64,000 bases of DNA, taken from Geosiphon pyriformis uo1. Taxonomy: Eukaryota > Fungi > Glomeromycota. The stretch is taken from NCBI GenBank assembly GCA_016748015.1, contig JAAOMT010000571.1, forward strand, positions 1,243,095 through 1,307,094, in the 5' to 3' direction. How positions within the stretch are numbered: position 1 is the first letter of the stretch; each line of letters begins with the position of its first letter. Of the stretch, positions 1 to 64,000 are shown one piece after another. Position numbers and translations under genes: made by a program. The notes beneath the pieces are model-generated. The model did not search any database. It was not told where the DNA came from and saw only the letters and a list, made by a program, of their open reading frames with translations.

Positions 1-317
1 TAAAAAAAACTTATAATTTTAGATTAATAAAAAAAAATTTGAAACAAATTTTGCTAAAACAACAAAAAAAAAAGATAAATTAATTAAAATTAAACAGCTT
101 ATTATATTTATATTATATGAAAAATCAGAAATAAAAATTAAAAAAGTAATAAAAAAAAATTTTAATATTTAAGTTTTACTTAAAAACTTGTTAATTAATT
201 TTTATATAACTTACTAACTTTTTTATTATAGCTAACAAAACTTAATAAATGAAAATTTTTATAACAAATACTACTAACAAACTTGTATATATTCTAAAAA
301 ATACTATTATTAAATAC

Positions 318-1294
318 TGTTACCAAAGATTTTTCTACTTTTTTTGTTGTTGTTAATATTGTTTTATTGTTAATTCTGCTATTAATAAAAATTAATAAAT
401 CTTAATAAGCTAATTTTTCTTTTAAAGTATTTTTTATATTTTGAATTGTATGTATTGTTGGATTTATAATAAAATGACCAATTTTGTGTCAATTATTTAT
501 ATAGTTACTTTATAATAAAAGTTAATTCTTTTACAAAAAAATTTTATTTGTAAGCTTTTCAAAATATGTGTAATTACTTTGTTGTAAAAGTCAATTTTTT
601 TGCAGAAAATCTTAATTATAAACTATCTAATAATATAAAAAAAAATAAAAAATTAAAGAAAATAAATTAAAAAAAAAACAAATCAGAAATATGTTCAAAA
701 AAGTTATTTTGAATTTAAATTTAAAAGTTACAGAAATTAATAACTAATTAATTTTAATATGTTGGTATAAAATAATCAATTTCGAAGCAAAAATAATTAA
801 AAAATTTATGTTTTTTAATTGAGTTTTTATTTAAGTTAATTTGTAAAAAAAATATTTAAAAAAATTAATTTTAATTAAAATATTTAATAAAAAATACATT
901 TTCTCAAAAAAAAAAGCTCTTTTTTTATATAACTTATTGTAGTACTATTTTATAATTTAGCACTTTTTTTTCTAATATTTTAGTAAACTAAAGATATATT
1001 TTATCAAATTATAAATTATTTTTATAAATTATAGATTATTTTGATAAATTGTTAAATATTTTGTTAAATTACTAAATATTTTAATAAATTTTAAATGTTA
1101 TATAGTTTGATATATTACATAATCTGATTATTACAATTTGGTTATATTTGTGTTTTATACAATCAGAGTATTAATTGAATAATAATTTGAATAATTTGAT
1201 AAAATAAATTAAAATAATAATATATGTTAATTAATAATAAGAATTATAAAGATAATTTTATGTTAATTAATATTTTAAATTTTAATTAATAATA
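318..1294 (-). repeat. Highly degenerate solo LTR, family A-like
   Basis: Starts TGTTACCA and ends TAATAATA (decayed TGGTAACA). Collinear with LTR 14114-15109, including a decayed TTTCGGCGAA repeat block at ~980-1095. Flanks ATAC/ATAT. Confidence 0.75.
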
Positions 1295-2469
1295 ATATTT
1301 TGAAACAAAATTAAAAAATGTATTAGCATCACAAAAAATATTGAATTTTTTAAAAATTATGTTCTATTGTAAACTTATTTTAATAAATTACCAACAATTA
1401 TTAAAATACTATTAATTTATGACAAAAAAATTGGCCAAATTAAATATTAAGACAATAAATTCTAATCAACAATAATAATTAATAATATTAAATAAATAAC
1501 CAATTTATACTTTTAAGAATTACAAAAATAAGTTAAATAATACAATATTAAATTACTATATTAACTTAAAATTTAATAAAAAAATTAATTTTAATTTTGA
1601 CAAAGCTTAATTTTGAAAAAAAATATTATTATTATAATTCAAGAATATAACAAAAGAATTATAAAATAATATAAATATTTAATTATAATATAGTCCAGTA
1701 ATAATTTTAAAAAAATAATAATTAATCTAATAGTAAGCACTATTTTATAATAGCAGTAAACATTAACTTATAATAATAATAAATACCAATTAATAATAGC
1801 AACAAATATTAAATTAAAATATAAAAAAAAATATTATAATATATTTTTTTGTAAAACTACAAATATGTATATATATAGTAATTTTAATATTAAAAAAAAA
1901 CAATTTATCTAACAGTTTAATCTTGTTAGCTTTTAATTTTTTACTTTGATTATTTTTTAGTCATTACTTTTAATAAATATTCAAAAAAAATTTTAAATTA
2001 AAAAAAAATCAGAGATAATATTAAAAATTAAATTATTATAATTAAAAATATTAAAAAACTTACTTGTATTATTTACTAAATAAAATTATTATTTATTAGC
2101 TAAATCTTTTAAATAAATAATTTTTAATTAAAATTATTTATATTATTACTAATTAATAAAAACTTTATTGTAAAAATTAAAAAAAGCACTAAAAATCATT
2201 AATATTTTGTATTTTTAAATTAAAAAAACACATTAAACAATTATAAAAATATTCTCAAAAAAAACTCTTAATACAATAAGTAGATTTTAATTTAGTTTTT
2301 TAAAAAAAATACATAAACACATATAACAATTAAAAATTAAAAAATAATTTATATTATAATATTAAAAAAAAGTTTTTAATATAATATTAATATAATTATA
2401 TAAATAGAATTGAGAAATTTATAAAAAACTAATTGCAATTAAATCAAAATATTAATATTTAATATATTA

Positions 2470-2846
2470 AAAAAACTATTTTATAATAATATTTTATAAT
2501 TTAGCTTTTTTTTTAATATTTTGGTAAACTAAATATATATTTTATTAAACTATAAATTATTTTTATAAACTATTAATTATTTTAGTAAATTGTTAAATAT
2601 TTTAACAAATTTTTAAATATTTTAACAAATTTCTAAATATTTTAACAAATTTTTACTATAATATAATTTAATATATTATATAATCTAATTATTATAATTT
2701 CATTATATTTGTGTTCTTATACAAATTAAATTATTATTTAATATAATAATAAGTAATAATTTAGAATAATAATATATATTAATTAATAATAAAAATTATT
2801 AAGATAATTTTATACTAATTAATAACTTAAATTTTTGTTAATAACA
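2470..2846 (-). repeat. Truncated degenerate LTR fragment (U3 part), family A-like
   Basis: Near copy of ~915-1294; ends TAATAACA; contains the decayed 20-bp-period repeats (TTTTAACAAATT). Confidence 0.65.
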
Positions 2847-4234
2847 ATATTTATAATTAGCAAATTTGTTTTTATTAAACATTTTTTAATTATTAACAAG
2901 TCACAAAAATTGAAAATATTTTGATATTTTAAACTATAATTAAAAGATAAAATAATATATAAGTCTTTATTTTAAAAAAACCAATAGTAACAGTAAATTA
3001 ATATAATACAGATTTTTTAAAATCCAGTTTTTTTCAACAATAAAACATTTTTTATTCAAAAATATTTTTATGTTTGTTCAAAAGCTGCTTATCAAAAACA
3101 ATATTAAATTTTTTTAAAAAATTAATTACTTTATAATATAAAAATATATTTAAAATAAAAATACTATCAAAACCAAAAAAAGCAAAAAGAAAAAATTTAT
3201 CAAAAAGATATTACTATTTGACAAAATTCTAATTATATTAACCAAAAAATTATTAATAGAACTAATTTTTAATTTGATAAAAAACTATAATAAATTTTTA
3301 GATAACTAGTTAAAAATTTGTAAATTGAAAGAATAATATTTAAAAAGCTAATTAACAATGTCAAAAACATTTAAAAATGTAATTTTGTTTTTAGTTTATA
3401 TTTACTTAAAAAACTTAAAATAATATATAAAATAATAATAAAAATTTTATTTAAAATTTGTCTTATTCTTTAAATCTTTATAAATTATTATATTTTATTT
3501 CTAATATATGCTTTTAAAAACAAAGCTAAATTGAAATTTGTAGCTAATAATAAATTACAGCATAGCAAAGATCAAATATAAAAATTGTTTATTTAAAATT
3601 GTTTTTTTTAATACTATGTTAACAAAAAATTTGATATTAAAATAAACTTTAATAAAATTAGACTTTAAGAAATTATTTGTAAACAAAAAAATATTTAAAT
3701 AATAATATAATTTTTTTTGGCAATTACAATAAAAAACTAACTTATAAACAGAAAAACATTTGTAATTTAATTAATTAGAATTATTACAGTTTTAATAATA
3801 TTAAAAAATATATTATTAATTTTTAAAAATTTACTTATAATATTAAAAATATACTGTGTTATAATATAACTGTTGTTAATTTAAATAATATTATCAATAA
3901 AAACACCAATTACCAAAAACAATATAAAATTAATTTAGTTTTAAACTTTGTTTATTTTGAATATTAACTTAAATCTATATAATACTTAAAAAACTGTTTA
4001 TATATTTTTATTCTTATATAAAAAAATCATAAAAATCTATTAAAGCAAAAAAAAACTTTATTTTAATTTAAACTATTATAAACTTTATAATTATTTGTTA
4101 ATTCAAAACTAATTATAATATAATTAATTTTATTATCATAGATATTACCAAAAAACCCAATAAATTTATATATTTTGATTTTTTATAAATTATTTATTAA
4201 ATAAGACCAACTAACTAAGTTATACGTTTTATAT

Positions 4235-5127
4235 TGTTATTCAAGTAAAAAAATAATTAAAAACTTATTAGAAAAAAATACAAAAATTATGTAATAATAT
4301 GAAAAAAACATAATAATATAAGATAATACAAAATAATATAAAATAATACAAAATAATGTAAAATAACTTAAAATAATACAAAATATTTAGTAATAATATA
4401 AAATAGTTAATTATAATAGAAAAAAACAAAACAATAGCTAAAAAAATAAGTAATAAATAGCAATAATAAGCAATTAAAAACAATTTTTATTTATTATATT
4501 CTAAATTTATTAAATAAAATATTATTGTATAATTTACAAGTATATAATTTTAATACTTTAATTGTTAAAAACTAATTAATTGCTTTTGCTTATTTTTGTT
4601 TTAAACCAGATATTTTTAGCATAAATGCTTTTGAAATCTTAATAACTTAAACTAATTACTCTTAATTACAATAATTAATAAGATACTAATTTCTATTTTC
4701 TTTTTTTTTCTTTTTTTTTATTTTTTTTATTTTTATTTTTTTATTTTTTGTAAAGTGATAATATTGAAAATTAATTGTTTAAAATAGACTTTGTAATAGT
4801 CTGGTAAAAAAAAATGCTCTTTTTAAGTTTGAATATTAACTTTATTTTGTTAGCTTATCAAAAGAGTAAAAAATCAAGCTAAATTCTAATAATTATACTT
4901 ACTAGTTTGAAAAAAAACACAACTATAATAATACAATTAAAAAAACAGCAATTTTATATTTTATAATAAAAAGATTTAATAAGTAGAATTTCAAACAGAA
5001 AAATATTCAAAGATTAATAATTATTTTTAATACCAAAATAATTTTAGCTAAAAATTAATCTGCTTTTTATACCAAATTTACAAATACTAAATATTACTAT
5101 TATATTTTATCAATTTAATCTGTAATA
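4235..5127 (+). repeat. Highly degenerate solo LTR, family B-like
   Basis: TGTTATTCA...TGTAATA termini, ATAT on both flanks. Internal blocks (TAAGATACTAAT + T-tract; TAGTCTGGTAAAA; TAGCTTATCA) match LTR 51410-52335. Short tandem repeats at ~4320-4400. Confidence 0.65.
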
Positions 5128-5680
5128 ATATATATTTTACAAAACTAGCCAAAGTTTATGATTTTTTTTTAAAGTATTTTTTACTAATATATTTATTGTA
5201 AAAATTAATAAAAAATAAATATGTCTTTTAAAACTAAAAAATTATTATTACAAAAAATATTAAACTTATTGCAAACTACTAAGCTATAATTTAATAGCAA
5301 TTTCTGAACAGTTTTAATAGATTTATCAAATAAGTATTAATAAAACCATTTTTTTAATTATATAATTTAAGAATTATTAAAACCTATATATATTTTTATT
5401 AAGTAAATACTTCTAAAGTTAAATAAAAATTCAGCAAATTTAAAATTAAATTAATGATATTATTATTATTATAATACTTTTAAAATTTATTTTAGATATC
5501 AAAAAACTTAGCAGCTTTGCTATTAAACAGATTTTTAATAATTGTTAAAATTTATTATAGACAATTTAGTTTATTATATCTGTAAAAATATTATTATTAT
5601 ACATAATTTAAAAAAATATATTAATATTACTAAGAATAAGATAAGTTATTATAAATAATCTTATAATTAGTATTAATAAA

Positions 5681-7121
5681 CTCAGGTTGGCTCTGATAGT
5701 TTGTCTGTTTATATAAATGATTCTCTTAAAAATTTGGGCACGATTGGGTGTCAGACTGGTGTTGCTGCCTTTTTTAAGGACATTAATTTGGGTTTGGGTA
5801 TTAGTGTTCATGGTTTGGTATCATCTACTTTGGCAAAGTTACAGGCTATCACCTTGACCCTGGAGTGTATACCCAAGTCTCACTCTGTTTGCTTGTTTTC
5901 AGATAGTTAAGCTGTTTTGGATGCTTGTAAATCAGAGCTAAATCTGATGTATTCTGACTTTCGCAATCAGTGTTGGGTCAAGTGTTGGCATATCAGTAAT
6001 ATTATTTGCAGCAAAAACTTAAGGGTCATCTGGCACAAGGTCAAGAGCCACTCTGGCATTTTGGGGAATAACTGTGCTGACAGTCTTGCTGACGCTACTT
6101 CTCTTCTGGATGGTTCCTTTTTCTTTGTGTGGGTGAATATTTTTTGGTAGCCAATGGTAATACAGTCTCTGATAATTCTAGGTACTTTGTTTGGGATGTG
6201 TTTTGTGCTGTCTGTCATATGCGTTGGAAAATTGGTTCTGGTTCTGGTTTTTTGGTGGGTGGTTTGCTTTCAGATGTCAATTGGCTCAGCTCTTTCTGGG
6301 TATGGCACTCTAATTTGCATATGGCCATAGGTTTTACTAATAGGTGTACTGTTGATACTTGTACCTACTTTATGAAGGCTTTGTACTGTTAGCTTCTTAT
6401 AGCTGTTCGAAAACACCTTTATGATAAGTGTTATTCCAGTATTCTATGCTTGTATTGTGGAGAGGTGAAAATGTTTGATCATGTGTTTTCTTGCATGATC
6501 AATATTTCTGCTTGTCACAAGATTTTGGAGTCCTGTACATTCTCTTGGAGGGATTTTTCTGGTTATTTTCTTCCTCTTTCGAGTGTTTTGCAGCTGTTGT
6601 CAGTCTGTGCTTTGGATTTTTTGGTGTTCTCAGCTTTTTTCAAGAGTTTTGTTTTCAATGGGTGGTTCTCGGAGGCTGTTTCTGTTTTCAATGATTCCAA
6701 AGTAGCTAAGATTAAAGTTGCTGAGTTTGTGTACTCTCTTTGTCTTACTTTCAGAGATGATATTTGGGTGGTTCATGTTAAGCATCACACCTTTATGAAA
6801 AAACATGGGCTGATCCCAATAGATGATTTTGCTCTTGTTTCAGTTTCTGGCTCAGCTTTGAAGTTTTCAGCTGGTGTGGTTAAATTGCTTGGGATTTCTG
6901 AGGCTTTTGGTATTCATTTTGGCTTTTGCAAATCTTGTTTTTTTTTTTAGGTGTTGGTATCTTGGTTTCAGTTAATATAACTGCATAGTATTGTTCTGAC
7001 TGGTTTGAGTAGCTGGTCATGTGTAGTAAATGCATGATTCACACTTAGTTTAGATTATTTCTTTGATGTATAGTTCTAAGTAGTATTTGGACTTCGCTCA
7101 TTAAGTGTTAATAAAAAAAAA
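5681..7121 (+). mobile_element. 5'-truncated non-LTR retrotransposon (LINE): RNase H, C-terminal Zn finger, 3' UTR, poly(A)
   Basis: SVYINDSL, LAKLQAI, LFSDS and WHKVKSHSGILGNNCAD RNase H motifs; CLYCGEVKMFDHVFSC; 3' UTR shared with the other LINEs; A-tail 7113-7121; possible TSD AAACTCA. Confidence 0.9.
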
Positions 7122-8514
7122 CTCAAAAACTCAAAAACTTTATATATATTATAATTTAAAATAGGTTATAATTAATAATTTACTAATAAAAATATAATTA
7201 ATAATTTTATAAGTTCTATAAAAATTGTATTATCATAGAATTTTAATTAATAAACTGTTAATTAAAAAATTAAACAAACTTAAATTAGTGTACTTTTTAA
7301 AATTAATATTCTAATAGATATTATTTTTATTAAAATTTTTATTTAAAATTACAAATATACTATTGTTTACAGTTTAAACAATAAAAAATTAATGATTAAA
7401 GCTTAATTTAATCTAGTTTTAACAGAAGTATTAATATATAATTTAAAAATTAAAACCAAAAAATTATTTTTAAAAAGCAAAAAAAATTATTCTAAAATTT
7501 TTAATATCTTAAATATATATTTGGCCAAAGTATTATTTATAATAATTGTAATATTTACATTCAAAAAACCAGAATTTAACTCTAAAATAAATACACAAAT
7601 TTTATTAAATTTATTTATAATATATAACTTAATACTAGCTTTTAATTTTATTTTTATAATAATTAAAATCATATTTTTTGATTCTTTATATTAATAAAAT
7701 AATGTTATTTTGTTTAGCAAAGGTGCTTAAATTCTGAATACTATATGTTATAAATTTTAATATAAGATTAGTTATTGAAAAATAAATATAAAAAATACTA
7801 AAATCAGTACATAAAAAATTAAATTTTGTTAAAATTATATTTATCAAGCTTTTAAGTATTATTATATTAGATTTTAAACTGCTAATTTTAACAGTAAAAA
7901 TTTTGAAACTGCTATAACTTAAAAATAAAAAATATTAATTATATTAATTAGAAAAAAAAAGAATATACTTAAAATATTTATGATCATATTTAAATTAGCA
8001 ATATTTAAAGAATTTTTTTTAAAGAAAGAAACAATAAAAATAAAAAAAACCAATAAAAATATGTTTATTTTGTAAGAAATTTCAGAGATTTAATCTGTTA
8101 ATAACTTTAAAAAACATTTAAAAATACTTAAACAAATATTTATTAAAAAAATTTATAATAAAAAATAATAATAGCAATATCTAAAATAAAAAAATTATAG
8201 AAATACAAACCAAAAAAAGCATTAAAATAATTATTGTCAATTATTTAAATTCAAAACAAATTATTAAATAAAACTAATTAAGCAATAAAAATAGCTTTTT
8301 TAGTATAAATGACAAATAATTTAAATTTATTTATATTTAAAAAAATTTTTTGGTTTTAAAATTATAAACTGAAAAAACATAACCAAAATTTTTACACATT
8401 AAACAAAAAAATAACTCTAATTTCGCCTATTTTAAATTAAAATCTTTAAGAATTAAAATAATAAATAAAACTATCAAAAAACTATTTTTAAATTTAAAAC
8501 ACATTGTAATACAT

Positions 8515-8536
8515 TATATATATATATATATATATA
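8515..8536. repeat. (TA)11 microsatellite
   Basis: Directly visible. Confidence 0.9.
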
Positions 8537-9719
8537 ATTAAATAATAATTAATTATATATCAATTAATTTTAAAAAGTTTTACAAGTTATATGCAGTTGT
8601 CTCTATTAATAAAATATAAAACAAAATATTATATTTGTTTTTAATATTTTATAATATTTTGTTAATATTGGTTTTGGTTATTTAAACTATATTTTTTTTT
8701 AATAAAAATAAACTACTTAGAAACCAATAAATTAGTTTGTTTTTAATTATTAAATTTTATCAAAACTTTTTGTCATAGTTTTATTAATTATATTTTAATT
8801 GATCTAATATTTTTAAACTTAATTAATACAATATATACAATTATTAATGTTTTTATAAAAAATTTTTTAATTATTAAGTCTAATTTATATAATTATTTAT
8901 TGGTTTTTTAAAATTAGTATTTACTTTAATTTGTTAATTTTGGTTAAATTTACAGCTTTTATTATATTAAATTTGAACATAAAAGTTACATAAATAATTT
9001 CACCAAATTTTAAAAAAGTATATGTTTTTTTAAAATTATTCATATTTAAAAACAGTTTATAAACCAATTTTAATTTTTTCTGAGAAAAATTTCTATTAAC
9101 TGCTAAAATATTGATATTTAAAGCATAAAACTTTTTAATAAACAATACTAATTTTAAGAAAAAAATAAAAAAAAGAAGATATCATATTTTTTTTATGTTA
9201 TAATTTAAAGATTTAAGAAACAAATTATTTATTATATTAATATTAATTTTTTTTGCTTTAAAAATATTAGTTATAAAATTAAAATAACTTTTGTTTTTAT
9301 TATTAAATTTGTAATTACTTTCAATTAAAAAAATACTGCTGTTTCTATTATTTAATTTAGCTTTATATTAAAAAACATACTAATATTACTAAAAAAATTA
9401 TTTAATAACATATTTTTTTATTATCTAAATATTTAATATTATTAATAAAAATATATTGTTTTTGAAAAAAAAATCATTAATAAAATCATAAAAAAATCTT
9501 TTAACTATTTTTTTTTAAACATATTATTACTTAAAATAGTTGTTAAATTTATTATAAAAAGTTATTTTATTTTTATTATGTTTTAATAAAGTGTACTAAA
9601 AAACTATCTAATATAATATATTAAACTAAGTAACTTAAATTAAATATTAATTATGTATTTTCTATATGTGATCAACCATCCAAGTTAATCAAAGCACTAA
9701 TTAAACTAAATCAAAAAAA

Positions 9720-12700
9720 ACTAGAAAAAATTTAGCTTATTAAGTTTCTTAATAATACTATTTAAATTTCTATAATTAAAATTAACTTACTTAAAAACAG
9801 TTTAATTTTTTAATATTATTTTTAACTTTAAAACTACATATTTATTATAAAGTGATTATATAATTACATGTTTTTTATTCAAAGAATATGTTTTAATAAT
9901 ACTTAAATCATTATTATTTATGTTATTAAATTCAATCTTAATTTAAAACTAGCAAAGTTTTTAAACACACTAATCAAAAAAAACAAAGCTCTAAAAAATA
10001 TTACATATAGTAAGCAGATTTTTTTTAATTTTGTAATTTTTGTATATATTTTTAAATAAAAGAAAAATTACCAAAACAATCAAAAAACCAATTAGTTTAA
10101 TAATAAACTTTACTAAAACAACTAAGCTCAAAATTTGAGATTTTAATAAGTCTAACTTAGACTTAAAAACAGAATTAACAATAAAAGCAGCCAAAAAAGC
10201 AGTAAAAAAAAGAATTAAAAAAACAAAAGCTATAACATAAGATTTATTATTAATAACGGATAATATAAAAGACCAAAAGTTAACAATAAACTTAAAAAAC
10301 AACTTGAAAAAAAGAGATAAAAATACCTTATAATTAACAAACAAGTGGTCCAAATTCTGGTATCTATAATAATAGTAACATTTAAGAAGTTTTTACCAAA
10401 TATAATACTTATATAGAGTACTAATTTTTGTCATAGCAAGTTTTAACAACTTACAAGACTCAAAAGTAACAATAATAAAGTATTGATAATAATAAAATTT
10501 CAGAAAACAAAAAATAAAACAAGTATAACTATTAATTTAAAAAATTATATTACTAATTTTAAAAACAGTATAATTGAAAAAAAAATTGATTAATTTGGCT
10601 TTGAAAATTTTTTAAGATAATAATTTCTTTTTGATTAAGAAGAAAAAAATCCAAATACTGTTTTTTTATTAATACAAACTAGTTACTAAAAACAGCAGCA
10701 GCAAAATTTTTTTTAAAATTAACAATAATATATTACTATAGACTTTAATTTAACAGAAATAATAACACCAAAAATACCAAAAGTATTTTTTTTATTAAAG
10801 TTTAATAAATACAGTCCAATTGCTATTTAATATACAGAAACAAAATTAAAAGTTTTAGTTAAATGTAATTTACACTCTTTTTACATGTGGCCAGTTACTC
10901 AAACTAATTAAAAACATGCTATATTAATGCTTTAGAAGAAAACTTATTCAAAAAAGACATTTTTTAAACAACTTTAAACAATATAGTATTATTAAAAATT
11001 AAGCCTACTAATTAGCTAACTGTTTTAAAGGCATTAAACTTAATATTAGCTGGTTCATATTTCAAAAGTAATAATAAATTAGAAAATATATTATTAATAA
11101 TAACAAACAAATCCATATAGAGACCAAATATATTAATGTCCTTATAATTACACTTATTTTTTAGAACAATCATATTTCACTTTAGTTTACCTATAGTTTT
11201 GCTAAAAGTACCCATATGTACTAAGATCTTATTGACTTTAAAACTAAGAACACTGCTTAATATAAGATTACTTTAAACAAATTACTTAAACATAATAACT
11301 AATATACCAATAGGCTAAACAATCAAATTAACCAAAGTTAATAAGTTAACCAAATCAGATTTCAGAAATACCAGCAGAAAAAAAATCAAAGAATTATTAA
11401 CAACTACAGAAAAAAAAGCAAAAACCACCAAAAAAAAAAATCCAAAAAAATCTAGAAAAGCAAATATCTTAACATAAAAAATATTATTTACAAATTATGG
11501 TTTGAACATTTTGAAAGTTTTGAAAAAAAAAAGTGAAGAAACTTTACAGTTTACAGCCAGATAGTTTATTTTTTGACACCTAAAACAGTGCTAACAACCA
11601 GAAGTTTTTTATTAGATACAGCATTTTCTTAGTATATTAGTCTTAAAAACTATAGTATTTAAGTCAATCTAAGATTTAAATATAACCAAGCAAACTGAAA
11701 ACAATAATCAAAATTAAGAAAATAAGAAATAAAACATGTTCAATCACCAATCTGAAAAATTATATTATTGATTTTAAAAGCAGTACAGTCAGAAGAAAGA
11801 TTGATCAACTTGGTTTTAAATCTATTATAAAACAAAATAGTTTCATTTTGATTTACCAAGAAAAAGATCTCAACACTATTTTTATTCATCAAAATTAACC
11901 AATAATTTAAAACAGATACAGCAAAGTCTAATTTATTAAAATAAACAACCACATATTGTCAAATACTAATAGGTTTTAGCATAACATAGCAAACACACCA
12001 AAAGCTGTTTTAATAACTAATAATAGTTTTCTAAGCACTATCAATAATTGTACTAAAAATCAATAAGAAAGATGTTTTAGTTTTTATCTGGTCAGTTCAA
12101 TTCTTAAAAACAGATAACTCCATAAAAAATAGTTGTTTTGCTTATAAAATTAGTGAAAATCTGTTAAAAAACACCACATTTGACAATACAACCAGTAGTT
12201 AATTTTGGTCTATTTTCAAATAATATGCTAGATAATACAACAGAAATTTTATCTAAAATCTTATTAAAAATTACAAAAGGGTTTGGTGTAACAATAACAA
12301 AAATAAATAACTGTTTCCACTTTTTTGAATCTTTGGTTTTTTTGATCATTTTTTTGAAAAAATAGTACCAGCAACACTAGATATAAAAGCTATAAAAAAA
12401 AAAACCAGTTTGTTAACTAATTTGTTATTAAAAAATTTTGGGCTTTTAAAAAAAATAAAGACAATACTAAAATTAACTTAAGTATGTCTCTTTGAAAAAA
12501 CTTTAACTGAAAAAAAGTTAGTCAAAGATAAAAAAAATGCTTTGGTAGTTATTAAAAGCAGTCTTTTATTATTAATATTTAAAGAAAAAGCTTTCAAAAT
12601 ATTTTGTTTAGCAGCTTTTATAATAAAAAGTACTTCTTTAATTAAAACTTTATTAAGTATTTTAAAAAAAATAATAAGTGCAGCTTTTTTACTTTTTGTT

Positions 12701-13724
12701 ATAATTATGGTCATAAAATTAAGAAGACAAAAAGTGTTAAATATACAAAAGTATTTTTAATATTATTAAAAAATATATCAAAAAAAAACATTATAAAATA
12801 TAATAGAAGTGGAAAGAAGAAAACCAGAAACCATTACAAAAGATTTAGCAATTTTAAATATGATTAAAAAGTGAAAACTATTAATAAAAACTTTAATAAT
12901 AGTAACCAAAAAAATCTTAAAAGCAAATTTCACATAAAATAATTTAATATTGTTTTTAAAAATTAACTTAAATCCAACAAAGCCAAATAATAAATAAAAC
13001 AAAAAATTAATTAAGACCAATTTAATTTTAAAAATAGAATTAGACACCAAAGTAGAAGTTATCTATTTAAAAAATTTTTAATAATTAAAAATTGATTTTT
13101 AAATATTACTAAAGACAGCACCAAAAAACAAAAAAAATTAATTTAGTTTTTATTTAATCAGCCCAATTTTTAAGATTAAGTAATTTAATAAGCTATTTTG
13201 CTTTTAAAACTGGTAATGATTTACTAAAAAACACAATATTTAACAATATAGCCAGTAGTTAATCTTGGCTCATTATAAAAAATATGCTATTATTATTATT
13301 GTTTACATTAAAAAGAAAATTGATTGCTGTTAAAAAAATCTTATATAAGATTTTATTTGAAATTACAAAGAAGTTTGATATAACAATAATAAACACAAAC
13401 ATTTATTGTTGTTTTTTTTGAATTTTTGGCTGTTTTGGTTATTTATAAAGAAAAAATAGTGGTATTAATAATGATAGCAGAAAAAACCAGCTTGTTAACT
13501 GGTCTATTGTTAAATATTTTTGAACTTTTAAAAAGAATAAAAACAATATTGAAACTAATTCAAGTGTATTTTTTAAAAAAAATTTTGATTATAAAAAAAC
13601 TACTAATTAAAGATAAAAAAAATGTTTTAGAAATCATTAAAAACAGCTTTTTATTACTAATTTTTAAAAAAAAATTTTCAAAACATTTTATTTAGTTGTT
13701 TTAACAATAAAAAGACACTTTTTT
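9720..13724 (-). pseudogene. Fossil LINE ORF1 / start-of-ORF2 remnants of a second LINE family, at least two copies
   Basis: ORF1-like decayed peptides (9991-10353, 11740-11952). Segment ~12170-12650 recurs diverged at ~13230-13718. The second copy continues at 61746-61850 beyond the younger LINE insertion. Confidence 0.55.
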
Positions 13725-13854
13725 TTTTTTATTACGTTTAACAAATGAAGTCCAAACACTACCTAGAACAATACATCAATGAAATGATCTAAACTAAGTG
13801 TGAATCATGCACTTAACCACATGTGACCAGCCACTCGAGCCAGTCAGGACAACA

Positions 13855-14113
13855 CTACACAACTATATTAACAGAAACCATGTCACCAATATCTGAAAAA
13901 AACAAACAAGACTTGTAAAAGCCAAAAAGGATGCCAAAGGCTTTAGTAACACCAAGCAATTTAATCACACCAGATGACAACCTCAAAACCGAACCAAAAA
14001 CTGGGATGGAAATTGATCCATCTGCTGGGATCAGACTATTCTTTTCCATAAAAGCACAATACTTGGTACAGACCAACCAAATATTATTCCTAAAAGCAGA
14101 GCATAGAGAGTGC
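13855..14113 (-). pseudogene. Host LINE ORF2, C-terminal fragment
   Basis: Homologous to the C-termini of 6450-6950 and 62127-62327. Confidence 0.85.
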
Positions 14114-15109
14114 TGTTACCAGAGGTTTTTGGTCTCTTTTCTTAAATGTTGTTGATGCTTGTTTGCTGTAAATTCACGTTTTCTGGATGTGGTTGAACCT
14201 CCAGTAACTGAATTTATCTTCAAATTATCTCCTATAATTTGAACTTGCTGGGCTTATGAATGGAATGGCCAATTCCGTGCCAGTTACTTTGTATAGTTAC
14301 ATTGTAGTAAACATTAACTCTTTCTTAGGAATTGCTCATCTAGAAGCTTACTAAATTGTGTGTAGTTATTTTTGCTGTGAAAGTCAACTCTTCTACAGGA
14401 ATCTTGTCTGTAGGCTACTCTAATGATTATAATAATAAAAGAAAAGAAAAGAAAAGAAAAGGAAAGAAAAAGAAGAAATGAGGAATTGATTTGTTAAAGT
14501 CGTTTTGGATCCAGGCCTGAAAGTGTTTTAACAGTCTACTGAAATTGGTAGCTAATCAATTTCAAACTGTTAGTTGTGTTTTTGAGGATTTTCCAAGTGC
14601 AATAATTTAAAAAATTTGGTTTTTCGAATTATTTAATATTTATTTCTTTTTGTGTGTGTAGGAATAGTTCTAAGTAATAAATCTAAAGTAAGATACATTT
14701 TCTCGAAGAGAGAAGCTCTTCTTTTATACAACTTGTTGTAACACTATTCTATAAACTTGAACTTTGCTCTTTTCTACAATTTCACTGAACTGAAGATACA
14801 TTTCGGCGAACTACAGGTTATTTCTGCGAACTATTGGATATTTCAGTGAACTATCAATTATTTCGGCGAATTTCTACAAATTTTGGCAAACTTTTTGAAT
14901 GTTATATAGTTTGGGGTATTGCATAATTGATCATCACAATTAGGTTACATTTGTGTTATGTACAAATTGGGTTATTAATTAAATAATAATTTCAGACATT
15001 TTGTTAATATACTAAGTGATAATTTGAAATGATAATATATGTTAATTAATGATAGGAATTATAAAGATAATTTCATGCTAAATAATATCTCTAATTTCGT
15101 CTGGTAACA
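14114..15109 (-). repeat. 3' LTR of A1
   Basis: TG...CA, 10-bp terminal inverted repeats, preceded in sense orientation by PPT GAGGAGGAGA. Confidence 0.95.
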
Positions 15110-15797
15110 TAATCTCCTCCTCAAGACTAAGCTCTATCGAAGTCCAAGTACTGTCTGTAATTTCCAGATAGTAATCCAAAATTATTAAAGAAATTTGGTC
15201 TGAAAATTGTTTAAATTTCGGTTCTGTGAGCTTTCCAATATATTGTATCTTCAAAAGTCATAAAATTGGGTTTTGTAGGACATTTTCACAGATGTGAAAT
15301 AGGTCATAAAGTCTAAAAGCAGCTCTGAGTTTGTAGTGACTGTTTGTTAGTCTAACTGTTGTCTTGAATTTGTTGTGGAGTTGTTTCTGAATAGCTTCTT
15401 TTGTGAGGTTTGCTGTTGTAAGTTCCAGTTTCCGTTTGTAGAGTGTTTTTCCAATGTGGAAATATCTATAAATTGGAGGATATTCAGTGTTTTCCTCATT
15501 GAGACACAGTTGAAGTCTTTGTTGAATTGTAGCATTTGGTGGAATACTAATCGGAGTGAGCATTAGGTTTTCTCTTAAAGCAAGCTTTAAAAGTTCTGGC
15601 AGGTGAATTCCAGAATAACTTCTTGTGTTTTTCTTATATGGGTGATATTTTCGTGAATTTGGGGCTAATTTTTTAACTACTTCTGTTTGGGTATAATTAA
15701 TGTGGTTTCCAGTGACAGTAATAGATAATTCGGGTATTGTTTTTAAAGCTAACATTAGTTTTTGGGATAATTGTTGAATGTTTTAAGAAATAGCCAT
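15078..15797 (-). pseudogene. A1 ORF3, unknown protein in env position (internal stops)
   Basis: ATG at 15797, in frame with ORF 15258-15755; homologous to ORF3 of A2, A3 and B; runs through the PPT into the LTR. Confidence 0.75.
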
Positions 15798-15904
15798 TAT
15801 AAGAGATTTGAAAATAAAAAAAAATTATTTTTGGTGTATGGGTTTTTATATTATTTTTGTTTTGATTATTTTTAAATTATAAGGGAGTAACTAGTAAAAT
15901 TAAA

Positions 15905-17290
15905 TTAAGTGTTCAGGTTGGAAGGTTGTTCAATCACAACTATTGGTTCTAAGTTTTGGGGAATATCTTCGGGATTGACTAAAGGGGAATGTATACCAAT
16001 TTGTAGAATTAATGGTTCAGGATTGTTTCTGAAATGATAGTGTTTCAAACAATCTCTATGTGCAACTTTTGCTAAGATTTTGTCATCAAGTCTTAGTTTG
16101 TATGATCCATTGCCTAGGACTTCATGGATAAAGAATGGTCCATCTCATTTATTTTCAAATTTTCCACTCCATTGTTTTTCAGCTTTAGTTCTGTGTAAGA
16201 GAACTTTGTTTCCAATTTTAAATTTATTGGTGACTGAAAGCAATTTGTCATCATGCCGTTCTTTTTGTCAAGCTTGGGAGTGTTCAATATGGGTGACTGC
16301 TATTTGTTATTTTTCTTCCAACGTGCTAAGCAGAGTGTAGGCTCTTCGTTGAAGTGTTTCCTGGAAATTGTTTTTATTGATTGGTTGTGCTGGGTATGTT
16401 TCCACTGTGAACTTAATTGGTAGCGTTGCTGTCCTTCCGTAAGTTAAATTAAATGGTGTGTGTTTTGTGGTATCTTGTTTTAGTGTTCTATATGCTAGTA
16501 ATACTGATGGAATAAAGATATCCCATTCTTGCTCAAAATCAGTTGAGACTTTGGCTAATGACTCACACAATGTTCTGTTAAAATGTTCCACAAGTCCGTT
16601 TGTTTGTGGATGGTAGGACAAAGACAAAGGTCTTTTGACATTGAATCGTTCACAAATTTCTTGTATTAGGTTGTTCACAAAGTGTGTTCCCTGGTCGGAT
16701 AAAAGTTCAATTGAACATCCGTGTCTACAAATAATGTCTTCGTAGATGAAATTTGCTACTGATTTCGCATCTGCTTGTTGAATGGCTTTGGCTTCGGGCC
16801 ATTTAGTAAGATAGTCTACAGCTACTGCAATATAACAGTTTTCTTGAGTGGTAATAGATAATGGTCTGACTAAATTGATACCAACTTGGTCAAAGAGTTG
16901 TCCAACTTTGATTGGATTTAATGGTTCAGTAGGGTGTGTTCCTTCTCTTCTTTGACAACTATCACAAGATTCGACATATTCGTGAATGTCTTTCCTCATT
17001 CGAGGCCAAAAGTAGTATTCTAGTGTTCTTTGAGTGGTGCTATCTTTTCCGAAGTGTGCTGATGAAGGATCTGAGTGCATGTTGTATAATATGGTCTTTT
17101 TTTTCTGTTCTTGTATTAGTCTGAGTGGTTTGTCTGGGTTTTTGAAATTTTGATGATAAATAATGTTGTTATGTAGAAAATATTGTTTGGCTTGTTGTTG
17201 TAGTTGATGTTTTTTATCTGGAGACCAATCTGTTGGGATTGTTAATGTTTTTAAATATTGTTTGAGATTGTTGTAGTTTTCTGAATTCAT
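15905..17290 (-). pseudogene. int: A1 integrase ORF (HHCC Zn finger, DDE core, GPF motif)
   Basis: HSDPSSAH..CDSC, GINLV, LSDQGTHF, NGLVEHFNRT, DGPFFIHEVLGNGSY; own ATG; one or more decay stops. Confidence 0.92.
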
Positions 17291-17339
17291 TGTTTGTTGG
17301 CTCTTTTGGTTGGTTAAGTTGAGTATTGGTTTTTGTTTT

Positions 17340-20300
17340 CTAATCTTGTCTTATTCTGGAAAGACAGTCAACATTGGTGTGGAGTTTTCCTGGTTTGTGA
17401 TGTACTATGTATTGATAGTTTGCTAGAAATCCTGTCCATTGGGTTTGTTTTGCATTCAGCTGAGTATTTTTGTTCTAAAGCCATTTGAGTCCAATATTAT
17501 CAGTGATAATATCGAATTCTTTAGGCCTGAGATAAAGGTTGAAGTGATGTAGAGCCCAAATTATGGTTGCTGTTTCTAGTTCTGTGGCAGGGTAGTTTTT
17601 CTCAGCTGGTTTTAATGTTCTGCTAGCATAGGCAATTACTCGCTCATTTCCATTGTCATCTAGTTGTGATAAGATGGCACCAAAGGCAGTATATGAAGCA
17701 TCTGTAACTAGTCAAAATCGGTTGCTGAAATCCGGGTAGGCGAGAATTGGGGCTGTTGTCAGTTTTTCCTTGAGAATTTCAAAAGCTTTTTGGTGTTCGG
17801 TAGTCCATTTGTATTCAACGTTTTTGGTGGTGAGCTGGTTGAAGGGTTTTGCAATTTCTGAGAATCTTTTGATAAACTTCTAATAGTAGAATGCTAATCC
17901 TATGAATCCTCTTAGTTCTGTAGTATTTTGTGGAACTTTGAAGTTCTTAACAGCACTGATTTTTTCTGGATCTGGTTTGACTCCTTCTTCACTAACTATG
18001 TGACCAAGAAAGGCCAAACTTGTTTTTCCAAAATGGCATTTTTCAATGTTTAGTTTTAATCCTGCTCTACATAATCATTAAAAAACTTCTTGCAGATGAA
18101 TTAAATGGAGTTCAAAAGATGGAGAATAAACATCAGTGTTATCAAGATAGACAATTACTGATTTCCAAAGGAATTCAGCATATATAACATCCATGAGTCT
18201 TTGGAATGTTGCTGGCGCATTGCATAATCCAAAGGGCATTACATTAAATTCGTAGTTTCCTCCTTGTGTTGTGAATGCTGTTTTGGGGCGGTCCTTGGGA
18301 TCCATGGCAACTTGCCAGTATTCACTTTCTAGGTCTAATGTTGAAAAGTATTTAGATTTTCCAAGAGCATCTAACATGTCATTGATTTGCGGAAGAGGGT
18401 AAGCATCCCCAATGATGACACTATTGAGTTGTCAATAATCAACACAAAATTGTATCTTTCTATTCTTCTTTTTAACTAGGACCACCAGTGAGGCCCATGG
18501 ACTCATTGATGGTTAGATAAGCTCATTGTTAAGCATCCGTTGTACTTCTTCTTGGATAAATTGGTGGCTTTCTGGAGCAACTTGGTAGGCTTGTTGTTAT
18601 CTTGGTTTGGCATCTCCTGTATAGATTTGGTGTTGCACCAAATCAGTTCTTCCTAAGTCATTGTTGTTTTCGGTGAAGATATTGGCAAAATCTGCAATTA
18701 GTTTCTTGAACTGGTTTTGTTGTTGTGGTTCAAGTTGTCCCATGTTGATTCGAGATAGTTTTTCCATAACAATATGGTAGTTTTCAGAGCTGGGATTTGG
18801 GTTGATTTTTGGTAGTGAATGTTCAATAATTTCAGAAAAATTGGGGACTGTTTGGGGTAATTTTTGTTGAAAGATGTTACTGTGAATGATTCCAATTTCT
18901 AAGTTATTTAATAAAACTATGGGATAATTGTTGGGATTGTAAAAAGTAACTCAGACTTTCTTTGTTCCTTCTGGAATATAAATGTTTGGGATCAAGATAT
19001 TATGTTTCAAGCAGATTTGTTCGTTTGATTCAAAAATTTGTTGTGTGTTTGTTGGCTTTTCACAAATGTAAATTTCAGGGTGTTCTCCAAAGAATGAAAT
19101 GGTAATTAGTTGTAGAAGTTGTAAAATCTGGTGAGATTCTTTCTGTTCATTGAGAGCTATGTTTACTGGAACTGTGAAACATCCAGTTGAACCAAAACTT
19201 TGTGTTCCTTTTTCGCTTTTTCCCAACTGTTCTCTTTGATTAACTAATTGTAAACCTGAAATGTTGATTAAGGGTAAATAGATAGTTTGAGCAATTTTTT
19301 CAGCATATCTAATTTTGAAAGGTTTATCAGTTTCATTTTGTAACATAACTGTGATGTCTCCTGTGTATCCAGCATCGATGATTCCTCCTCTAACATTGAT
19401 TTCTTTGCTTGCCAAGAATGATTAAGAAGCAATTTGAACCATTGCTCCTAGTGGGATTTCGAGGGCAATTTTGAGGTTGATTTTTGTGAGAGATTTGGGT
19501 TTGAGAGTAAGAATATCTTTTCCTGGATATCTTAGATCATATTCAGCATCAATCTTGTGGGCTTTTTTTGGTTTTATTCCTTGTCTATTGTTGTTGAAAT
19601 ATTTGAGTTGTAAAGCAGGCTGATTTTCAATAAGATAGATGGGTGTTGTCTCAATTTTTTCTGTCGCTTCAAGTTCTCCGAATTCAATTTTATTCTCATC
19701 ATTTTCGCTGGGCAAGGGGATACTAAGAGCATAGCATTCGGGACACCATTGTTCATCACAAGGCATAATGCATTCTTTACATAGCCTAATGTTTATTTGC
19801 TCTAATCGTTGAATTTAAGCTTCTTGGGTCAGGTAGGTGTGACTTGCAATTTGGTGATAGACTTCTATTTCATCTTTGTAATCAAATCCAGCTAATTCTA
19901 TAGTGTATTCAATGTATTCTGCTTCCTTTATTTGACAAACATCTTCTTTGGTAGCTCCATTAATTAATGTTATTGCTAAGTCGAAAATCATCTTAGCATC
20001 ATGAGGGTAGTGATAAAGTTTGTTGAGAGCACTATTATATGCTGCATTAAAGGGTGTTCCTCTTTTTACTTTTTCTGAAATTGATAAAGCATATTGGCAG
20101 GTCTGATCGCAAACACCTTCTCTCATTGCTACATCAATCCAATTGCATTCTTCTGGTAGCATATCTCCACAAGTCAAACAAGGGATGTTGTCCCATTTTC
20201 CGCTCTTTTTTATTAAATGGCCCCATCGCTCTCTGTGGCAAGTTTTGCAGTAATAACAAGTATGATTCTCATATTCTTCTTCAGGTGAAATGCAGGCTCC

Positions 20301-22816
20301 CATTGATGATAGTTTCTTGTGACAGTCCTTACATTTAAGGGGAATATAGGGGCGTTGTTTCCTTGGTTCAGGTTTTGAGTAAGGTATATTCCATCCAGAG
20401 GTTTCGGGTTTAGTGTGTGGAGTAAAATGTTCTTTTTCTGTTTTATCGGCCCAATTGAATGTTAATCCCAGAGCCATGAATGTTTCAATGAGAGGTTTTT
20501 CCTCTTCCAGTTCGAATTCAAAAGCTGGGACTTTTTCAGAGCGTTTGTTGAATGTACCACAAATGGCAGGTACTCGGGCATGTTGTTCTTGGTAGGAGAT
20601 TGTTAACTTTTGTGTTTCCCAATTCAGATTAGCATTGGCTTTTTGAAGCCAATCATTTCCGACGAGAGCTTGGTATTGGGGTGCATCCATTACAAGAACT
20701 TTAACTGGAATAGTAATTCCATCAAGAGTGAATGGAAAATTGTCAATTTTTCCTACTGAGGTCTTTTTCATGCCATCGGCAGTGACGATTACTGTTTGAG
20801 CTGGTCAGTCAACATTTCTTTTCAACTGTTGTATTAACTGGTAGGTAATAATGCTTCCGGCGGATCCACTGTCTAGGATCAAGCGAATTGTCTTTCCTTC
20901 GACTTCGGCTTCAGTGTACATGGCCGTGATTGCTTTTTGTTCATTGGCGGCTGTATTGTTAAGCAGAAATGGTGACTCATTTGCTTCAAACTCAAAAGGG
21001 AATATATCTGAAAGGTTAGTGTTTTCAGCAATTCTGGCTGGTGGAATTGTGATGAGAGTATAGGAAGGGTTTTGTTGTTGTTGTGCTGCAGCTCTACCTT
21101 CCAAAAGTACAGTATGGTGAAAATCCTGTTCTTCTGGTATTGTTAAATAACTGGGTTGAGTGTGGTAGTAGTTGGATCTTGGTTGAGTGGTATTTCGGGG
21201 AACCAATTGGTTGTTCGAACTGATTCTATTGTTGTTTACTTGGTATCGGTTTTGTGGTGTGAATTGATTTTGTGTAATCAGTCTTTAAGTAGGTACTTGA
21301 TAATATTGTGTGGGTGGTTGTTGGTATTGCTGTTGGATTGGCTGTGGGGCTGGCTGATAATAGTTATTTTGGTATTGGGGTCTTGGTGGATAGTAAGCTG
21401 GTGGTGGTGGTTGATAATAAAATTGCTGTGGTGGAGGGTAACGTTGATTACTCCTATTTTGTTGGTCTTGTTATAGCTTTCTGCAATCTTTTTTCCAGTG
21501 GCCAGAGATTCCACAGTAATGGCAATTCTGAGGCTGGTTATTGGAAAGTGGTGCAAAGTTATTTTGATTTCGTCTTTGGAGTGGTTGATATCTTTGGGAT
21601 TGCTGTTGTTGTTGATTGGTGAAATAGTTTTCAATCTTCTTTGTGAGTTGGTCAATTTTTTCCTCGGCTGTTGAGCTGGTTTCTTCAATTGCCAAATTTA
21701 CAAGTTTTGTGCGGTTGGCCTCTTCCATGGTCATTTCGTATCTTTTTGCATGCTGTATAGCAGAGTTTAAATCTTCTGGCACATGTGGGCGAACCTTTTT
21801 AATTAGTTTATCTTTTAAACCAGCAATAAATTGATCCAAGATTTGAGCATTGAAATAATAATTGTTTGTCTCGAGTTGGCGAATTCGTCTGAGAAGTTTG
21901 TTGAATTTCCCAATATAAGTCATAACGGATTCGGAGGGTTCTTGTTTGATATTTTGAAAACGATTGCAAAGAGTGATGGAGGTGTTATTGTCAATGAACT
22001 GTTCAAGGAAGGCTGTTTTGAAAGCGTTCCAATCATTGAATGGGGCAGTAAGGTTTTCAAACCATTCTTCTGCTGTTCCTTTGAGAAAGTAGGGAATTGT
22101 TCTTAACATTCTGGCAGCATTCCATCCATTTGCATCTCCAGCTTTAGTAACTTGGTCGAGCCATTTTTGGGGACTGGTCTCAATGTCTTCTCCATTAAAT
22201 TCAGGGATTTTTGCGATGTATGTTGTCATTTCATCTTCTTCGTTTTCACTGTCTATTGATTTTTCTTCAGATATTTCAGGTTCATTTTTTTTGTTCACTG
22301 CTGTCTCAGAGTGTTCACTTTGGTTTTTAGCTAGAAAGTCAAGGAGATTGGAACTAGTTTGAAGGGGTTCTTGTTGTCTGGTGGGACTTCTGAGTGATGT
22401 AAAATCTTTTGGTCTTGCAAATCAATTCAAGGGTGAATTAGGTGTTTGTGTTTGTGCAAGTAAAGCTGGAAAAAATGTGATAGTAAGTGGAAGTTTTGAA
22501 CTGGTTCCTTGTTCAGGTGTTTGTAAATGTTTGAATGATATTTTGGGAGTATTGGGTGTTGTGTGAACAGGTCGGTTATCTCTTTGTCTTTTGTTGCTAC
22601 TGGTTTCAAGTTCAGATTTAAGTTCAAAGACAAATTGTGCGTTTGCAGGATATTTTTCTTTACAGAATCAAATGATATTATAATCAAGTTCCTCAAAATA
22701 AGTAGCATAAGCTTCAGCACTAATGTTTTCTGATTCAGTGTTGGAATAGTGTAGTATGTTCTCAAGAAGATCTCTTTTAACTGTTGTAATGTTATAGTTT
22801 CCAAAGAGATAGTCAT
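17340..22816 (-). pseudogene. gag-pol: A1 gag-pol (capsid, CCHC, protease, Cys-rich domain, dUTPase, RT, RNase H); N-terminal part lies at 32172-32311
   Basis: CHYCGISGHWKKDC, LILDSGSAG, GGIIDAGYTG, VMPFGLCNAPATFQ, YLDN, RNase H ending DCLSRIRQD-TAG; broken by C>T/G>A stops. Confidence 0.93.
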
Positions 22817-23085
22817 TGTTACTGGAGGTTTTTGGTCTCTTTTCTGTAATGTTGTTGATACTTATTTGCTGTGAATTCACGTTTTCTGGATGTGGTTGAA
22901 CCTCCAGTAACTGAATTTATCTTCAAATTATCTCCTATAATTTGAACTGCTGGGCTTATAAGTGGAATGGCCAATTCTGTGCCAGTTGCTTTATGTAGTT
23001 ACGTTGTAGTAAACGTCAACTCTTTCCCAGGAATTGCTCATCTGGAAGCTCACTAAAAATGTGTAGTTACTTTGCTGTGAAAGTC

Positions 23086-23744
23086 NNNNNNNNNNNNNNN
23101 NNNNNNNNNNNNNNNNNNNNNNNNNNNNNNNNNNNNNNNNNNNNNNNNNNNNNNNNNNNNNNNNNNNNNNNNNNNNNNNNNNNNNNNNNNNNNNNNNNNN
23201 NNNNNNNNNNNNNNNNNNNNNNNNNNNNNNNNNNNNNNNNNNNNNNNNNNNNNNNNNNNNNNNNNNNNNNNNNNNNNNNNNNNNNNNNNNNNNNNNNNNN
23301 NNNNNNNNNNNNNNNNNNNNNNNNNNNNNNNNNNNNNNNNNNNNNNNNNNNNNNNNNNNNNNNNNNNNNNNNNNNNNNNNNNNNNNNNNNNNNNNNNNNN
23401 NNNNNNNNNNNNNNNNNNNNNNNNNNNNNNNNNNNNNNNNNNNNNNNNNNNNNNNNNNNNNNNNNNNNNNNNNNNNNNNNNNNNNNNNNNNNNNNNNNNN
23501 NNNNNNNNNNNNNNNNNNNNNNNNNNNNNNNNNNNNNNNNNNNNNNNNNNNNNNNNNNNNNNNNNNNNNNNNNNNNNNNNNNNNNNNNNNNNNNNNNNNN
23601 NNNNNNNNNNNNNNNNNNNNNNNNNNNNNNNNNNNNNNNNNNNNNNNNNNNNNNNNNNNNNNNNNNNNNNNNNNNNNNNNNNNNNNNNNNNNNNNNNNNN
23701 NNNNNNNNNNNNNNNNNNNNNNNNNNNNNNNNNNNNNNNNNNNN
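23086..23744. other. Assembly gap (659 N) covering most of the A2 3' LTR and its PPT
   Basis: Run of N; size roughly comparable to the missing LTR part plus PPT. Confidence 0.99.
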
Positions 23745-24388
23745 GTTTGTTATTTCCAGATAATAATCCAAAATTATTGAAGAAATTTGGTCTGAAAATT
23801 GTTGAAATTTCAGTTCTGTGAGCTTTCTAATGTATTGAATCTTCAAAAGTTGAAAAATTGGGTTTTGTAGTACGTTTTCACAGGTGTGGAATAGGTCATA
23901 AAGTTTAAGAGCAGCTCTAAGCCTGTAGTGACTGTTTGTTAATCCAGCTGTTGTCTTGAATTCGTTGTGGAGTTGTTTCTGAATAGCTTCTTTTGTGAGG
24001 TTTGCTGTTGTAAGTTCCAGTTTCTGTTCATAGAGTGTTTTTCCAATGTGAAAATATCTATAGATTGGAGGATATTCAGTGTTTTCCTCATTGAGACACA
24101 ATTGAAGTTTTTGTTGAATTGTAGCATTTGGTGAAATACTAATCGGAATGAGCCTTAGGTTTTCTCTTAAAGCAAGCTTTAAAAGTTCTGGCAGATGAAT
24201 TCCAGTATAACTTCTTGTGTTCTTTTTATATGAGTGATATTTTCATGAGTTGGGGCTAAATTTGTAACTACTTCTGTTTGGGTATAATTAATGTGGTTTC
24301 CAGTAACAGTAATAGATAATTTGGGTATTGTTTTTAAAGCTAACATTAGTTTTTGGGATAATTGTTGAATGTTTTGAGGAATAGTTAT
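23745..24388 (-). pseudogene. A2 ORF3 (start decayed to ATA, frameshift, 3' end in gap)
   Basis: Near-identical peptide to A1/A3 ORF3 (YPPIYRYFHIGKTLYE...AALKLYDLF). Confidence 0.75.
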
Positions 24389-24509
24389 TATAAGCAATTG
24401 AAAAAAAATAAAAATTATTTTTGGTGTATGGGTTTTTTTTTATGTTATTTTTGTTTTTGTTTTTGTGAGATTGTTTCTAAATTATAAGAGAATGACTAGT
24501 AAAATTAAA

Positions 24510-25895
24510 TTAAGTGTTTAGGTTGGAAGATTGTTCAATGACAACTATTGGTTCTAAGTTTCGGGGAATATCTTCGGGACTGACCAAAGGAGAATATGTA
24601 CCAATTTGTGGAATTAATGATTCAGGATTGCTTCTGGAATGATAGTGTTTCAAACGATCTCCATGTGCAACTTTTGCTAGGATTTTGTCATCAAGTCTTA
24701 GCTTGTATGATCTATTGCCTAGGACTTTATGGATAAAGAATGGTCCATCCCATTTATTTTCAAATTTTCCACTCCATTGTTTTTCAGCTTTAGTTCTGTG
24801 TAAGAGAACTTTGTTTCCAATTTTGAATTTATTGATGACTGAAGGTAATTTGTCATCATGTTGTTCTTTTTGTTGAGCTTGGGAGTGTTCAATATGGGTG
24901 GCTGCTATTCGTCGTTTTCCTTCTAATGTACTAAGTAGAGTGTAGGCTCTTCACTGAAGCGTTTTTTGGAAATTGTTTTCATCAATCAGTTGTGTTGGGT
25001 ATGTTTCCACTGTGAAACTAATTGGTAACATTGCCATCCTTCCATAAGTTAAATCAAATAGTGTGTGTTTCGTGGTGTCTTGTTTTAATGTCCTATATGC
25101 TAGTAACACTAATGGAATAAAGAGATCCCATTCTTGCTCAAAATCGGTTGAGACTTTGGCTAATGACTCACACAATGTTCTGTTAAAATGTTCCACAAGT
25201 CTGTTTGTTTGTGGATGGTAGGGCAAAGACAGAGGTCTTTTGACATTGAATTGTTCACAAATTTCTTGTATCAGGTTGTTCACAAAGTGTGTTCCCTGAT
25301 TGGATAAAAGTTCAATTGGACATCCATGTCTACAAATAATGTCTTCGTAGATAAAATTTGCTACTGATTTTGCATCTGCTCGTTGAATGGCTCTGGCTTC
25401 AGGCCATTTAGTAAAATAGTCTACAGCTACTGCAATATAACGGTTTCCTTGAGTGTTTATAGATAGTGGTCCGACTAAATCGATACCAATTCTGTCAAAA
25501 GGCTGTCCAACTTTGATTGGATTTAAAGATTCTGTAGGGCGAGTTTCTCCTCTTCTTTGACAACTATCACAAGATTTGACATATTTGTTAATGTCTTTTC
25601 TCATTCGAGGCCAAAAGTAGTATTCTAGTGTTCTTTGAGTGGTACTATTTTTTCCGAAGTGTGCTGATGAAGAATCCGAGTACATGTTGTATAAAATGGT
25701 TTCTTTTTTCTGTTCTTGTATTAATCTAAGTAGTTTGATTGGGTTTTTGAAATTTTGATGATAGATAATGTTGTTGTGTAGAAAATATTGTTTGGCTTGT
25801 TGTTGTAACCGATGTTTTTTGTCTGGAGACCAATCTGTTGGGATTGTTAATGTCTCCAAATATTGTTTGAGATTGTTGTAGTTTTTGGGGTTCAT
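24510..25895 (-). pseudogene. int: A2 integrase ORF
   Basis: CDSC, GIDLVGP, VEHFNRT, WDGPFFI; own ATG 48 nt after the RNase H stop. Confidence 0.92.
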
Positions 25896-25943
25896 TGTTT
25901 GTTGTTTTGATGCTATTAATTCAATTGAGTGTTGGTTTTGTTT

Positions 25944-28900
25944 CTAATCTTGCCTCATCCTTAAGAGACAATCAACATTGGTGTGGAGTTTTCCTGGTTT
26001 GTGGTGTATGATGTATTGGTAATTAGCTAAAAATCCTGTCCATCAGGTTTGTTTTGTGTTCAGCTGGGTGTTTTTGTTTTGAAGCCATTTAAGTCCAATA
26101 TTATTAGTGATAATATCGAATTCTTTGGGTCTGAGGTAAAAGTTGAAGTGATGTAGGGCCCAGATTACTGCTGCGGTTTCTAATTCTGTTGTAGGGTAGT
26201 TCTTTTGGCTGGCTTTAATGTTCTACTAGCATAAACAATTACTCGCTCATTTCTATTGTCATCTAACTGTAATAAGATGGCACCAAAGGCAGTATAAGAA
26301 GTGTCAATTGTTAACCAGAATGGGTTGCTGAAGTCTGGGTAGGCGAGGATTGGGGCTATTGTGAGTTTTTCCTTGAGTATCTCGAAGACATTTTGGTGTT
26401 CTTTTGTCCATTTGTATTCGACATTTTTCATAGTGAGCTGGTTGAAGGGTTTTGCAATTTCTGAGAATCCTTTGATGAATTTTCGGTAATAGAATGCTAA
26501 TCCAATAAATCCTCTTAATTCTGTGGTATTTCATGAAGTCTTGAAGTTTTTGACAGTACTGATTTTTCCAGGGTCTGGTTTAATTCCATTTTTGCTAACA
26601 ATGTGACCAAGAAAAGCTAAACTTGTTTTTCCAAAGTAGCATTTTTCAATGTTCAGTTTCAATTCTGCTTTCCATAATCATTGAAAAACTTCTCGCAGGT
26701 AAATTAAATGTAGCTCAAAAGATGGTGAATAAACATCAGTGTCATCAAGATAAACTACTACTGATTTCCAAAGGAGGTCTTTGTAAACAACATCCATGAG
26801 TCTTTGGAATGTTGCAGGTACATTGCATAATCCGAAAGGCATTACATTGAACTCGTAATTTTCTCCTTGAGTGGTGAATGCTGTTTTGGGGCAGTTTTTG
26901 GGATCCATAGCAACTTGCCAGTATCCACTCTCTAAATCTAATGTTGAAAGTATTTGGACTTTCCAAGGACATCCAACATGTCATCAATTTGGGAAAGAGG
27001 ATAAGCATCCCCAATGGTGACACTGTTGAGTTGTCAGTAATCAACACAAAATCGTATCTTTCCATTTTTCTTTTTAACTAAAACCACAGGTGAGGCCCAT
27101 GGGCTCATTGATAGTTGAATAAGCCCATTGTTAAGCATCTGTTGTACTTCTTTTCAGATAAATTGGTAACTTTCCAGAGCAACTCAGTAGGCTTGTTGTC
27201 GCCTGGGTTTGGCATCTCCTGTATAGATTTGGTGTTGAACCAAATTAGTTCTTCCTAAGTCATTGTTGTTTTCGGTGAAGATATCAGCAAATTCTGCAAT
27301 TAGTTCTTTGAGCTGGGTTTGTTGTTGTAGTTCAAGTTGTCCCATGTTGATTCGAGATAGTTTTTCCATGACAACATGGTAGTTTTCAGAGCTAGGGTTT
27401 GGATTGATTTTTGGTAATGAATGTCCAATAATTTCAGAGAAATCAGGGACTGTTTGGGGTAATTCTTGTTGAAATATATTATTGTGAATAACTCCAATTT
27501 CTAAATTATTTAACAAAATTATGAGGTAATTATTGGGTAATTATTGGGGTTGTAAAAAGTAACTCGGACTTTTTTTGTTCCTTCTGGAATATAAATGTTT
27601 GGGATCAAAATATTATGTTCCAAGCAGACTTGTTCATTGGACTCAAAAATTTGTTGTGTGGTTGTTGGCTTTGTGTAAGTGTAGATTTCCGGATGTTCTC
27701 CAAAGGATAAGATGGTAATTGGTTGTGGAAGTCTGAGAATCTGGTGGGATTCATTTTGTGTATTAAGAGCTATATTAATTGGAGCAGTAAATCGTCCAGT
27801 TGAACCAAAACCTTGGGTTCCTCTATCGCTTTTTCCTAATTGTTTTCTTTGATTGACTAGTTGCAGACCTGAAATGTTGATTAAGAGTAGGTAAATAGCT
27901 TGGGCAATTTTTTCAGCATGTTCGATCTTAAATGGTTTGTCGGTCTCATTTTGAAGCATCACTGTTATGTCTCCAGTATATCCAGCATCGATTATTCCTC
28001 CTCTGACATTGATTCCTTTGCTTGCCAGAGAGGACTAAGAGGCAATTTGAACCATTGCTCCTGGCGGGATTTCGAGTGCAATTTTGAGGTTGATTTTTGT
28101 AAGAGATTTGGGTTTAAGAACAAGAGTATCCTTGCCTGGATATCTTAGATCATATCCAGCATCAATTTTGTGTGCTTTTTCAGGTTTTATTCCTTGTCCA
28201 TTGTTGTTGAAGTATTTAAGTTGTAAGGCAGGCTGATTTTCAATAAGGTAGATGGGTGTTGTTTCAATTTCTTCTGTTTCTTCAGGTTCTCCAAATTCAA
28301 TTTTATTCTCATCATTTTCGCTGGGCAAGGGGATACTAAAAGCATAGAATTCGGGACACTATTGTTCATCACAAGACATAATGCATTCTTCACATAGCCT
28401 AATGTTTATTTGCTCTAATTGTTGAATTTGAGCTTCTTGGGTCAGGTAGGTGTGACTTGCAATTTAGTGGTAGACTTCTACTTCATCTTCGTAATCAAAT
28501 CCAGCTAATTCTATAGTGTATTCAATGTATTCTGCTTCCTTCATTTGACAAACATCTTCTTTGGTAGCTCTATTAATTAATGTCATTGCTAAGTCAAAAA
28601 TCATCTTGGCATCATGAGGGTAGTGATAAAATTTGTTGAGATGTGTATAAGAGACAGCCATAAATGTTTTGATTATTGGTTTTTCTTCTTTTGGTTCAAA
28701 TTCAAAAGCCGGAGCTTTTTTGAAGCATTTGTTGAATATACTACAAGTGGCAGGTATTCAGGCATGTTGTTCTTGGTAGGAGATTGTTAACTCTTGTGTT
28801 TCCCAATTCAGATTAGCATTGGCTTTTTGAAGCCAATCATTTCTGACGAGAGCTTGGTACTGAGGTGCGTCCATTATAAGAACTTTGACTAGAATGGTGA

Positions 28901-31142
28901 TTCCATCAAGAGTGAATGGAAAATTGTCAATTTCTCCTACTGGTGTCTTTTTCATGCCATCAGCAATAACAATTACTGTTTGAACTGGTCGGTCAACATT
29001 TCTTTTCAACTGTTGTATTAACTGGTAAGTAATAATGCTTTCAGCGGATCCATTGTCTAGGATCAAGCGAATTGGCTTTTCTTTTACTTCAGCTTCTGCA
29101 TACATTGCAGTGATGGTTTTTTGCTCATTGGCCGCTGCATTGCTAAGCAAGAATGGTGATTTATTTGCTTCAAATTCAAAAGGAAAGATATCAGAGAGAT
29201 TGGCGTTTTCAGCGATTCGAGCTGGTGGAATAGTGGTGTGGTTATGAGAAGGGTTTTGTTGTTGTTGTGCTGCAGCTCTACCTTTCAAGAGTACAATATG
29301 ATGAAAATTCTGTTCTTCCAGCATTGTTAAATAACTGGGTTGAGTGTGGTAATGGTTGGGTCTTGATTGAGTGGTATTTCGGGGAACTAATTGGTTGTTC
29401 GAACTGATTCTACTGTTGTTTACTTGGTATCAGTTTTGTGGTGTGAATTGATTTTGTGTAATCAGTTTTCGAGCAGGGACTTGATAATGTTGTGTGGGTG
29501 GTTGTTGGTATTGCTGTTGGATTGGTTGTGGGGCGGGCTGATAATAGTTATTTTGGTATTGGGGTCTTGGTGGATAGTAAACTGGTGGTAATAGTTGATA
29601 ATAAGATTGCTGTGGTGAAGAGTAACATTGATTACCCCTATTTTGTTGGTCTCGTTGCAGCTTTCTGCAATCTCTTTTCCAGTGGCCAAAGATTCCACAG
29701 TAATGACAATTTTGGGACTGGTTATTGGAAAGTGATGCAAAGTTATTTTGATTTTGTCTTTGGGGTGGTTGATATCTTTGGGGTTGTTGTTGTTGGTTGG
29801 TAAAATAGTTTTCGACCTTCTTTGTGAGTTGGTCAATTTTTTCCTCAGCTGCTGAGCTGGTTTTTCCAATTGCCAAATTTACAAGTTTTGTATGATTGGC
29901 TTCTTCTATGGCCATTTCATATCTTTTCGCATGCTGTATGGCAGAGTTTAAATCTTCTGGCGCGTGTGGGCAAATCTTTTTAATTAGTTTATATTTTAGA
30001 CCAGTGATAAATTGATCCAAGATTTGAGCATCAGAATAATAATTATTTGTCTCAAGTTGGCAAATCTGTCTGAGAAGTTTGTTGAATTTCCCAATATAAG
30101 TTATAATGGATTTGGAGGGTTCTTGTTTGATATTTCGAAAACGATTGCGAAGAGTGATAGAGGTATTATTGTCGGTGAACTGTTCAAGGAAGGCTGCTTT
30201 GAAAGCATTCCAATCATTGAATGGGACGGCAAGGTTTTCAAACCATTTTTCTGCTGTTCCTTTGAAAAAGTAGGGAATTGTTCTTAACATTCTGGCAGCG
30301 TTCCATCCATTTGCATCTCCAGCTTTAGTAACTTGGTCAGGTCATTCTTGGGGACTGGTCTCAATATCTTCTCCATTGAATTCAGGGATTTTTGCGATGT
30401 ATGTTGTCATTTTGTTTTTTTTGTTTTCACTGTCTATTGATTCTTCTTCGGTTATTTCAGAGTTGTTTTCTTCATTTGCTGCTGTCTCAGAGTGTTTACT
30501 TTGATTTTCAGCTAGAAAATCAAGGAGATTGGAACTAGTTTGAAGGGGTTCTTGTTGTTTGGTAGAACTTCTGAGTGATGTAAAATTTTCTGGTCTTGCA
30601 AATCGATTCAAGAGTGAATTAGGTGTTTGTGCTTGTGCATGCGAAGCTAGAAAAGGTGTGATAGTAAGTGGAAGTTTTGAACTGGTTCCTTGTTCAGGTG
30701 TTTGTAAATGTTTGGCAGTTGTTTTCGGTAGTGTTAGAGTATTTGGGGTGGTTCTTGAATATTGCTTTAATTTGTTTTTGCCTTTGTTACTTGTTTCTGT
30801 TTCCAATTCAAAATCAATAGTGTATTGAGACTGCACTGGATATGTTTCTTCACAGTATTTGATAATGTTAAAATTAAGTTCATGAAAGTAAGTGGCAAGT
30901 GTTTCACTATTAAGATCTTCAGTTCTCAACTGTGAATAGTGTACTAAATTATTGTAAAAGTTGCTTCTAACTTCTGAGATATTAAAATTTCCAAAAAGAT
31001 AATTGTTGATGCGGTTTTCAATGTATTGGTATACTGATTTCTTGACAACTTCAATTCCATCTGGAATGTTGAATCTTTGCTTGCAGTGGGTGTAAATTGA
31101 TTGGTAATACTCTAGAGTTGTTGCGTCTGGTGTGGTCGCCAC
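25944..31142 (-). pseudogene. gag-pol: A2 gag-pol (retains RT YLDD; Cys-rich domain interrupted by adapter artefact)
   Basis: Capsid, CHYCGIFGHWKRDC, protease, dUTPase DAGYDL...RGTQGFGSTG, VVYLDDT, RNase H; several stops and frameshifts. Confidence 0.93.
28639..28657 (+). other. Tn5/Nextera mosaic-end adapter (assembly contamination)
   Basis: Exact AGATGTGTATAAGAGACAG, located where ~440 bp present in A1/A3 is missing. Confidence 0.97.
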
Positions 31143-31187
31143 TTTGAATTTGTTTTTGCTGTGTTGTTTCCGTGGGAGAGCACCAAA

Positions 31188-32171
31188 TGTTACCAGAGGT
31201 TTTTGATCTCTTTTCTGTAATGTTGTTGATACTTATTTGCTGTGAATTCACGTTTTCTGGATGTGGTTGAACCTCCAGTAACTGAATTTATCTTTAAATT
31301 ATCTCCTATAATTTGAACTGCTGGGCTTATAAGTGGAATGGCCAATTCCATGCCAGTTGCTTTATGTAGTTACGTTGTAGTAAATGTCAACTCTTTCCCA
31401 AGAATTGCTCGTCTGGAAGCTCACTAAAAATGTGTAGTTATTTTGCTGTGAAAGTTAACTCTTCTACAGGAATCTCGTCTGTAGGCTACCCTAATGATTG
31501 TAATAAGAAAAGAAAGAAAAATAAAAGAAGTGTAAAAGAAATAGGATCTTATCAAGGGAAACGTTTTTCTATCCAGGCCTGGAGTCACTAACAGTTTTAC
31601 TGAAATTGGTAGCTAATCAATTTCGAAATGTTAGTTGGGTTTTGGGGATTTTCCAAGTACAATAATTAAAGAATTTGGTTTTTCAAATTATTTGATATTT
31701 ATTTCTTTTTGTGTATATAGGAACGGTTTTAAGAGATAAATCTAAAGTAAGATACATTTTCTCGAAGAGAGAAGCTTTTCTTTTATACAACTTGTTGTAA
31801 CACTATTCTATGAACTTGAACTTTGCTATTTTCTACAATTTCACTGAACTAAAGATACATTTCGGCAAACTACAAGTTATTTTGGCGAACTATTAATTAA
31901 TTTGGGTGAACTATTCATTATTTCAGCGAATTTCTACAAATTTTGGTGAACTTCTGAATGTTACATAGTTCGGGGTATTGTATGATTGATCATCGCAATT
32001 AGGTTACATTTGTGTTGTGTACAATTTGAGTTATTAATTAAATGATAATTTCGGACATTTTTTTTGCTAATGTAATAAGTGATTATTTGGAACAATAATA
32101 TATGCTAATTAATGATAGGAATTATAAGATAATTTCATGCTAAATAATATCTCTAATTTTGTCTGGTAACA
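31188..32171 (-). repeat. 5' LTR of A2
   Basis: TGTTACCAGA...TCTGGTAACA; followed in sense orientation by TT + PBS. Confidence 0.95.
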
Positions 32172-32356
32172 TCATTGATTCGATTTTTGATGTATTGAAA
32201 AAGTGTTTTCTTGAAAGCTATGATTCCATCACGTATTTCAAATCATTGTTTGCAGTGTGTGTAAATCGATTGATAGTACTCTAAGGTTGTGATGTCTGAG
32301 GCAGTCGCCACTTTGAATTTGTTGTTGCTGTGTTTTTTCTATGGAAGAGCACCAAA

Positions 32357-33352
32357 TGTTACCAGAGGTTTTTGGTCTCTTTTTTTAAATGTTGTCGATG
32401 CTTGTTTGCTGTGAATTCACATTTTCTGGATGTGGTTGAACCTCCAGTAACTGAATTTATCTTCAAATTATCTCTTATAATTTGAACTTGCTGGACTTAT
32501 GAGTGGAATGGCCAATTCTGTACCAGTTACTTTGTATAGTTACATTGTAGTAAACATCAACTTTTTCCCAGGAATTGCTTGTCTGAAAGCTTACTAAATT
32601 GTGTGTAGTTACTTTTGCTATAAAAGTCAACTCTTCTACAGGAATCTTGTCTGTAGGCTACCCTAATAATTATAATAATCAAAGAAAAGAAAATAAAAGA
32701 AAAGGAAAGAAAAAAAAGAAATGAGAAATTGATTTGTTAAAGTCATTTTGGATCCAGGCCTGGAAGTGTTTTAACAGTCTACTAAAATTGGTAGCTAATC
32801 AATTTCAAACTGTTAGTTGTGTTTTTGAGGATTTTCCAAGTGCAATAATTTAAAAAATTTGGTTTTTCAAATTATTTAATATTTATTTCTTTTTGTGTAT
32901 GTAGGAATGGTTCTAAGTAATAAATCTAAAGTAAGATACATTTCCTTGAAGAAAAAAGCTCTTTTTTTATACAACTTGTTGTAACACTATTCTATGAACT
33001 TAAACTTTGCTCTTTTCTACAATTTTGCTGAACTGAAAATACATTTCGGCGAACTACAGGTTATTTCTGCGAACTATTGGATATTTTGGTGAACTATCAA
33101 TTATTTCGGCGAATTTCTACAAATTTCGGCAAACTTTTTGAATGTTATATAGTTTGGGGTATTGCATAATTGATCATCGCAATTAGGTTACATTTGTGTT
33201 ATGTACAAATTGGGTTATTAATTAAATAATAATTTCGGACATTTTGCTAATATACTAAGTGATAATTTGAAATGATAATATATGTTAATTAATAATAGGA
33301 ATTATAAAGATAATTTCATGCTAAATAATATCTCTAATTTCGTCTGGTAACA
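32357..33352 (-). repeat. 5' LTR of A1
   Basis: Same length and subfamily-specific sequence as 14114-15109. Confidence 0.95.
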
Positions 33353-34201
33353 GTGCATAAAATCAGTAATTTTAACACCAGCAACCTTGGGATCATGAAA
33401 GACAGTAACAGCCTCTTAAAGCCATCTATTGAAAACAAAACTTTTGTAAAGAGCCAAGGAAACCAGCAAATCCAAAGCACAGGTTGACATAAACTGCAAC
33501 ACAACCAAAGAGGGAAGAGAGAGCCCAGAAAGTGATCTTCAAGAAGACATACAGGATTCCAGAACCTGATGATGAGCCAAATCATCAGCCAAATCATCAG
33601 CCACATAAGAAAACACATGATTAGAAACCTCTACCTCACCACAATATAGACACAGAACACTAGGGTAACATTTATCATAAATGCACTTCTGAATAGTCAC
33701 AGGAAGCCAACAGTACAAAGCCTTCATAAGATAAGTGTGAGTATTAGCTGTGAGCCTACTAGTGAAACCAGTGGCCATATGCAAATCAGAGTGCCAAACC
33801 CTAAAAGAACTGAGCCAGTCAACATCTGAATGCAAATTACTAGCCAGAAATCCAGAACTGGAACTGACCTCCCAGTGTGCATGACAAACTGCATGACAAA
33901 TATCTCAAACAAAGTGTCTAGAATTACCAAAAACAATACCACCATCCGCCAACAAAAAATGTCCATCTATGTGAAAAGGAAAATACCACCCAGATAGAGA
34001 TGCAGCATCAGCGATGCTATCAGTGCAATCATTCCCTAAAACACTGAAGTGGCCCTTGACTTTGTGCCAACTAACTCTCAAATTCTTACTGTGGATAACA
34101 TTCCGAATATGCTAACACTCAACCCAACATCAATTGTGAAAATCAGAGCACACCAGGCTTAACTCAGACCTATAAGCATCTAAAGCTGTTTAACTATTCG
34201 A
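33353..34201 (-). pseudogene. Host LINE ORF2 fragment: RNase H C-terminal half and Zn finger
   Basis: WHKVKGHFSVLGNDCTD, CLYCGEVEVSNHVFS. Confidence 0.88.
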
Positions 34202-35182
34202 TGTTACTAGACAAAATTAGAGATATTATTTAGCATAAAATTATCTTATAATTCCTATCATTAATTAGTATATATTATCGTTCCAAATGATCACTTATTA
34301 CATTAGCAAAAATGTCCGAAATTATTATTTAATTAATAACTCAAATTGTACACAACACAAATGTAACCTAATTGCGATGATCAATCATGCAATACCCCGA
34401 ACTATGTAACATTCAGAAGTTCGCCGAAATTTGTAGAAATTTGCCGAAATAATGGATAGTTTACTGAAATATCTAATAGTTCACCAAAATAACTTGTAGT
34501 TCGCCAAAATGTATCTTTAGTTCAGCGAAATTGTAGAAAATAGCAAAGTTCAAGTTCATAGAATAGTGTTACAACAAGTTGTATAAAAGAAAAGCTTCTC
34601 TCTTCGAGAAAAATGTATCTTACCTTAGATTTATCACTTAGAACCATTCCTATACACACAAAAGAAATAAATATCAAATAATTTGAAAAACCAAATTCTT
34701 TAATTATTATACTTGGAAAATTCCCGAAACCCAACTAATGTTTTGAAATTGATTAGCTACCAATTTCAATAAACTGTTAGTGACTCCAGGCCTGGATAGA
34801 AAGCGTTTCTCTTGATAAAAATTCTATTTCTTTTACACTTCTTTTATTTTTCTTTTCTTTTCTTATTACAATCATTAGGGTAGCCTACAGACGAGATTCT
34901 TGTAGAAGAGTTGACTTTCACAGCAAAGTAACTATACATTTTTAGTGAGCTTCCAGACAAGCAATTCCTGGAAAAGAGTTGACATTTACTACAATGTAAC
35001 TACATAAAGCAACTGGCATGGAATTGGCCATTCCACTCATAAGCCCAGCAAGTTCAAATTATAGGAGATAATTTGAAGATAAATTCAGTTACTGGAGGTT
35101 CAACCACATCCAGAAAACGTGAATTCACAGCAAATAAGTATCAACAACATTACAGAAAATAGACCAAAAACCTCCAGTAACA
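34202..35182 (+). repeat. 5' LTR of A3
   Basis: TGTTAC...GTAACA; matches 43090-44070. Confidence 0.95.
34420..34588 (+). promoter_or_regulatory. U3 array of six TTCGCCGAAA-type motifs at 20-21-bp period, followed by a TATA box (TATAAAA 34582-34588)
   Basis: Motifs at ~34420, 34440, 34460, 34480, 34500 and 34521; present in every family A LTR. Promoter function is inferred. Confidence 0.55.
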
Positions 35183-35184
35183 TT

Positions 35185-35202
35185 TGGTGCTCTCCCATGG
35201 AA
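35185..35202 (+). promoter_or_regulatory. Primer-binding site of A3
   Basis: TGGTGCTCTCCCATGGAA, 2 nt after the LTR; complementary to a tRNA 3' end ...GGGAGAGCACCA. Confidence 0.8.
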
Positions 35203-35227
35203 ATAACACAGCAAAAACAAATTCAAA

Positions 35228-38200
35228 GTGGCGACCACACCAGACGCAACAACTCTAGAGTATTACCAATCAATTTACACCCACTGCAAACAAAGATTCA
35301 ACATTCCAGATGGAATTGAAGTTGTCAAGAAATCAGTATACCAATACATTAAAAACTGCATCAACAATTATTTTTTTGGAAATTATAATATCTCAGAAGT
35401 TAGAAACAACTTTTACAATAATTTAGTACACTATTCACAGTTGGGAACTGAAGACCTTAATAGTGAAACACTTGCCACTTACTTTCACGAACTTAATTTT
35501 AATATTATCAAATACTGTGAAGAAACATATCCAGTGCAGTCTCAATACACTATTGATTTTGAATCGGAAACAGAAACAAGCAACAAAGGCAAAAACAAAT
35601 TAAAACAATATTCAAGAACCACCCCAAATACTCCAACACTACTGAAAACAACTGCCAAACATTTACAAACACCTGAACAAAGAACCAGTTCAAAACTTTC
35701 ACTTACTATTACACTTTTTCCAGCTTCACTTGCACAAGCACAAACACCTAATTCACTCTTGAATCGATTTGCAAGACCAGAAGATTTTACATCACTCAGA
35801 AGTTCCACCAAACAACAAGAACCTCTTCAAACTAGTTCCAATCTTCTTGATTTTCTAGCTGAAAATCAAAGTGAACACTCTGAAACAGCAGCAAACGAAG
35901 AAAACAACTCTGAAATAACCAAAGAAGAATTAATAAACAGTGAAAACGAAGAAAACGAAATGACAACATACATCGCAAAAATCCCTGAATTCAATGGAGA
36001 AGATATTGAGACCAGTCCCCAAAAATGGCTCGACCAAGTTACTAAAGCTGGAGATGCAAATGGATGAAATGCTGTCAGAATGTTAAGAACAATTCTCTAC
36101 TTTCTCAAGGGAACAGCAGGAGAATGGTTTGAAAACCTTGCCGTCCCATTCAATGATTGGAATGCTTTCAAAGCAGCCTTCCTTGAACAGTTCACTGACA
36201 ATAATACCTCCATTACTCTTCATAATTGTTTTCGAAATATCAAACAAGAACCCTCCAAATCCGTTATGACTTATATTAGGAAATTCAACAAACTTCTCAG
36301 ACGGATTCGCCAACTCGAGACAAATAATTATTATTCTGATGCTCAAATCTTAGATCAATTTATCACTGGTCTAAAAGATAAACTAATTAAAAAGATTCAC
36401 CTACATGCACAAGAAGATTTAAACTCTGCCATACAGCATGCGAAAAGATATGAAATGGCCATAGAAGAAGCCAATCATACAAAACTTGTAAATTTGGCAA
36501 TTGGAGAACCCAGCTCAGCAGCTGAGGAAAAAATTGACCAACTCACAAAGAAGGTCGAAAACTATTTTACCAACCAACAACAACAACCCCAAAGATATCA
36601 ACCACCCCAAAGACAAAATCAAAATAACTTTGCACTACTTTCCAATAACCAGCCCCAGAATTGCCATTACTGTGGAATCTCTGGCCACTGGAAAAGAGAT
36701 TGCAGAAAGCTGCAACGAGACCAACAAAATAGGGGTAATCAACATTACTCTCAACCACAGCAATCTTATTATCAACCATTACCACCAGCTTACTATCCAC
36801 CAAGACCCCAATACCAAAATAACTATTATCAGTTCACCCTACAACCAATCCAACAGCAATACCAACAACCATCCACACAACATTATCAAGTATCTGCTCA
36901 AAGACTGATTACACAAAATTAATTCACACCACAAAACTGATACCAAGTAAACAACAGTAGAATCAGTTCGAACAACCAATTGGTTCCCCAAAATACCACT
37001 CAATCAAGACCCAACCATTACCATACTCAACCCAGTTATTTAACAATGCTGGAAGAACAGAATTTTCATCATATTGTACTCTCGGAAGGTAGAGCTGCAG
37101 CACAACAACAACAAAACCCTTCTCATAACCACACCACTATTCCACCAGCCCGAATCGCTGAAAACGCCAATCTCTCTGATATCTTTCCTTTTGAATTTGA
37201 AGCAAATAAATCACCATTCTTGCTTAGCAATGCAGTGGCCAATGAGCAAAAAGCCATCACTGCAATGTATGCAGAAGCTGAAGTAAAAGGAAAGCCAATT
37301 CGCTTGATTCTAGACAGTGGATCTGCTGGAAGCATTATTACTTACCAGTTAATACAACAGTTGAAAAGAAATGTTGACCAACCAGTTCAAACAGTAATTG
37401 TCACTGCCGATGGCATGAAAAAGACACCAGTAGGAGAAATTGACAATTTTCCATTCACTCTTGATGGAATCACCATTCCAGTCAAAGTTCTTGTAATGGA
37501 CGCACCTCAGTACCAAGCTCTCGTCAGAAATGATTGGCTTCAAAAAGCCAATGCTAATTTGAATTGGGAAACACAAGAGTTAACAATCTCCTACCAAGGA
37601 CAACACGCCCGGGTATCTGCCATTTGTGGTACATTCAACAAACACTCTGAAAAAGCCCCGGCTTTTGAATTTGAACCAAAAGAAGAAAAACCAATAATCA
37701 AAACATTCATGGCTCTTGGATCAACGTCCAACTGGGCCGATGAAACTGAACAAGAACACTTTACCCCACACACTAAACCCAAAACCTCTGGATGGAATAT
37801 ACCTTACTCAAAACCCGAATCAAAAAAACAACGCTCCTATATTCCCCTTAAATGTAAGGACTGCCACAAGAAACTATCATCAATGGAAGCCTGCATTTCA
37901 CCTGAAAAAGAATATGAGAATCATACTTGTTATTACTGCAAGGCTTGCCACAGAGAGTGATGGGGCCATCTAATAAAAAAGAGCGGAAAATGGGACAACA
38001 CCCCTTGTTTGACTTGTGGAGATATGCTACCAGAAGAATGCAATTGGATTGATGTAGCAATGAGAAAAGGTGTTTGTGATCAGACCTGCCAATATGTTTT
38101 ATCAATTTCAGAAAAAGTAAAAAGAGGAACACCCTTTAATGCAGCATACAATAATACTCTCAACAAACTTTATCACTACCCTCATGATGCCGAGATGATT

Positions 38201-40846
38201 TTCGACTTAGCAATGGCATTAATTAATGGAGCTACCAAAGAAGATGTTCATCAAATGAAGGAAGCAAAATACATTGAATACACTATGGAATTAGCTGGAT
38301 TTGATTACGAAGATGAAGTAGAAGTCTACCACCAAATTGCAAGTCACACCTATCCAACCCAAGAAGCTCAAATTCAACAATTAGAGCAAATAAACATTAG
38401 GCTATGTGAAGAATGCATTATGCCTTGCAATGAACAGTGGTGTCCTGAATGCTATGCTCTTAGTATCCCCTTGTCCAGCGAGAATAATGAGAATGAAATT
38501 GAATTTAGAGAACCTGAAGAAACAGAAGAAATTGAAACAACACCCATCTACCTTATTGAAAATCAGCCTGCCTTACAACTTAAATACTTCAACAACAACG
38601 GACAAGGAATAAAACCCAAAAAAGCACATGAAATTGATGCTGAATATGACCTAAGATATCCAGGCAAGGATACTCTTGTTCTTAAACCCAAATCTCCCAC
38701 AAAAATCAATCTCAAAATTGCACTCGAAATCCCGCCAGGAGCAATGGTTCAAATTGCCTCTTGGTCCTCTCTGGCAAGCAAAGGAATCAATGTCAAAGGA
38801 GGAATAATCGATGCTGGATATACTGGAGACATAACAGTGATGCTTCAAAATGAGACCGACAAACTATTTAAGATCAAACATGCTGAAAAAATTGCCCAAG
38901 CTATTTACCTACCCTTAATCAACATTTCGGGTTTGCAACTAGTCAATCAAAGAGAACAATTAGGAAAAAGCGATAGAGGAACCCAAGGTTTTGGTTCAAC
39001 TGGACAATTCACAGTTCCAGTTAATATAGCTCTTAACACACAGAACGAATCCCACCAGATTCTCAGACTTCCACAACCAATTACCATCTCACTCTTTGGA
39101 GAACATCCGAAAATCTACACTTGCACAAAGCCAACAACCACACAACAAATTTTTGAGTCCAATGAACAAGTCTGCTTGGAACATAATATTTTGATCCCAA
39201 ACATTTATATTCCAGAAGGAACAAAGAAAGTCCGAGTTACTTTTTACAACCCTAATAATTACCCCATAATTTTGTTAAATAATTTAGAAATTGGAGTTAT
39301 TCACAATAATATATTTCAACAAGAATTACCCCAAACAGTCTCCGATTTCCCTGAAATTATTGAACATTCATTACCAAAAATCAACTCAAACCCTAGCTCT
39401 GAAAACTACCATGTTGTCATGGAAAAACTATTTCGAATCAACATAGGACAACTTGAACTATAACAACAAACCCAGCTCAAAGAACTAATTGCAGAATTTG
39501 CTGATATCTTCGCCGAAAACAACAATGACTTAGGAAGAACTAATTTGGTTCAACACCAAATCTATACAGGAGATGCCAAACCCAGGTGACAACAAGCCTA
39601 CCGAATTGCTCCGGAAAGTCACCAATTTATCCGAGAAGAAGTACAACGGATGTTTAACAATGGGCTTATTCAACTATCAATGAGCCCATGGGCCTCACCT
39701 GTGGTTCTAGTTAAAAAGAAAAATGGAAAGATACGATTTTGTGTTGATTACTGACAACTCAACAGTATCACCATTGGGGATGCTTACCCTCTTCCCCAAA
39801 TTGATGACATGTTGGATGCCCTTGGAAAGTCCAAATACTTTTCAACATTAGATTTAGAGAGTGGATACTGGCAAGTTGCTATGGATCCCAAAGACTGCCC
39901 CAAAACAGCATTCACCACTCAAGGAGAAAATTACGAGTTCAATGTAATGCCTTTCGGATTATGCAATGCACCCGCAACATTCCAAAAACTCATGGATGTT
40001 GTTTACAAAGGCCTCCTTTGGAAATCAGTAGTAGTTTATCTTGATAACACTGATGTTTATTCACCATCTTTCGAGCTACATTTAATTTACCTGCGAGAAG
40101 TTTTTCAATGATTACGGAAAGCAGAATTGAAACTGAACATTGAAAAACGCTACTTTGGAAAGACAAGTTTAGCTTTTCTTGGTCACATTGTTAGCAAAGA
40201 TGGAATTAAACCAGACCCCGGAAAAATCAGTACTGTCAAAAACTTTAAGACTTCATGAAATACCACAGAATTAAGAGGATTTATTGGATTAGCATTCTAT
40301 TACCGAAAATTCATCAAAGGATTCTCAGAAATTGCAAAACCCCTCAACCAGCTCACTACTAAAAATATCGAATACAAATAGACAGAAGAACACCAAAATG
40401 CCTTCGAAATACTTAAGGAAAAACTCACAACAGCCCCAATCCTCGCCTACCCAGACTTCAGCAACCAATTCCGGTTAGCAACTGACGCTTCTTATACTGC
40501 TTTTGGTGCCATCTTATCACAGTTAGATGACAATGGAAATGAGCGAATAATTGCTTATGCTAGTAGAACATTAAAGCCAGCCAAAAAAAACTACCCCGCA
40601 ACAGAATTAGAAACCACAGCAGTAATCTGGGCCCTACATCACTTCAACCTTTACCTCAGACCCAAAGAATTCGATATTATCACTGATAATATTGGACTTA
40701 AATGGCTTCAAAACAAAAACACCCAGCTGAACACAAAACAAACTCGATGAACAGGATTTTTAGCTAATTACCGATACATTGTACACCACAAACCAGGAAA
40801 ACTCCACACCAACGTTGATTGTCTTTCAAGGATGAGGCAAGATTAG
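35228..40846 (+). pseudogene. gag-pol: A3 gag-pol single-frame polyprotein: N-terminal extension, capsid (from ATG 35960), CCHC knuckle (36662-36703), aspartic protease (DSG at 37313), Cys-rich domain, dUTPase, RT, RNase H
   Basis: ORF pieces at 35228, 36080, 36980, 38009 and 39809 share one frame; interrupting stops are TGG/CAA/CGA-derived; ends SRMRQD-TAG. Confidence 0.94.
38580..39004 (+). CDS. dut: Trimeric-type dUTPase domain within the polyprotein
   Basis: All five motifs: DA(G)YDL, AS(R)SSL, GIIDAGYTG, KIAQ, RGTQGFGSTG. Confidence 0.93.
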
Positions 40847-40894
40847 AAACAAAACCAACACCCATTTGAATTAACAGCATCAAAACAACAAACA

Positions 40895-42280
40895 ATGGAC
40901 CCCGAAAACTACAACAATCTCAAACAATATTTGAAGACATTAACAATCCCAACAGATTGGTCCTCAGACGAAAAACATCGGTTACAACAACAAGCCAATC
41001 AATATTTTTTACACAACAACATTATCTATCATCGAAATTTCAAAAACCCAACCAAACCACTTAGATTAATACAAGAACAGAAAAAAGAGACCATTTTATA
41101 CAACATGCACTTGGATCCTTTATCAGCACACTTCGAAAAAGATAGCACCACCCAAAGAACACTAGAATACTACTTTTGGCCTCGAATGAGAAAAGACATT
41201 CACAAATATGTCGAATCTTGTGATAGTTGTTAAAGAAGAGGAGGAACTCGTCCTACAGAACCTTTAAATCCAATCAAAGTTGGACAGCCTTTTGACAGAG
41301 TTGGTATCGATTTAGTCGGACCACTATCTATTACCACTCAAGGAAACCGTTATATTGCAGTAGCTGTAGACTATCTTACTAAATGGCCTAAAGCCAGAGC
41401 CATTCAACAAGCAGATGCAAAATCAGTAGCAAATTTTATCTACGAAGACATCATTTGTAGACATGGATGTCCAATTGAACTTTTATCCGATCAGGGAACA
41501 CACTTTGTGAACAACCTGATACAAGAAATTTGTGAACAATTCAATGTCAAAAGACCTCTGTCTTTGCCCTATCATCCACAAACAAACAGACTTGTGGAAC
41601 GTTTTAACAGAACATTGTGTGAGTCATTAGCCAAAGTCTCAACCAATTTTGAGCAAGAATGGGATCTCTTTATTCCATCAGTGTTACTAGCATATAAGAC
41701 ATTAAAACAAGACACCACGAAACACACACTATTTGATTTAACTTATGGAAGGATGGCAACGTTACCAATTAGTTTCACAGTAGAAACATACCCAACACAA
41801 CTGATTGATGAAAACAATTTCCAAGAAATGCTTCAGCGAAGAGCCTACACTCTATTTAGTACATTGGAAGAAAAACGATGAATAGCAGCCACCCATATTG
41901 AACACTCCCAAGCTCAACAAAAAGAATGGCATGATGACAAATTGTGTTCAGTCATCAATAAATTCAAAATTGGAAACAAAGTTCTCTTACACAGAACTAA
42001 AGCTGAAAAACAATGAAGTGGAAAATTTGAAAATAAATGAGATAGACCATTCTTTATTCATGAAGTCCTAGGCAATAGATCATACAAGCTAAGACTTGAT
42101 GACAAAATCCTAGCAAAAGTTGCACATGGAGATTGTTTGAAACACTATTATTTCAGAAACAATCCTGAACTATTAATTTCACAAATTGGTACACATTCCC
42201 ATTTGGTCAGTCCCGAAGATATTCCCCGAAACTTAGAACCAATAGTTGTCATTGAACAACCTTTCAATCTGAACACTTAA
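40895..42280 (+). pseudogene. int: A3 integrase ORF (461 codons, decay stops)
   Basis: HHCC, GIDLVGP, SDQGTHF, VERFNRT; GPF-type C-terminus; no chromodomain seen. Confidence 0.93.
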
Positions 42281-42401
42281 TTTAATTTTACTAGTCATTC
42301 TCTTATAATTTAGAAACAATCTCACTAAAACAAAAACAAAAATAACATAAAAAAAAATCCATACACCAAAAATAATTTTTATTTTTTTTCAATTGCTTAT
42401 A

Positions 42402-43121
42402 ATGACTATTCCTCAAAACATTCAACAATTATCCCAAAAACTAATGTTAGCTTTAAAAACAATACCCAAATTATCTATTACTGTTACTGGAAACCACATT
42501 AATTATACTCAAACAGAAGTAGTTACAAATTTAGCCCCAAACTCATGAAAATATCACTCATATAAAAAGAACACAAGAAGTTATACTGGAATTCATCTGC
42601 CAGAACTTTTAAAGCTTGCTTTAAGAGAAAACCTAAGGCTCATTCCGATTAGTATTTCACCAAATGCTACAATTCAACAAAAACTTCAACTGTGTCTCAA
42701 TGAAGAAAACACTGAATATCCTTCAATCTATAGATATTTTCACATTGGAAAAACACTCTATGAACAGAAACTGGAACTTACAACAGCAAACCTTACAAAA
42801 GAAGCTATTCAAAAACAACTCCACAATGAATTCAAGACAACAGCTGGATCAACAAACAGTCACTACAGGCTTAAAACTGCCCTTAGACTTTATAACCTAT
42901 TTCACACCTGTGAACACGTACTACAAAACCCAATTTTTCAACCTTTGAAGATTCAATACATTGGAAAGCTCACAGAACTGAAATTTTAACAATTTTTAGA
43001 CCAAATTTCTTCAATAATTTTGGATTATTATCTGGAAATAACAAACAGTACTTGGACTTTGACGGAGCTCAGTCTTGAGGAGGAGATTATGTTACCAGAC
43101 AAAATTAGAGATATTATTTAG
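42402..43121 (+). pseudogene. A3 ORF3, ~239-aa unknown protein overlapping the PPT and 3' LTR
   Basis: ATG 42402 to TAG 43119-43121 in one frame with two decay stops; conserved in A1, A2 and distantly in B. Confidence 0.78.
43077..43086 (+). promoter_or_regulatory. Polypurine tract of A3
   Basis: GAGGAGGAGA, 3 nt before the 3' LTR. Confidence 0.8.
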
Positions 43122-44070
43122 CATAAAATTATCTTATAATTCCTATTATTAATTAGTATATATTATCATTCCAAATGATCACTTATTACATTAGCAAAAA
43201 TGTCCGAAATTATTATTTAATTAATAACTCAAATTGTACACAACACAAATGTAACCTAATTGCAATGATCAATCATGTAATACCCCGAACTATATAACAT
43301 TCAGAAGTTCACTGAAATTTGTAGAAATTTGCCAAAATAATGGATAGTTCACTGAAATATCTAATAGTTTGCCAAAATAACTTGTAGTTCACTGAAATGT
43401 ATTTTTAGTTCAGCGAAATTGTAGAAAATAGCAAAGTTCAAGTTCATAGAATAGTGTTACAACAAGTTGTATAAAAGAAGAGCTTCTCTCTTTGAGAAAA
43501 ATGTATCTTACCTTAGATTTATCACTTAGAACCATTCCTATATACACAAAAGAAATAAATATCAAATAATTCGAAAAACCAAATTCTTTAATTATTATAC
43601 TTGGAAAATTCCCGAAACCCAACTAATGTTTTGAAATTGATTAGCTACCAATTTCAATAAACTGTTAGTGACTCCAGGCCTGAATAAAAAGCGTTTCCCT
43701 TGATAAAAATTCTATTTCTTTTACATTTCTTTTATTTTTCTTTTCTTTTCTTATTACAATCATTAGGGTAGCCTACAGATGAGATTCCTGTAGAAGAGTT
43801 AACTTTCACAGCAAAGTAACTACACATTTTTAGTGAGCTTCCAGATGAGCAATTCCTGGGAAAGAGTTGACATTTACTACAATGTAACTACATAAAGCAA
43901 CTGGCATGGAATTGGCCATTCCACTCATAAGCCCAGCAAGTTCAAATTATAGGAGATAATTTGAAGATAAATTCAGTTACTGGAGATTCAACCACATCCA
44001 GAAAACGTGAATTCACAGCAAATAAGTATCAACAACATTACAGAAAATAGACCAAAAACCTCTAGTAACA
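43090..44070 (+). repeat. 3' LTR of A3
   Basis: Direct repeat of 34202-35182. Confidence 0.95.
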
Positions 44071-45463
44071 CCGAAAACAAATTAACAAAACAAGCTGCAG
44101 ACATGCACTCCAAAGCCAACAATATAGCCTGTAATTTTGCTAAAGTAAATGACACTAAACCCTGAACACTGACATCCAAACCCAAATCAATGTCCTCAAT
44201 AAAAACGGCAGCCCCAGCTCTACAATCAGCTATGCCCAAATACTTCAAAGAACTATTTGTATATACAGACAAACTATCGATGTCAACCTGGGAAAGACAA
44301 CTATGAGCGGCCACAAAATCATTAGACTCACAAAAGTTAAGAAGACCAGCATCAACTAAGGCTGAGGAAAATAAATGAGAAGCCATAAGAAATGCAACAG
44401 AAAGATCAAACCATTCAGAAACTGGGCCATGAGGGTCTAGCCTCTTCCACCACTTGAAAGTACGCCAGCTAAAAACAATGCCATAATGATTACAAAGTTG
44501 ATCCACAAAGGCAATGCCAAAACACCAGAGAGAAGATAAAAACTTGAAAAACAAAGACTCGCCAAGAATGACAGACATAGGAACCCTGTCATGAAACTAA
44601 AAAGCACTGGCCAAAGAGCCACCCAAAGACAAATTGCAATCAAGGAGAATGCAAACCATACCAGCCAAGAAATTATTAGAAACACTGACATGAATACAAG
44701 CAGGAGAGATTAAAAGATGAATGGGCCACCAACACAGAATCTGTAAATCATGCGACCTGTGACTGAACAGATGCCCCAAGATCCTGCCAGAGTTCACAAA
44801 ACTAATAAGTGAAGCTACTTTACTCTCAGATTGATATTGTGAAAAAGATTTTAAACCATAAAAAAAAGGATGGTGAATAGTATCACTAGGAAAGTTCATC
44901 AGGAGACCAGCTTTTAATTTCAAGCCCTTGCAAATTAGAGCATCCCATTTATTACATATACCAACAGGAATATAGCCAAACTGCATTCTGTAGCTAATTA
45001 TGGGATAGAGAACTGCTAACACCAGATACAAAAACTGTTTATCTGAAACCACTTTTCTTAGAACTAAATTAGTAAAAAAATGAATGTCTAAATGCGCTTT
45101 AGTCAAGCTAAGCCTTGAAAGACCCTCGGTTGACAAAAAGATACCGAGATACTAATGAGATTCCCCTCTATGGGCAACAGAAATAGATAAACCACTAATA
45201 AAAAGAGATGGAACATTGACCCTGCTGTTGATTGGAATGACCACAGTTTTGTCATTATTAATTGAAATGTCATTAACTCGAAAAAATTCACTAGTAACAT
45301 TGAGAATATACTGAGTAGCAGTCTGACTGCTATCAACCCAAATAGTATCATTAACAAAGGCACCAGCAGCAAGGAAAGTAGAAAGCCTAGCCTAAGACTC
45401 AGTGTGACTACTCCCAGAAACAAAATGAGAATTGAGTCTGTAACTACACCACTCTCTTGATAC
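44071..45463 (-). pseudogene. Host LINE ORF2 fragment: RT C-terminal half (AFVND, decayed FVDD) to RNase H N-terminal half
   Basis: AAGAFVNDTIW at ~45335-45370; SVYTNSSL, LAKLQAI. Confidence 0.88.
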
Positions 45464-46448
45464 TGTTACCAAACAAAATTAGAGATATTGTTTAGCATGA
45501 AATTATCTTTATAAATCTTATCATTAATTAGCATATATTATCGTTTCAAATTATCACTTATTATATTAGCAAAATGTCTGAAATTATTATTTAATTAATA
45601 ATCCAATTTGTACATAACACAAATGTAACCTAAGTGCAATAATTAATTATACAATACCCCAAAATATGTAACATTCAAAAGTTTGCCGAAATTTGTAGAA
45701 ATTTGCTGAAATAATTGATAGTTTACCGAAATATCTAATAATTCACAGAAATAACTTGTAGTTTGCCAAAATGTATCTTTAGTTCAGCAAAATTGTAAAA
45801 AAGAGCAAAGTTCAAGTTCATAGAATAGTGTTATGACAAGTTGTATAAAAAAAGAGCTTTTCTCTTTGAGAAAATGTATTTTACTTTAGATTTAATAATT
45901 AAAATCATTCTTTATACACAAAAACAAAATAAATATCAAATAAATTTGAAAAACCAAATTCTTAATTATTTCCCTTGAAATTAACCAATTTCTACTAACA
46001 GTTTGAAATTGATTAGCTACCAATTTCAGTAGACTGTTAAAGCACTTCCAGGCCTGGATTCAAAACAACTTCTATAAATCATCAGTTTTACTTTTTCTTT
46101 TACATTTCTTTTATTCTCTTTTTTTTCTTATTATAAATCATTTGGGTAGCCTACAGATGAGAATTTCTGTAGAAGAGTTGACTTTCACAACAAAGTAATT
46201 ACACATTTTTAGTGAGCTTCCAGATGAGCAATTCCTGGGAAAGAGTTGACATTTACTACAACGTAACTATATAAAGTAACTGGCACAGAATTGGCCATTC
46301 TACTTATAAGCCCAGCAGTTCAAATTATAAAAGATAATTTGAAGATAAATTCAGTTATCGGAGGTTCAAACACTTTCCATAATCGTGAATTAACAGCATT
46401 ACAACAAACATACAAGAGCTAAAAAGAGACCAAAAACCTTCAGTAACA
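45464..46448 (+). repeat. Solo LTR, family A
   Basis: TGTTACC...GTAACA; no PBS or PPT on the flanks; TSD ATAC/ATGC; LINE RT continues on both sides. Confidence 0.92.
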
Positions 46449-48650
46449 ATGCTTAACTTCACACAAAAGAGGATTATAAAATATGCACCATAGCAGAGGG
46501 GAAAAAACTTCATCTTGGTTCAACCCATTAAACACCCGGTAACCATCAGTCAAACCAAAATCTGTCATGATACAGTTGGTTTGGTCCCTATGAATACTAC
46601 CAAAAAAGCAAACAAATTTACTACACATTTTGATCCTAACCAAGCTCCTCTCAAGGTGCTCCCAGCCAACTGAATCATACATCTTCCACATGTCCTATAG
46701 AACAAGCCAAAGTTCTTGGTTTTTTTCCAAAGCATTCTCAATTACCAAGCCAACTGCAAAAATAGGAGACTGAGTTGTTATACCCTTTAAAACCAAAAAA
46801 TTGTCACCACGCAGAACATCATATGAGCTGTAAGCCAGTAAGATCCTATCTGAAAGAATCTTAGATAGAATCTTGCGAGCTGTTTCAATCAAGGCAATAG
46901 GATAAGTATTCATAAGAACACCTTTCCACTCATAAGATTTGAGAATCATTGAAACCCAAGCCTCCTTTCAAGGACCAAACATTGACTCACAAAACAAACA
47001 AAAATTCAAAAAAACCAAAAGCAAATCCAAAACCGACTTATCACAACATTTCCAAAGTTCATTAGAGATGTCTAAGAGACCAGCAGTTTTTCCATCAGGA
47101 AGACTGGTAATCACACAATGCAACTCATCAAAATTAATTTCACTCATTATTTCAGAAAAAGCATCATCAAAAACGTAGTCCAAAGGTTTGTATTAATAAG
47201 ACCAAGTATCAGAAATATTATCAACCACCACACACTTTCTGGTCCATCCTTTTATGATAGCATCTATCTTGGATTTAACCAAATTAGGTTCAAGAACTAA
47301 CTCATTGTCCACAACCAGATGGTCCAAAACTACTTTGCAAAAGGGATGTTCCAACACATTTCTGATTGTACAACCCTTATTCAGCTCAAAACTCTCCATC
47401 CTATTGGTAATAGCCTGCTTAATGTGAAATTCTTCAGTGCGCTTGGACTCCAGCAATTTAGAAAAGTGGTATGACCTCCTTGCTTTGGCCAGAGCAGAAC
47501 AAATGTCATCAAATTTAGCCTTAGAAAAGAACATAGATCTTACTGTTAAAGCATCAGCAGAGTCAAGGTTGTCTTATGTACCCAAAAGCAAAGCAAAACT
47601 GACACTAGAACTCAAATGAGAAGCTTTCACCAGCTTAGAAACCAACAGCTCCAGCTTATGAAACCTAGATAATACTTTATTCCAAACCATATCAAAACCT
47701 TTAAACCATCTTCTCTTAAAAGCACCACCAGCTGAGAAAACCATAATCTTGTAAATGACATCCCATATAGCACCAAGATCAGAAAACTTTACAGCATCAC
47801 CAAATACACCTGATAACATAGTAGTGTTAGCAGCCATAGCATCTTTAAACTCAAGCCATTTAGCCTCACTGGCATTTTTGACATCAAATTTCCAATGATC
47901 TTTATTCACCTGCTTGTGAAGAAAAAACAAGTGTGTATCTAATAAACCGTCCAGACTCATAGATACAGACACAGTCTGGTGGTCTGTATTAAAATATTCC
48001 CCAACATTTGAAACACCATAATGTACCAAAGAATTGACTAGATTCAGTGAAACAAATACATAATTAATAGTTTTCATGATACCCTTAGAATTTGCCCAAG
48101 TGGGCATCTTAATGGCCAGGCTTTCAATCAAAGAGTTAACCAATCCCAACTCAAGGCACTTTTTGAAACTCACACACTTTCGAGAACTATTTTCATTAAA
48201 ATCACCACTAAAGACAACAAAAAAAGATTCATTAATGGCTTTAGCAATAAGAGAGTTGATTTCACCAGCCTGAGAAAACTGAACCACTGATGAAGCACCA
48301 GTGTAGAGCCCCAAAATAGACACTGAAAGTTTATTTTTGAAAAACAACTTGATAGACAGGAGCTGACCAGACACCTCAGAGACTTTGCAGACGTGTTTTG
48401 CTAAAGAAGAATTCATGATAATCAACACACTAGCATCCATAGAACCAGAATCCAGACCAGAAGTAAAAACCCGAACACCATCAAATTTGTTAGTCAACCA
48501 TGGGCGAACTTTCCCTTTAAGCTTTGACTCTGTAAAAATAGAAACCAAATTGTTTATATTCTTGTGCCAACGAATGACATCATCTTGCTTCACAGGATTG
48601 TTCAACCCACAAACATTACACATGGCAATTTTGCATACCAGACTACTTAT
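46449..48650 (-). pseudogene. Host LINE ORF2 N-terminal part: AP endonuclease and RT N-terminal half
   Basis: CNVCG, TESKL, GDFN, TINYVFVS, TDHQ (APE); YPIALIETARKI, YDSVGW, GLNQDEVFSPLLW (RT). Confidence 0.92.
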
Positions 48651-51409
48651 TGAGAAAGAGGTAGAGAAGAAGCACCACCTGCCAAAGCCAAACCATCCAA
48701 GTGTGTTGATAGGCTCATGACTGAAGCAGAGAGACCTTCCAACATGTTTTCCAATTTCACAACCTCAGGTAAGATAGTTGAACCTGAAATGGCAGCAGTC
48801 TTGTCACTAGTAGCATCACCCGAACCCACTTTCATTACTATATTCTCCCCTTGATTTTGCGATGGGGAGGTCACCGGCAGCTGACATCCAGGGCTAGGCT
48901 GGGAAACTGCCAGCATGAATAATTCCAACCTCTTAGCCAACTTACCAATTTGTCTCACAAGGCTGACAAGACTGCTTTCAATGCTAACTAAATGTTTTTC
49001 CAAATTATTCACTACTGGAGAGAAAGGTTTACCATTTCTGATGGAACCAAGCTAAGAGTCGTATCCAAGAGAAGTGTTTGAAGGAATAAAGCCAACTACT
49101 AACATCCAAGTTTTTCCACCAAAAGCCAAAGAATGAGAAACAGGAGCAAACTTCCTTTCATAAATCTTCACCAATCTAAACTGGTCTTAAGCTGAAAGAG
49201 GAGCCCTCTTGTCCTTTGGACTCAAAGACACACCAGCTGATTTACAATTCCTAGATGTATGACCAAGAAAATTGCAAAAAAAACACAAGGCAGCAAACAG
49301 GTGCTGTTACCAGTAAAATTTTAGCTATTAATTAGCATGAAATTACCCTTATAATTCTTATAATTCATTAGTATATTAATATCATTTCAAATTATCATTT
49401 ATTATTTAATCAATTATCACATATCACGATTCAATTAAAATAATCTAATTAGTATAACAGAAAGTAAGATGATCAAATTACACAATACCCTGAACTTTGT
49501 AACATTCAAAAATTCGCCGAAATTTACAGAAATTCGCTGAAATTTATAAGAAATTCGCCGAAATTATGAATAGTTCACCCAAATTAATCAATAGTTCAGC
49601 AAAATAACTTGTAGTTCATCAAAATGTATCTTTAGTTTGCCGGAATTTGGGCAAAGAGAAAAAAGTGCAAGTTCATAAACTAGTACTACAACAAGTTGTA
49701 TAAAAGAAGAGCTTTTCTCTTCTAGAAAATGTATCTTACTTTAGATTTATCTCTTAAAACCGTTTCTATGCACACAAAAAGAAATAAATATCAAATAATT
49801 CGAAAAACCAAATTCTTTAATTATTGTACTTGGAAAATCCCCAAAACCCAACTAACATTTCGAAATTGATTAGCTACCAATTTCAGTAAACTGTTAGTGA
49901 CTCCAGGCCTGAATAGAAAACGTTTCTCTTAACAAAATTTTATTTCTTTTACATTTCTTTTATTTTCTTTTATTTTTCTTATTACAATCATTAGGGTAAC
50001 CTACAGACAAGATTCCTGTAGAAGAGTTGACTTTCACAGCAAAGTAACTACACATTTTTAGTGAGCTTCCAGATGAGCAATTCTTGGGAAAGAGTTGACA
50101 TTTACTACAACGTAATTACATAAAGTAACTGGCAAGGAATTGGCCATTCCACTTATAAGCCCAGCAGTTCAAATTATAAGAGATAATTTGAAGATAAATT
50201 CAGTTATTGGAGGTTTAACTACTTCTTAAAAACGTGAATTCACAGCAAATTAACATTACCAACATTTAAGAAAAGAGACCAAAAACCTCTGGTAACAGCA
50301 CAACCAATGGAGACTGAGACTTTTTATCACTAGAGTATTAGCCAAAGTCTGATTCAGATTGCTCTTAGACTCAAAACACACTGTGGCACAATGTGCCCGA
50401 GTGTAGTTAACTAAATTGTGCTCGATGACACATGTTTTTTCACCCACTGAACCAATAAAATCCCAAAGATCATGTGCATTGGTTCCCACAGGAAAAGTGT
50501 AAAACAATGTCTTAAACTCATCTCTGGAATCCCAAGTCTGTTTATCAACATCAGCTCTGGCCACCTGAACCACATCTTTTGCAATAAGAATAAACCACTT
50601 GGATGCCAATAAATCAGCCTGATCAGAATCTTCCAAAGTAACAATTGCTTTTTGTCACAGCTCTACCAACTGCATTTTGATCGACACAACAACCCCAAAT
50701 TTGGAAACAGCTGCGTGCACCACCTCAATCAATGTACCAACAGGAATCTCCTTAATTACAATATCCCGATTTGTACAATTGTTTACCAGACACTTAAAAT
50801 CAGTGTTTACCACAACACCATGATCATTTGCCAACTTCCCAGCAGCCATCATTGCCTTTTCCGAAGTGAAAATTGCACGAATAACTCCACCAAATTTTGA
50901 GGGAATAGAAGCCCCCCCAAAACCATTCACACTTAAAAAAATTTTCCTGATAAAACTCAATTTTTCCTGAGAAAACTTCCCAGCGATGGCCACAAGATTA
51001 ATATCTAAAGCAAAAGATTTGCAAACAGGCACTTGAACGAATAGTTTGATAGATAGAAGGGGCAGGAGAAGAAAAGAATCATCTAATACATCATTGTTTG
51101 TATTGACAGTACCATAATCATTCACACTCAGAGACTATTCTAACACCTTTTTGGTCTTTACATACAAACTCTTTGGCATTTGATTAGGATCCCCTTCTGC
51201 AAAAGCACTACTCTCACTATAATCAACACTGGTTTTCTCAACCAAGCACTTCTCCTCCATGTCAATACTCTCAGACTCAGTAGTGTCATCTGTTTCAGAA
51301 CTCCATGAACAAGCACCAGGAGCTTTAGCAGCAACTTCTCTATTATTAATACCCTCTATCAATACACCTCCTTTCCTCTTCTTCCTCGATGCAACCATCT
51401 TGAAACCAC
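48647..51409 (-). pseudogene. Host LINE ORF1 (RRM-like region, CCHC knuckle, coiled coil); split by a solo LTR; ATG at 61585
   Basis: CFFCNFLGHTSRNC at ~49245-49287; heptad-like LEKHLVSIESSLVSL; directly upstream of APE. Confidence 0.85.
49305..50297 (+). repeat. Solo LTR, family A variant
   Basis: TGTTACCAG...CTGGTAACA; TSD GTGC/GCAC; seven TTCGCCGAAA-type motifs. Confidence 0.92.
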
Positions 51410-51909
51410 TGTTACTCATAGAAATATAGGAAATATATTAGCATAATTATTAGCCAATCAGAAGTAAGCATAGTAAATATGGAATTCCAGGATTCCTTTC
51501 AGGAATTGCAGGATTCCAGAAATTTCAGAATTCCCTGACAAGGAATTGCAGAATTGCAGAATTCCAGGATTTCTCTCAAAGAAATCGCAGAATTCCAGGA
51601 ATTCTAAGATTCCTGTCATGAAAAATCAAGGAATTGAGGAATCCCAATTATGTATATATAGTAGTAGTATTAGAAACAGAAAAGACAGAATCAATACCAC
51701 AGAATCCTTAGCCAAGAAACCAATCATCAAATAAATAATTATTTCATATCTCAATTCACTATTCACTATCAACACTTTATGTTGATAATAATTGATACTT
51801 AACCATGCTGGAACAATAGCTCTTGATCATGGCTATTGATAAGATACTAATGTACCGAATTGCCTTGGCTTATTTTCTTTATTTTCTTTAATTTTATTTT
51901 CTTTTTTTT

Positions 51910-51954
<45 letters not shown>

Positions 51955-52335
51955 CTTTGATTTTGTTGTTGTATACTAATTGAGTAAAAAAATTAAGCAC
52001 TAAGTTATTGACATCAAGGATAGCCTGGTAAAAGACCCAGAAATAAGGATAGAATTATATATATTAACAGATAGCTTACCAGAAGGGCACAACTGCCAGA
52101 ATAAATCTGGCTGCCAAGCTGAGAAAGAAATTGGGCATAATTGCGACTCCAGGAAAACTACTATCATCACCACTGAATCTCTGTCCATTATACAAAGAAC
52201 TCCACAACAAAATCTTCAGATCAACCAAAACTTTCAGATACCATACCTTCCGCACATCATCCATAAAAGTAGCTTTTGAGCACCAAGTTATGAGTTTGTT
52301 ATTCAATACAACAACAGAAATAATCACCTGTAACA
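51410..52335 (+). repeat. 5' LTR of family B element
   Basis: Direct repeat of 60669-61547; GAATT(C/G)CAG repeats and a long T-tract. Confidence 0.95.
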
Positions 52336-52397
52336 TTTGGTGCTTTCTGTGAGGTATAATCCTACAGAGAACCAGCACTGACAACACCAAACCAAAA

Positions 52398-53858
52398 GTG
52401 GCAGAATCAGAAATTATAGGAGCAAACCATTTAGGATTCGCAAAATCCTTATTTCAACATTATTGTCAATACTTAGCCTTCAATTTCTACGTCAATGAAA
52501 AGATTTCCTTTTTATTAGAAACATCAGTGAATACTGAATCAGCAAGAGAAACTTTCTATAAGAAATTAATTCAAAACACCAACTTACTAACAAACCATAA
52601 TTTTGCATCCATCATCACTGAAATCAACAAAGAAATTGAATACCACACTCAACAAAGATATCCAATTACATACGCTAGTAAAAGCAAGGGAAAATTACAA
52701 ATATCAACAGTAACACTTCGAAAAATACAGCCACCTGCTTGGAAGAAAAACAGAGTTGAATCCCCAAGTAACTCATCATACCACTATACATTTGGAAACG
52801 CCATCAACATATCATCAACCGATGCGTTTCCATCAACTGTAACATCAGTATTTGGACGATTCCCATTCCAAAGTAGACAAAAAAAAACAGAATTGTTAGG
52901 ACCATATGGGAAATACTTTGAGAGATTTAATTTACAATCATCAACCTTATCAGGACTTCAATCACCACCGCCTCCACCAGATTTCGGAATTTTTGATCCA
53001 TGGGAAACAGCAGAATCAGAAAAAGAGGAAGAAGAATCAGAGGATCAAGAATTCACTTACCAGCACCCAATCACTAAAAACCCAGAAGTTGAAACCCTGA
53101 ATATTCAAACTCAGCAACAGTTAGAAAATCCGGAAATCGAAACTCCGAATATTCGAACGCTGCCAAATTAAAAAAATCAAAACCCCGAATTAATTAATCA
53201 GCAAAACTTACCTCCAGTAATTATTATCGATCAACCACCGATTAATCCCATAGCCGAACCCATACAGCAGTCACTTCAGCTATCACCCCAACAGCCAGGA
53301 CAATAACAACTGTTTCAACAGTCACCACAACCACCTAACTTAGATCCAATGGCCTACGCACCAATCGCAAAACTTGACAACTTTACGGGCGAAAAGAATG
53401 ACACTCAAATATAGCTGAATGATGTAGAAAAGGCCATTGCAGCCAACGGATGAAATGACGCTCAAGCAATGCAAGCCATTTCCTACTGTCTCAAAGATAC
53501 CGCCAATTTATGGTACCAGAGCTTGATTAATAAACCACAAGATTTTAATGCCTTCAAAGTGGAATTTCTAAGATACTTCAGCAATAATAACAGCATCAAT
53601 CGCCTAGTCAATGCATTTACCACCATGAAACAAGGAGAAACTGAAGCAGTCACCACTTACCTGGGACGCTTCCATCAAAACCTATGCCAAATTCAAGCAA
53701 TTGACGCCAACTATTTCACAGCACCACAGATACTCAATCAGTTTATCTGTGGCCTGCGCAGCAGCATCTTACAACATGTATGTCCATTGCATCCAGGCAC
53801 CCTTCAAGATGCAGTCACACGTGCCAGAGATTTTGAATCTGCTGAGTCAGAGACTAAC
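52398..53858 (+). pseudogene. gag: Family B gag, 5' part (GTG-started extension; capsid from ATG 53349)
   Basis: MAYAPIAKLDNFTG...QILNQFICGLR...ARDFE, homologous to the family A capsid. Confidence 0.88.
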
Positions 53859-56800
53859 AGTATTGTTCTGGTTTTATTATATTTTTGGGTTGAAATGTTC
53901 TTAGATTTGTCTTATTCGCGATAAACCATTAGCATTTCCATTGTCTTTTCCCTTTTTGTAATGTATAGTATAATTGTATAATGTGAGTGCCATTTTCTAT
54001 CTTGACTGTCTTCCATCTCCAAATTCTTGTTTTTGGGGTGATGTTAATCCCTTGTGATCTGTGTATACTTCAAACTTCTGGCTCAAGTATTCTTTCTATT
54101 TCATAACAGCCCAGTATATTGCTAAGTGTTCTTGTTCCAGTGTTCTATAGTTCTTTTCGGCTGGTGTTAAATCTCTGCTGGCATATGCTACTGGATGTTC
54201 TCTGCTGTCCGGTCCTCTCTGAAATAATACTGCTCCCAATGCTTGGCTGGATGCATTGGTGGTGATGATGAATGGTTTGCTGTAATCTGAATAGATCAGT
54301 ACTGGAGCTTGGATGAGCTTTTTCCTCAGAATATTAAAAGCTTCTTGTTGACTTTCTGTCCATTCATATTTCACATTTTTGTTTTGCAGTTGATTGAGTG
54401 GCTGCACTATCTTGGAAAAATTCTTGATAAAATAACGATAGTAGTTGACAAATCCCAAGAATGATTTCAGTTCTGTTATATTGGTTGGCATTGGAAAGTT
54501 TTTTACTATCTCTATTTTCTTTGGATCCGTTTTGATGCTGTTTTTGCTGACTATGTGTTCCAAAAATTTGAGTTCTGTCTTGCCAAAGAAGCACTTTGTC
54601 ACATTTAACTTTAGTCCTGCTTTTTTTAGTCTTTTGAACACTTGTTAAAGATAATGAAGATGATCATTAAACATTTTTGAGAATACATTGGTGTTGTTCA
54701 AGTATACAACTACTGATTTCCACAATAAGCCAGTATAAACAATTTCTATTAGCCATTGGAAAGTTGCTGGGACATTGGTTAAGCCAAATAGCATTACTTT
54801 AAATTCGAAATTCCCTTCTCTAATAGTAAATGCCGTCTTCTCTTTGTCAGCTGGATTCATGGCTACTTGTCAGTAACCACTGTCCAAATTTAATGTAGAG
54901 AACCATTTGTTCCCACAGAAAGCATCAAATAATTCCTGTATTTGTGGAGTTGGATAACTGTCTTCATGAGTTACACTATTGAGTTTCCTGTAGTCTACAC
55001 AAAACTGGATTTTTCCATTTTTCTTATGGACAAGTACCACTGGGGATGACCATGGACTCATTGATGGTTGAATTAGCCCGTTGTTAAGCATTCTGTTTAT
55101 CTCTTGATAAATAATCTCGTGGCTGGCTGGTGGCATTCTGTATGCTCTTTGTTTGATTGGCATTGCATTTCCAGTCTTGATTTGATGCTGGATGATGTCA
55201 GTTCGGCCAAACTCATTTTTGCTGGCAAAGATGTCATTGAAATTGTTGAGTAACATCTTGAGCTGCATATATTGGAGTGGATCTAAGTTTCCCATGTTCA
55301 TTTGTTCCAATTGTTCTGGTTGGAGCAAATAACATTTGTCTTGTCCATAGATTGTTTGTGATGTGATGTCAACATATTCACAAAATTGTGGAAAGTCTGG
55401 AATGGGGTTTGGTGGTTGGTCTTCTATTTCTGTGGTTAAATATCCAATGGTGGTTCCTTTTGGTATGTTGATGATATTGCCAGTGTTGTTGTAGATAAGA
55501 ATTTTTATGTTGCTATAGCTTTTGGCTGGTATGTGGAGATTGATCAACCCAATCTCTCCTGATTTACAAAGGGTTGCTTTCACTTCAAAAATCTGTTCTT
55601 GCTCTTTTTCCTTCCTTTTTATTGCTAACATGTACTGGCTATATGGTGGAATGGAAATAGCTTGACCAGTTGAGATAATTTCTCCTTGGCCAACAATTTC
55701 TTCTTCTGCCATATTAACTGGTACATCTGTTCTATCCGTTGATCCAAATCCTTGTATTCTTCTCGCTGTTATTCCTAATTTCTCCTTCTTTCCCACTGAT
55801 ACTAACTGAGCTACTCTAATCAGAGGCAGGAATATTGCCTGTGCTATCTTTTCATTGGGCTCTATTATATAGGCTTTTTCTGAGTCATTTTGTAGCATGG
55901 CGATAATATTTCCTACATATCTCACATCAATTATTCCTCTTCTTATATTGATCCCTCTTTTCGCTAAACTACTCCTAGATGCTAATTGAACCATTGTTGT
56001 TGCCAGAATCTCTAATGCTATTTTCAGATCAATGCAGGTGCATGAATGTGGTTCCAATTTGATGGCATTTTTTCCTGGATACCTCAGATCAAACCCTGCA
56101 TTTGTATTATGTGCACGTTCTGGCATAATACCTTCCCCATTGTCACTATACCATTTCAACTCTTGTTCCTTGGAGAGATCTGGTAGTGCAATGTATTGTT
56201 CATAGTTTAAATTGGGTTTTGAATCTGAGTCTGAATTGTTTTTGTTGTCATTGCCATTTTAAACAGAGCTGGAACCAGTGTTTTTGTTGTCATCATCGAA
56301 GTCTGGATCATGATTAATCAGTGATTCTGATTCCAATACACAGCTGCTGATTGGTTCTTCTTCTTTAGAGATCAAGTAGATCATGCATGGTGGTGGATTG
56401 TAAATGAGGTCACAATCGTCACAATATTCAAAGTCATTGGGAATTAAACACTGGCAACACAGTTTTGTATTTAACTGTGCTAGCCGTTGTTCTTGCTCTT
56501 CTCTAGTGGGTGCCAAGTTTTGGTAGTGTTCATGGAACTCTTCTGGTTCTAGAAAATTTATAACTGGCTCTGCGTCCCAGTCAAGCTCAATGGGTTCTGG
56601 TGGGTTGTTTTTAATTGTCCAGATTTCTTCTGGGAACATGCCTTCAATTTTGGCAGTTGCCATTCTCCAAATTTTGTCATCGTCATGTGGGCAACTGTCT
56701 AATCGTCGCACTGCTCTTTGCTAAGCAGCTTCAATTCCCCTTTTTTAATCCAGTCATTGATCAGAATTGTGTATTGACACTCTACATTGCACATTCTTCC

Positions 56801-58601
56801 ATGTCCAGGAATGTCATGCCACATTCCTTCGTCCAAGAGAGTCTCTCCACAAGCTAAGCATGGCTGATTGTCCCATTTTCCTACTCGTTTTGGTCTTCCA
56901 AAGCGTTCAAGGATGCATGGGTGGCAATAGAACCTAGTTGCCATTGAATATTCCTTATTGTTCCCACAGCATGCACCCATTGACAACAATTTCTTGCTGC
57001 AATCGACGCATATAAGCTTAGATCAATGATAAGTAGATTGTTGTGATATAGTGTAGGTGTTATAAGCAGTGGTGGTTTGGGTGGTCTTTTCTTCTTTCCC
57101 TTTTCCTTTATTTTCTTTGTTCTCTTCCCATTCCTAGCTTGAAGTCGGTTTGCTCTCATTGTTGTCAGTCCATGTCAGGTCATCAGTTTCTTAGGTAAGT
57201 TCTTCCTTTTGTTTCTCTTTTCCCTTGTTGTTGTCGTCTTAGGAGAGTATTGGCAGTAGTTTATTGTGCTTTTCGTCCGTCCACGACACTTGATAGGCTT
57301 TCCAGGTAGGCTTTTCTTTCTCCTCCTCTAGTTCGATCAATAGTTTCTCTCTTGGAGGAGTTTTGAAGTGGCCACATGTGACTGGAACATATATGTATTG
57401 GCCCTGATACATTAGCTAGAGTTTCTGGGTGTTCCAGTCTAATGTTGCATTGACTTTGGATAGCCAGTTATTACCAACGAGAGCTTGGTATTGAGTGGTT
57501 TCCATCACTAAAACTTTAATGGAAGTCACAATGCCATTGACTTCAAAAGGAAAGTTGTCGATTTTGCCAATTGGAGTTTTGGTCACTCTATCTGCTGTGA
57601 TAATTCTGGTGCTGGCAGTTTGATTAACTCAGTGATCTAATTGATCCATGAGTTGTCTTGTGATTATGCTGCCTGCAGAACCACTGTCCAGGATCAATTT
57701 GATGGATTGTCCTTCGACTTTGGCATCAGTGTACATTGCAGTGATTGGTTTGGCTTCAAGAGTGGCTTCACTAAATAATAGCATTGCAGCTGTTTTCTCA
57801 AATTTGAATGGGAAGATAGCGGCCAATGACTCATCTTTGGTGATGATAGCAGGTAGGATATTACTGGTGAGTGGTTGTTTTTGGGTAAATGCCAGGTTAT
57901 TGGTTGAAGTGTCTTCTGGGGTGACCAGGAGACTTAAATAGTTCTGGGAATTCAGGTTCTGGGGTTGACCAGTACCTGAATTCTGCTGGTGTAATCCAAA
58001 TGGTTGCTGTGAAGAACTGGGGATTGGTTGATAGACTACTATCACTGATCTCCAGCTCTGTTGAGTCATTTTTGGTCTTTGGGTTCCATTGGGTGGTAAG
58101 TTTTGGGGTGGTGTTTGGATCTGTTGGGGTTGATAAATTATTTGTGGCTGCAGTTGATATATTACTTGTGGCTGTGGCTGATAAATCAGAGGTTGATATA
58201 CTGGAGACTGATGACTGTGTCACTGGTAGGTAAGTGGGTGGGTTTTGATTTGGGTACTGATTCGGAGTTTGGAACCGGCGATCAGGGTTTCAATATGGAT
58301 TTTTTGATCGTTGGTTATTTAAATGCTGGTAACAGTCAATTTGGATATGTCCTTGTTTACCACAATAGTGGCAGATATGCGTTTCCTGTTGCCACTGTTA
58401 ATTGGTTGATAAAGATTGACGTGGTTGATTTTGGGCACGATTAGAGTTTTCTTGATTATTGCATTGTTGTGGAGGCTGATAAATGGCGTGATTGTCAGCT
58501 AAGTATCCTTCCAATCTCTTATTGATTGATTTACTGAACTTCTCCAATTTGGAATCCAATTCAGATAATCCGTTCATTACTAGATTAATGGCTTGGGCGT
58601 G
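53859..58601 (-). pseudogene. pol: Family B gag 3' part + pol (CCHC, PR, Cys-rich domain, dUTPase, RT, RNase H), inverted
   Basis: CHYCGKQGHIQIDC, LILDSGSAG, AGFDLRYPG/ASRSSL/QGFGST, SPWSSPVVLV, RNase H ending NGLSRIRQI-TAA (53901-53903). Confidence 0.92.
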
Positions 58602-58621
58602 AATGGAAAATACAACAAAAA

Positions 58622-59971
58622 ATGAACATACAAAAATATTAACAATTGCAATATTATCTAAACACTCAACAGTTCAAGGAGAATTTATCTCAAATGGAAC
58701 AAAGAAGTATCAAACAACAATCAAAATATTTTATCACTCATCAAAATATACTTTATTGGAAAAATAGAAGGGATCCAGATCAACCAACCAGAGTAATTAT
58801 GAAGCCAGAAAAAGAGACAATATTATTCAACATGCACTCAAATCCAACAGCAGGACATTTTCACAAAGAAACAACCATAGAAAAAACCAGAAAGAGATAT
58901 TATTGGCCATCAATGTACTCAAACATCATTCAATATGTTCAAAATTGTGATGCTTGTTAGCAAAGAGGAGGAACAAGACCCAGTGAACCATTAAGACCAA
59001 TTAAAGTGAGACAACCATTTGACCGTATAAGAATTGATTTAGTCGGACCATTAACAATGACCAGCAGAGGAAACAGATACATAGCAGTAGCTATGGACTA
59101 TCTCATTAAATGGCCAGAGGCGAAAGCAATTCAAAGAGCAGATGCAGAATCCGTTGCCAAATTCGTTTATTAGGATTTGATTTGTTGACATAGATGTCCA
59201 AAAGAATTATTATCAGACCAAGGAACTCATTTTGTGAACAGAACATTAACAGAATTGAGCCAAAGATTCGGAATCAAGAGACCATTATCATCACCATACC
59301 ATCCACAAACCAATGGATTAGTAGAAAGATTCAACAGAACATTGTGTAAAGCAATAGCCAAGCTCAACCAAGAAAACCAGAATGATTGGGATTTGTTCAT
59401 ATCATCAGTACTATTTGCTTATTAGACAACAAAACAGGATACTACACAAGCAACACTATTTAAATTAGTATATGGGAGAATAGCAATGTTACCAGTAGAG
59501 AGAAAAATTAATACATATCCAGCTAAACCAATAACAGAGAAAAATTTTCAAGAAACATTAGAAAACAAACAAAGAAGAACAGCTGATAATATCCAAAAGT
59601 CACAAGAAACACAGAAAGAAAGACATGATAGTTAACTACCAGACAAACCAGTTGAATTTAAGATCGGAGACAAAGTATTACTACATCATACCAAAGCGGA
59701 AAAACAATGGAGTGGAAAATTTGACCCCAAATGGGATGGACCATTTCACATAGAAGAAATTCTAGGAAATGGAGCTTACAAATTAAGATTGGATAACAAA
59801 ATTTTAACCAAAGCAGCACATGAAGATTGACTAAAACCATATCACAATATCACACTACCATCTACCAGTAATATTCCACAATTAGGAGTACAGAGAATAC
59901 TAGTTCAACCAGATGAGATTCCACAAGATCTGGAACCAATCATTATTATCGACAACAACACATTAAATTGA
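58622..59971 (+). pseudogene. int: Family B integrase ORF
   Basis: HSNPTAGH..CDAC, IDLVGP, SDQGTHF, GLVERFNRT, WDGPFHI; own ATG at 58622. Confidence 0.92.
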
Positions 59972-60025
59972 TCCATCAAAAGAATATATAAAGACATAGT
60001 AGATGTGACAGGAAATATCAGAAAA

Positions 60026-60655
60026 ATGGAAATTACAGACAACATTCACTCACTAGCACAACAACTCTTTCAATTAATCCAACACCAGGAAATGGAGATT
60101 ACAATCAATTAACAAACCATTTGATATCAAGATACTAGAAAGACATTTCAACTCAGAACACAGAAAAAAACTGAAAATACTGTAGACAAAATCATGGCAA
60201 AAGTAAAATTAGCAATAAAAGAATTGACAAAAGAGTCACTATATCAAGAGTTGACTAGAGAAACTTGAAATTGGTGGATACAACAATTTCCACAAAACTA
60301 TTATTATTTTTACTTGGGACAACACATAAATATCCAAAATCTATATACGGATAAAACAAAGCAATTATTCGACAAAAAAATACTACAACAATTAGAACAT
60401 TTTGTGGGAAAAAACAACTTATCCACACAAGCCCGAGCCATATACCGAATACACACAGTATTTCAGGATAAACCAGAAATATTGCTCAACAGAGCAATGA
60501 ATATGGTTACCAGTAATCAATTGGGAAAAATCACCAATGCTCAATTTGAAGAATTATAGACCCAAATAACACAAGTAATTCTCGAAAACAAAATCCAGGA
60601 AATATTTTAAGAGGGAGAATTACATGAGTTAAATTTCGACAGAGCTCAATATTAA
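60026..60655 (+). pseudogene. Family B ORF3, distant homologue of family A ORF3
   Basis: ATG 60026 in frame with 60314-60559; YFYLGQ, RAIYRIHTVF and LGKITNAQFEEL align to YFHIGK, RAALRLYDLF and IGKLTELKFQQF. True stop may be 60610 or 60655. Confidence 0.7.
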
Positions 60656-60668
60656 AAGAAGGGAATAA

Positions 60669-61547
60669 TGTTACTCATAGAAATATAGGAAATATATTAG
60701 CATAATTATTAGCCAATCAGAAGTAAGCGTAATAAATGTGGAATTCCAGGATTTCTCTCAGGAATTTCAGGATTCCCTGATAAGAAATTGCAGAATTGCA
60801 GAATTGCAGAATTCCTCTCAAAGGAATCGCAGGATTCCAGGAATTCCAGAATTTCTGTCGTGAAGAATCGAGGAATTGAGGAATCCCAATTATGTATATA
60901 TAGTAGTAGTGTTAAAAACAAAAAAGACAGAATCGATACCACAGAATCCTTAGCCAAGAAACCAATCATCAAATAAATAATTATTCCATATCTTAATTCA
61001 CTATCCACTATCAACACTTCATGTTGATAATAATTAATACTTAACCATGCTAGAACAATAGCTCTTGATCATGGCTATTGATAAGATACTAATGTACCAA
61101 ATTGCCTTGGCTTATTTTCTTTATTTTCTTTAATTTTATTTTCTTTAATTTTATTTTATTTTCTTTCTTTGATTTTGTTGTTGTATACTAATTGAGTAAA
61201 AAGATTAAGCACTGAGTTATTGGCGTCAAGGATAGCCTGGTAAAAGACCCAGAAATAAGGGTAAAATTATATATATTAACAGATAGCTTACCAGAAGGGC
61301 ACAACTGCCAGAATAAATCTGGCTGCCAAGCTGAGAAAGAAATTGGGCATAATTGTGACTCCAGAAAAACTACTACCATTACCACTGAATCTCTGTCTAT
61401 TATACAAAGAACTTCACAACAAAACCTTCAGATCAACCAAAACTTTCAGATATCATATCTTCCACATATCATCCACGAAAGTAGCTTTTAAGCACCAAGT
61501 TACAGGTTTGTTATTCAATACAACAACAGAAATAATCACCTGTAACA
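60669..61547 (+). repeat. 3' LTR of family B element
   Basis: Direct repeat of 51410-52335. Confidence 0.95.
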
Positions 61548-61992
61548 CCACCCTTAAAACCAGAAACTTTAATAGTCTTCTTCATAACAGCAATAACAGG
61601 ACTAACAATGGCCTTGTAATTAAAGAACAGTTTTAATTTATCATACTGAATAGTAAAAAACATCTTTCGAAAAAACTTTTGACTCTTTTTTGGGAATTTT
61701 GGACGAAGGAGAGAAAGAAGTTTTTTTGTTTTTCTCTTAAATAATACACTTTTTTGTTAAAATTTTATTAATTACTATAAAAAAAATAATATTTGAAACT
61801 TTTTTACTCTTTGCTCTGGTTGTAATCATAAAATAAGAAAAAAAAAAGAGTTTTTTTTTAAGTTATTTTCTGAAAAATATAAAAAATTTTATTTTTAAAA
61901 TATATTTTTTTGAGAAATTTGGAATAAATAAATAAAGCACTTTATTTTTAATATATTGTAATTATTTATAACTATTTTTAATTTAATTTGTA

Positions 61993-64000
61993 TTTTTTTT
62001 TTATTACATTTAATGAGTACAGTTCAACCACTATCTAATATACAGATGCAAGCTAAGTAAATCTAACTAAATGTGGTTCACACATTTGCTACATGTAACT
62101 AGCCACTCAGGCCAATCTAGACAACACTATACACCTACATAAACTTTGACACTATCACAAATACCAGAAAAAAAAAGGCTAGCCTTACACAAACCAAAAC
62201 TGACGGCAAACATCTCATCAATTCCAAGAAGATAAACAATTTCACCAGACAAATGTTTAATAGAGTCAGCTAAAAGACCAATAAGAATTTCCGAAGCACA
62301 AACCAAACCACAACATTCTATGTCCACTTTAAACTTAGCCCTGAGTAACTACAAACCACACCAGTGTTTTTTTGCCAGGCGCCAAACAAAATCAGCCACC
62401 ACCAAAACAGCCTGATTATGATTCTTGAAATGTGCAGTAGCTTTATCAATCTATTCTCTTAGTACAAAGCCTTTACACAATTGCATATACACTCCTGAAT
62501 TATAACAACTAGCAAGCAGAGTACACAACATAGGAGAGGATGCCAGAGAGCAGCCCACCAGCAACAACTTCCACAAAGCAGTCCTGTCCAACAAAATATC
62601 AGCACACACAGCTGCCTTATTTTGACAAGTAAACACATGATCTGACAATTCAACATTATCACACATTAAACAGAGAACCTCAAGATAACATTTATCATAC
62701 AACCTTTTACGAATGGCAACTGATAACTTCCTATGGACCACTTTCATTAAGTAAGTACAGAGAATAGCTGAAGCTCAGCTTGTAAAACCTGACAGCATGT
62801 GGGAGTCCGGGTGCCAGACTGAAGCCATACACTTCCAATCAACTCTTTATCGATCACCACAGAGCCAGGACCAGTCTCCCACTGAGCATAACAGATAGAT
62901 CTATAAATATCCCAAACAAAATGTCGAGCATTGCCTAAGACAACCTGACCATGAGCCATGACATACCTTTCCTGAACACTCATAGGAAGAGACAAATTGG
63001 AGTGAGCAGCGTGCCCAGCCAAAGCATCAGTCTTGTCATTGTGAGCATTACTCAAATGGCCTTTTACCTTCACCCACCCAACAGAAAGGTCTTTATTCTC
63101 AATCAACTTGTGAATATAACATCTTTCCACCCAACATTTGTTCCTGAAATCAGAAGCAATTAAACCCAATTCTGAAGCACACGCATCAATAATAGCCTGA
63201 CTATCAGTGTTAATAACAACCGAGCATGAAGAAGGAACACATTGCAGTGCCAGGACAACAGTGTGAAGTTCAGCCATAGTAGAAAAAAGCAACTCACTGA
63301 CCTCAATGCCAATACTCACACTAGCATTGGGGAAATAAGCTGCAGCCCCACCTGCAACCTTGGCAGTGCCCAAATGAGACAAAAAACCATCAGTATACAC
63401 TGCGAAGACATCAAACCAAGATTCATGTAAACATTCTCAAACAACCAAATATCTTTCCGAATCAAAAAAGTTTGAGCCACCAAAGACTGTGGACAGACCA
63501 CCAGGAATGAGACAGTGACCATCCATGTATGCAGAAACTTTGGAGTACCACAAGGATACAGGACCCCTGAAACTCAGTCTCTTCCAGCGGCAAAAAGTCC
63601 TCCAACTGAGAACCAATTTATCTTTGCCCAATAACCTGTCACCAAAGGCAACACCAAAATGCTTTAAAGAGGGGACCACACCAAAATAAAAAGAGCTACC
63701 CAAGATCATCAATACAGGAAAGTGACCAGCACCATGAAAAGCACAAGGCAAATTGTTGGCCAGATATATATCATTGTCCAAAAAAATTCTAACCATACCA
63801 GCAAGAAAATTGTTAGAGGAATTAACCCTCAACTTAACAGGATGTTGCAAAGGGTTTAATGGAGCCCACTCTAATATCTGTAAATCCAAAAAACAGTGTT
63901 CAAACAAATGTCCCAGAATACCAGGCACATTTGAGAACCAAACCAATGAAGCCACCTTCTCTTTAGCCTAGATCTGTTCGAAAGTCCTCACACCATAAAG
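61993..64000 (-). mobile_element. 3' portion of another LINE subfamily (RNase H, Zn finger, 3' UTR, poly(A)); continues beyond the window
   Basis: YTDGFL, MAELHTV, NTDSQA, WVKVKGHLSNAHNDKTD; CLMCDNVELSDHVFTC; T-run 61993-62002. Confidence 0.92.

Follow-up and report, generated by a model that had tools for sequence, protein, structure and literature searches.

In retroviruses and LTR retrotransposons, integrase (IN) normally enters the particle within Gag-Pol. Foamy viruses make Pol apart from Gag, from a spliced RNA, and their Pol retains IN; caulimoviruses have a polycistronic RNA read by reinitiation and no integrase. The elements described here recall the former in a replication enzyme that would be made without a Gag tether and the latter in apparently carrying several ORFs per RNA, but IN lies outside Pol, unlike in foamy viruses, and is present, unlike in caulimoviruses. 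Integrase within pol is the usual layout of Ty3/Gypsy elements (PMC3248453). The non-chromovirus Ty3/Gypsy elements (Metaviridae) share with the present ones the TG...CA LTRs, short target-site duplication (TSD), primer-binding site (PBS), polypurine tract (PPT) and the order capsid-CCHC-protease (PR)-reverse transcriptase (RT)-RNase H (RH)-IN; the present ones differ in an IN outside the pol ORF, a predicted GUG start and an ORF3 of a new family. In DGLT-A of Dictyostelium gag and pol are likewise one ORF (PMC5911963). PosPlaTy3-5, Phanerochaete and Tuber elements and bdelloid clades likewise carry a dUTPase between PR and RT (PMC2864245, PMC5408684, PMC6431247); a separate integrase is unmentioned in the passages cited, whereas here it is separate. 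The dUTPase-bearing fungal Gypsy elements are termed chromoviruses (PMC2774666), whereas the elements here are without a chromodomain. Tat elements have an extra RNase H encoded by an ORF of its own and pose an equal delivery question (PMC10508981, PMC13468544), but there the displaced enzyme is an accessory RNase H and here it is the only integrase. A Gypsy-type integrase is also a protein of its own in Ginger and GingerRoot DNA transposons (PMC6839031). A Ginger-type DNA transposon is rejected for the present elements, their IN lying downstream of RT-RH, between RH and the 3' LTR; this position also differs from that in Gmr1-like elements, with IN upstream of RT. A literature search for the stand-alone-integrase layout found no description.

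The window, a 64,000-nucleotide stretch of the Geosiphon pyriformis genome, holds three copies of element family A and one of family B (Table 1). Ty3/Gypsy hallmarks present are direct TG...CA LTRs, target duplication (in A3 4 bp, one mismatch), PBS, PPT and, in A3, the Pfam domain order gag-PR-RT-RH-IN. No tRNA genes found in the window. The A3 gag-pol is a single reading frame from GTG 35228 through the capsid ATG 35960, CCHC, PR, Cys-rich region, dUTPase, RT and RH, and closes at TAG 40844-46. With 15 decay stops, A3 is a dead copy of a real multi-ORF layout. Family A copies are heavily decayed (397 transitions and 27 transversions between A3 and A2); A1 is without PBS and GTG region, and A2 contains an N gap at 23086-23744. 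The original prediction of one layout common to families A and B is confirmed, for B only with its inverted middle read flipped. The LTRs, described there as unrelated-looking, share nothing beyond short T-rich patches; the PBSs, described as different, are identical in their first 7 nt and divergent beyond.

Table 1. Features of the elements in the window
Feature	Position	Strand	Remarks
Element A3, family A copy	34202-44070	+	
A3 5' LTR (TG...CA)	34202..35182	+	96.6% identity to 3' LTR; TSD
A3 primer-binding site	35185..35200	+	
A3 N-terminal Gag extension, GTG-initiated	35228..35959	+	244 aa; predicted start
A3 capsid (ATG 35960) and CCHC knuckle	35960..36709	+	Pfam Retrotrans_gag 2e-14, Ty3_capsid 2e-7, zf-CCHC
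A3 aspartic protease	37250..37600	+	Pfam Asp_protease_2 2e-10; 61% identity to B
A3 Cys-rich (CxxC) region	37850..38480	+	45% identity to B over 92 aa, E 2e-25 (BLAST)
A3 dUTPase	38570..39010	+	Pfam PF00692 4e-21; 53% identity to B
A3 dUTPase-like (pseudo) domain	39011..39330	+	weak assignment
A3 reverse transcriptase and RNase H	39464..40843	+	Pfam RVT_1, RT_RNaseH, RT_RNaseH_2; 55% identity to B
A3 true stop (TAG) and 48-nt non-coding A/C-rich spacer	40844..40894	+	
A3 stand-alone integrase ORF, ATG 40895 to TAA	40895..42280	+	H2C2, rve core, SH3; 461 aa
A3 ORF3 (ATG 42402), all-helical family	42402..43121	+	through PPT into 3' LTR; two decay stops
A3 polypurine tract	43077..43086	+	
A3 3' LTR	43090..44070	+	96.6% identity to 5' LTR
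Family A copy A1	14114..22832	-	87.7% identity to A3; 5' part absent
Family A copy A2	22817..32173	-	about 95% identity to A3
Family B element	51410..61547	+	LTRs 88.6% identical; 4-bp TSD
Family B starts	GTG 52398, capsid ATG 53349, ORF3 ATG 60026		
Family B inverted middle	about 53859..58601	-	gag end, PR, Cys region, dUTPase, RT, RH
Family B RH stop	53903-53901	-	inside inverted middle
Family B integrase	58622-59971		

TAG closes RH in 3/3 family A copies. The family B stop falls at the identical codon, four residues past the LSR motif, with the IN ATG also at an equal position; the RH-IN gap in family B is 62 nt, measured across the inversion. An ordinary gag-pol-IN element, its stop a product of decay or bypassed by readthrough or programmed frameshift, would account for copies full of transition stops and for an IN in frame with RH in A3 and A2. 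Within the window alone a shared stop is not proof: of 210 codons that a transition can turn into a stop, 3 are stops in every A copy. The other two appear to be decay, lying within RT at places where the family B protein continues. Against such an element stand a frame-changing set of indels in the A1 spacer (net +1) and the state of the relatives. A locus scan seeded with stand-alone integrases, with the best 80 of 573 matches kept, yielded 41 related soil-metagenome loci in which both ends are visible: RH and IN are fused in none of them, RH-to-IN frame offsets 0, 1 and 2 occur in 9, 17 and 15, and all three stop codons are in use. Intact relatives (L027, L039, L074) keep the split, with one open gag-pol ORF, a stop, an IN ORF and ORF3. 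Decay or bypass is extremely improbable; readthrough or frameshift common to the lineage is excluded by the occurrence of all three offsets and, together with the intact split relatives and the lack of fusion, effectively refuted. ATG occupies the homologous IN start in 68/69 loci (best 80 of 573), and 98/120 IN homologues start at the same position. Sequence comparison establishes a lineage-wide RH stop, a non-coding spacer free in length and frame, and a fixed integrase AUG. Canonical Ty3/Gypsy identity, with IN as the last pol domain, is replaced by that of a derived variant, none of the 41 loci being fused. Chromovirus membership is ruled out by the lack of a chromodomain at the integrase C-terminus, none being found by Pfam in the A3 IN and 120 IN homologues.

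The layout recurs in another member of the Glomeromycotina, as the original prediction proposed to check. In Rhizophagus irregularis a gag-pol model adjoins a 419-aa integrase model (CAB4415439, 1528 aa, with CAB4415438, 419 aa; CAB4415525, 1577 aa, with CAB4415526, 419 aa); accessions are consecutive, contigs of equal length, and in each pair the longer protein stops at the RH motif. No integrase domain is present in 48/57 long RT matches at at least 47% identity (hand count). RT trees took 55, then 39, of 141 rows; supports are SH-aLRT values from quick trees, and the 39-row tree left out P0152, P0123 and P0146 (long-branch or odd fused) and others for speed. Split elements group with one fused protein on a single branch in the RT trees (SH-aLRT 98-99) and in the IN tree (SH-aLRT 100). 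The fused protein P0197 is nested in the split group of the IN tree, so the split state is reversible or of multiple origin; two long fused rows stand among split ones in the 55-row RT tree. A single clade is not rejected by the AU test (p 0.665), a result compatible with one clade but no demonstration of it. Nearest named RT matches are Gypsy-type polyproteins, among which the split elements form a single branch. Viral contigs give 4 integrase matches, all distant. The predicted old, conserved multi-ORF lineage is borne out: the comparisons support one in which integrase is separate and ORF3 conserved, spread over Glomeromycotina.

TURBS-type termination-reinitiation cistrons combine a restart codon at or near the stop with an upstream motif that pairs with 18S rRNA. 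Here stop and start are at most 10 nt apart in 6/41 RH-IN junctions, and within 11 nt in 8/28 IN-ORF3 junctions (hand count). Some sublineages thus have stop-start overlaps, which would agree with coupled ORFs on a single RNA. The RH-IN gap exceeds 40 nt, long for classical stop-restart, in 32/41 relatives and in the window (48 and 62 nt). Gaps above 100 nt number 14/41, some inflated by decay stops; genuine spacer gaps of 160-550 nt occur in some relatives. Directly before the IN ATG, 26/80 relatives (best 80 of 573) carry a 37-nt RNA structure that covaries: its paired percentage is 98.9%, and 6/9 pairs show two-sided changes. Its paired percentage and covariation score are equalled by 0/500 shuffles and its pair count by 8/500; slid controls score far lower. 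Placed 0-33 nt ahead of the ATG, its ends paired, T-rich tracts upstream. The motif has no match in Rfam (14 loci scanned), and searches with its exact pattern found nothing among viral contigs and prokaryote genomes. The window itself lacks the folded element, and no common fold was found among spacers of other sublineages.

Shorter 3' RNAs could also supply IN and ORF3, whether transcribed from a promoter inside RH or the spacer, or produced when 5'-3' decay or a cleavage comes to a halt at the folded element. Such RNAs would suit a spacer free in length and frame, the longest gaps, the T-rich tracts and the placement of the structure with its paired ends, and an internal transcript is described for Ty1 (PMC4599808, PMC5408680). 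This source is possible though doubtful: covariation points to selection acting at the RNA level and not on a promoter in the DNA, stop-start overlaps suit one coupled RNA, and the element is without an Rfam match. Splicing, either into an acceptor ahead of the IN AUG from a donor further upstream or so as to excise the stop and give a Pol-IN fusion, is quite improbable. R. clarus gene models (P0223, P0226, P0238) run from RH into IN past the stop, omitting the RH end and IN start, an R. irregularis model (P0303) fuses the IN core to ORF3, and third ORFs of LTR elements are described as typically made from spliced messages (PMC5408684). These Rhizophagus entries are, however, gene predictions with the conserved RH end motif deleted. 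Before the IN ATG there is neither a fixed AG nor YAG enrichment (within 40 nt, 46/65 vs 44.4 shuffled), and a spliced fusion would not need a fixed initiator Met. In 2/21 sequences a compensatory change deletes the only AG at the 3' end of the 37-nt element.

The preferred reading, held with slightly better than even confidence, is a decayed Ty3/Gypsy-derived Glomeromycotina element whose three ORFs, a gag-pol that closes at RH, integrase and ORF3, are separate and in which IN would be made from its own AUG on the long element RNA by reinitiation or internal ribosome entry and not cut from Pol. Its start signal would differ by sublineage: a stop-start overlap, an unstructured A/C-rich leader, to which type the window copies would belong, or the 37-nt folded element.

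Upstream, a GTG in identical context is found in A3, A2, a fourth 5' stub and family B; relatives start with ATG instead, 23-97 nt past the PBS start. The A3 extension contains 1 ATG in 732 nt vs 14-24 per kb elsewhere, and out-of-frame ATGs are depleted in A3 (1 vs 6.7 expected, P 0.007) and in family B (4 vs 11.6 expected, P 0.008). A and B extension proteins are weakly similar (E 0.03). ATG depletion ahead of the capsid ATG is a prediction of leaky scanning. In the Geosiphon families a weak GUG start would give a long Gag-Pol, and ribosomes that miss it would cross the AUG-poor extension and begin at the capsid AUG, giving a short one. The non-AUG start and ATG depletion lend support to the suggestion of a translational-control scheme proper to these elements.

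ORF3 follows IN after 121 nt in A3. The A3 protein matches that of locus L003 (30% identity, E 1e-14), and window ORF3 joins a wider family of 562 clusters at hhalign 93%; the wider family profile matches window ORF3s weakly (E 0.001-0.03 for A copies, 6 for B), the link being drawn from the L003 match and the profile-profile comparison. The ORF3 model is all-helical (pLDDT 95.9) and the family lacks a transmembrane segment: no 19-residue hydropathy window above 1.6 occurs in 27 sequences. An env-like ORF3 (errantivirus-type membrane glycoprotein) is therefore rejected. Pfam gives nothing significant, only single weak matches (best E 0.013), among them DUF1016_N in 1/27 sequences (E 0.023). 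A sequence search of PDB found nothing, Foldseek of the model against PDB and BFVD gave no match at E 0.001, and the best hit in VIA has Z 4.8, rmsd 3.3 and 69 aligned; absence of a clear fold match does not show a new fold. ORF3 is missing in 17/46 loci with at least 500 nt downstream of IN (best 80 of 573), hence not required in all sublineages. Lacking a Gag-Pol tether, a free integrase would need some other way into the particle or onto the cDNA, and the modelled soluble helical ORF3 would be the likeliest element-encoded helper, a putative adaptor or nucleic-acid binder. A wider claim, tentative and unlikely, is a new mycorrhiza-wide branch that has abandoned integrase in Pol for a polycistronic RNA, with a new class of compact RNA element driving initiation at the IN AUG and an ORF3 of new helical fold acting as reinitiation factor or as IN carrier to particle or cDNA.

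Contrary to the earlier proposal, accessory modules do not define the lineage. The dUTPase, already published between PR and RT for fungal Gypsy elements (PMC2864245), is present in 0/22 related loci covering PR-RT and in 3/120 long RT matches; published and patchy, it is rejected as a lineage hallmark. On the preferred reading the element picked it up as an optional module, which probably keeps uracil in the cDNA low, a role proposed in the literature. The pseudo-dUTPase is compared with dUTPases by hhalign at 57% probability (E 1e-4) with 9 sequences and 2.7% with 4; the structure model of dUTPase plus pseudo-dUTPase region reaches a pLDDT of only 34. The pseudo-dUTPase profile also matches elements with fused integrase, so the domain is not lineage-specific. 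The Cys-rich region is likely zinc-binding. Homologues of the CxxC-dUTPase region are all from Geosiphon pyriformis among 120 of 409 matches listed.

LTR elements are reported to make up 41% of the Geosiphon genome (PMC11952901). The split layout accounts for many stand-alone 'integrase core domain' models in annotations of arbuscular mycorrhizal fungi, and tools expecting RT-RH-IN in one ORF may misclassify such elements. A protein family of 562 clusters and a covarying RNA motif without database match are added. Integrase is likely translated separately in this large and apparently successful lineage, which would then need other means of controlling how much is made and an undescribed route for bringing it to the cDNA. 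Intact Rhizophagus irregularis copies offer a test of polycistronic translation in a fungus and of how integrase is delivered.

The element under study, copy A3 of family A, is a complete LTR element. The LTR pair is 96.6% identical, the target duplication is 4 bp with one mismatch, and both PBS and PPT are present. Capsid, CCHC, protease (PR), a Cys-rich region, dUTPase, reverse transcriptase (RT) and RNase H (RH) are encoded in a single frame; the integrase (IN), consisting of H2C2, core and SH3, is placed after RNase H. A3 is a dead copy: it carries 15 premature stops within 35960–42277, and its differences from A2 comprise 397 transitions and 27 transversions. Two more family A copies occupy the minus strand of the window. 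Three extra family A LTRs (79–95% identity) are present, one of which comes with a PBS and a stub of gag. The LTR elements inserted into other decayed elements that still show open frames; one of these frames may represent a non-LTR element's RNase H end.

Coordinates of features in the window and in related soil-metagenome loci (L-handles)
Feature	Sequence	Positions	Strand
Element A3	window	34202–44070	
Family B element	window	51410–61547	
Inverted middle of family B	window	about 53859–58601	
Extra family A LTR	window	32357–33352	
PBS and gag stub of an extra LTR	window	32175–32357	
Extra family A LTR	window	45464–46448	
Extra family A LTR	window	49305–50297	
Open frame, insertion target	window	43988–45465	minus
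Open frame, insertion target	window	47193–49051	minus
Open frame, insertion target	window	50256–51437	minus
Open frame, insertion target	window	62451–63967	minus
Frame resembling non-LTR RNase H end	window	62747–63967	minus
Extension after RNase H	L027	4339–5163	
Extension after RNase H	L039	3497–4438	
Extension after RNase H	L074	3084–4112	
Extension after RNase H	L056	2417–3271	
37-nt RNA element, example	L027	5193–5229	
NUDIX hydrolase in ORF3 slot	L031	1945–2886	
HTH protein in ORF3 slot	L017	6546–6941	

Family B is distant, being 53–61% identical to family A across PR, dUTPase, RT-RH and IN. Its middle is inverted; the two breakpoints lie in gag and in the RH-IN spacer, and the inversion reflects either a genuine rearrangement or an error of assembly. 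The original prediction gave both families the same layout; for family B the stop after RNase H is indeed the same codon as in family A, and the inversion had gone unmentioned.

Stops common to all three A copies occur at 3 of 210 transition-reachable codons; taken alone, the window is suggestive, not conclusive, of a real stop at the RH end. In favour of a real stop are the shared codon in family B and a frame-changing indel in the A1 spacer between RH and IN. Evidence beyond the window clearly argues for a real stop. Fusion of RH and IN is seen in none of the 41 metagenome loci that cover the end of RH as well as the start of IN (from the best 80 of 573 matches); frame offsets of 0, 1 and 2 are found in 9, 17 and 15 of them. 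RH-IN gaps, some inflated by decay, are ≤10 nt in 6 loci, 11–40 nt in 3, 41–100 nt in 18 and >100 nt in 14. ATG is present at the homologous IN start site in 68/69 loci. Intact split relatives are L027, L039 and L074. The integrase search matched 1284 proteins (98 of the 120 listed start exactly at the query start position) and is unable to reveal fused forms, whereas the search among long RT-RH proteins is able to. No integrase domain is present in 48 of 57 long RT-RH matches at identity of at least 47% (hand count). Three of the other nine are R. clarus gene models skipping the RH end, five group with animal and chromodomain elements in trees, and the remaining one, the database protein P0197, is a true RT-RH-IN fusion. 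The predicted layout of gag-pol, separate integrase and ORF3 is borne out, as is the old age proposed for it.

The expression route of the split element can be proposed from translation signals. Combined, these exclude shared readthrough or frameshift, disfavour nearby splicing and point to an independent IN start under RNA-level control. We lean towards initiation of IN translation on the long RNA of the element. Production of IN from a subgenomic or processed RNA is a tentative alternative; expression via splicing is improbable. The region ahead of the IN ATG shows no enrichment of splice-acceptor YAG.

A covarying 37-nt RNA element is located 0–33 nt 5′ of the IN ATG in 26/80 relatives (28 at E <0.05). 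Two stems, 98.9% paired, with two-sided changes at 6/9 pairs, the structure being derived from the same sequences used to score pairing. Absent from the window; Rfam gave no match, nor did exact-pattern searches of viral contigs and prokaryote genomes. The carrier L023 encodes an integrase that shares 98.6% identity with a protein of R. irregularis. The extension after RNase H (220–344 aa) is found mostly in the sublineage with this folded element, and the four scanned have no Pfam match. A short unstructured candidate motif recurs in the spacer of one sublineage (L001, L005, L009, L014, L017) and may be loosely present in family A (window 40847–40894). Several relatives (L011:2498–2500; L012, L015, L058, L062, L073, L079, L080) carry a single in-frame stop between PR and RT, which may be read through or may mark a further split within one or two sublineages.

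Four 5′ ends of the window, those of A3, A2, the stub and family B, share an in-frame GTG with matching context. Relatives have ATG at its place, 23–97 nt past the PBS start (PBS visible in 9/13 loci examined for the 5′ start). ATGs are scarce in the extension from GTG to the capsid ATG: A3 has 1 across 732 nt, where the remaining coding parts have 14–24 per kb (P 0.007, codon shuffle), and family B has 4 across 951 nt where 11.6 are expected (P 0.008). This fits the pattern predicted by leaky scanning, and two Gag-Pol isoforms may be produced. A His and CxxC motif opens the Gag extension of relatives (L017, L027, L074, L004, L039, L077, L025) and was not seen in the Geosiphon extension.

The dUTPase is real in families A and B. 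Its position between PR and RT is already published for fungal and rotifer elements (PMC2864245, PMC5408684 and PMC6431247). Present in 0/22 related loci spanning PR-RT (hand count) and in 3/120 long RT matches listed. The pseudo-dUTPase, a weak assignment (57%), occurs in fused elements too. The original prediction gave dUTPase-type modules too much weight. CxxC regions of A and B are 45% identical (E 2e-25); in relatives, different Cys modules occupy this slot. For the CxxC-dUTPase region, every one of the 120 homologues listed (of 409) comes from Geosiphon pyriformis, with identity up to 90%, which makes this species the likely host.

An ORF homologous to ORF3 is found downstream of IN in 29 of the 46 loci with at least 500 nt there, by a profile built in part from those same loci. 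The family comprises 562 clusters at 50% identity. ORF3s of window A, window B and L003 align mutually and join the wider family (hhalign probability 93%); the wider-family profile alone matches them weakly. The AlphaFold model of the L074 ORF3 is all-helical and confident (pLDDT 95.9). No significant match in Pfam, PDB or viral folds. All 27 members checked lack a transmembrane-like segment, so an envelope protein is excluded; any role of ORF3 is, like the expression route, inferred. Other proteins occupy the slot in two loci of other sublineages (see table), and P0234 has a NUDIX hydrolase inside pol. The NUDIX cases (L031, P0234) would mean that nucleotide-pool enzymes other than dUTPase were captured more than once.

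Hosts of the split lineage by name are R. irregularis, R. clarus and Entrophospora sp., with Glomus cerebriforme for ORF3. Split elements and P0197 form a single branch in RT trees (SH-aLRT 98–99) and in the IN tree (SH-aLRT 100). The mixture-model RT tree places P0197 as sister (support 77) to the split group, but the IN tree nests it within that group, so the split may have arisen once or more than once. P0197/P0241, a close relative, has RT-RH and the same integrase class in one ORF, either an ancestral state or a re-fusion. Literature searches turned up no description of a Gypsy lineage whose integrase has an ORF of its own, including in the available portions of PMC2864245, PMC11952901, PMC10508981, PMC5911963, 10.64898/2026.05.21.726589, PMC6431247, 10.1101/2021.03.30.436303, PMC5408684, PMC2774666, PMC13468544, PMC13465315 and PMC3248453; Repbase, GyDB, REXdb, the Geosiphon genome paper and TE-library supplements may already contain such elements. 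The combination of gag-pol, separate integrase and ORF3 is, close to certainly, a lineage-wide architectural variant of Ty3/Gypsy.

Follow-up and report, generated by a model that had tools for sequence, protein, structure and literature searches.

Gammaretroviruses, PEG10, and plant pararetroviruses already provide examples of domain addition through a non-AUG start. PEG10 is a domesticated gag derived from a Ty3/gypsy element, and the full-length Gag of Ty1 starts at its own AUG. MLV is described as producing a minor, N-terminally extended Gag, the glyco-Gag gPr80, from an in-frame upstream CUG at 6.7% of footprint density; a GUG 12 codons upstream of the CUG start was also seen, and AUGs are generally absent from gammaretroviral Gag extensions (PMC5778647). 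The MLV glyco-Gag extension comprises 88 residues and includes a signal peptide, with ER entry and glycosylation of the protein (PMC3042739). PEG10 makes two Gag-like isoforms, one from an in-frame CUG and the other from an AUG (PMC2800197). In rice tungro bacilliform virus (RTBV), about 10% of ribosomes start at an AUU, while the rest scan on through coding sequence that is free of AUG for ~900 nt and reach a capsid-containing ORF, and changing the AUU to AUG lowers translation downstream (PMC5902531). The fungal LTR retrotransposon Ty1 makes a shorter Gag form, p22, from internal AUGs of the Ty1i RNA (PMC5408680).

Here, we describe a window of 64,000 nt from the genome of Geosiphon pyriformis, a glomeromycete fungus, in which four LTR retrotransposons (A1, A2, and A3 of one family and B of another) carry a Gag that is probably extended in a comparable way. 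The sequence strongly points to an in-frame non-AUG start upstream, which would be comparable to that of MLV glyco-Gag, and the extension is AUG-poor. Unlike the MLV extension, which lies before matrix, the Geosiphon extension is 218 to 330 residues long, hydrophilic, and situated directly before the capsid. We found no signal or transmembrane segment in it (the maximum 19-residue Kyte-Doolittle mean is 0.72 in A3 and 0.69 in B), and its sequons, 3 and 2 in number, have little meaning without ER entry. The original prediction had likened the arrangement to glyco-Gag; this likeness did not extend beyond the proposed initiation mechanism, as there is no hydrophobic segment and the AUG opens the capsid, not a matrix. 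Many retroviral matrices, though not all, have Gly at position 2, which serves myristoylation, whereas position 2 of the Geosiphon extension is Ala or its decay products Val and Thr.

The other systems differ in further respects. With RTBV and the badnaviruses, the elements share a long coding stretch without an internal AUG past a putative non-AUG start, in family A and more weakly in B; RTBV, in contrast, has separate ORFs and uses ribosome shunting, whereas the Geosiphon extension is in frame and fused to Gag-Pol. PEG10 is a host gene with a 34-residue extension and the CUG as its major start, and the part of the source considered here does not report a separate folded domain (PMC2800197). 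Ty1 p22 requires an internal transcript, lacks part of the capsid, and comes from the Ty1/copia group (PMC5408680).

The elements and their coding Gag extension

All four elements in the window are Geosiphon pyriformis Ty3/gypsy LTR retrotransposons. They have paired LTRs with TG...CA ends (981 nt in A3), and the 4-nt target duplication is exact for A1 and B and has one mismatch for A3. In A3, which lies on the forward strand, the 5′ LTR (34202..35182) is 96.6% identical to the 3′ LTR (43090..44070), and a purine tract (43077-43085) precedes the latter. A TATA-like TATAAAA was recognized by eye at 34582..34588, with the putative start of transcription ~30 nt 3′ of it. Two nucleotides past the LTR lies a TGG-led sequence resembling a primer-binding site (TGGTGCTCTCCC..., 35185..35202); the 64-kb window contains no tRNA gene with which to match it. 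The single gag-pol frame (35228..42280; 2350 codons) contains 16 internal stops, as befits a decayed copy, and is ordered extension, capsid, knuckle, protease, dUTPase, RT, and integrase. Gag has a Ty3-type capsid and a CCHC knuckle (Pfam PF03732, E = 2e-14; PF19259, E = 8e-8; PF00098). Pfam also gives the order of protease, dUTPase, and integrase, and the RT between them was identified by eye from the translation, without a Pfam hit.

The original prediction held that the A3 frame runs through 244 Met-free codons from a GTG at 35228 to an ATG at 35960, and it was borne out. None of the 244 sense codons that make up the 732 nt at 35228-35959 is an ATG, and all frames together hold a single ATG there (35310, +1 frame); the 210 nt that follow from the capsid start contain 11 ATGs. 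On the reverse strand, A2 has its extension at 30411..31142 (GTG at 31142, capsid ATG at 30410). A1, of a divergent subfamily, carries its extension in two pieces, 32171..32311 (GTG at 32311) and, beyond the insertion, 22230..22817 (capsid ATG at 22229), because A2 is nested inside the A1 gag. Both elements retain AAAGTGGCG, as had been claimed for them, and AAAGTGGC is retained in A1, A2, and B. Element B, on the forward strand, has a 5′ LTR at 51410..52335 and an extension at 52398..53348, with AAA-GTG-GCA, a homologous helical domain, and a linker. The claim that B follows the same pattern stood in part: from 52398, there are indeed 317 Met-free codons with four out-of-frame ATGs and then the capsid ATG (53349..53351; MAYAPIAK..., supported by Pfam), but this copy has in-frame TAA stops at 53169 and 53304 and is missing ~11 codons of family members.

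A third family, C, turned up by profile search, and its extension is homologous to those of A and B. All 273 named matches to the extension are Geosiphon pyriformis gene models, one of them 99% identical to the B copy in the window. The DNA evidence below consists of three family A copies, one B copy, and 8 + 2 LTRs. The gene models all come from a single genome, that of Geosiphon, and as decayed copies related to one another they do not count as independent samples.

The extension is coding, and its first 105 codons (35228..35542 in A3) are under purifying selection, in keeping with what had been predicted. In these codons, dN/dS is 0.23 for A3-A1 and 0.19 for A2-A1 (dS 1.2-1.4, P ≤ 1e-7), similar to the 0.26 of the capsid, and it is still 0.35 (P = 0.001) with codons carrying a lone C>T or G>A in A1 removed; the A3-A2 pair (0.36, P = 0.11) is too close to tell. 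The linker (35543..35959 in A3) is Met-free and S/T/P-rich, then acidic, and its dN/dS of 0.63-0.80 shows no difference from 1. Indels in the extension are in-frame only, including those of 9 and 12 nt between the A1 and A3 linkers.

Identity of the N-terminal domain among families A, B, and C is about 20-30% (A-B 23/104, A-C 21/103, B-C 31/103; shuffle z 5.8, 5.1, and 14.8, respectively), and their capsids are ~38% identical. An AlphaFold (AF2) model of the domain predicts four helices at a pLDDT of 85, which agrees with the helical domain proposed earlier. Searches with the domain gave nothing above the cut-off in Pfam, no match by sequence in the PDB, and no usable match in the Atlas; Foldseek returned no significant match in the PDB and viral libraries, and the best of 89 VIA chains reached Z 5.0. 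The modeled fold is unplaced in Pfam, the PDB, the viral library, and the Atlas, which does not imply that it is novel. Homologs outside Geosiphon were absent among the 273 named matches (0/273) and among the 10 looked up (0/10) from the 150 listed of 201 profile hits, and metagenome and viral scans for the extension gave no match, save one distant gag. The absence of outside homologs is weak evidence, because gene callers that accept only ATG starts would leave extensions of this kind out.

Avoidance of ATG between the GTG and the capsid

For the single ATG observed in the A3 extension, the expectation is 7.8 by dinucleotide shuffle (P = 0.0015), 6.6 by codon shuffle (P = 0.003), and 5.9 by local 25-codon shuffle (P = 0.01). 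A3 is therefore depleted relative to shuffled sequence, as anticipated, while by codon shuffles the depletion is not significant alone in A2 (4 ATGs, P = 0.18-0.23), A1 (P = 0.24), or B (P = 0.13-0.15). Most ATGs in the A1, A2, and B extensions are decaying CpG sites, and raw counts are inflated in old copies because CpG decay turns ACG into ATG. None of the three outcomes named beforehand as speaking against the prediction (an in-frame ATG at or before the GTG, no depletion, or a neutral extension) was observed. The one ATG in A3 opens a 38-codon uORF (35310..35426) in a weak context (C at −3); it is common to A1, A2, and A3 and apparently fixed in family A.

Avoidance is clearer when decay is taken into account. 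ATGs common to A1 and A3 number 1 in 732 nt against 11.1 expected (P = 2e-4), from a background rate that includes ~350 nt beyond the end of pol. At synonymous sites in the A3 extension, the ratio NAT-G:NAC-G is 1:5, compared with 19:0 for N[CGT]T-G:N[CGT]C-G (P = 1e-4) and with 71:11 for NAT-G:NAC-G downstream (P = 6e-4). Over the three copies, NAC occupies 8/11 such sites in the extension vs 26/94 downstream (P = 0.005). Among out-of-frame triplets, ATG is the most depleted of the 64 in the extension and ranks 60/64 in capsid plus pol, although its z of −2.5 is about the chance level for the lowest of 64 triplets, and CAT is low too. In the gene models, NAY-G sites are CpG-like (NAC-G) at a median of 0.36 in the extension (17 sites) vs 0.17 downstream (43 sites), with a pooled P of 5e-4 (A 0.019, B 0.13, C 0.017); the junction test in B is flat (3:3 vs 12:7). 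By these sequence comparisons, ATG is specifically avoided in the extension, in family A and more weakly in B. Out-of-frame ATGs past a start would have to be avoided solely where ribosomes go on to another start further along.

The later start would be the first in-frame ATG of A3 (MTTYIAK...), which opens the capsid (35960..36463; PF03732/PF19259) and is the putative main start. The first fixed Met falls at the capsid start in 70/85 (A), 25/32 (B), and 28/29 (C) gene models; position 172 in family C is M10/T7/I6 (n = 23). The B capsid ATG has C at −3. Upstream, an ATG near the putative cap (34613..34615) opens a 22-codon uORF unrelated to gag and is fixed in 7/7 full LTR copies, and each of the nine family A LTR columns with an ATG past 34613 varies between ATG and ACG or ACA. 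The B leader has ATGs at 51779, 51805, 51829 (in a strong context), and 51850, common to both B LTRs and opening uORFs of 4-20 codons; one of the four is Thr in 5/5 gene models.

Other parts of the frame are also poor in ATG. A second stretch of ~780 nt in A3 (36458..37229) covers the nucleocapsid, with its CCHC knuckle at 36659-36709, and a Q/P/N/Y linker. It contains no out-of-frame ATG against 6.8 expected and is at least as ATG-poor as the extension. Two out-of-frame ATGs (37230 and 37242) intervene in A3 before the conserved Met at the protease start (ITAMY, 37265..37267; 68/73 family A models), and the equivalent stretch in B has five ATGs in ~840 nt. The third linker gap (539 nt), which runs up to a Met near the RT, is not significant (P = 0.15). 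In L001, an unrelated gag at 26% identity, 444 ATG-free nt precede the capsid Met (P = 0.035). Linker composition may add to the ATG-poor signal, because the stretch at 36458-37228 and the L001 gag are similarly ATG-poor. The second stretch may reflect a further round of scanning, on a sub-genomic RNA, unless such linkers are ATG-poor for other reasons.

GTG as the putative start codon

Judging from its context and conservation, the GTG is the most likely start of the extension. It stands in a strong context in the sequence and gene models (AAA-GTG-GC, 35225..35232; A at −3, G at +4), 43-60 nt 3′ of the primer-binding site in the family elements. Conservation starts at Val-Ala in families A, B, and C, and the constraint on the reading frame likewise sets in at the Val. 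Of 365 variant rows among contigs aligned to 34201-37300, the 40 listed include none at codon 1. The ~30 nt before the Val occur in three frames, split 45/12/8 with 7 other in the B gene models (n = 72) and 23/9/2 with 63 spliced-in or other in the A gene models (n = 97); since gene models read the leader in three frames, it tolerates indels of 1-2 nt. Position 1 is V97/M8/L1/I1 in family A (n = 107 gene models) and V68/M7/L4/I1 in family B (n = 80). Because G>A yields Met and not Ile, codon 1 would be GTG throughout A and B; the GTG call rests on these two families, the position-1 residue of family C being known from protein. GTG accounts for 7/90 Val codons in the A3 frame, and Met at position 1 is about as frequent as the G>A baseline (medians of 0.08 for A and 0.16 for B). 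The residue at −1 is K87/T11/N3/S1 in B (n = 102), Lys in 119/121 in A, and Lys in 18/18 in C, as counted with patterns that fix the neighboring residues and leave spliced-in starts and most N-terminal Met cases uncounted. Since this residue is nearly always Lys, Thr, or Asn, A at −3 is kept though the amino acid varies.

The stops TAA 35069 and TGA 35120 are in frame upstream in 8/8 aligned LTR copies, so no in-frame AUG is available there. It had been proposed that the TGA in the LTR blocks upstream starts, and its presence in every copy agrees with this; the stop nearest to the GTG in A3, however, is a TAA at 35204 that is private to this copy. Folding of 76-83 nt windows near the starts gave no stable hairpin 3′ of the GTG (z 0.4 to 1.2 in A and −0.5 in B).

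Other candidate starts were rejected. The ATG at 35197, which would give an MG- (myristoylation) start, is out of frame and reads ACG and ATA in A2 and A1, respectively. The ATG at 35018 ('MELAIPLISPA'), taken as the start in many gene models, is ATG in only 3/8 copies. For splicing of the ATG at 34613 into the gag frame, no usable GT donor was seen by eye in the sequence before its stop.

Proposed mechanism, alternatives, and implications

The feature is real, coding, and conserved, the GUG start is likely, and two isoforms by leaky scanning are our best reading. We place the probability that GUG initiation and leaky scanning give long and capsid-start Gag(-Pol) at about 0.62. A minor share of scanning ribosomes would begin at the GUG, which among near-cognate codons generally ranks second in efficiency (PMC5666671), and make the long Gag(-Pol); most would pass it, cross the ATG-depleted sequence, and reach the capsid AUG, making the major, capsid-start Gag(-Pol). 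We infer that one RNA would in this way supply two Gag isoforms, and by analogy with MLV (6.7%) and RTBV (~10%), the long form might account for a few to ~10%.

Four alternatives to this reading were weighed. The GUG could be the sole start, in which case the weak codon would cap expression, protease would free the capsid, the Met would belong to a cleavage site or have a structural role, and the scarcity of ATGs would stem from linker composition. It fits this view that the protease, too, begins at a conserved Met beyond an ATG-poor linker, that the third gap (539 nt) ends at a Met near the RT, so that domain-border Mets recur, and that the pattern in L001 is similar. However, the third gap is not significant, and composition leaves unexplained both the synonymous-site result (NAC before G 5:1, others T 19:0) and the pooled gene-model test; moreover, any ribosome that missed the GUG would come upon the capsid ATG before any other in-frame AUG. 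We consider a sole GUG start unlikely. Very improbable is an untranslated extension, a long 5′ UTR that arose from old coding sequence and is ATG-free for scanning: codons 1-105 have dN/dS ~0.2 at dS > 1, indels are in-frame only, and protein-level homology extends across A, B, and C, even though an AUG start is absent, ATG-free leaders are expected, and the linker dN/dS (0.63-0.80) shows no difference from 1.

An AUG might also be created by splicing, if an LTR exon ending in A were joined at AAAG/TGGC to give A+TG-GC, with unspliced RNA scanned to the capsid AUG. The site has AG/TG in 4/4 window copies, several gene models use the acceptor, the family A LTR has donor-like A/GTAACT and A/GTGAGC or A/GTAAGC, and the ATG-poor extension would be accounted for as well. 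Splice acceptors prefer YAG, though, and this one would mostly be AAG; A makes up about half of the 40 nt upstream, which contain 3-7 T and no pyrimidine tract, and in one B subfamily, three models carry Asn at −1 (AAY-GTG), which lacks an AG. These features speak against a spliced start, which we consider improbable. We hold a similarly low opinion of the view that the long form comes from the GUG and the capsid-start form from an internal transcript, as with Ty1i RNA and p22, or from shunting or internal entry, perhaps as a regulator or restriction factor and not the main Gag. From 34616 onward in the family A leader, and then over the entire extension, ATGs are avoided, which would be unneeded for an internal start arising near the capsid. 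On the other hand, Ty1 provides a precedent (PMC5408680), ribosomes would have to scan ~1.35 kb in family A, with one fixed uATG on the way, and ~1.7 kb in family B, whose leader has up to four, and a sub-genomic RNA is the easiest account of the second ATG-poor stretch.

Under GUG initiation with leaky scanning, the long form would bring with it a predicted soluble four-helix domain, held on a linker of 110-220 residues. It might co-assemble in small numbers via its capsid domain, so that a four-helix adaptor would be tethered on a flexible linker where retroviruses have matrix. The adaptor could conceivably contact a host factor, for localization or counter-defense, and the weak start might set the stoichiometry of the long form. 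A more far-reaching scheme, which we regard as doubtful, is that stacked starts without frameshifting run the single 2350-codon gag-pol, with the GUG for a long Gag bearing a new four-helix domain, the leaky-scanned capsid AUG for main Gag, and the ~780-nt AUG-free stretch as a runway on a sub-genomic RNA starting Pol at the protease Met. Under this scheme, many fungal gypsy elements might carry Gag extensions without an AUG, which annotation restricted to ATG starts would overlook.

Searches of the open-license literature turned up no description of non-AUG initiation of Gag for a transposing Ty3/gypsy element or for Geosiphon. LTR elements cover ~41% (41.2%) of the G. pyriformis genome, and the term "start codon" is absent from the portion of that genome paper considered here (PMC11952901). 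The analysis supplies a 105-residue domain without a known family match, and it illustrates that decayed copies can expose start-codon selection via CpG decay patterns. An extension without an AUG start, if true, would account for the hundreds of Geosiphon gene models in which unrelated exons are joined to this one Val. It would also mean that an autonomous LTR retrotransposon employs a non-AUG start to equip a minor share of its Gag with an entire folded domain.

Arrangement of the elements and their surroundings

Among the family A and family B Ty3/gypsy elements in the window, A2 sits within the gag extension of A1 (14114-33352), and a 659 N assembly gap falls within the 3' LTR of A2 (23086-23744); ORFs spanning that gap are artefacts. 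The family B copy is internally inverted (53860-58770), such that capsid is on the forward strand (ending near 53860), the knuckle to RT portion is on the reverse strand, and integrase is again on the forward strand. Beyond the knuckle, two frames are open across ~100 codons. Additional family A LTRs occur at 45464-46448 and 49305-50297, neither of which is followed by a primer-binding site. Read by eye, decayed ORFs at 6393-6950, 43988-45151, 47574-48764, 50655-51134, and 62747-63967 resemble fragments of the endonuclease, RT, and RNase H of non-LTR retrotransposons.

Across whole elements, C>T/G>A changes predominate, accounting for 192 of the 363 variant places relative to A3, with 127 more in the reverse direction. 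They are maximal at CpG and also frequent at TG/CA, with Met>Ile replacements of 6-38% at some sites.

LTR and coding features shared between copies

In both LTR families, a long T-rich tract is followed by AG|GRTAGCC (34820-34887 and 51870-52027), an arrangement that resembles either a 3' splice site or a U5 polyadenylation downstream element. Both families also encode a dUTPase between protease and RT, preceded by a Cys/His-rich stretch (37961-39463, forward strand, in family A; 54870-56258, reverse strand, in family B). Downstream of integrase, A3 carries an extra forward-strand ORF of ~240 codons (about 42400-43121), which crosses the purine tract, ends inside the 3' LTR, and is conserved across A1, A2, and A3. 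A 146-residue piece of it had no Pfam match above the cut-off. A possible family B equivalent lies near 60100-60660.

ATG-poor stretches upstream of capsid and protease

L001, a sequence outside the window, contains a decayed, unrelated gag (311-757), in which 444 nt without any ATG lie immediately 5' of the capsid Met; this linker is S/T/P-rich and acidic.

Within A3, a second ATG-poor stretch covers the nucleocapsid and linker (36458-37267, forward strand), with no out-of-frame ATGs vs 6.8 expected across 36458-37228. It ends near a Met that is conserved among gene models at the protease start. Taken together, the ATG-poor stretch and the conserved protease Met hint that Pol may be initiated separately within this single-ORF element.
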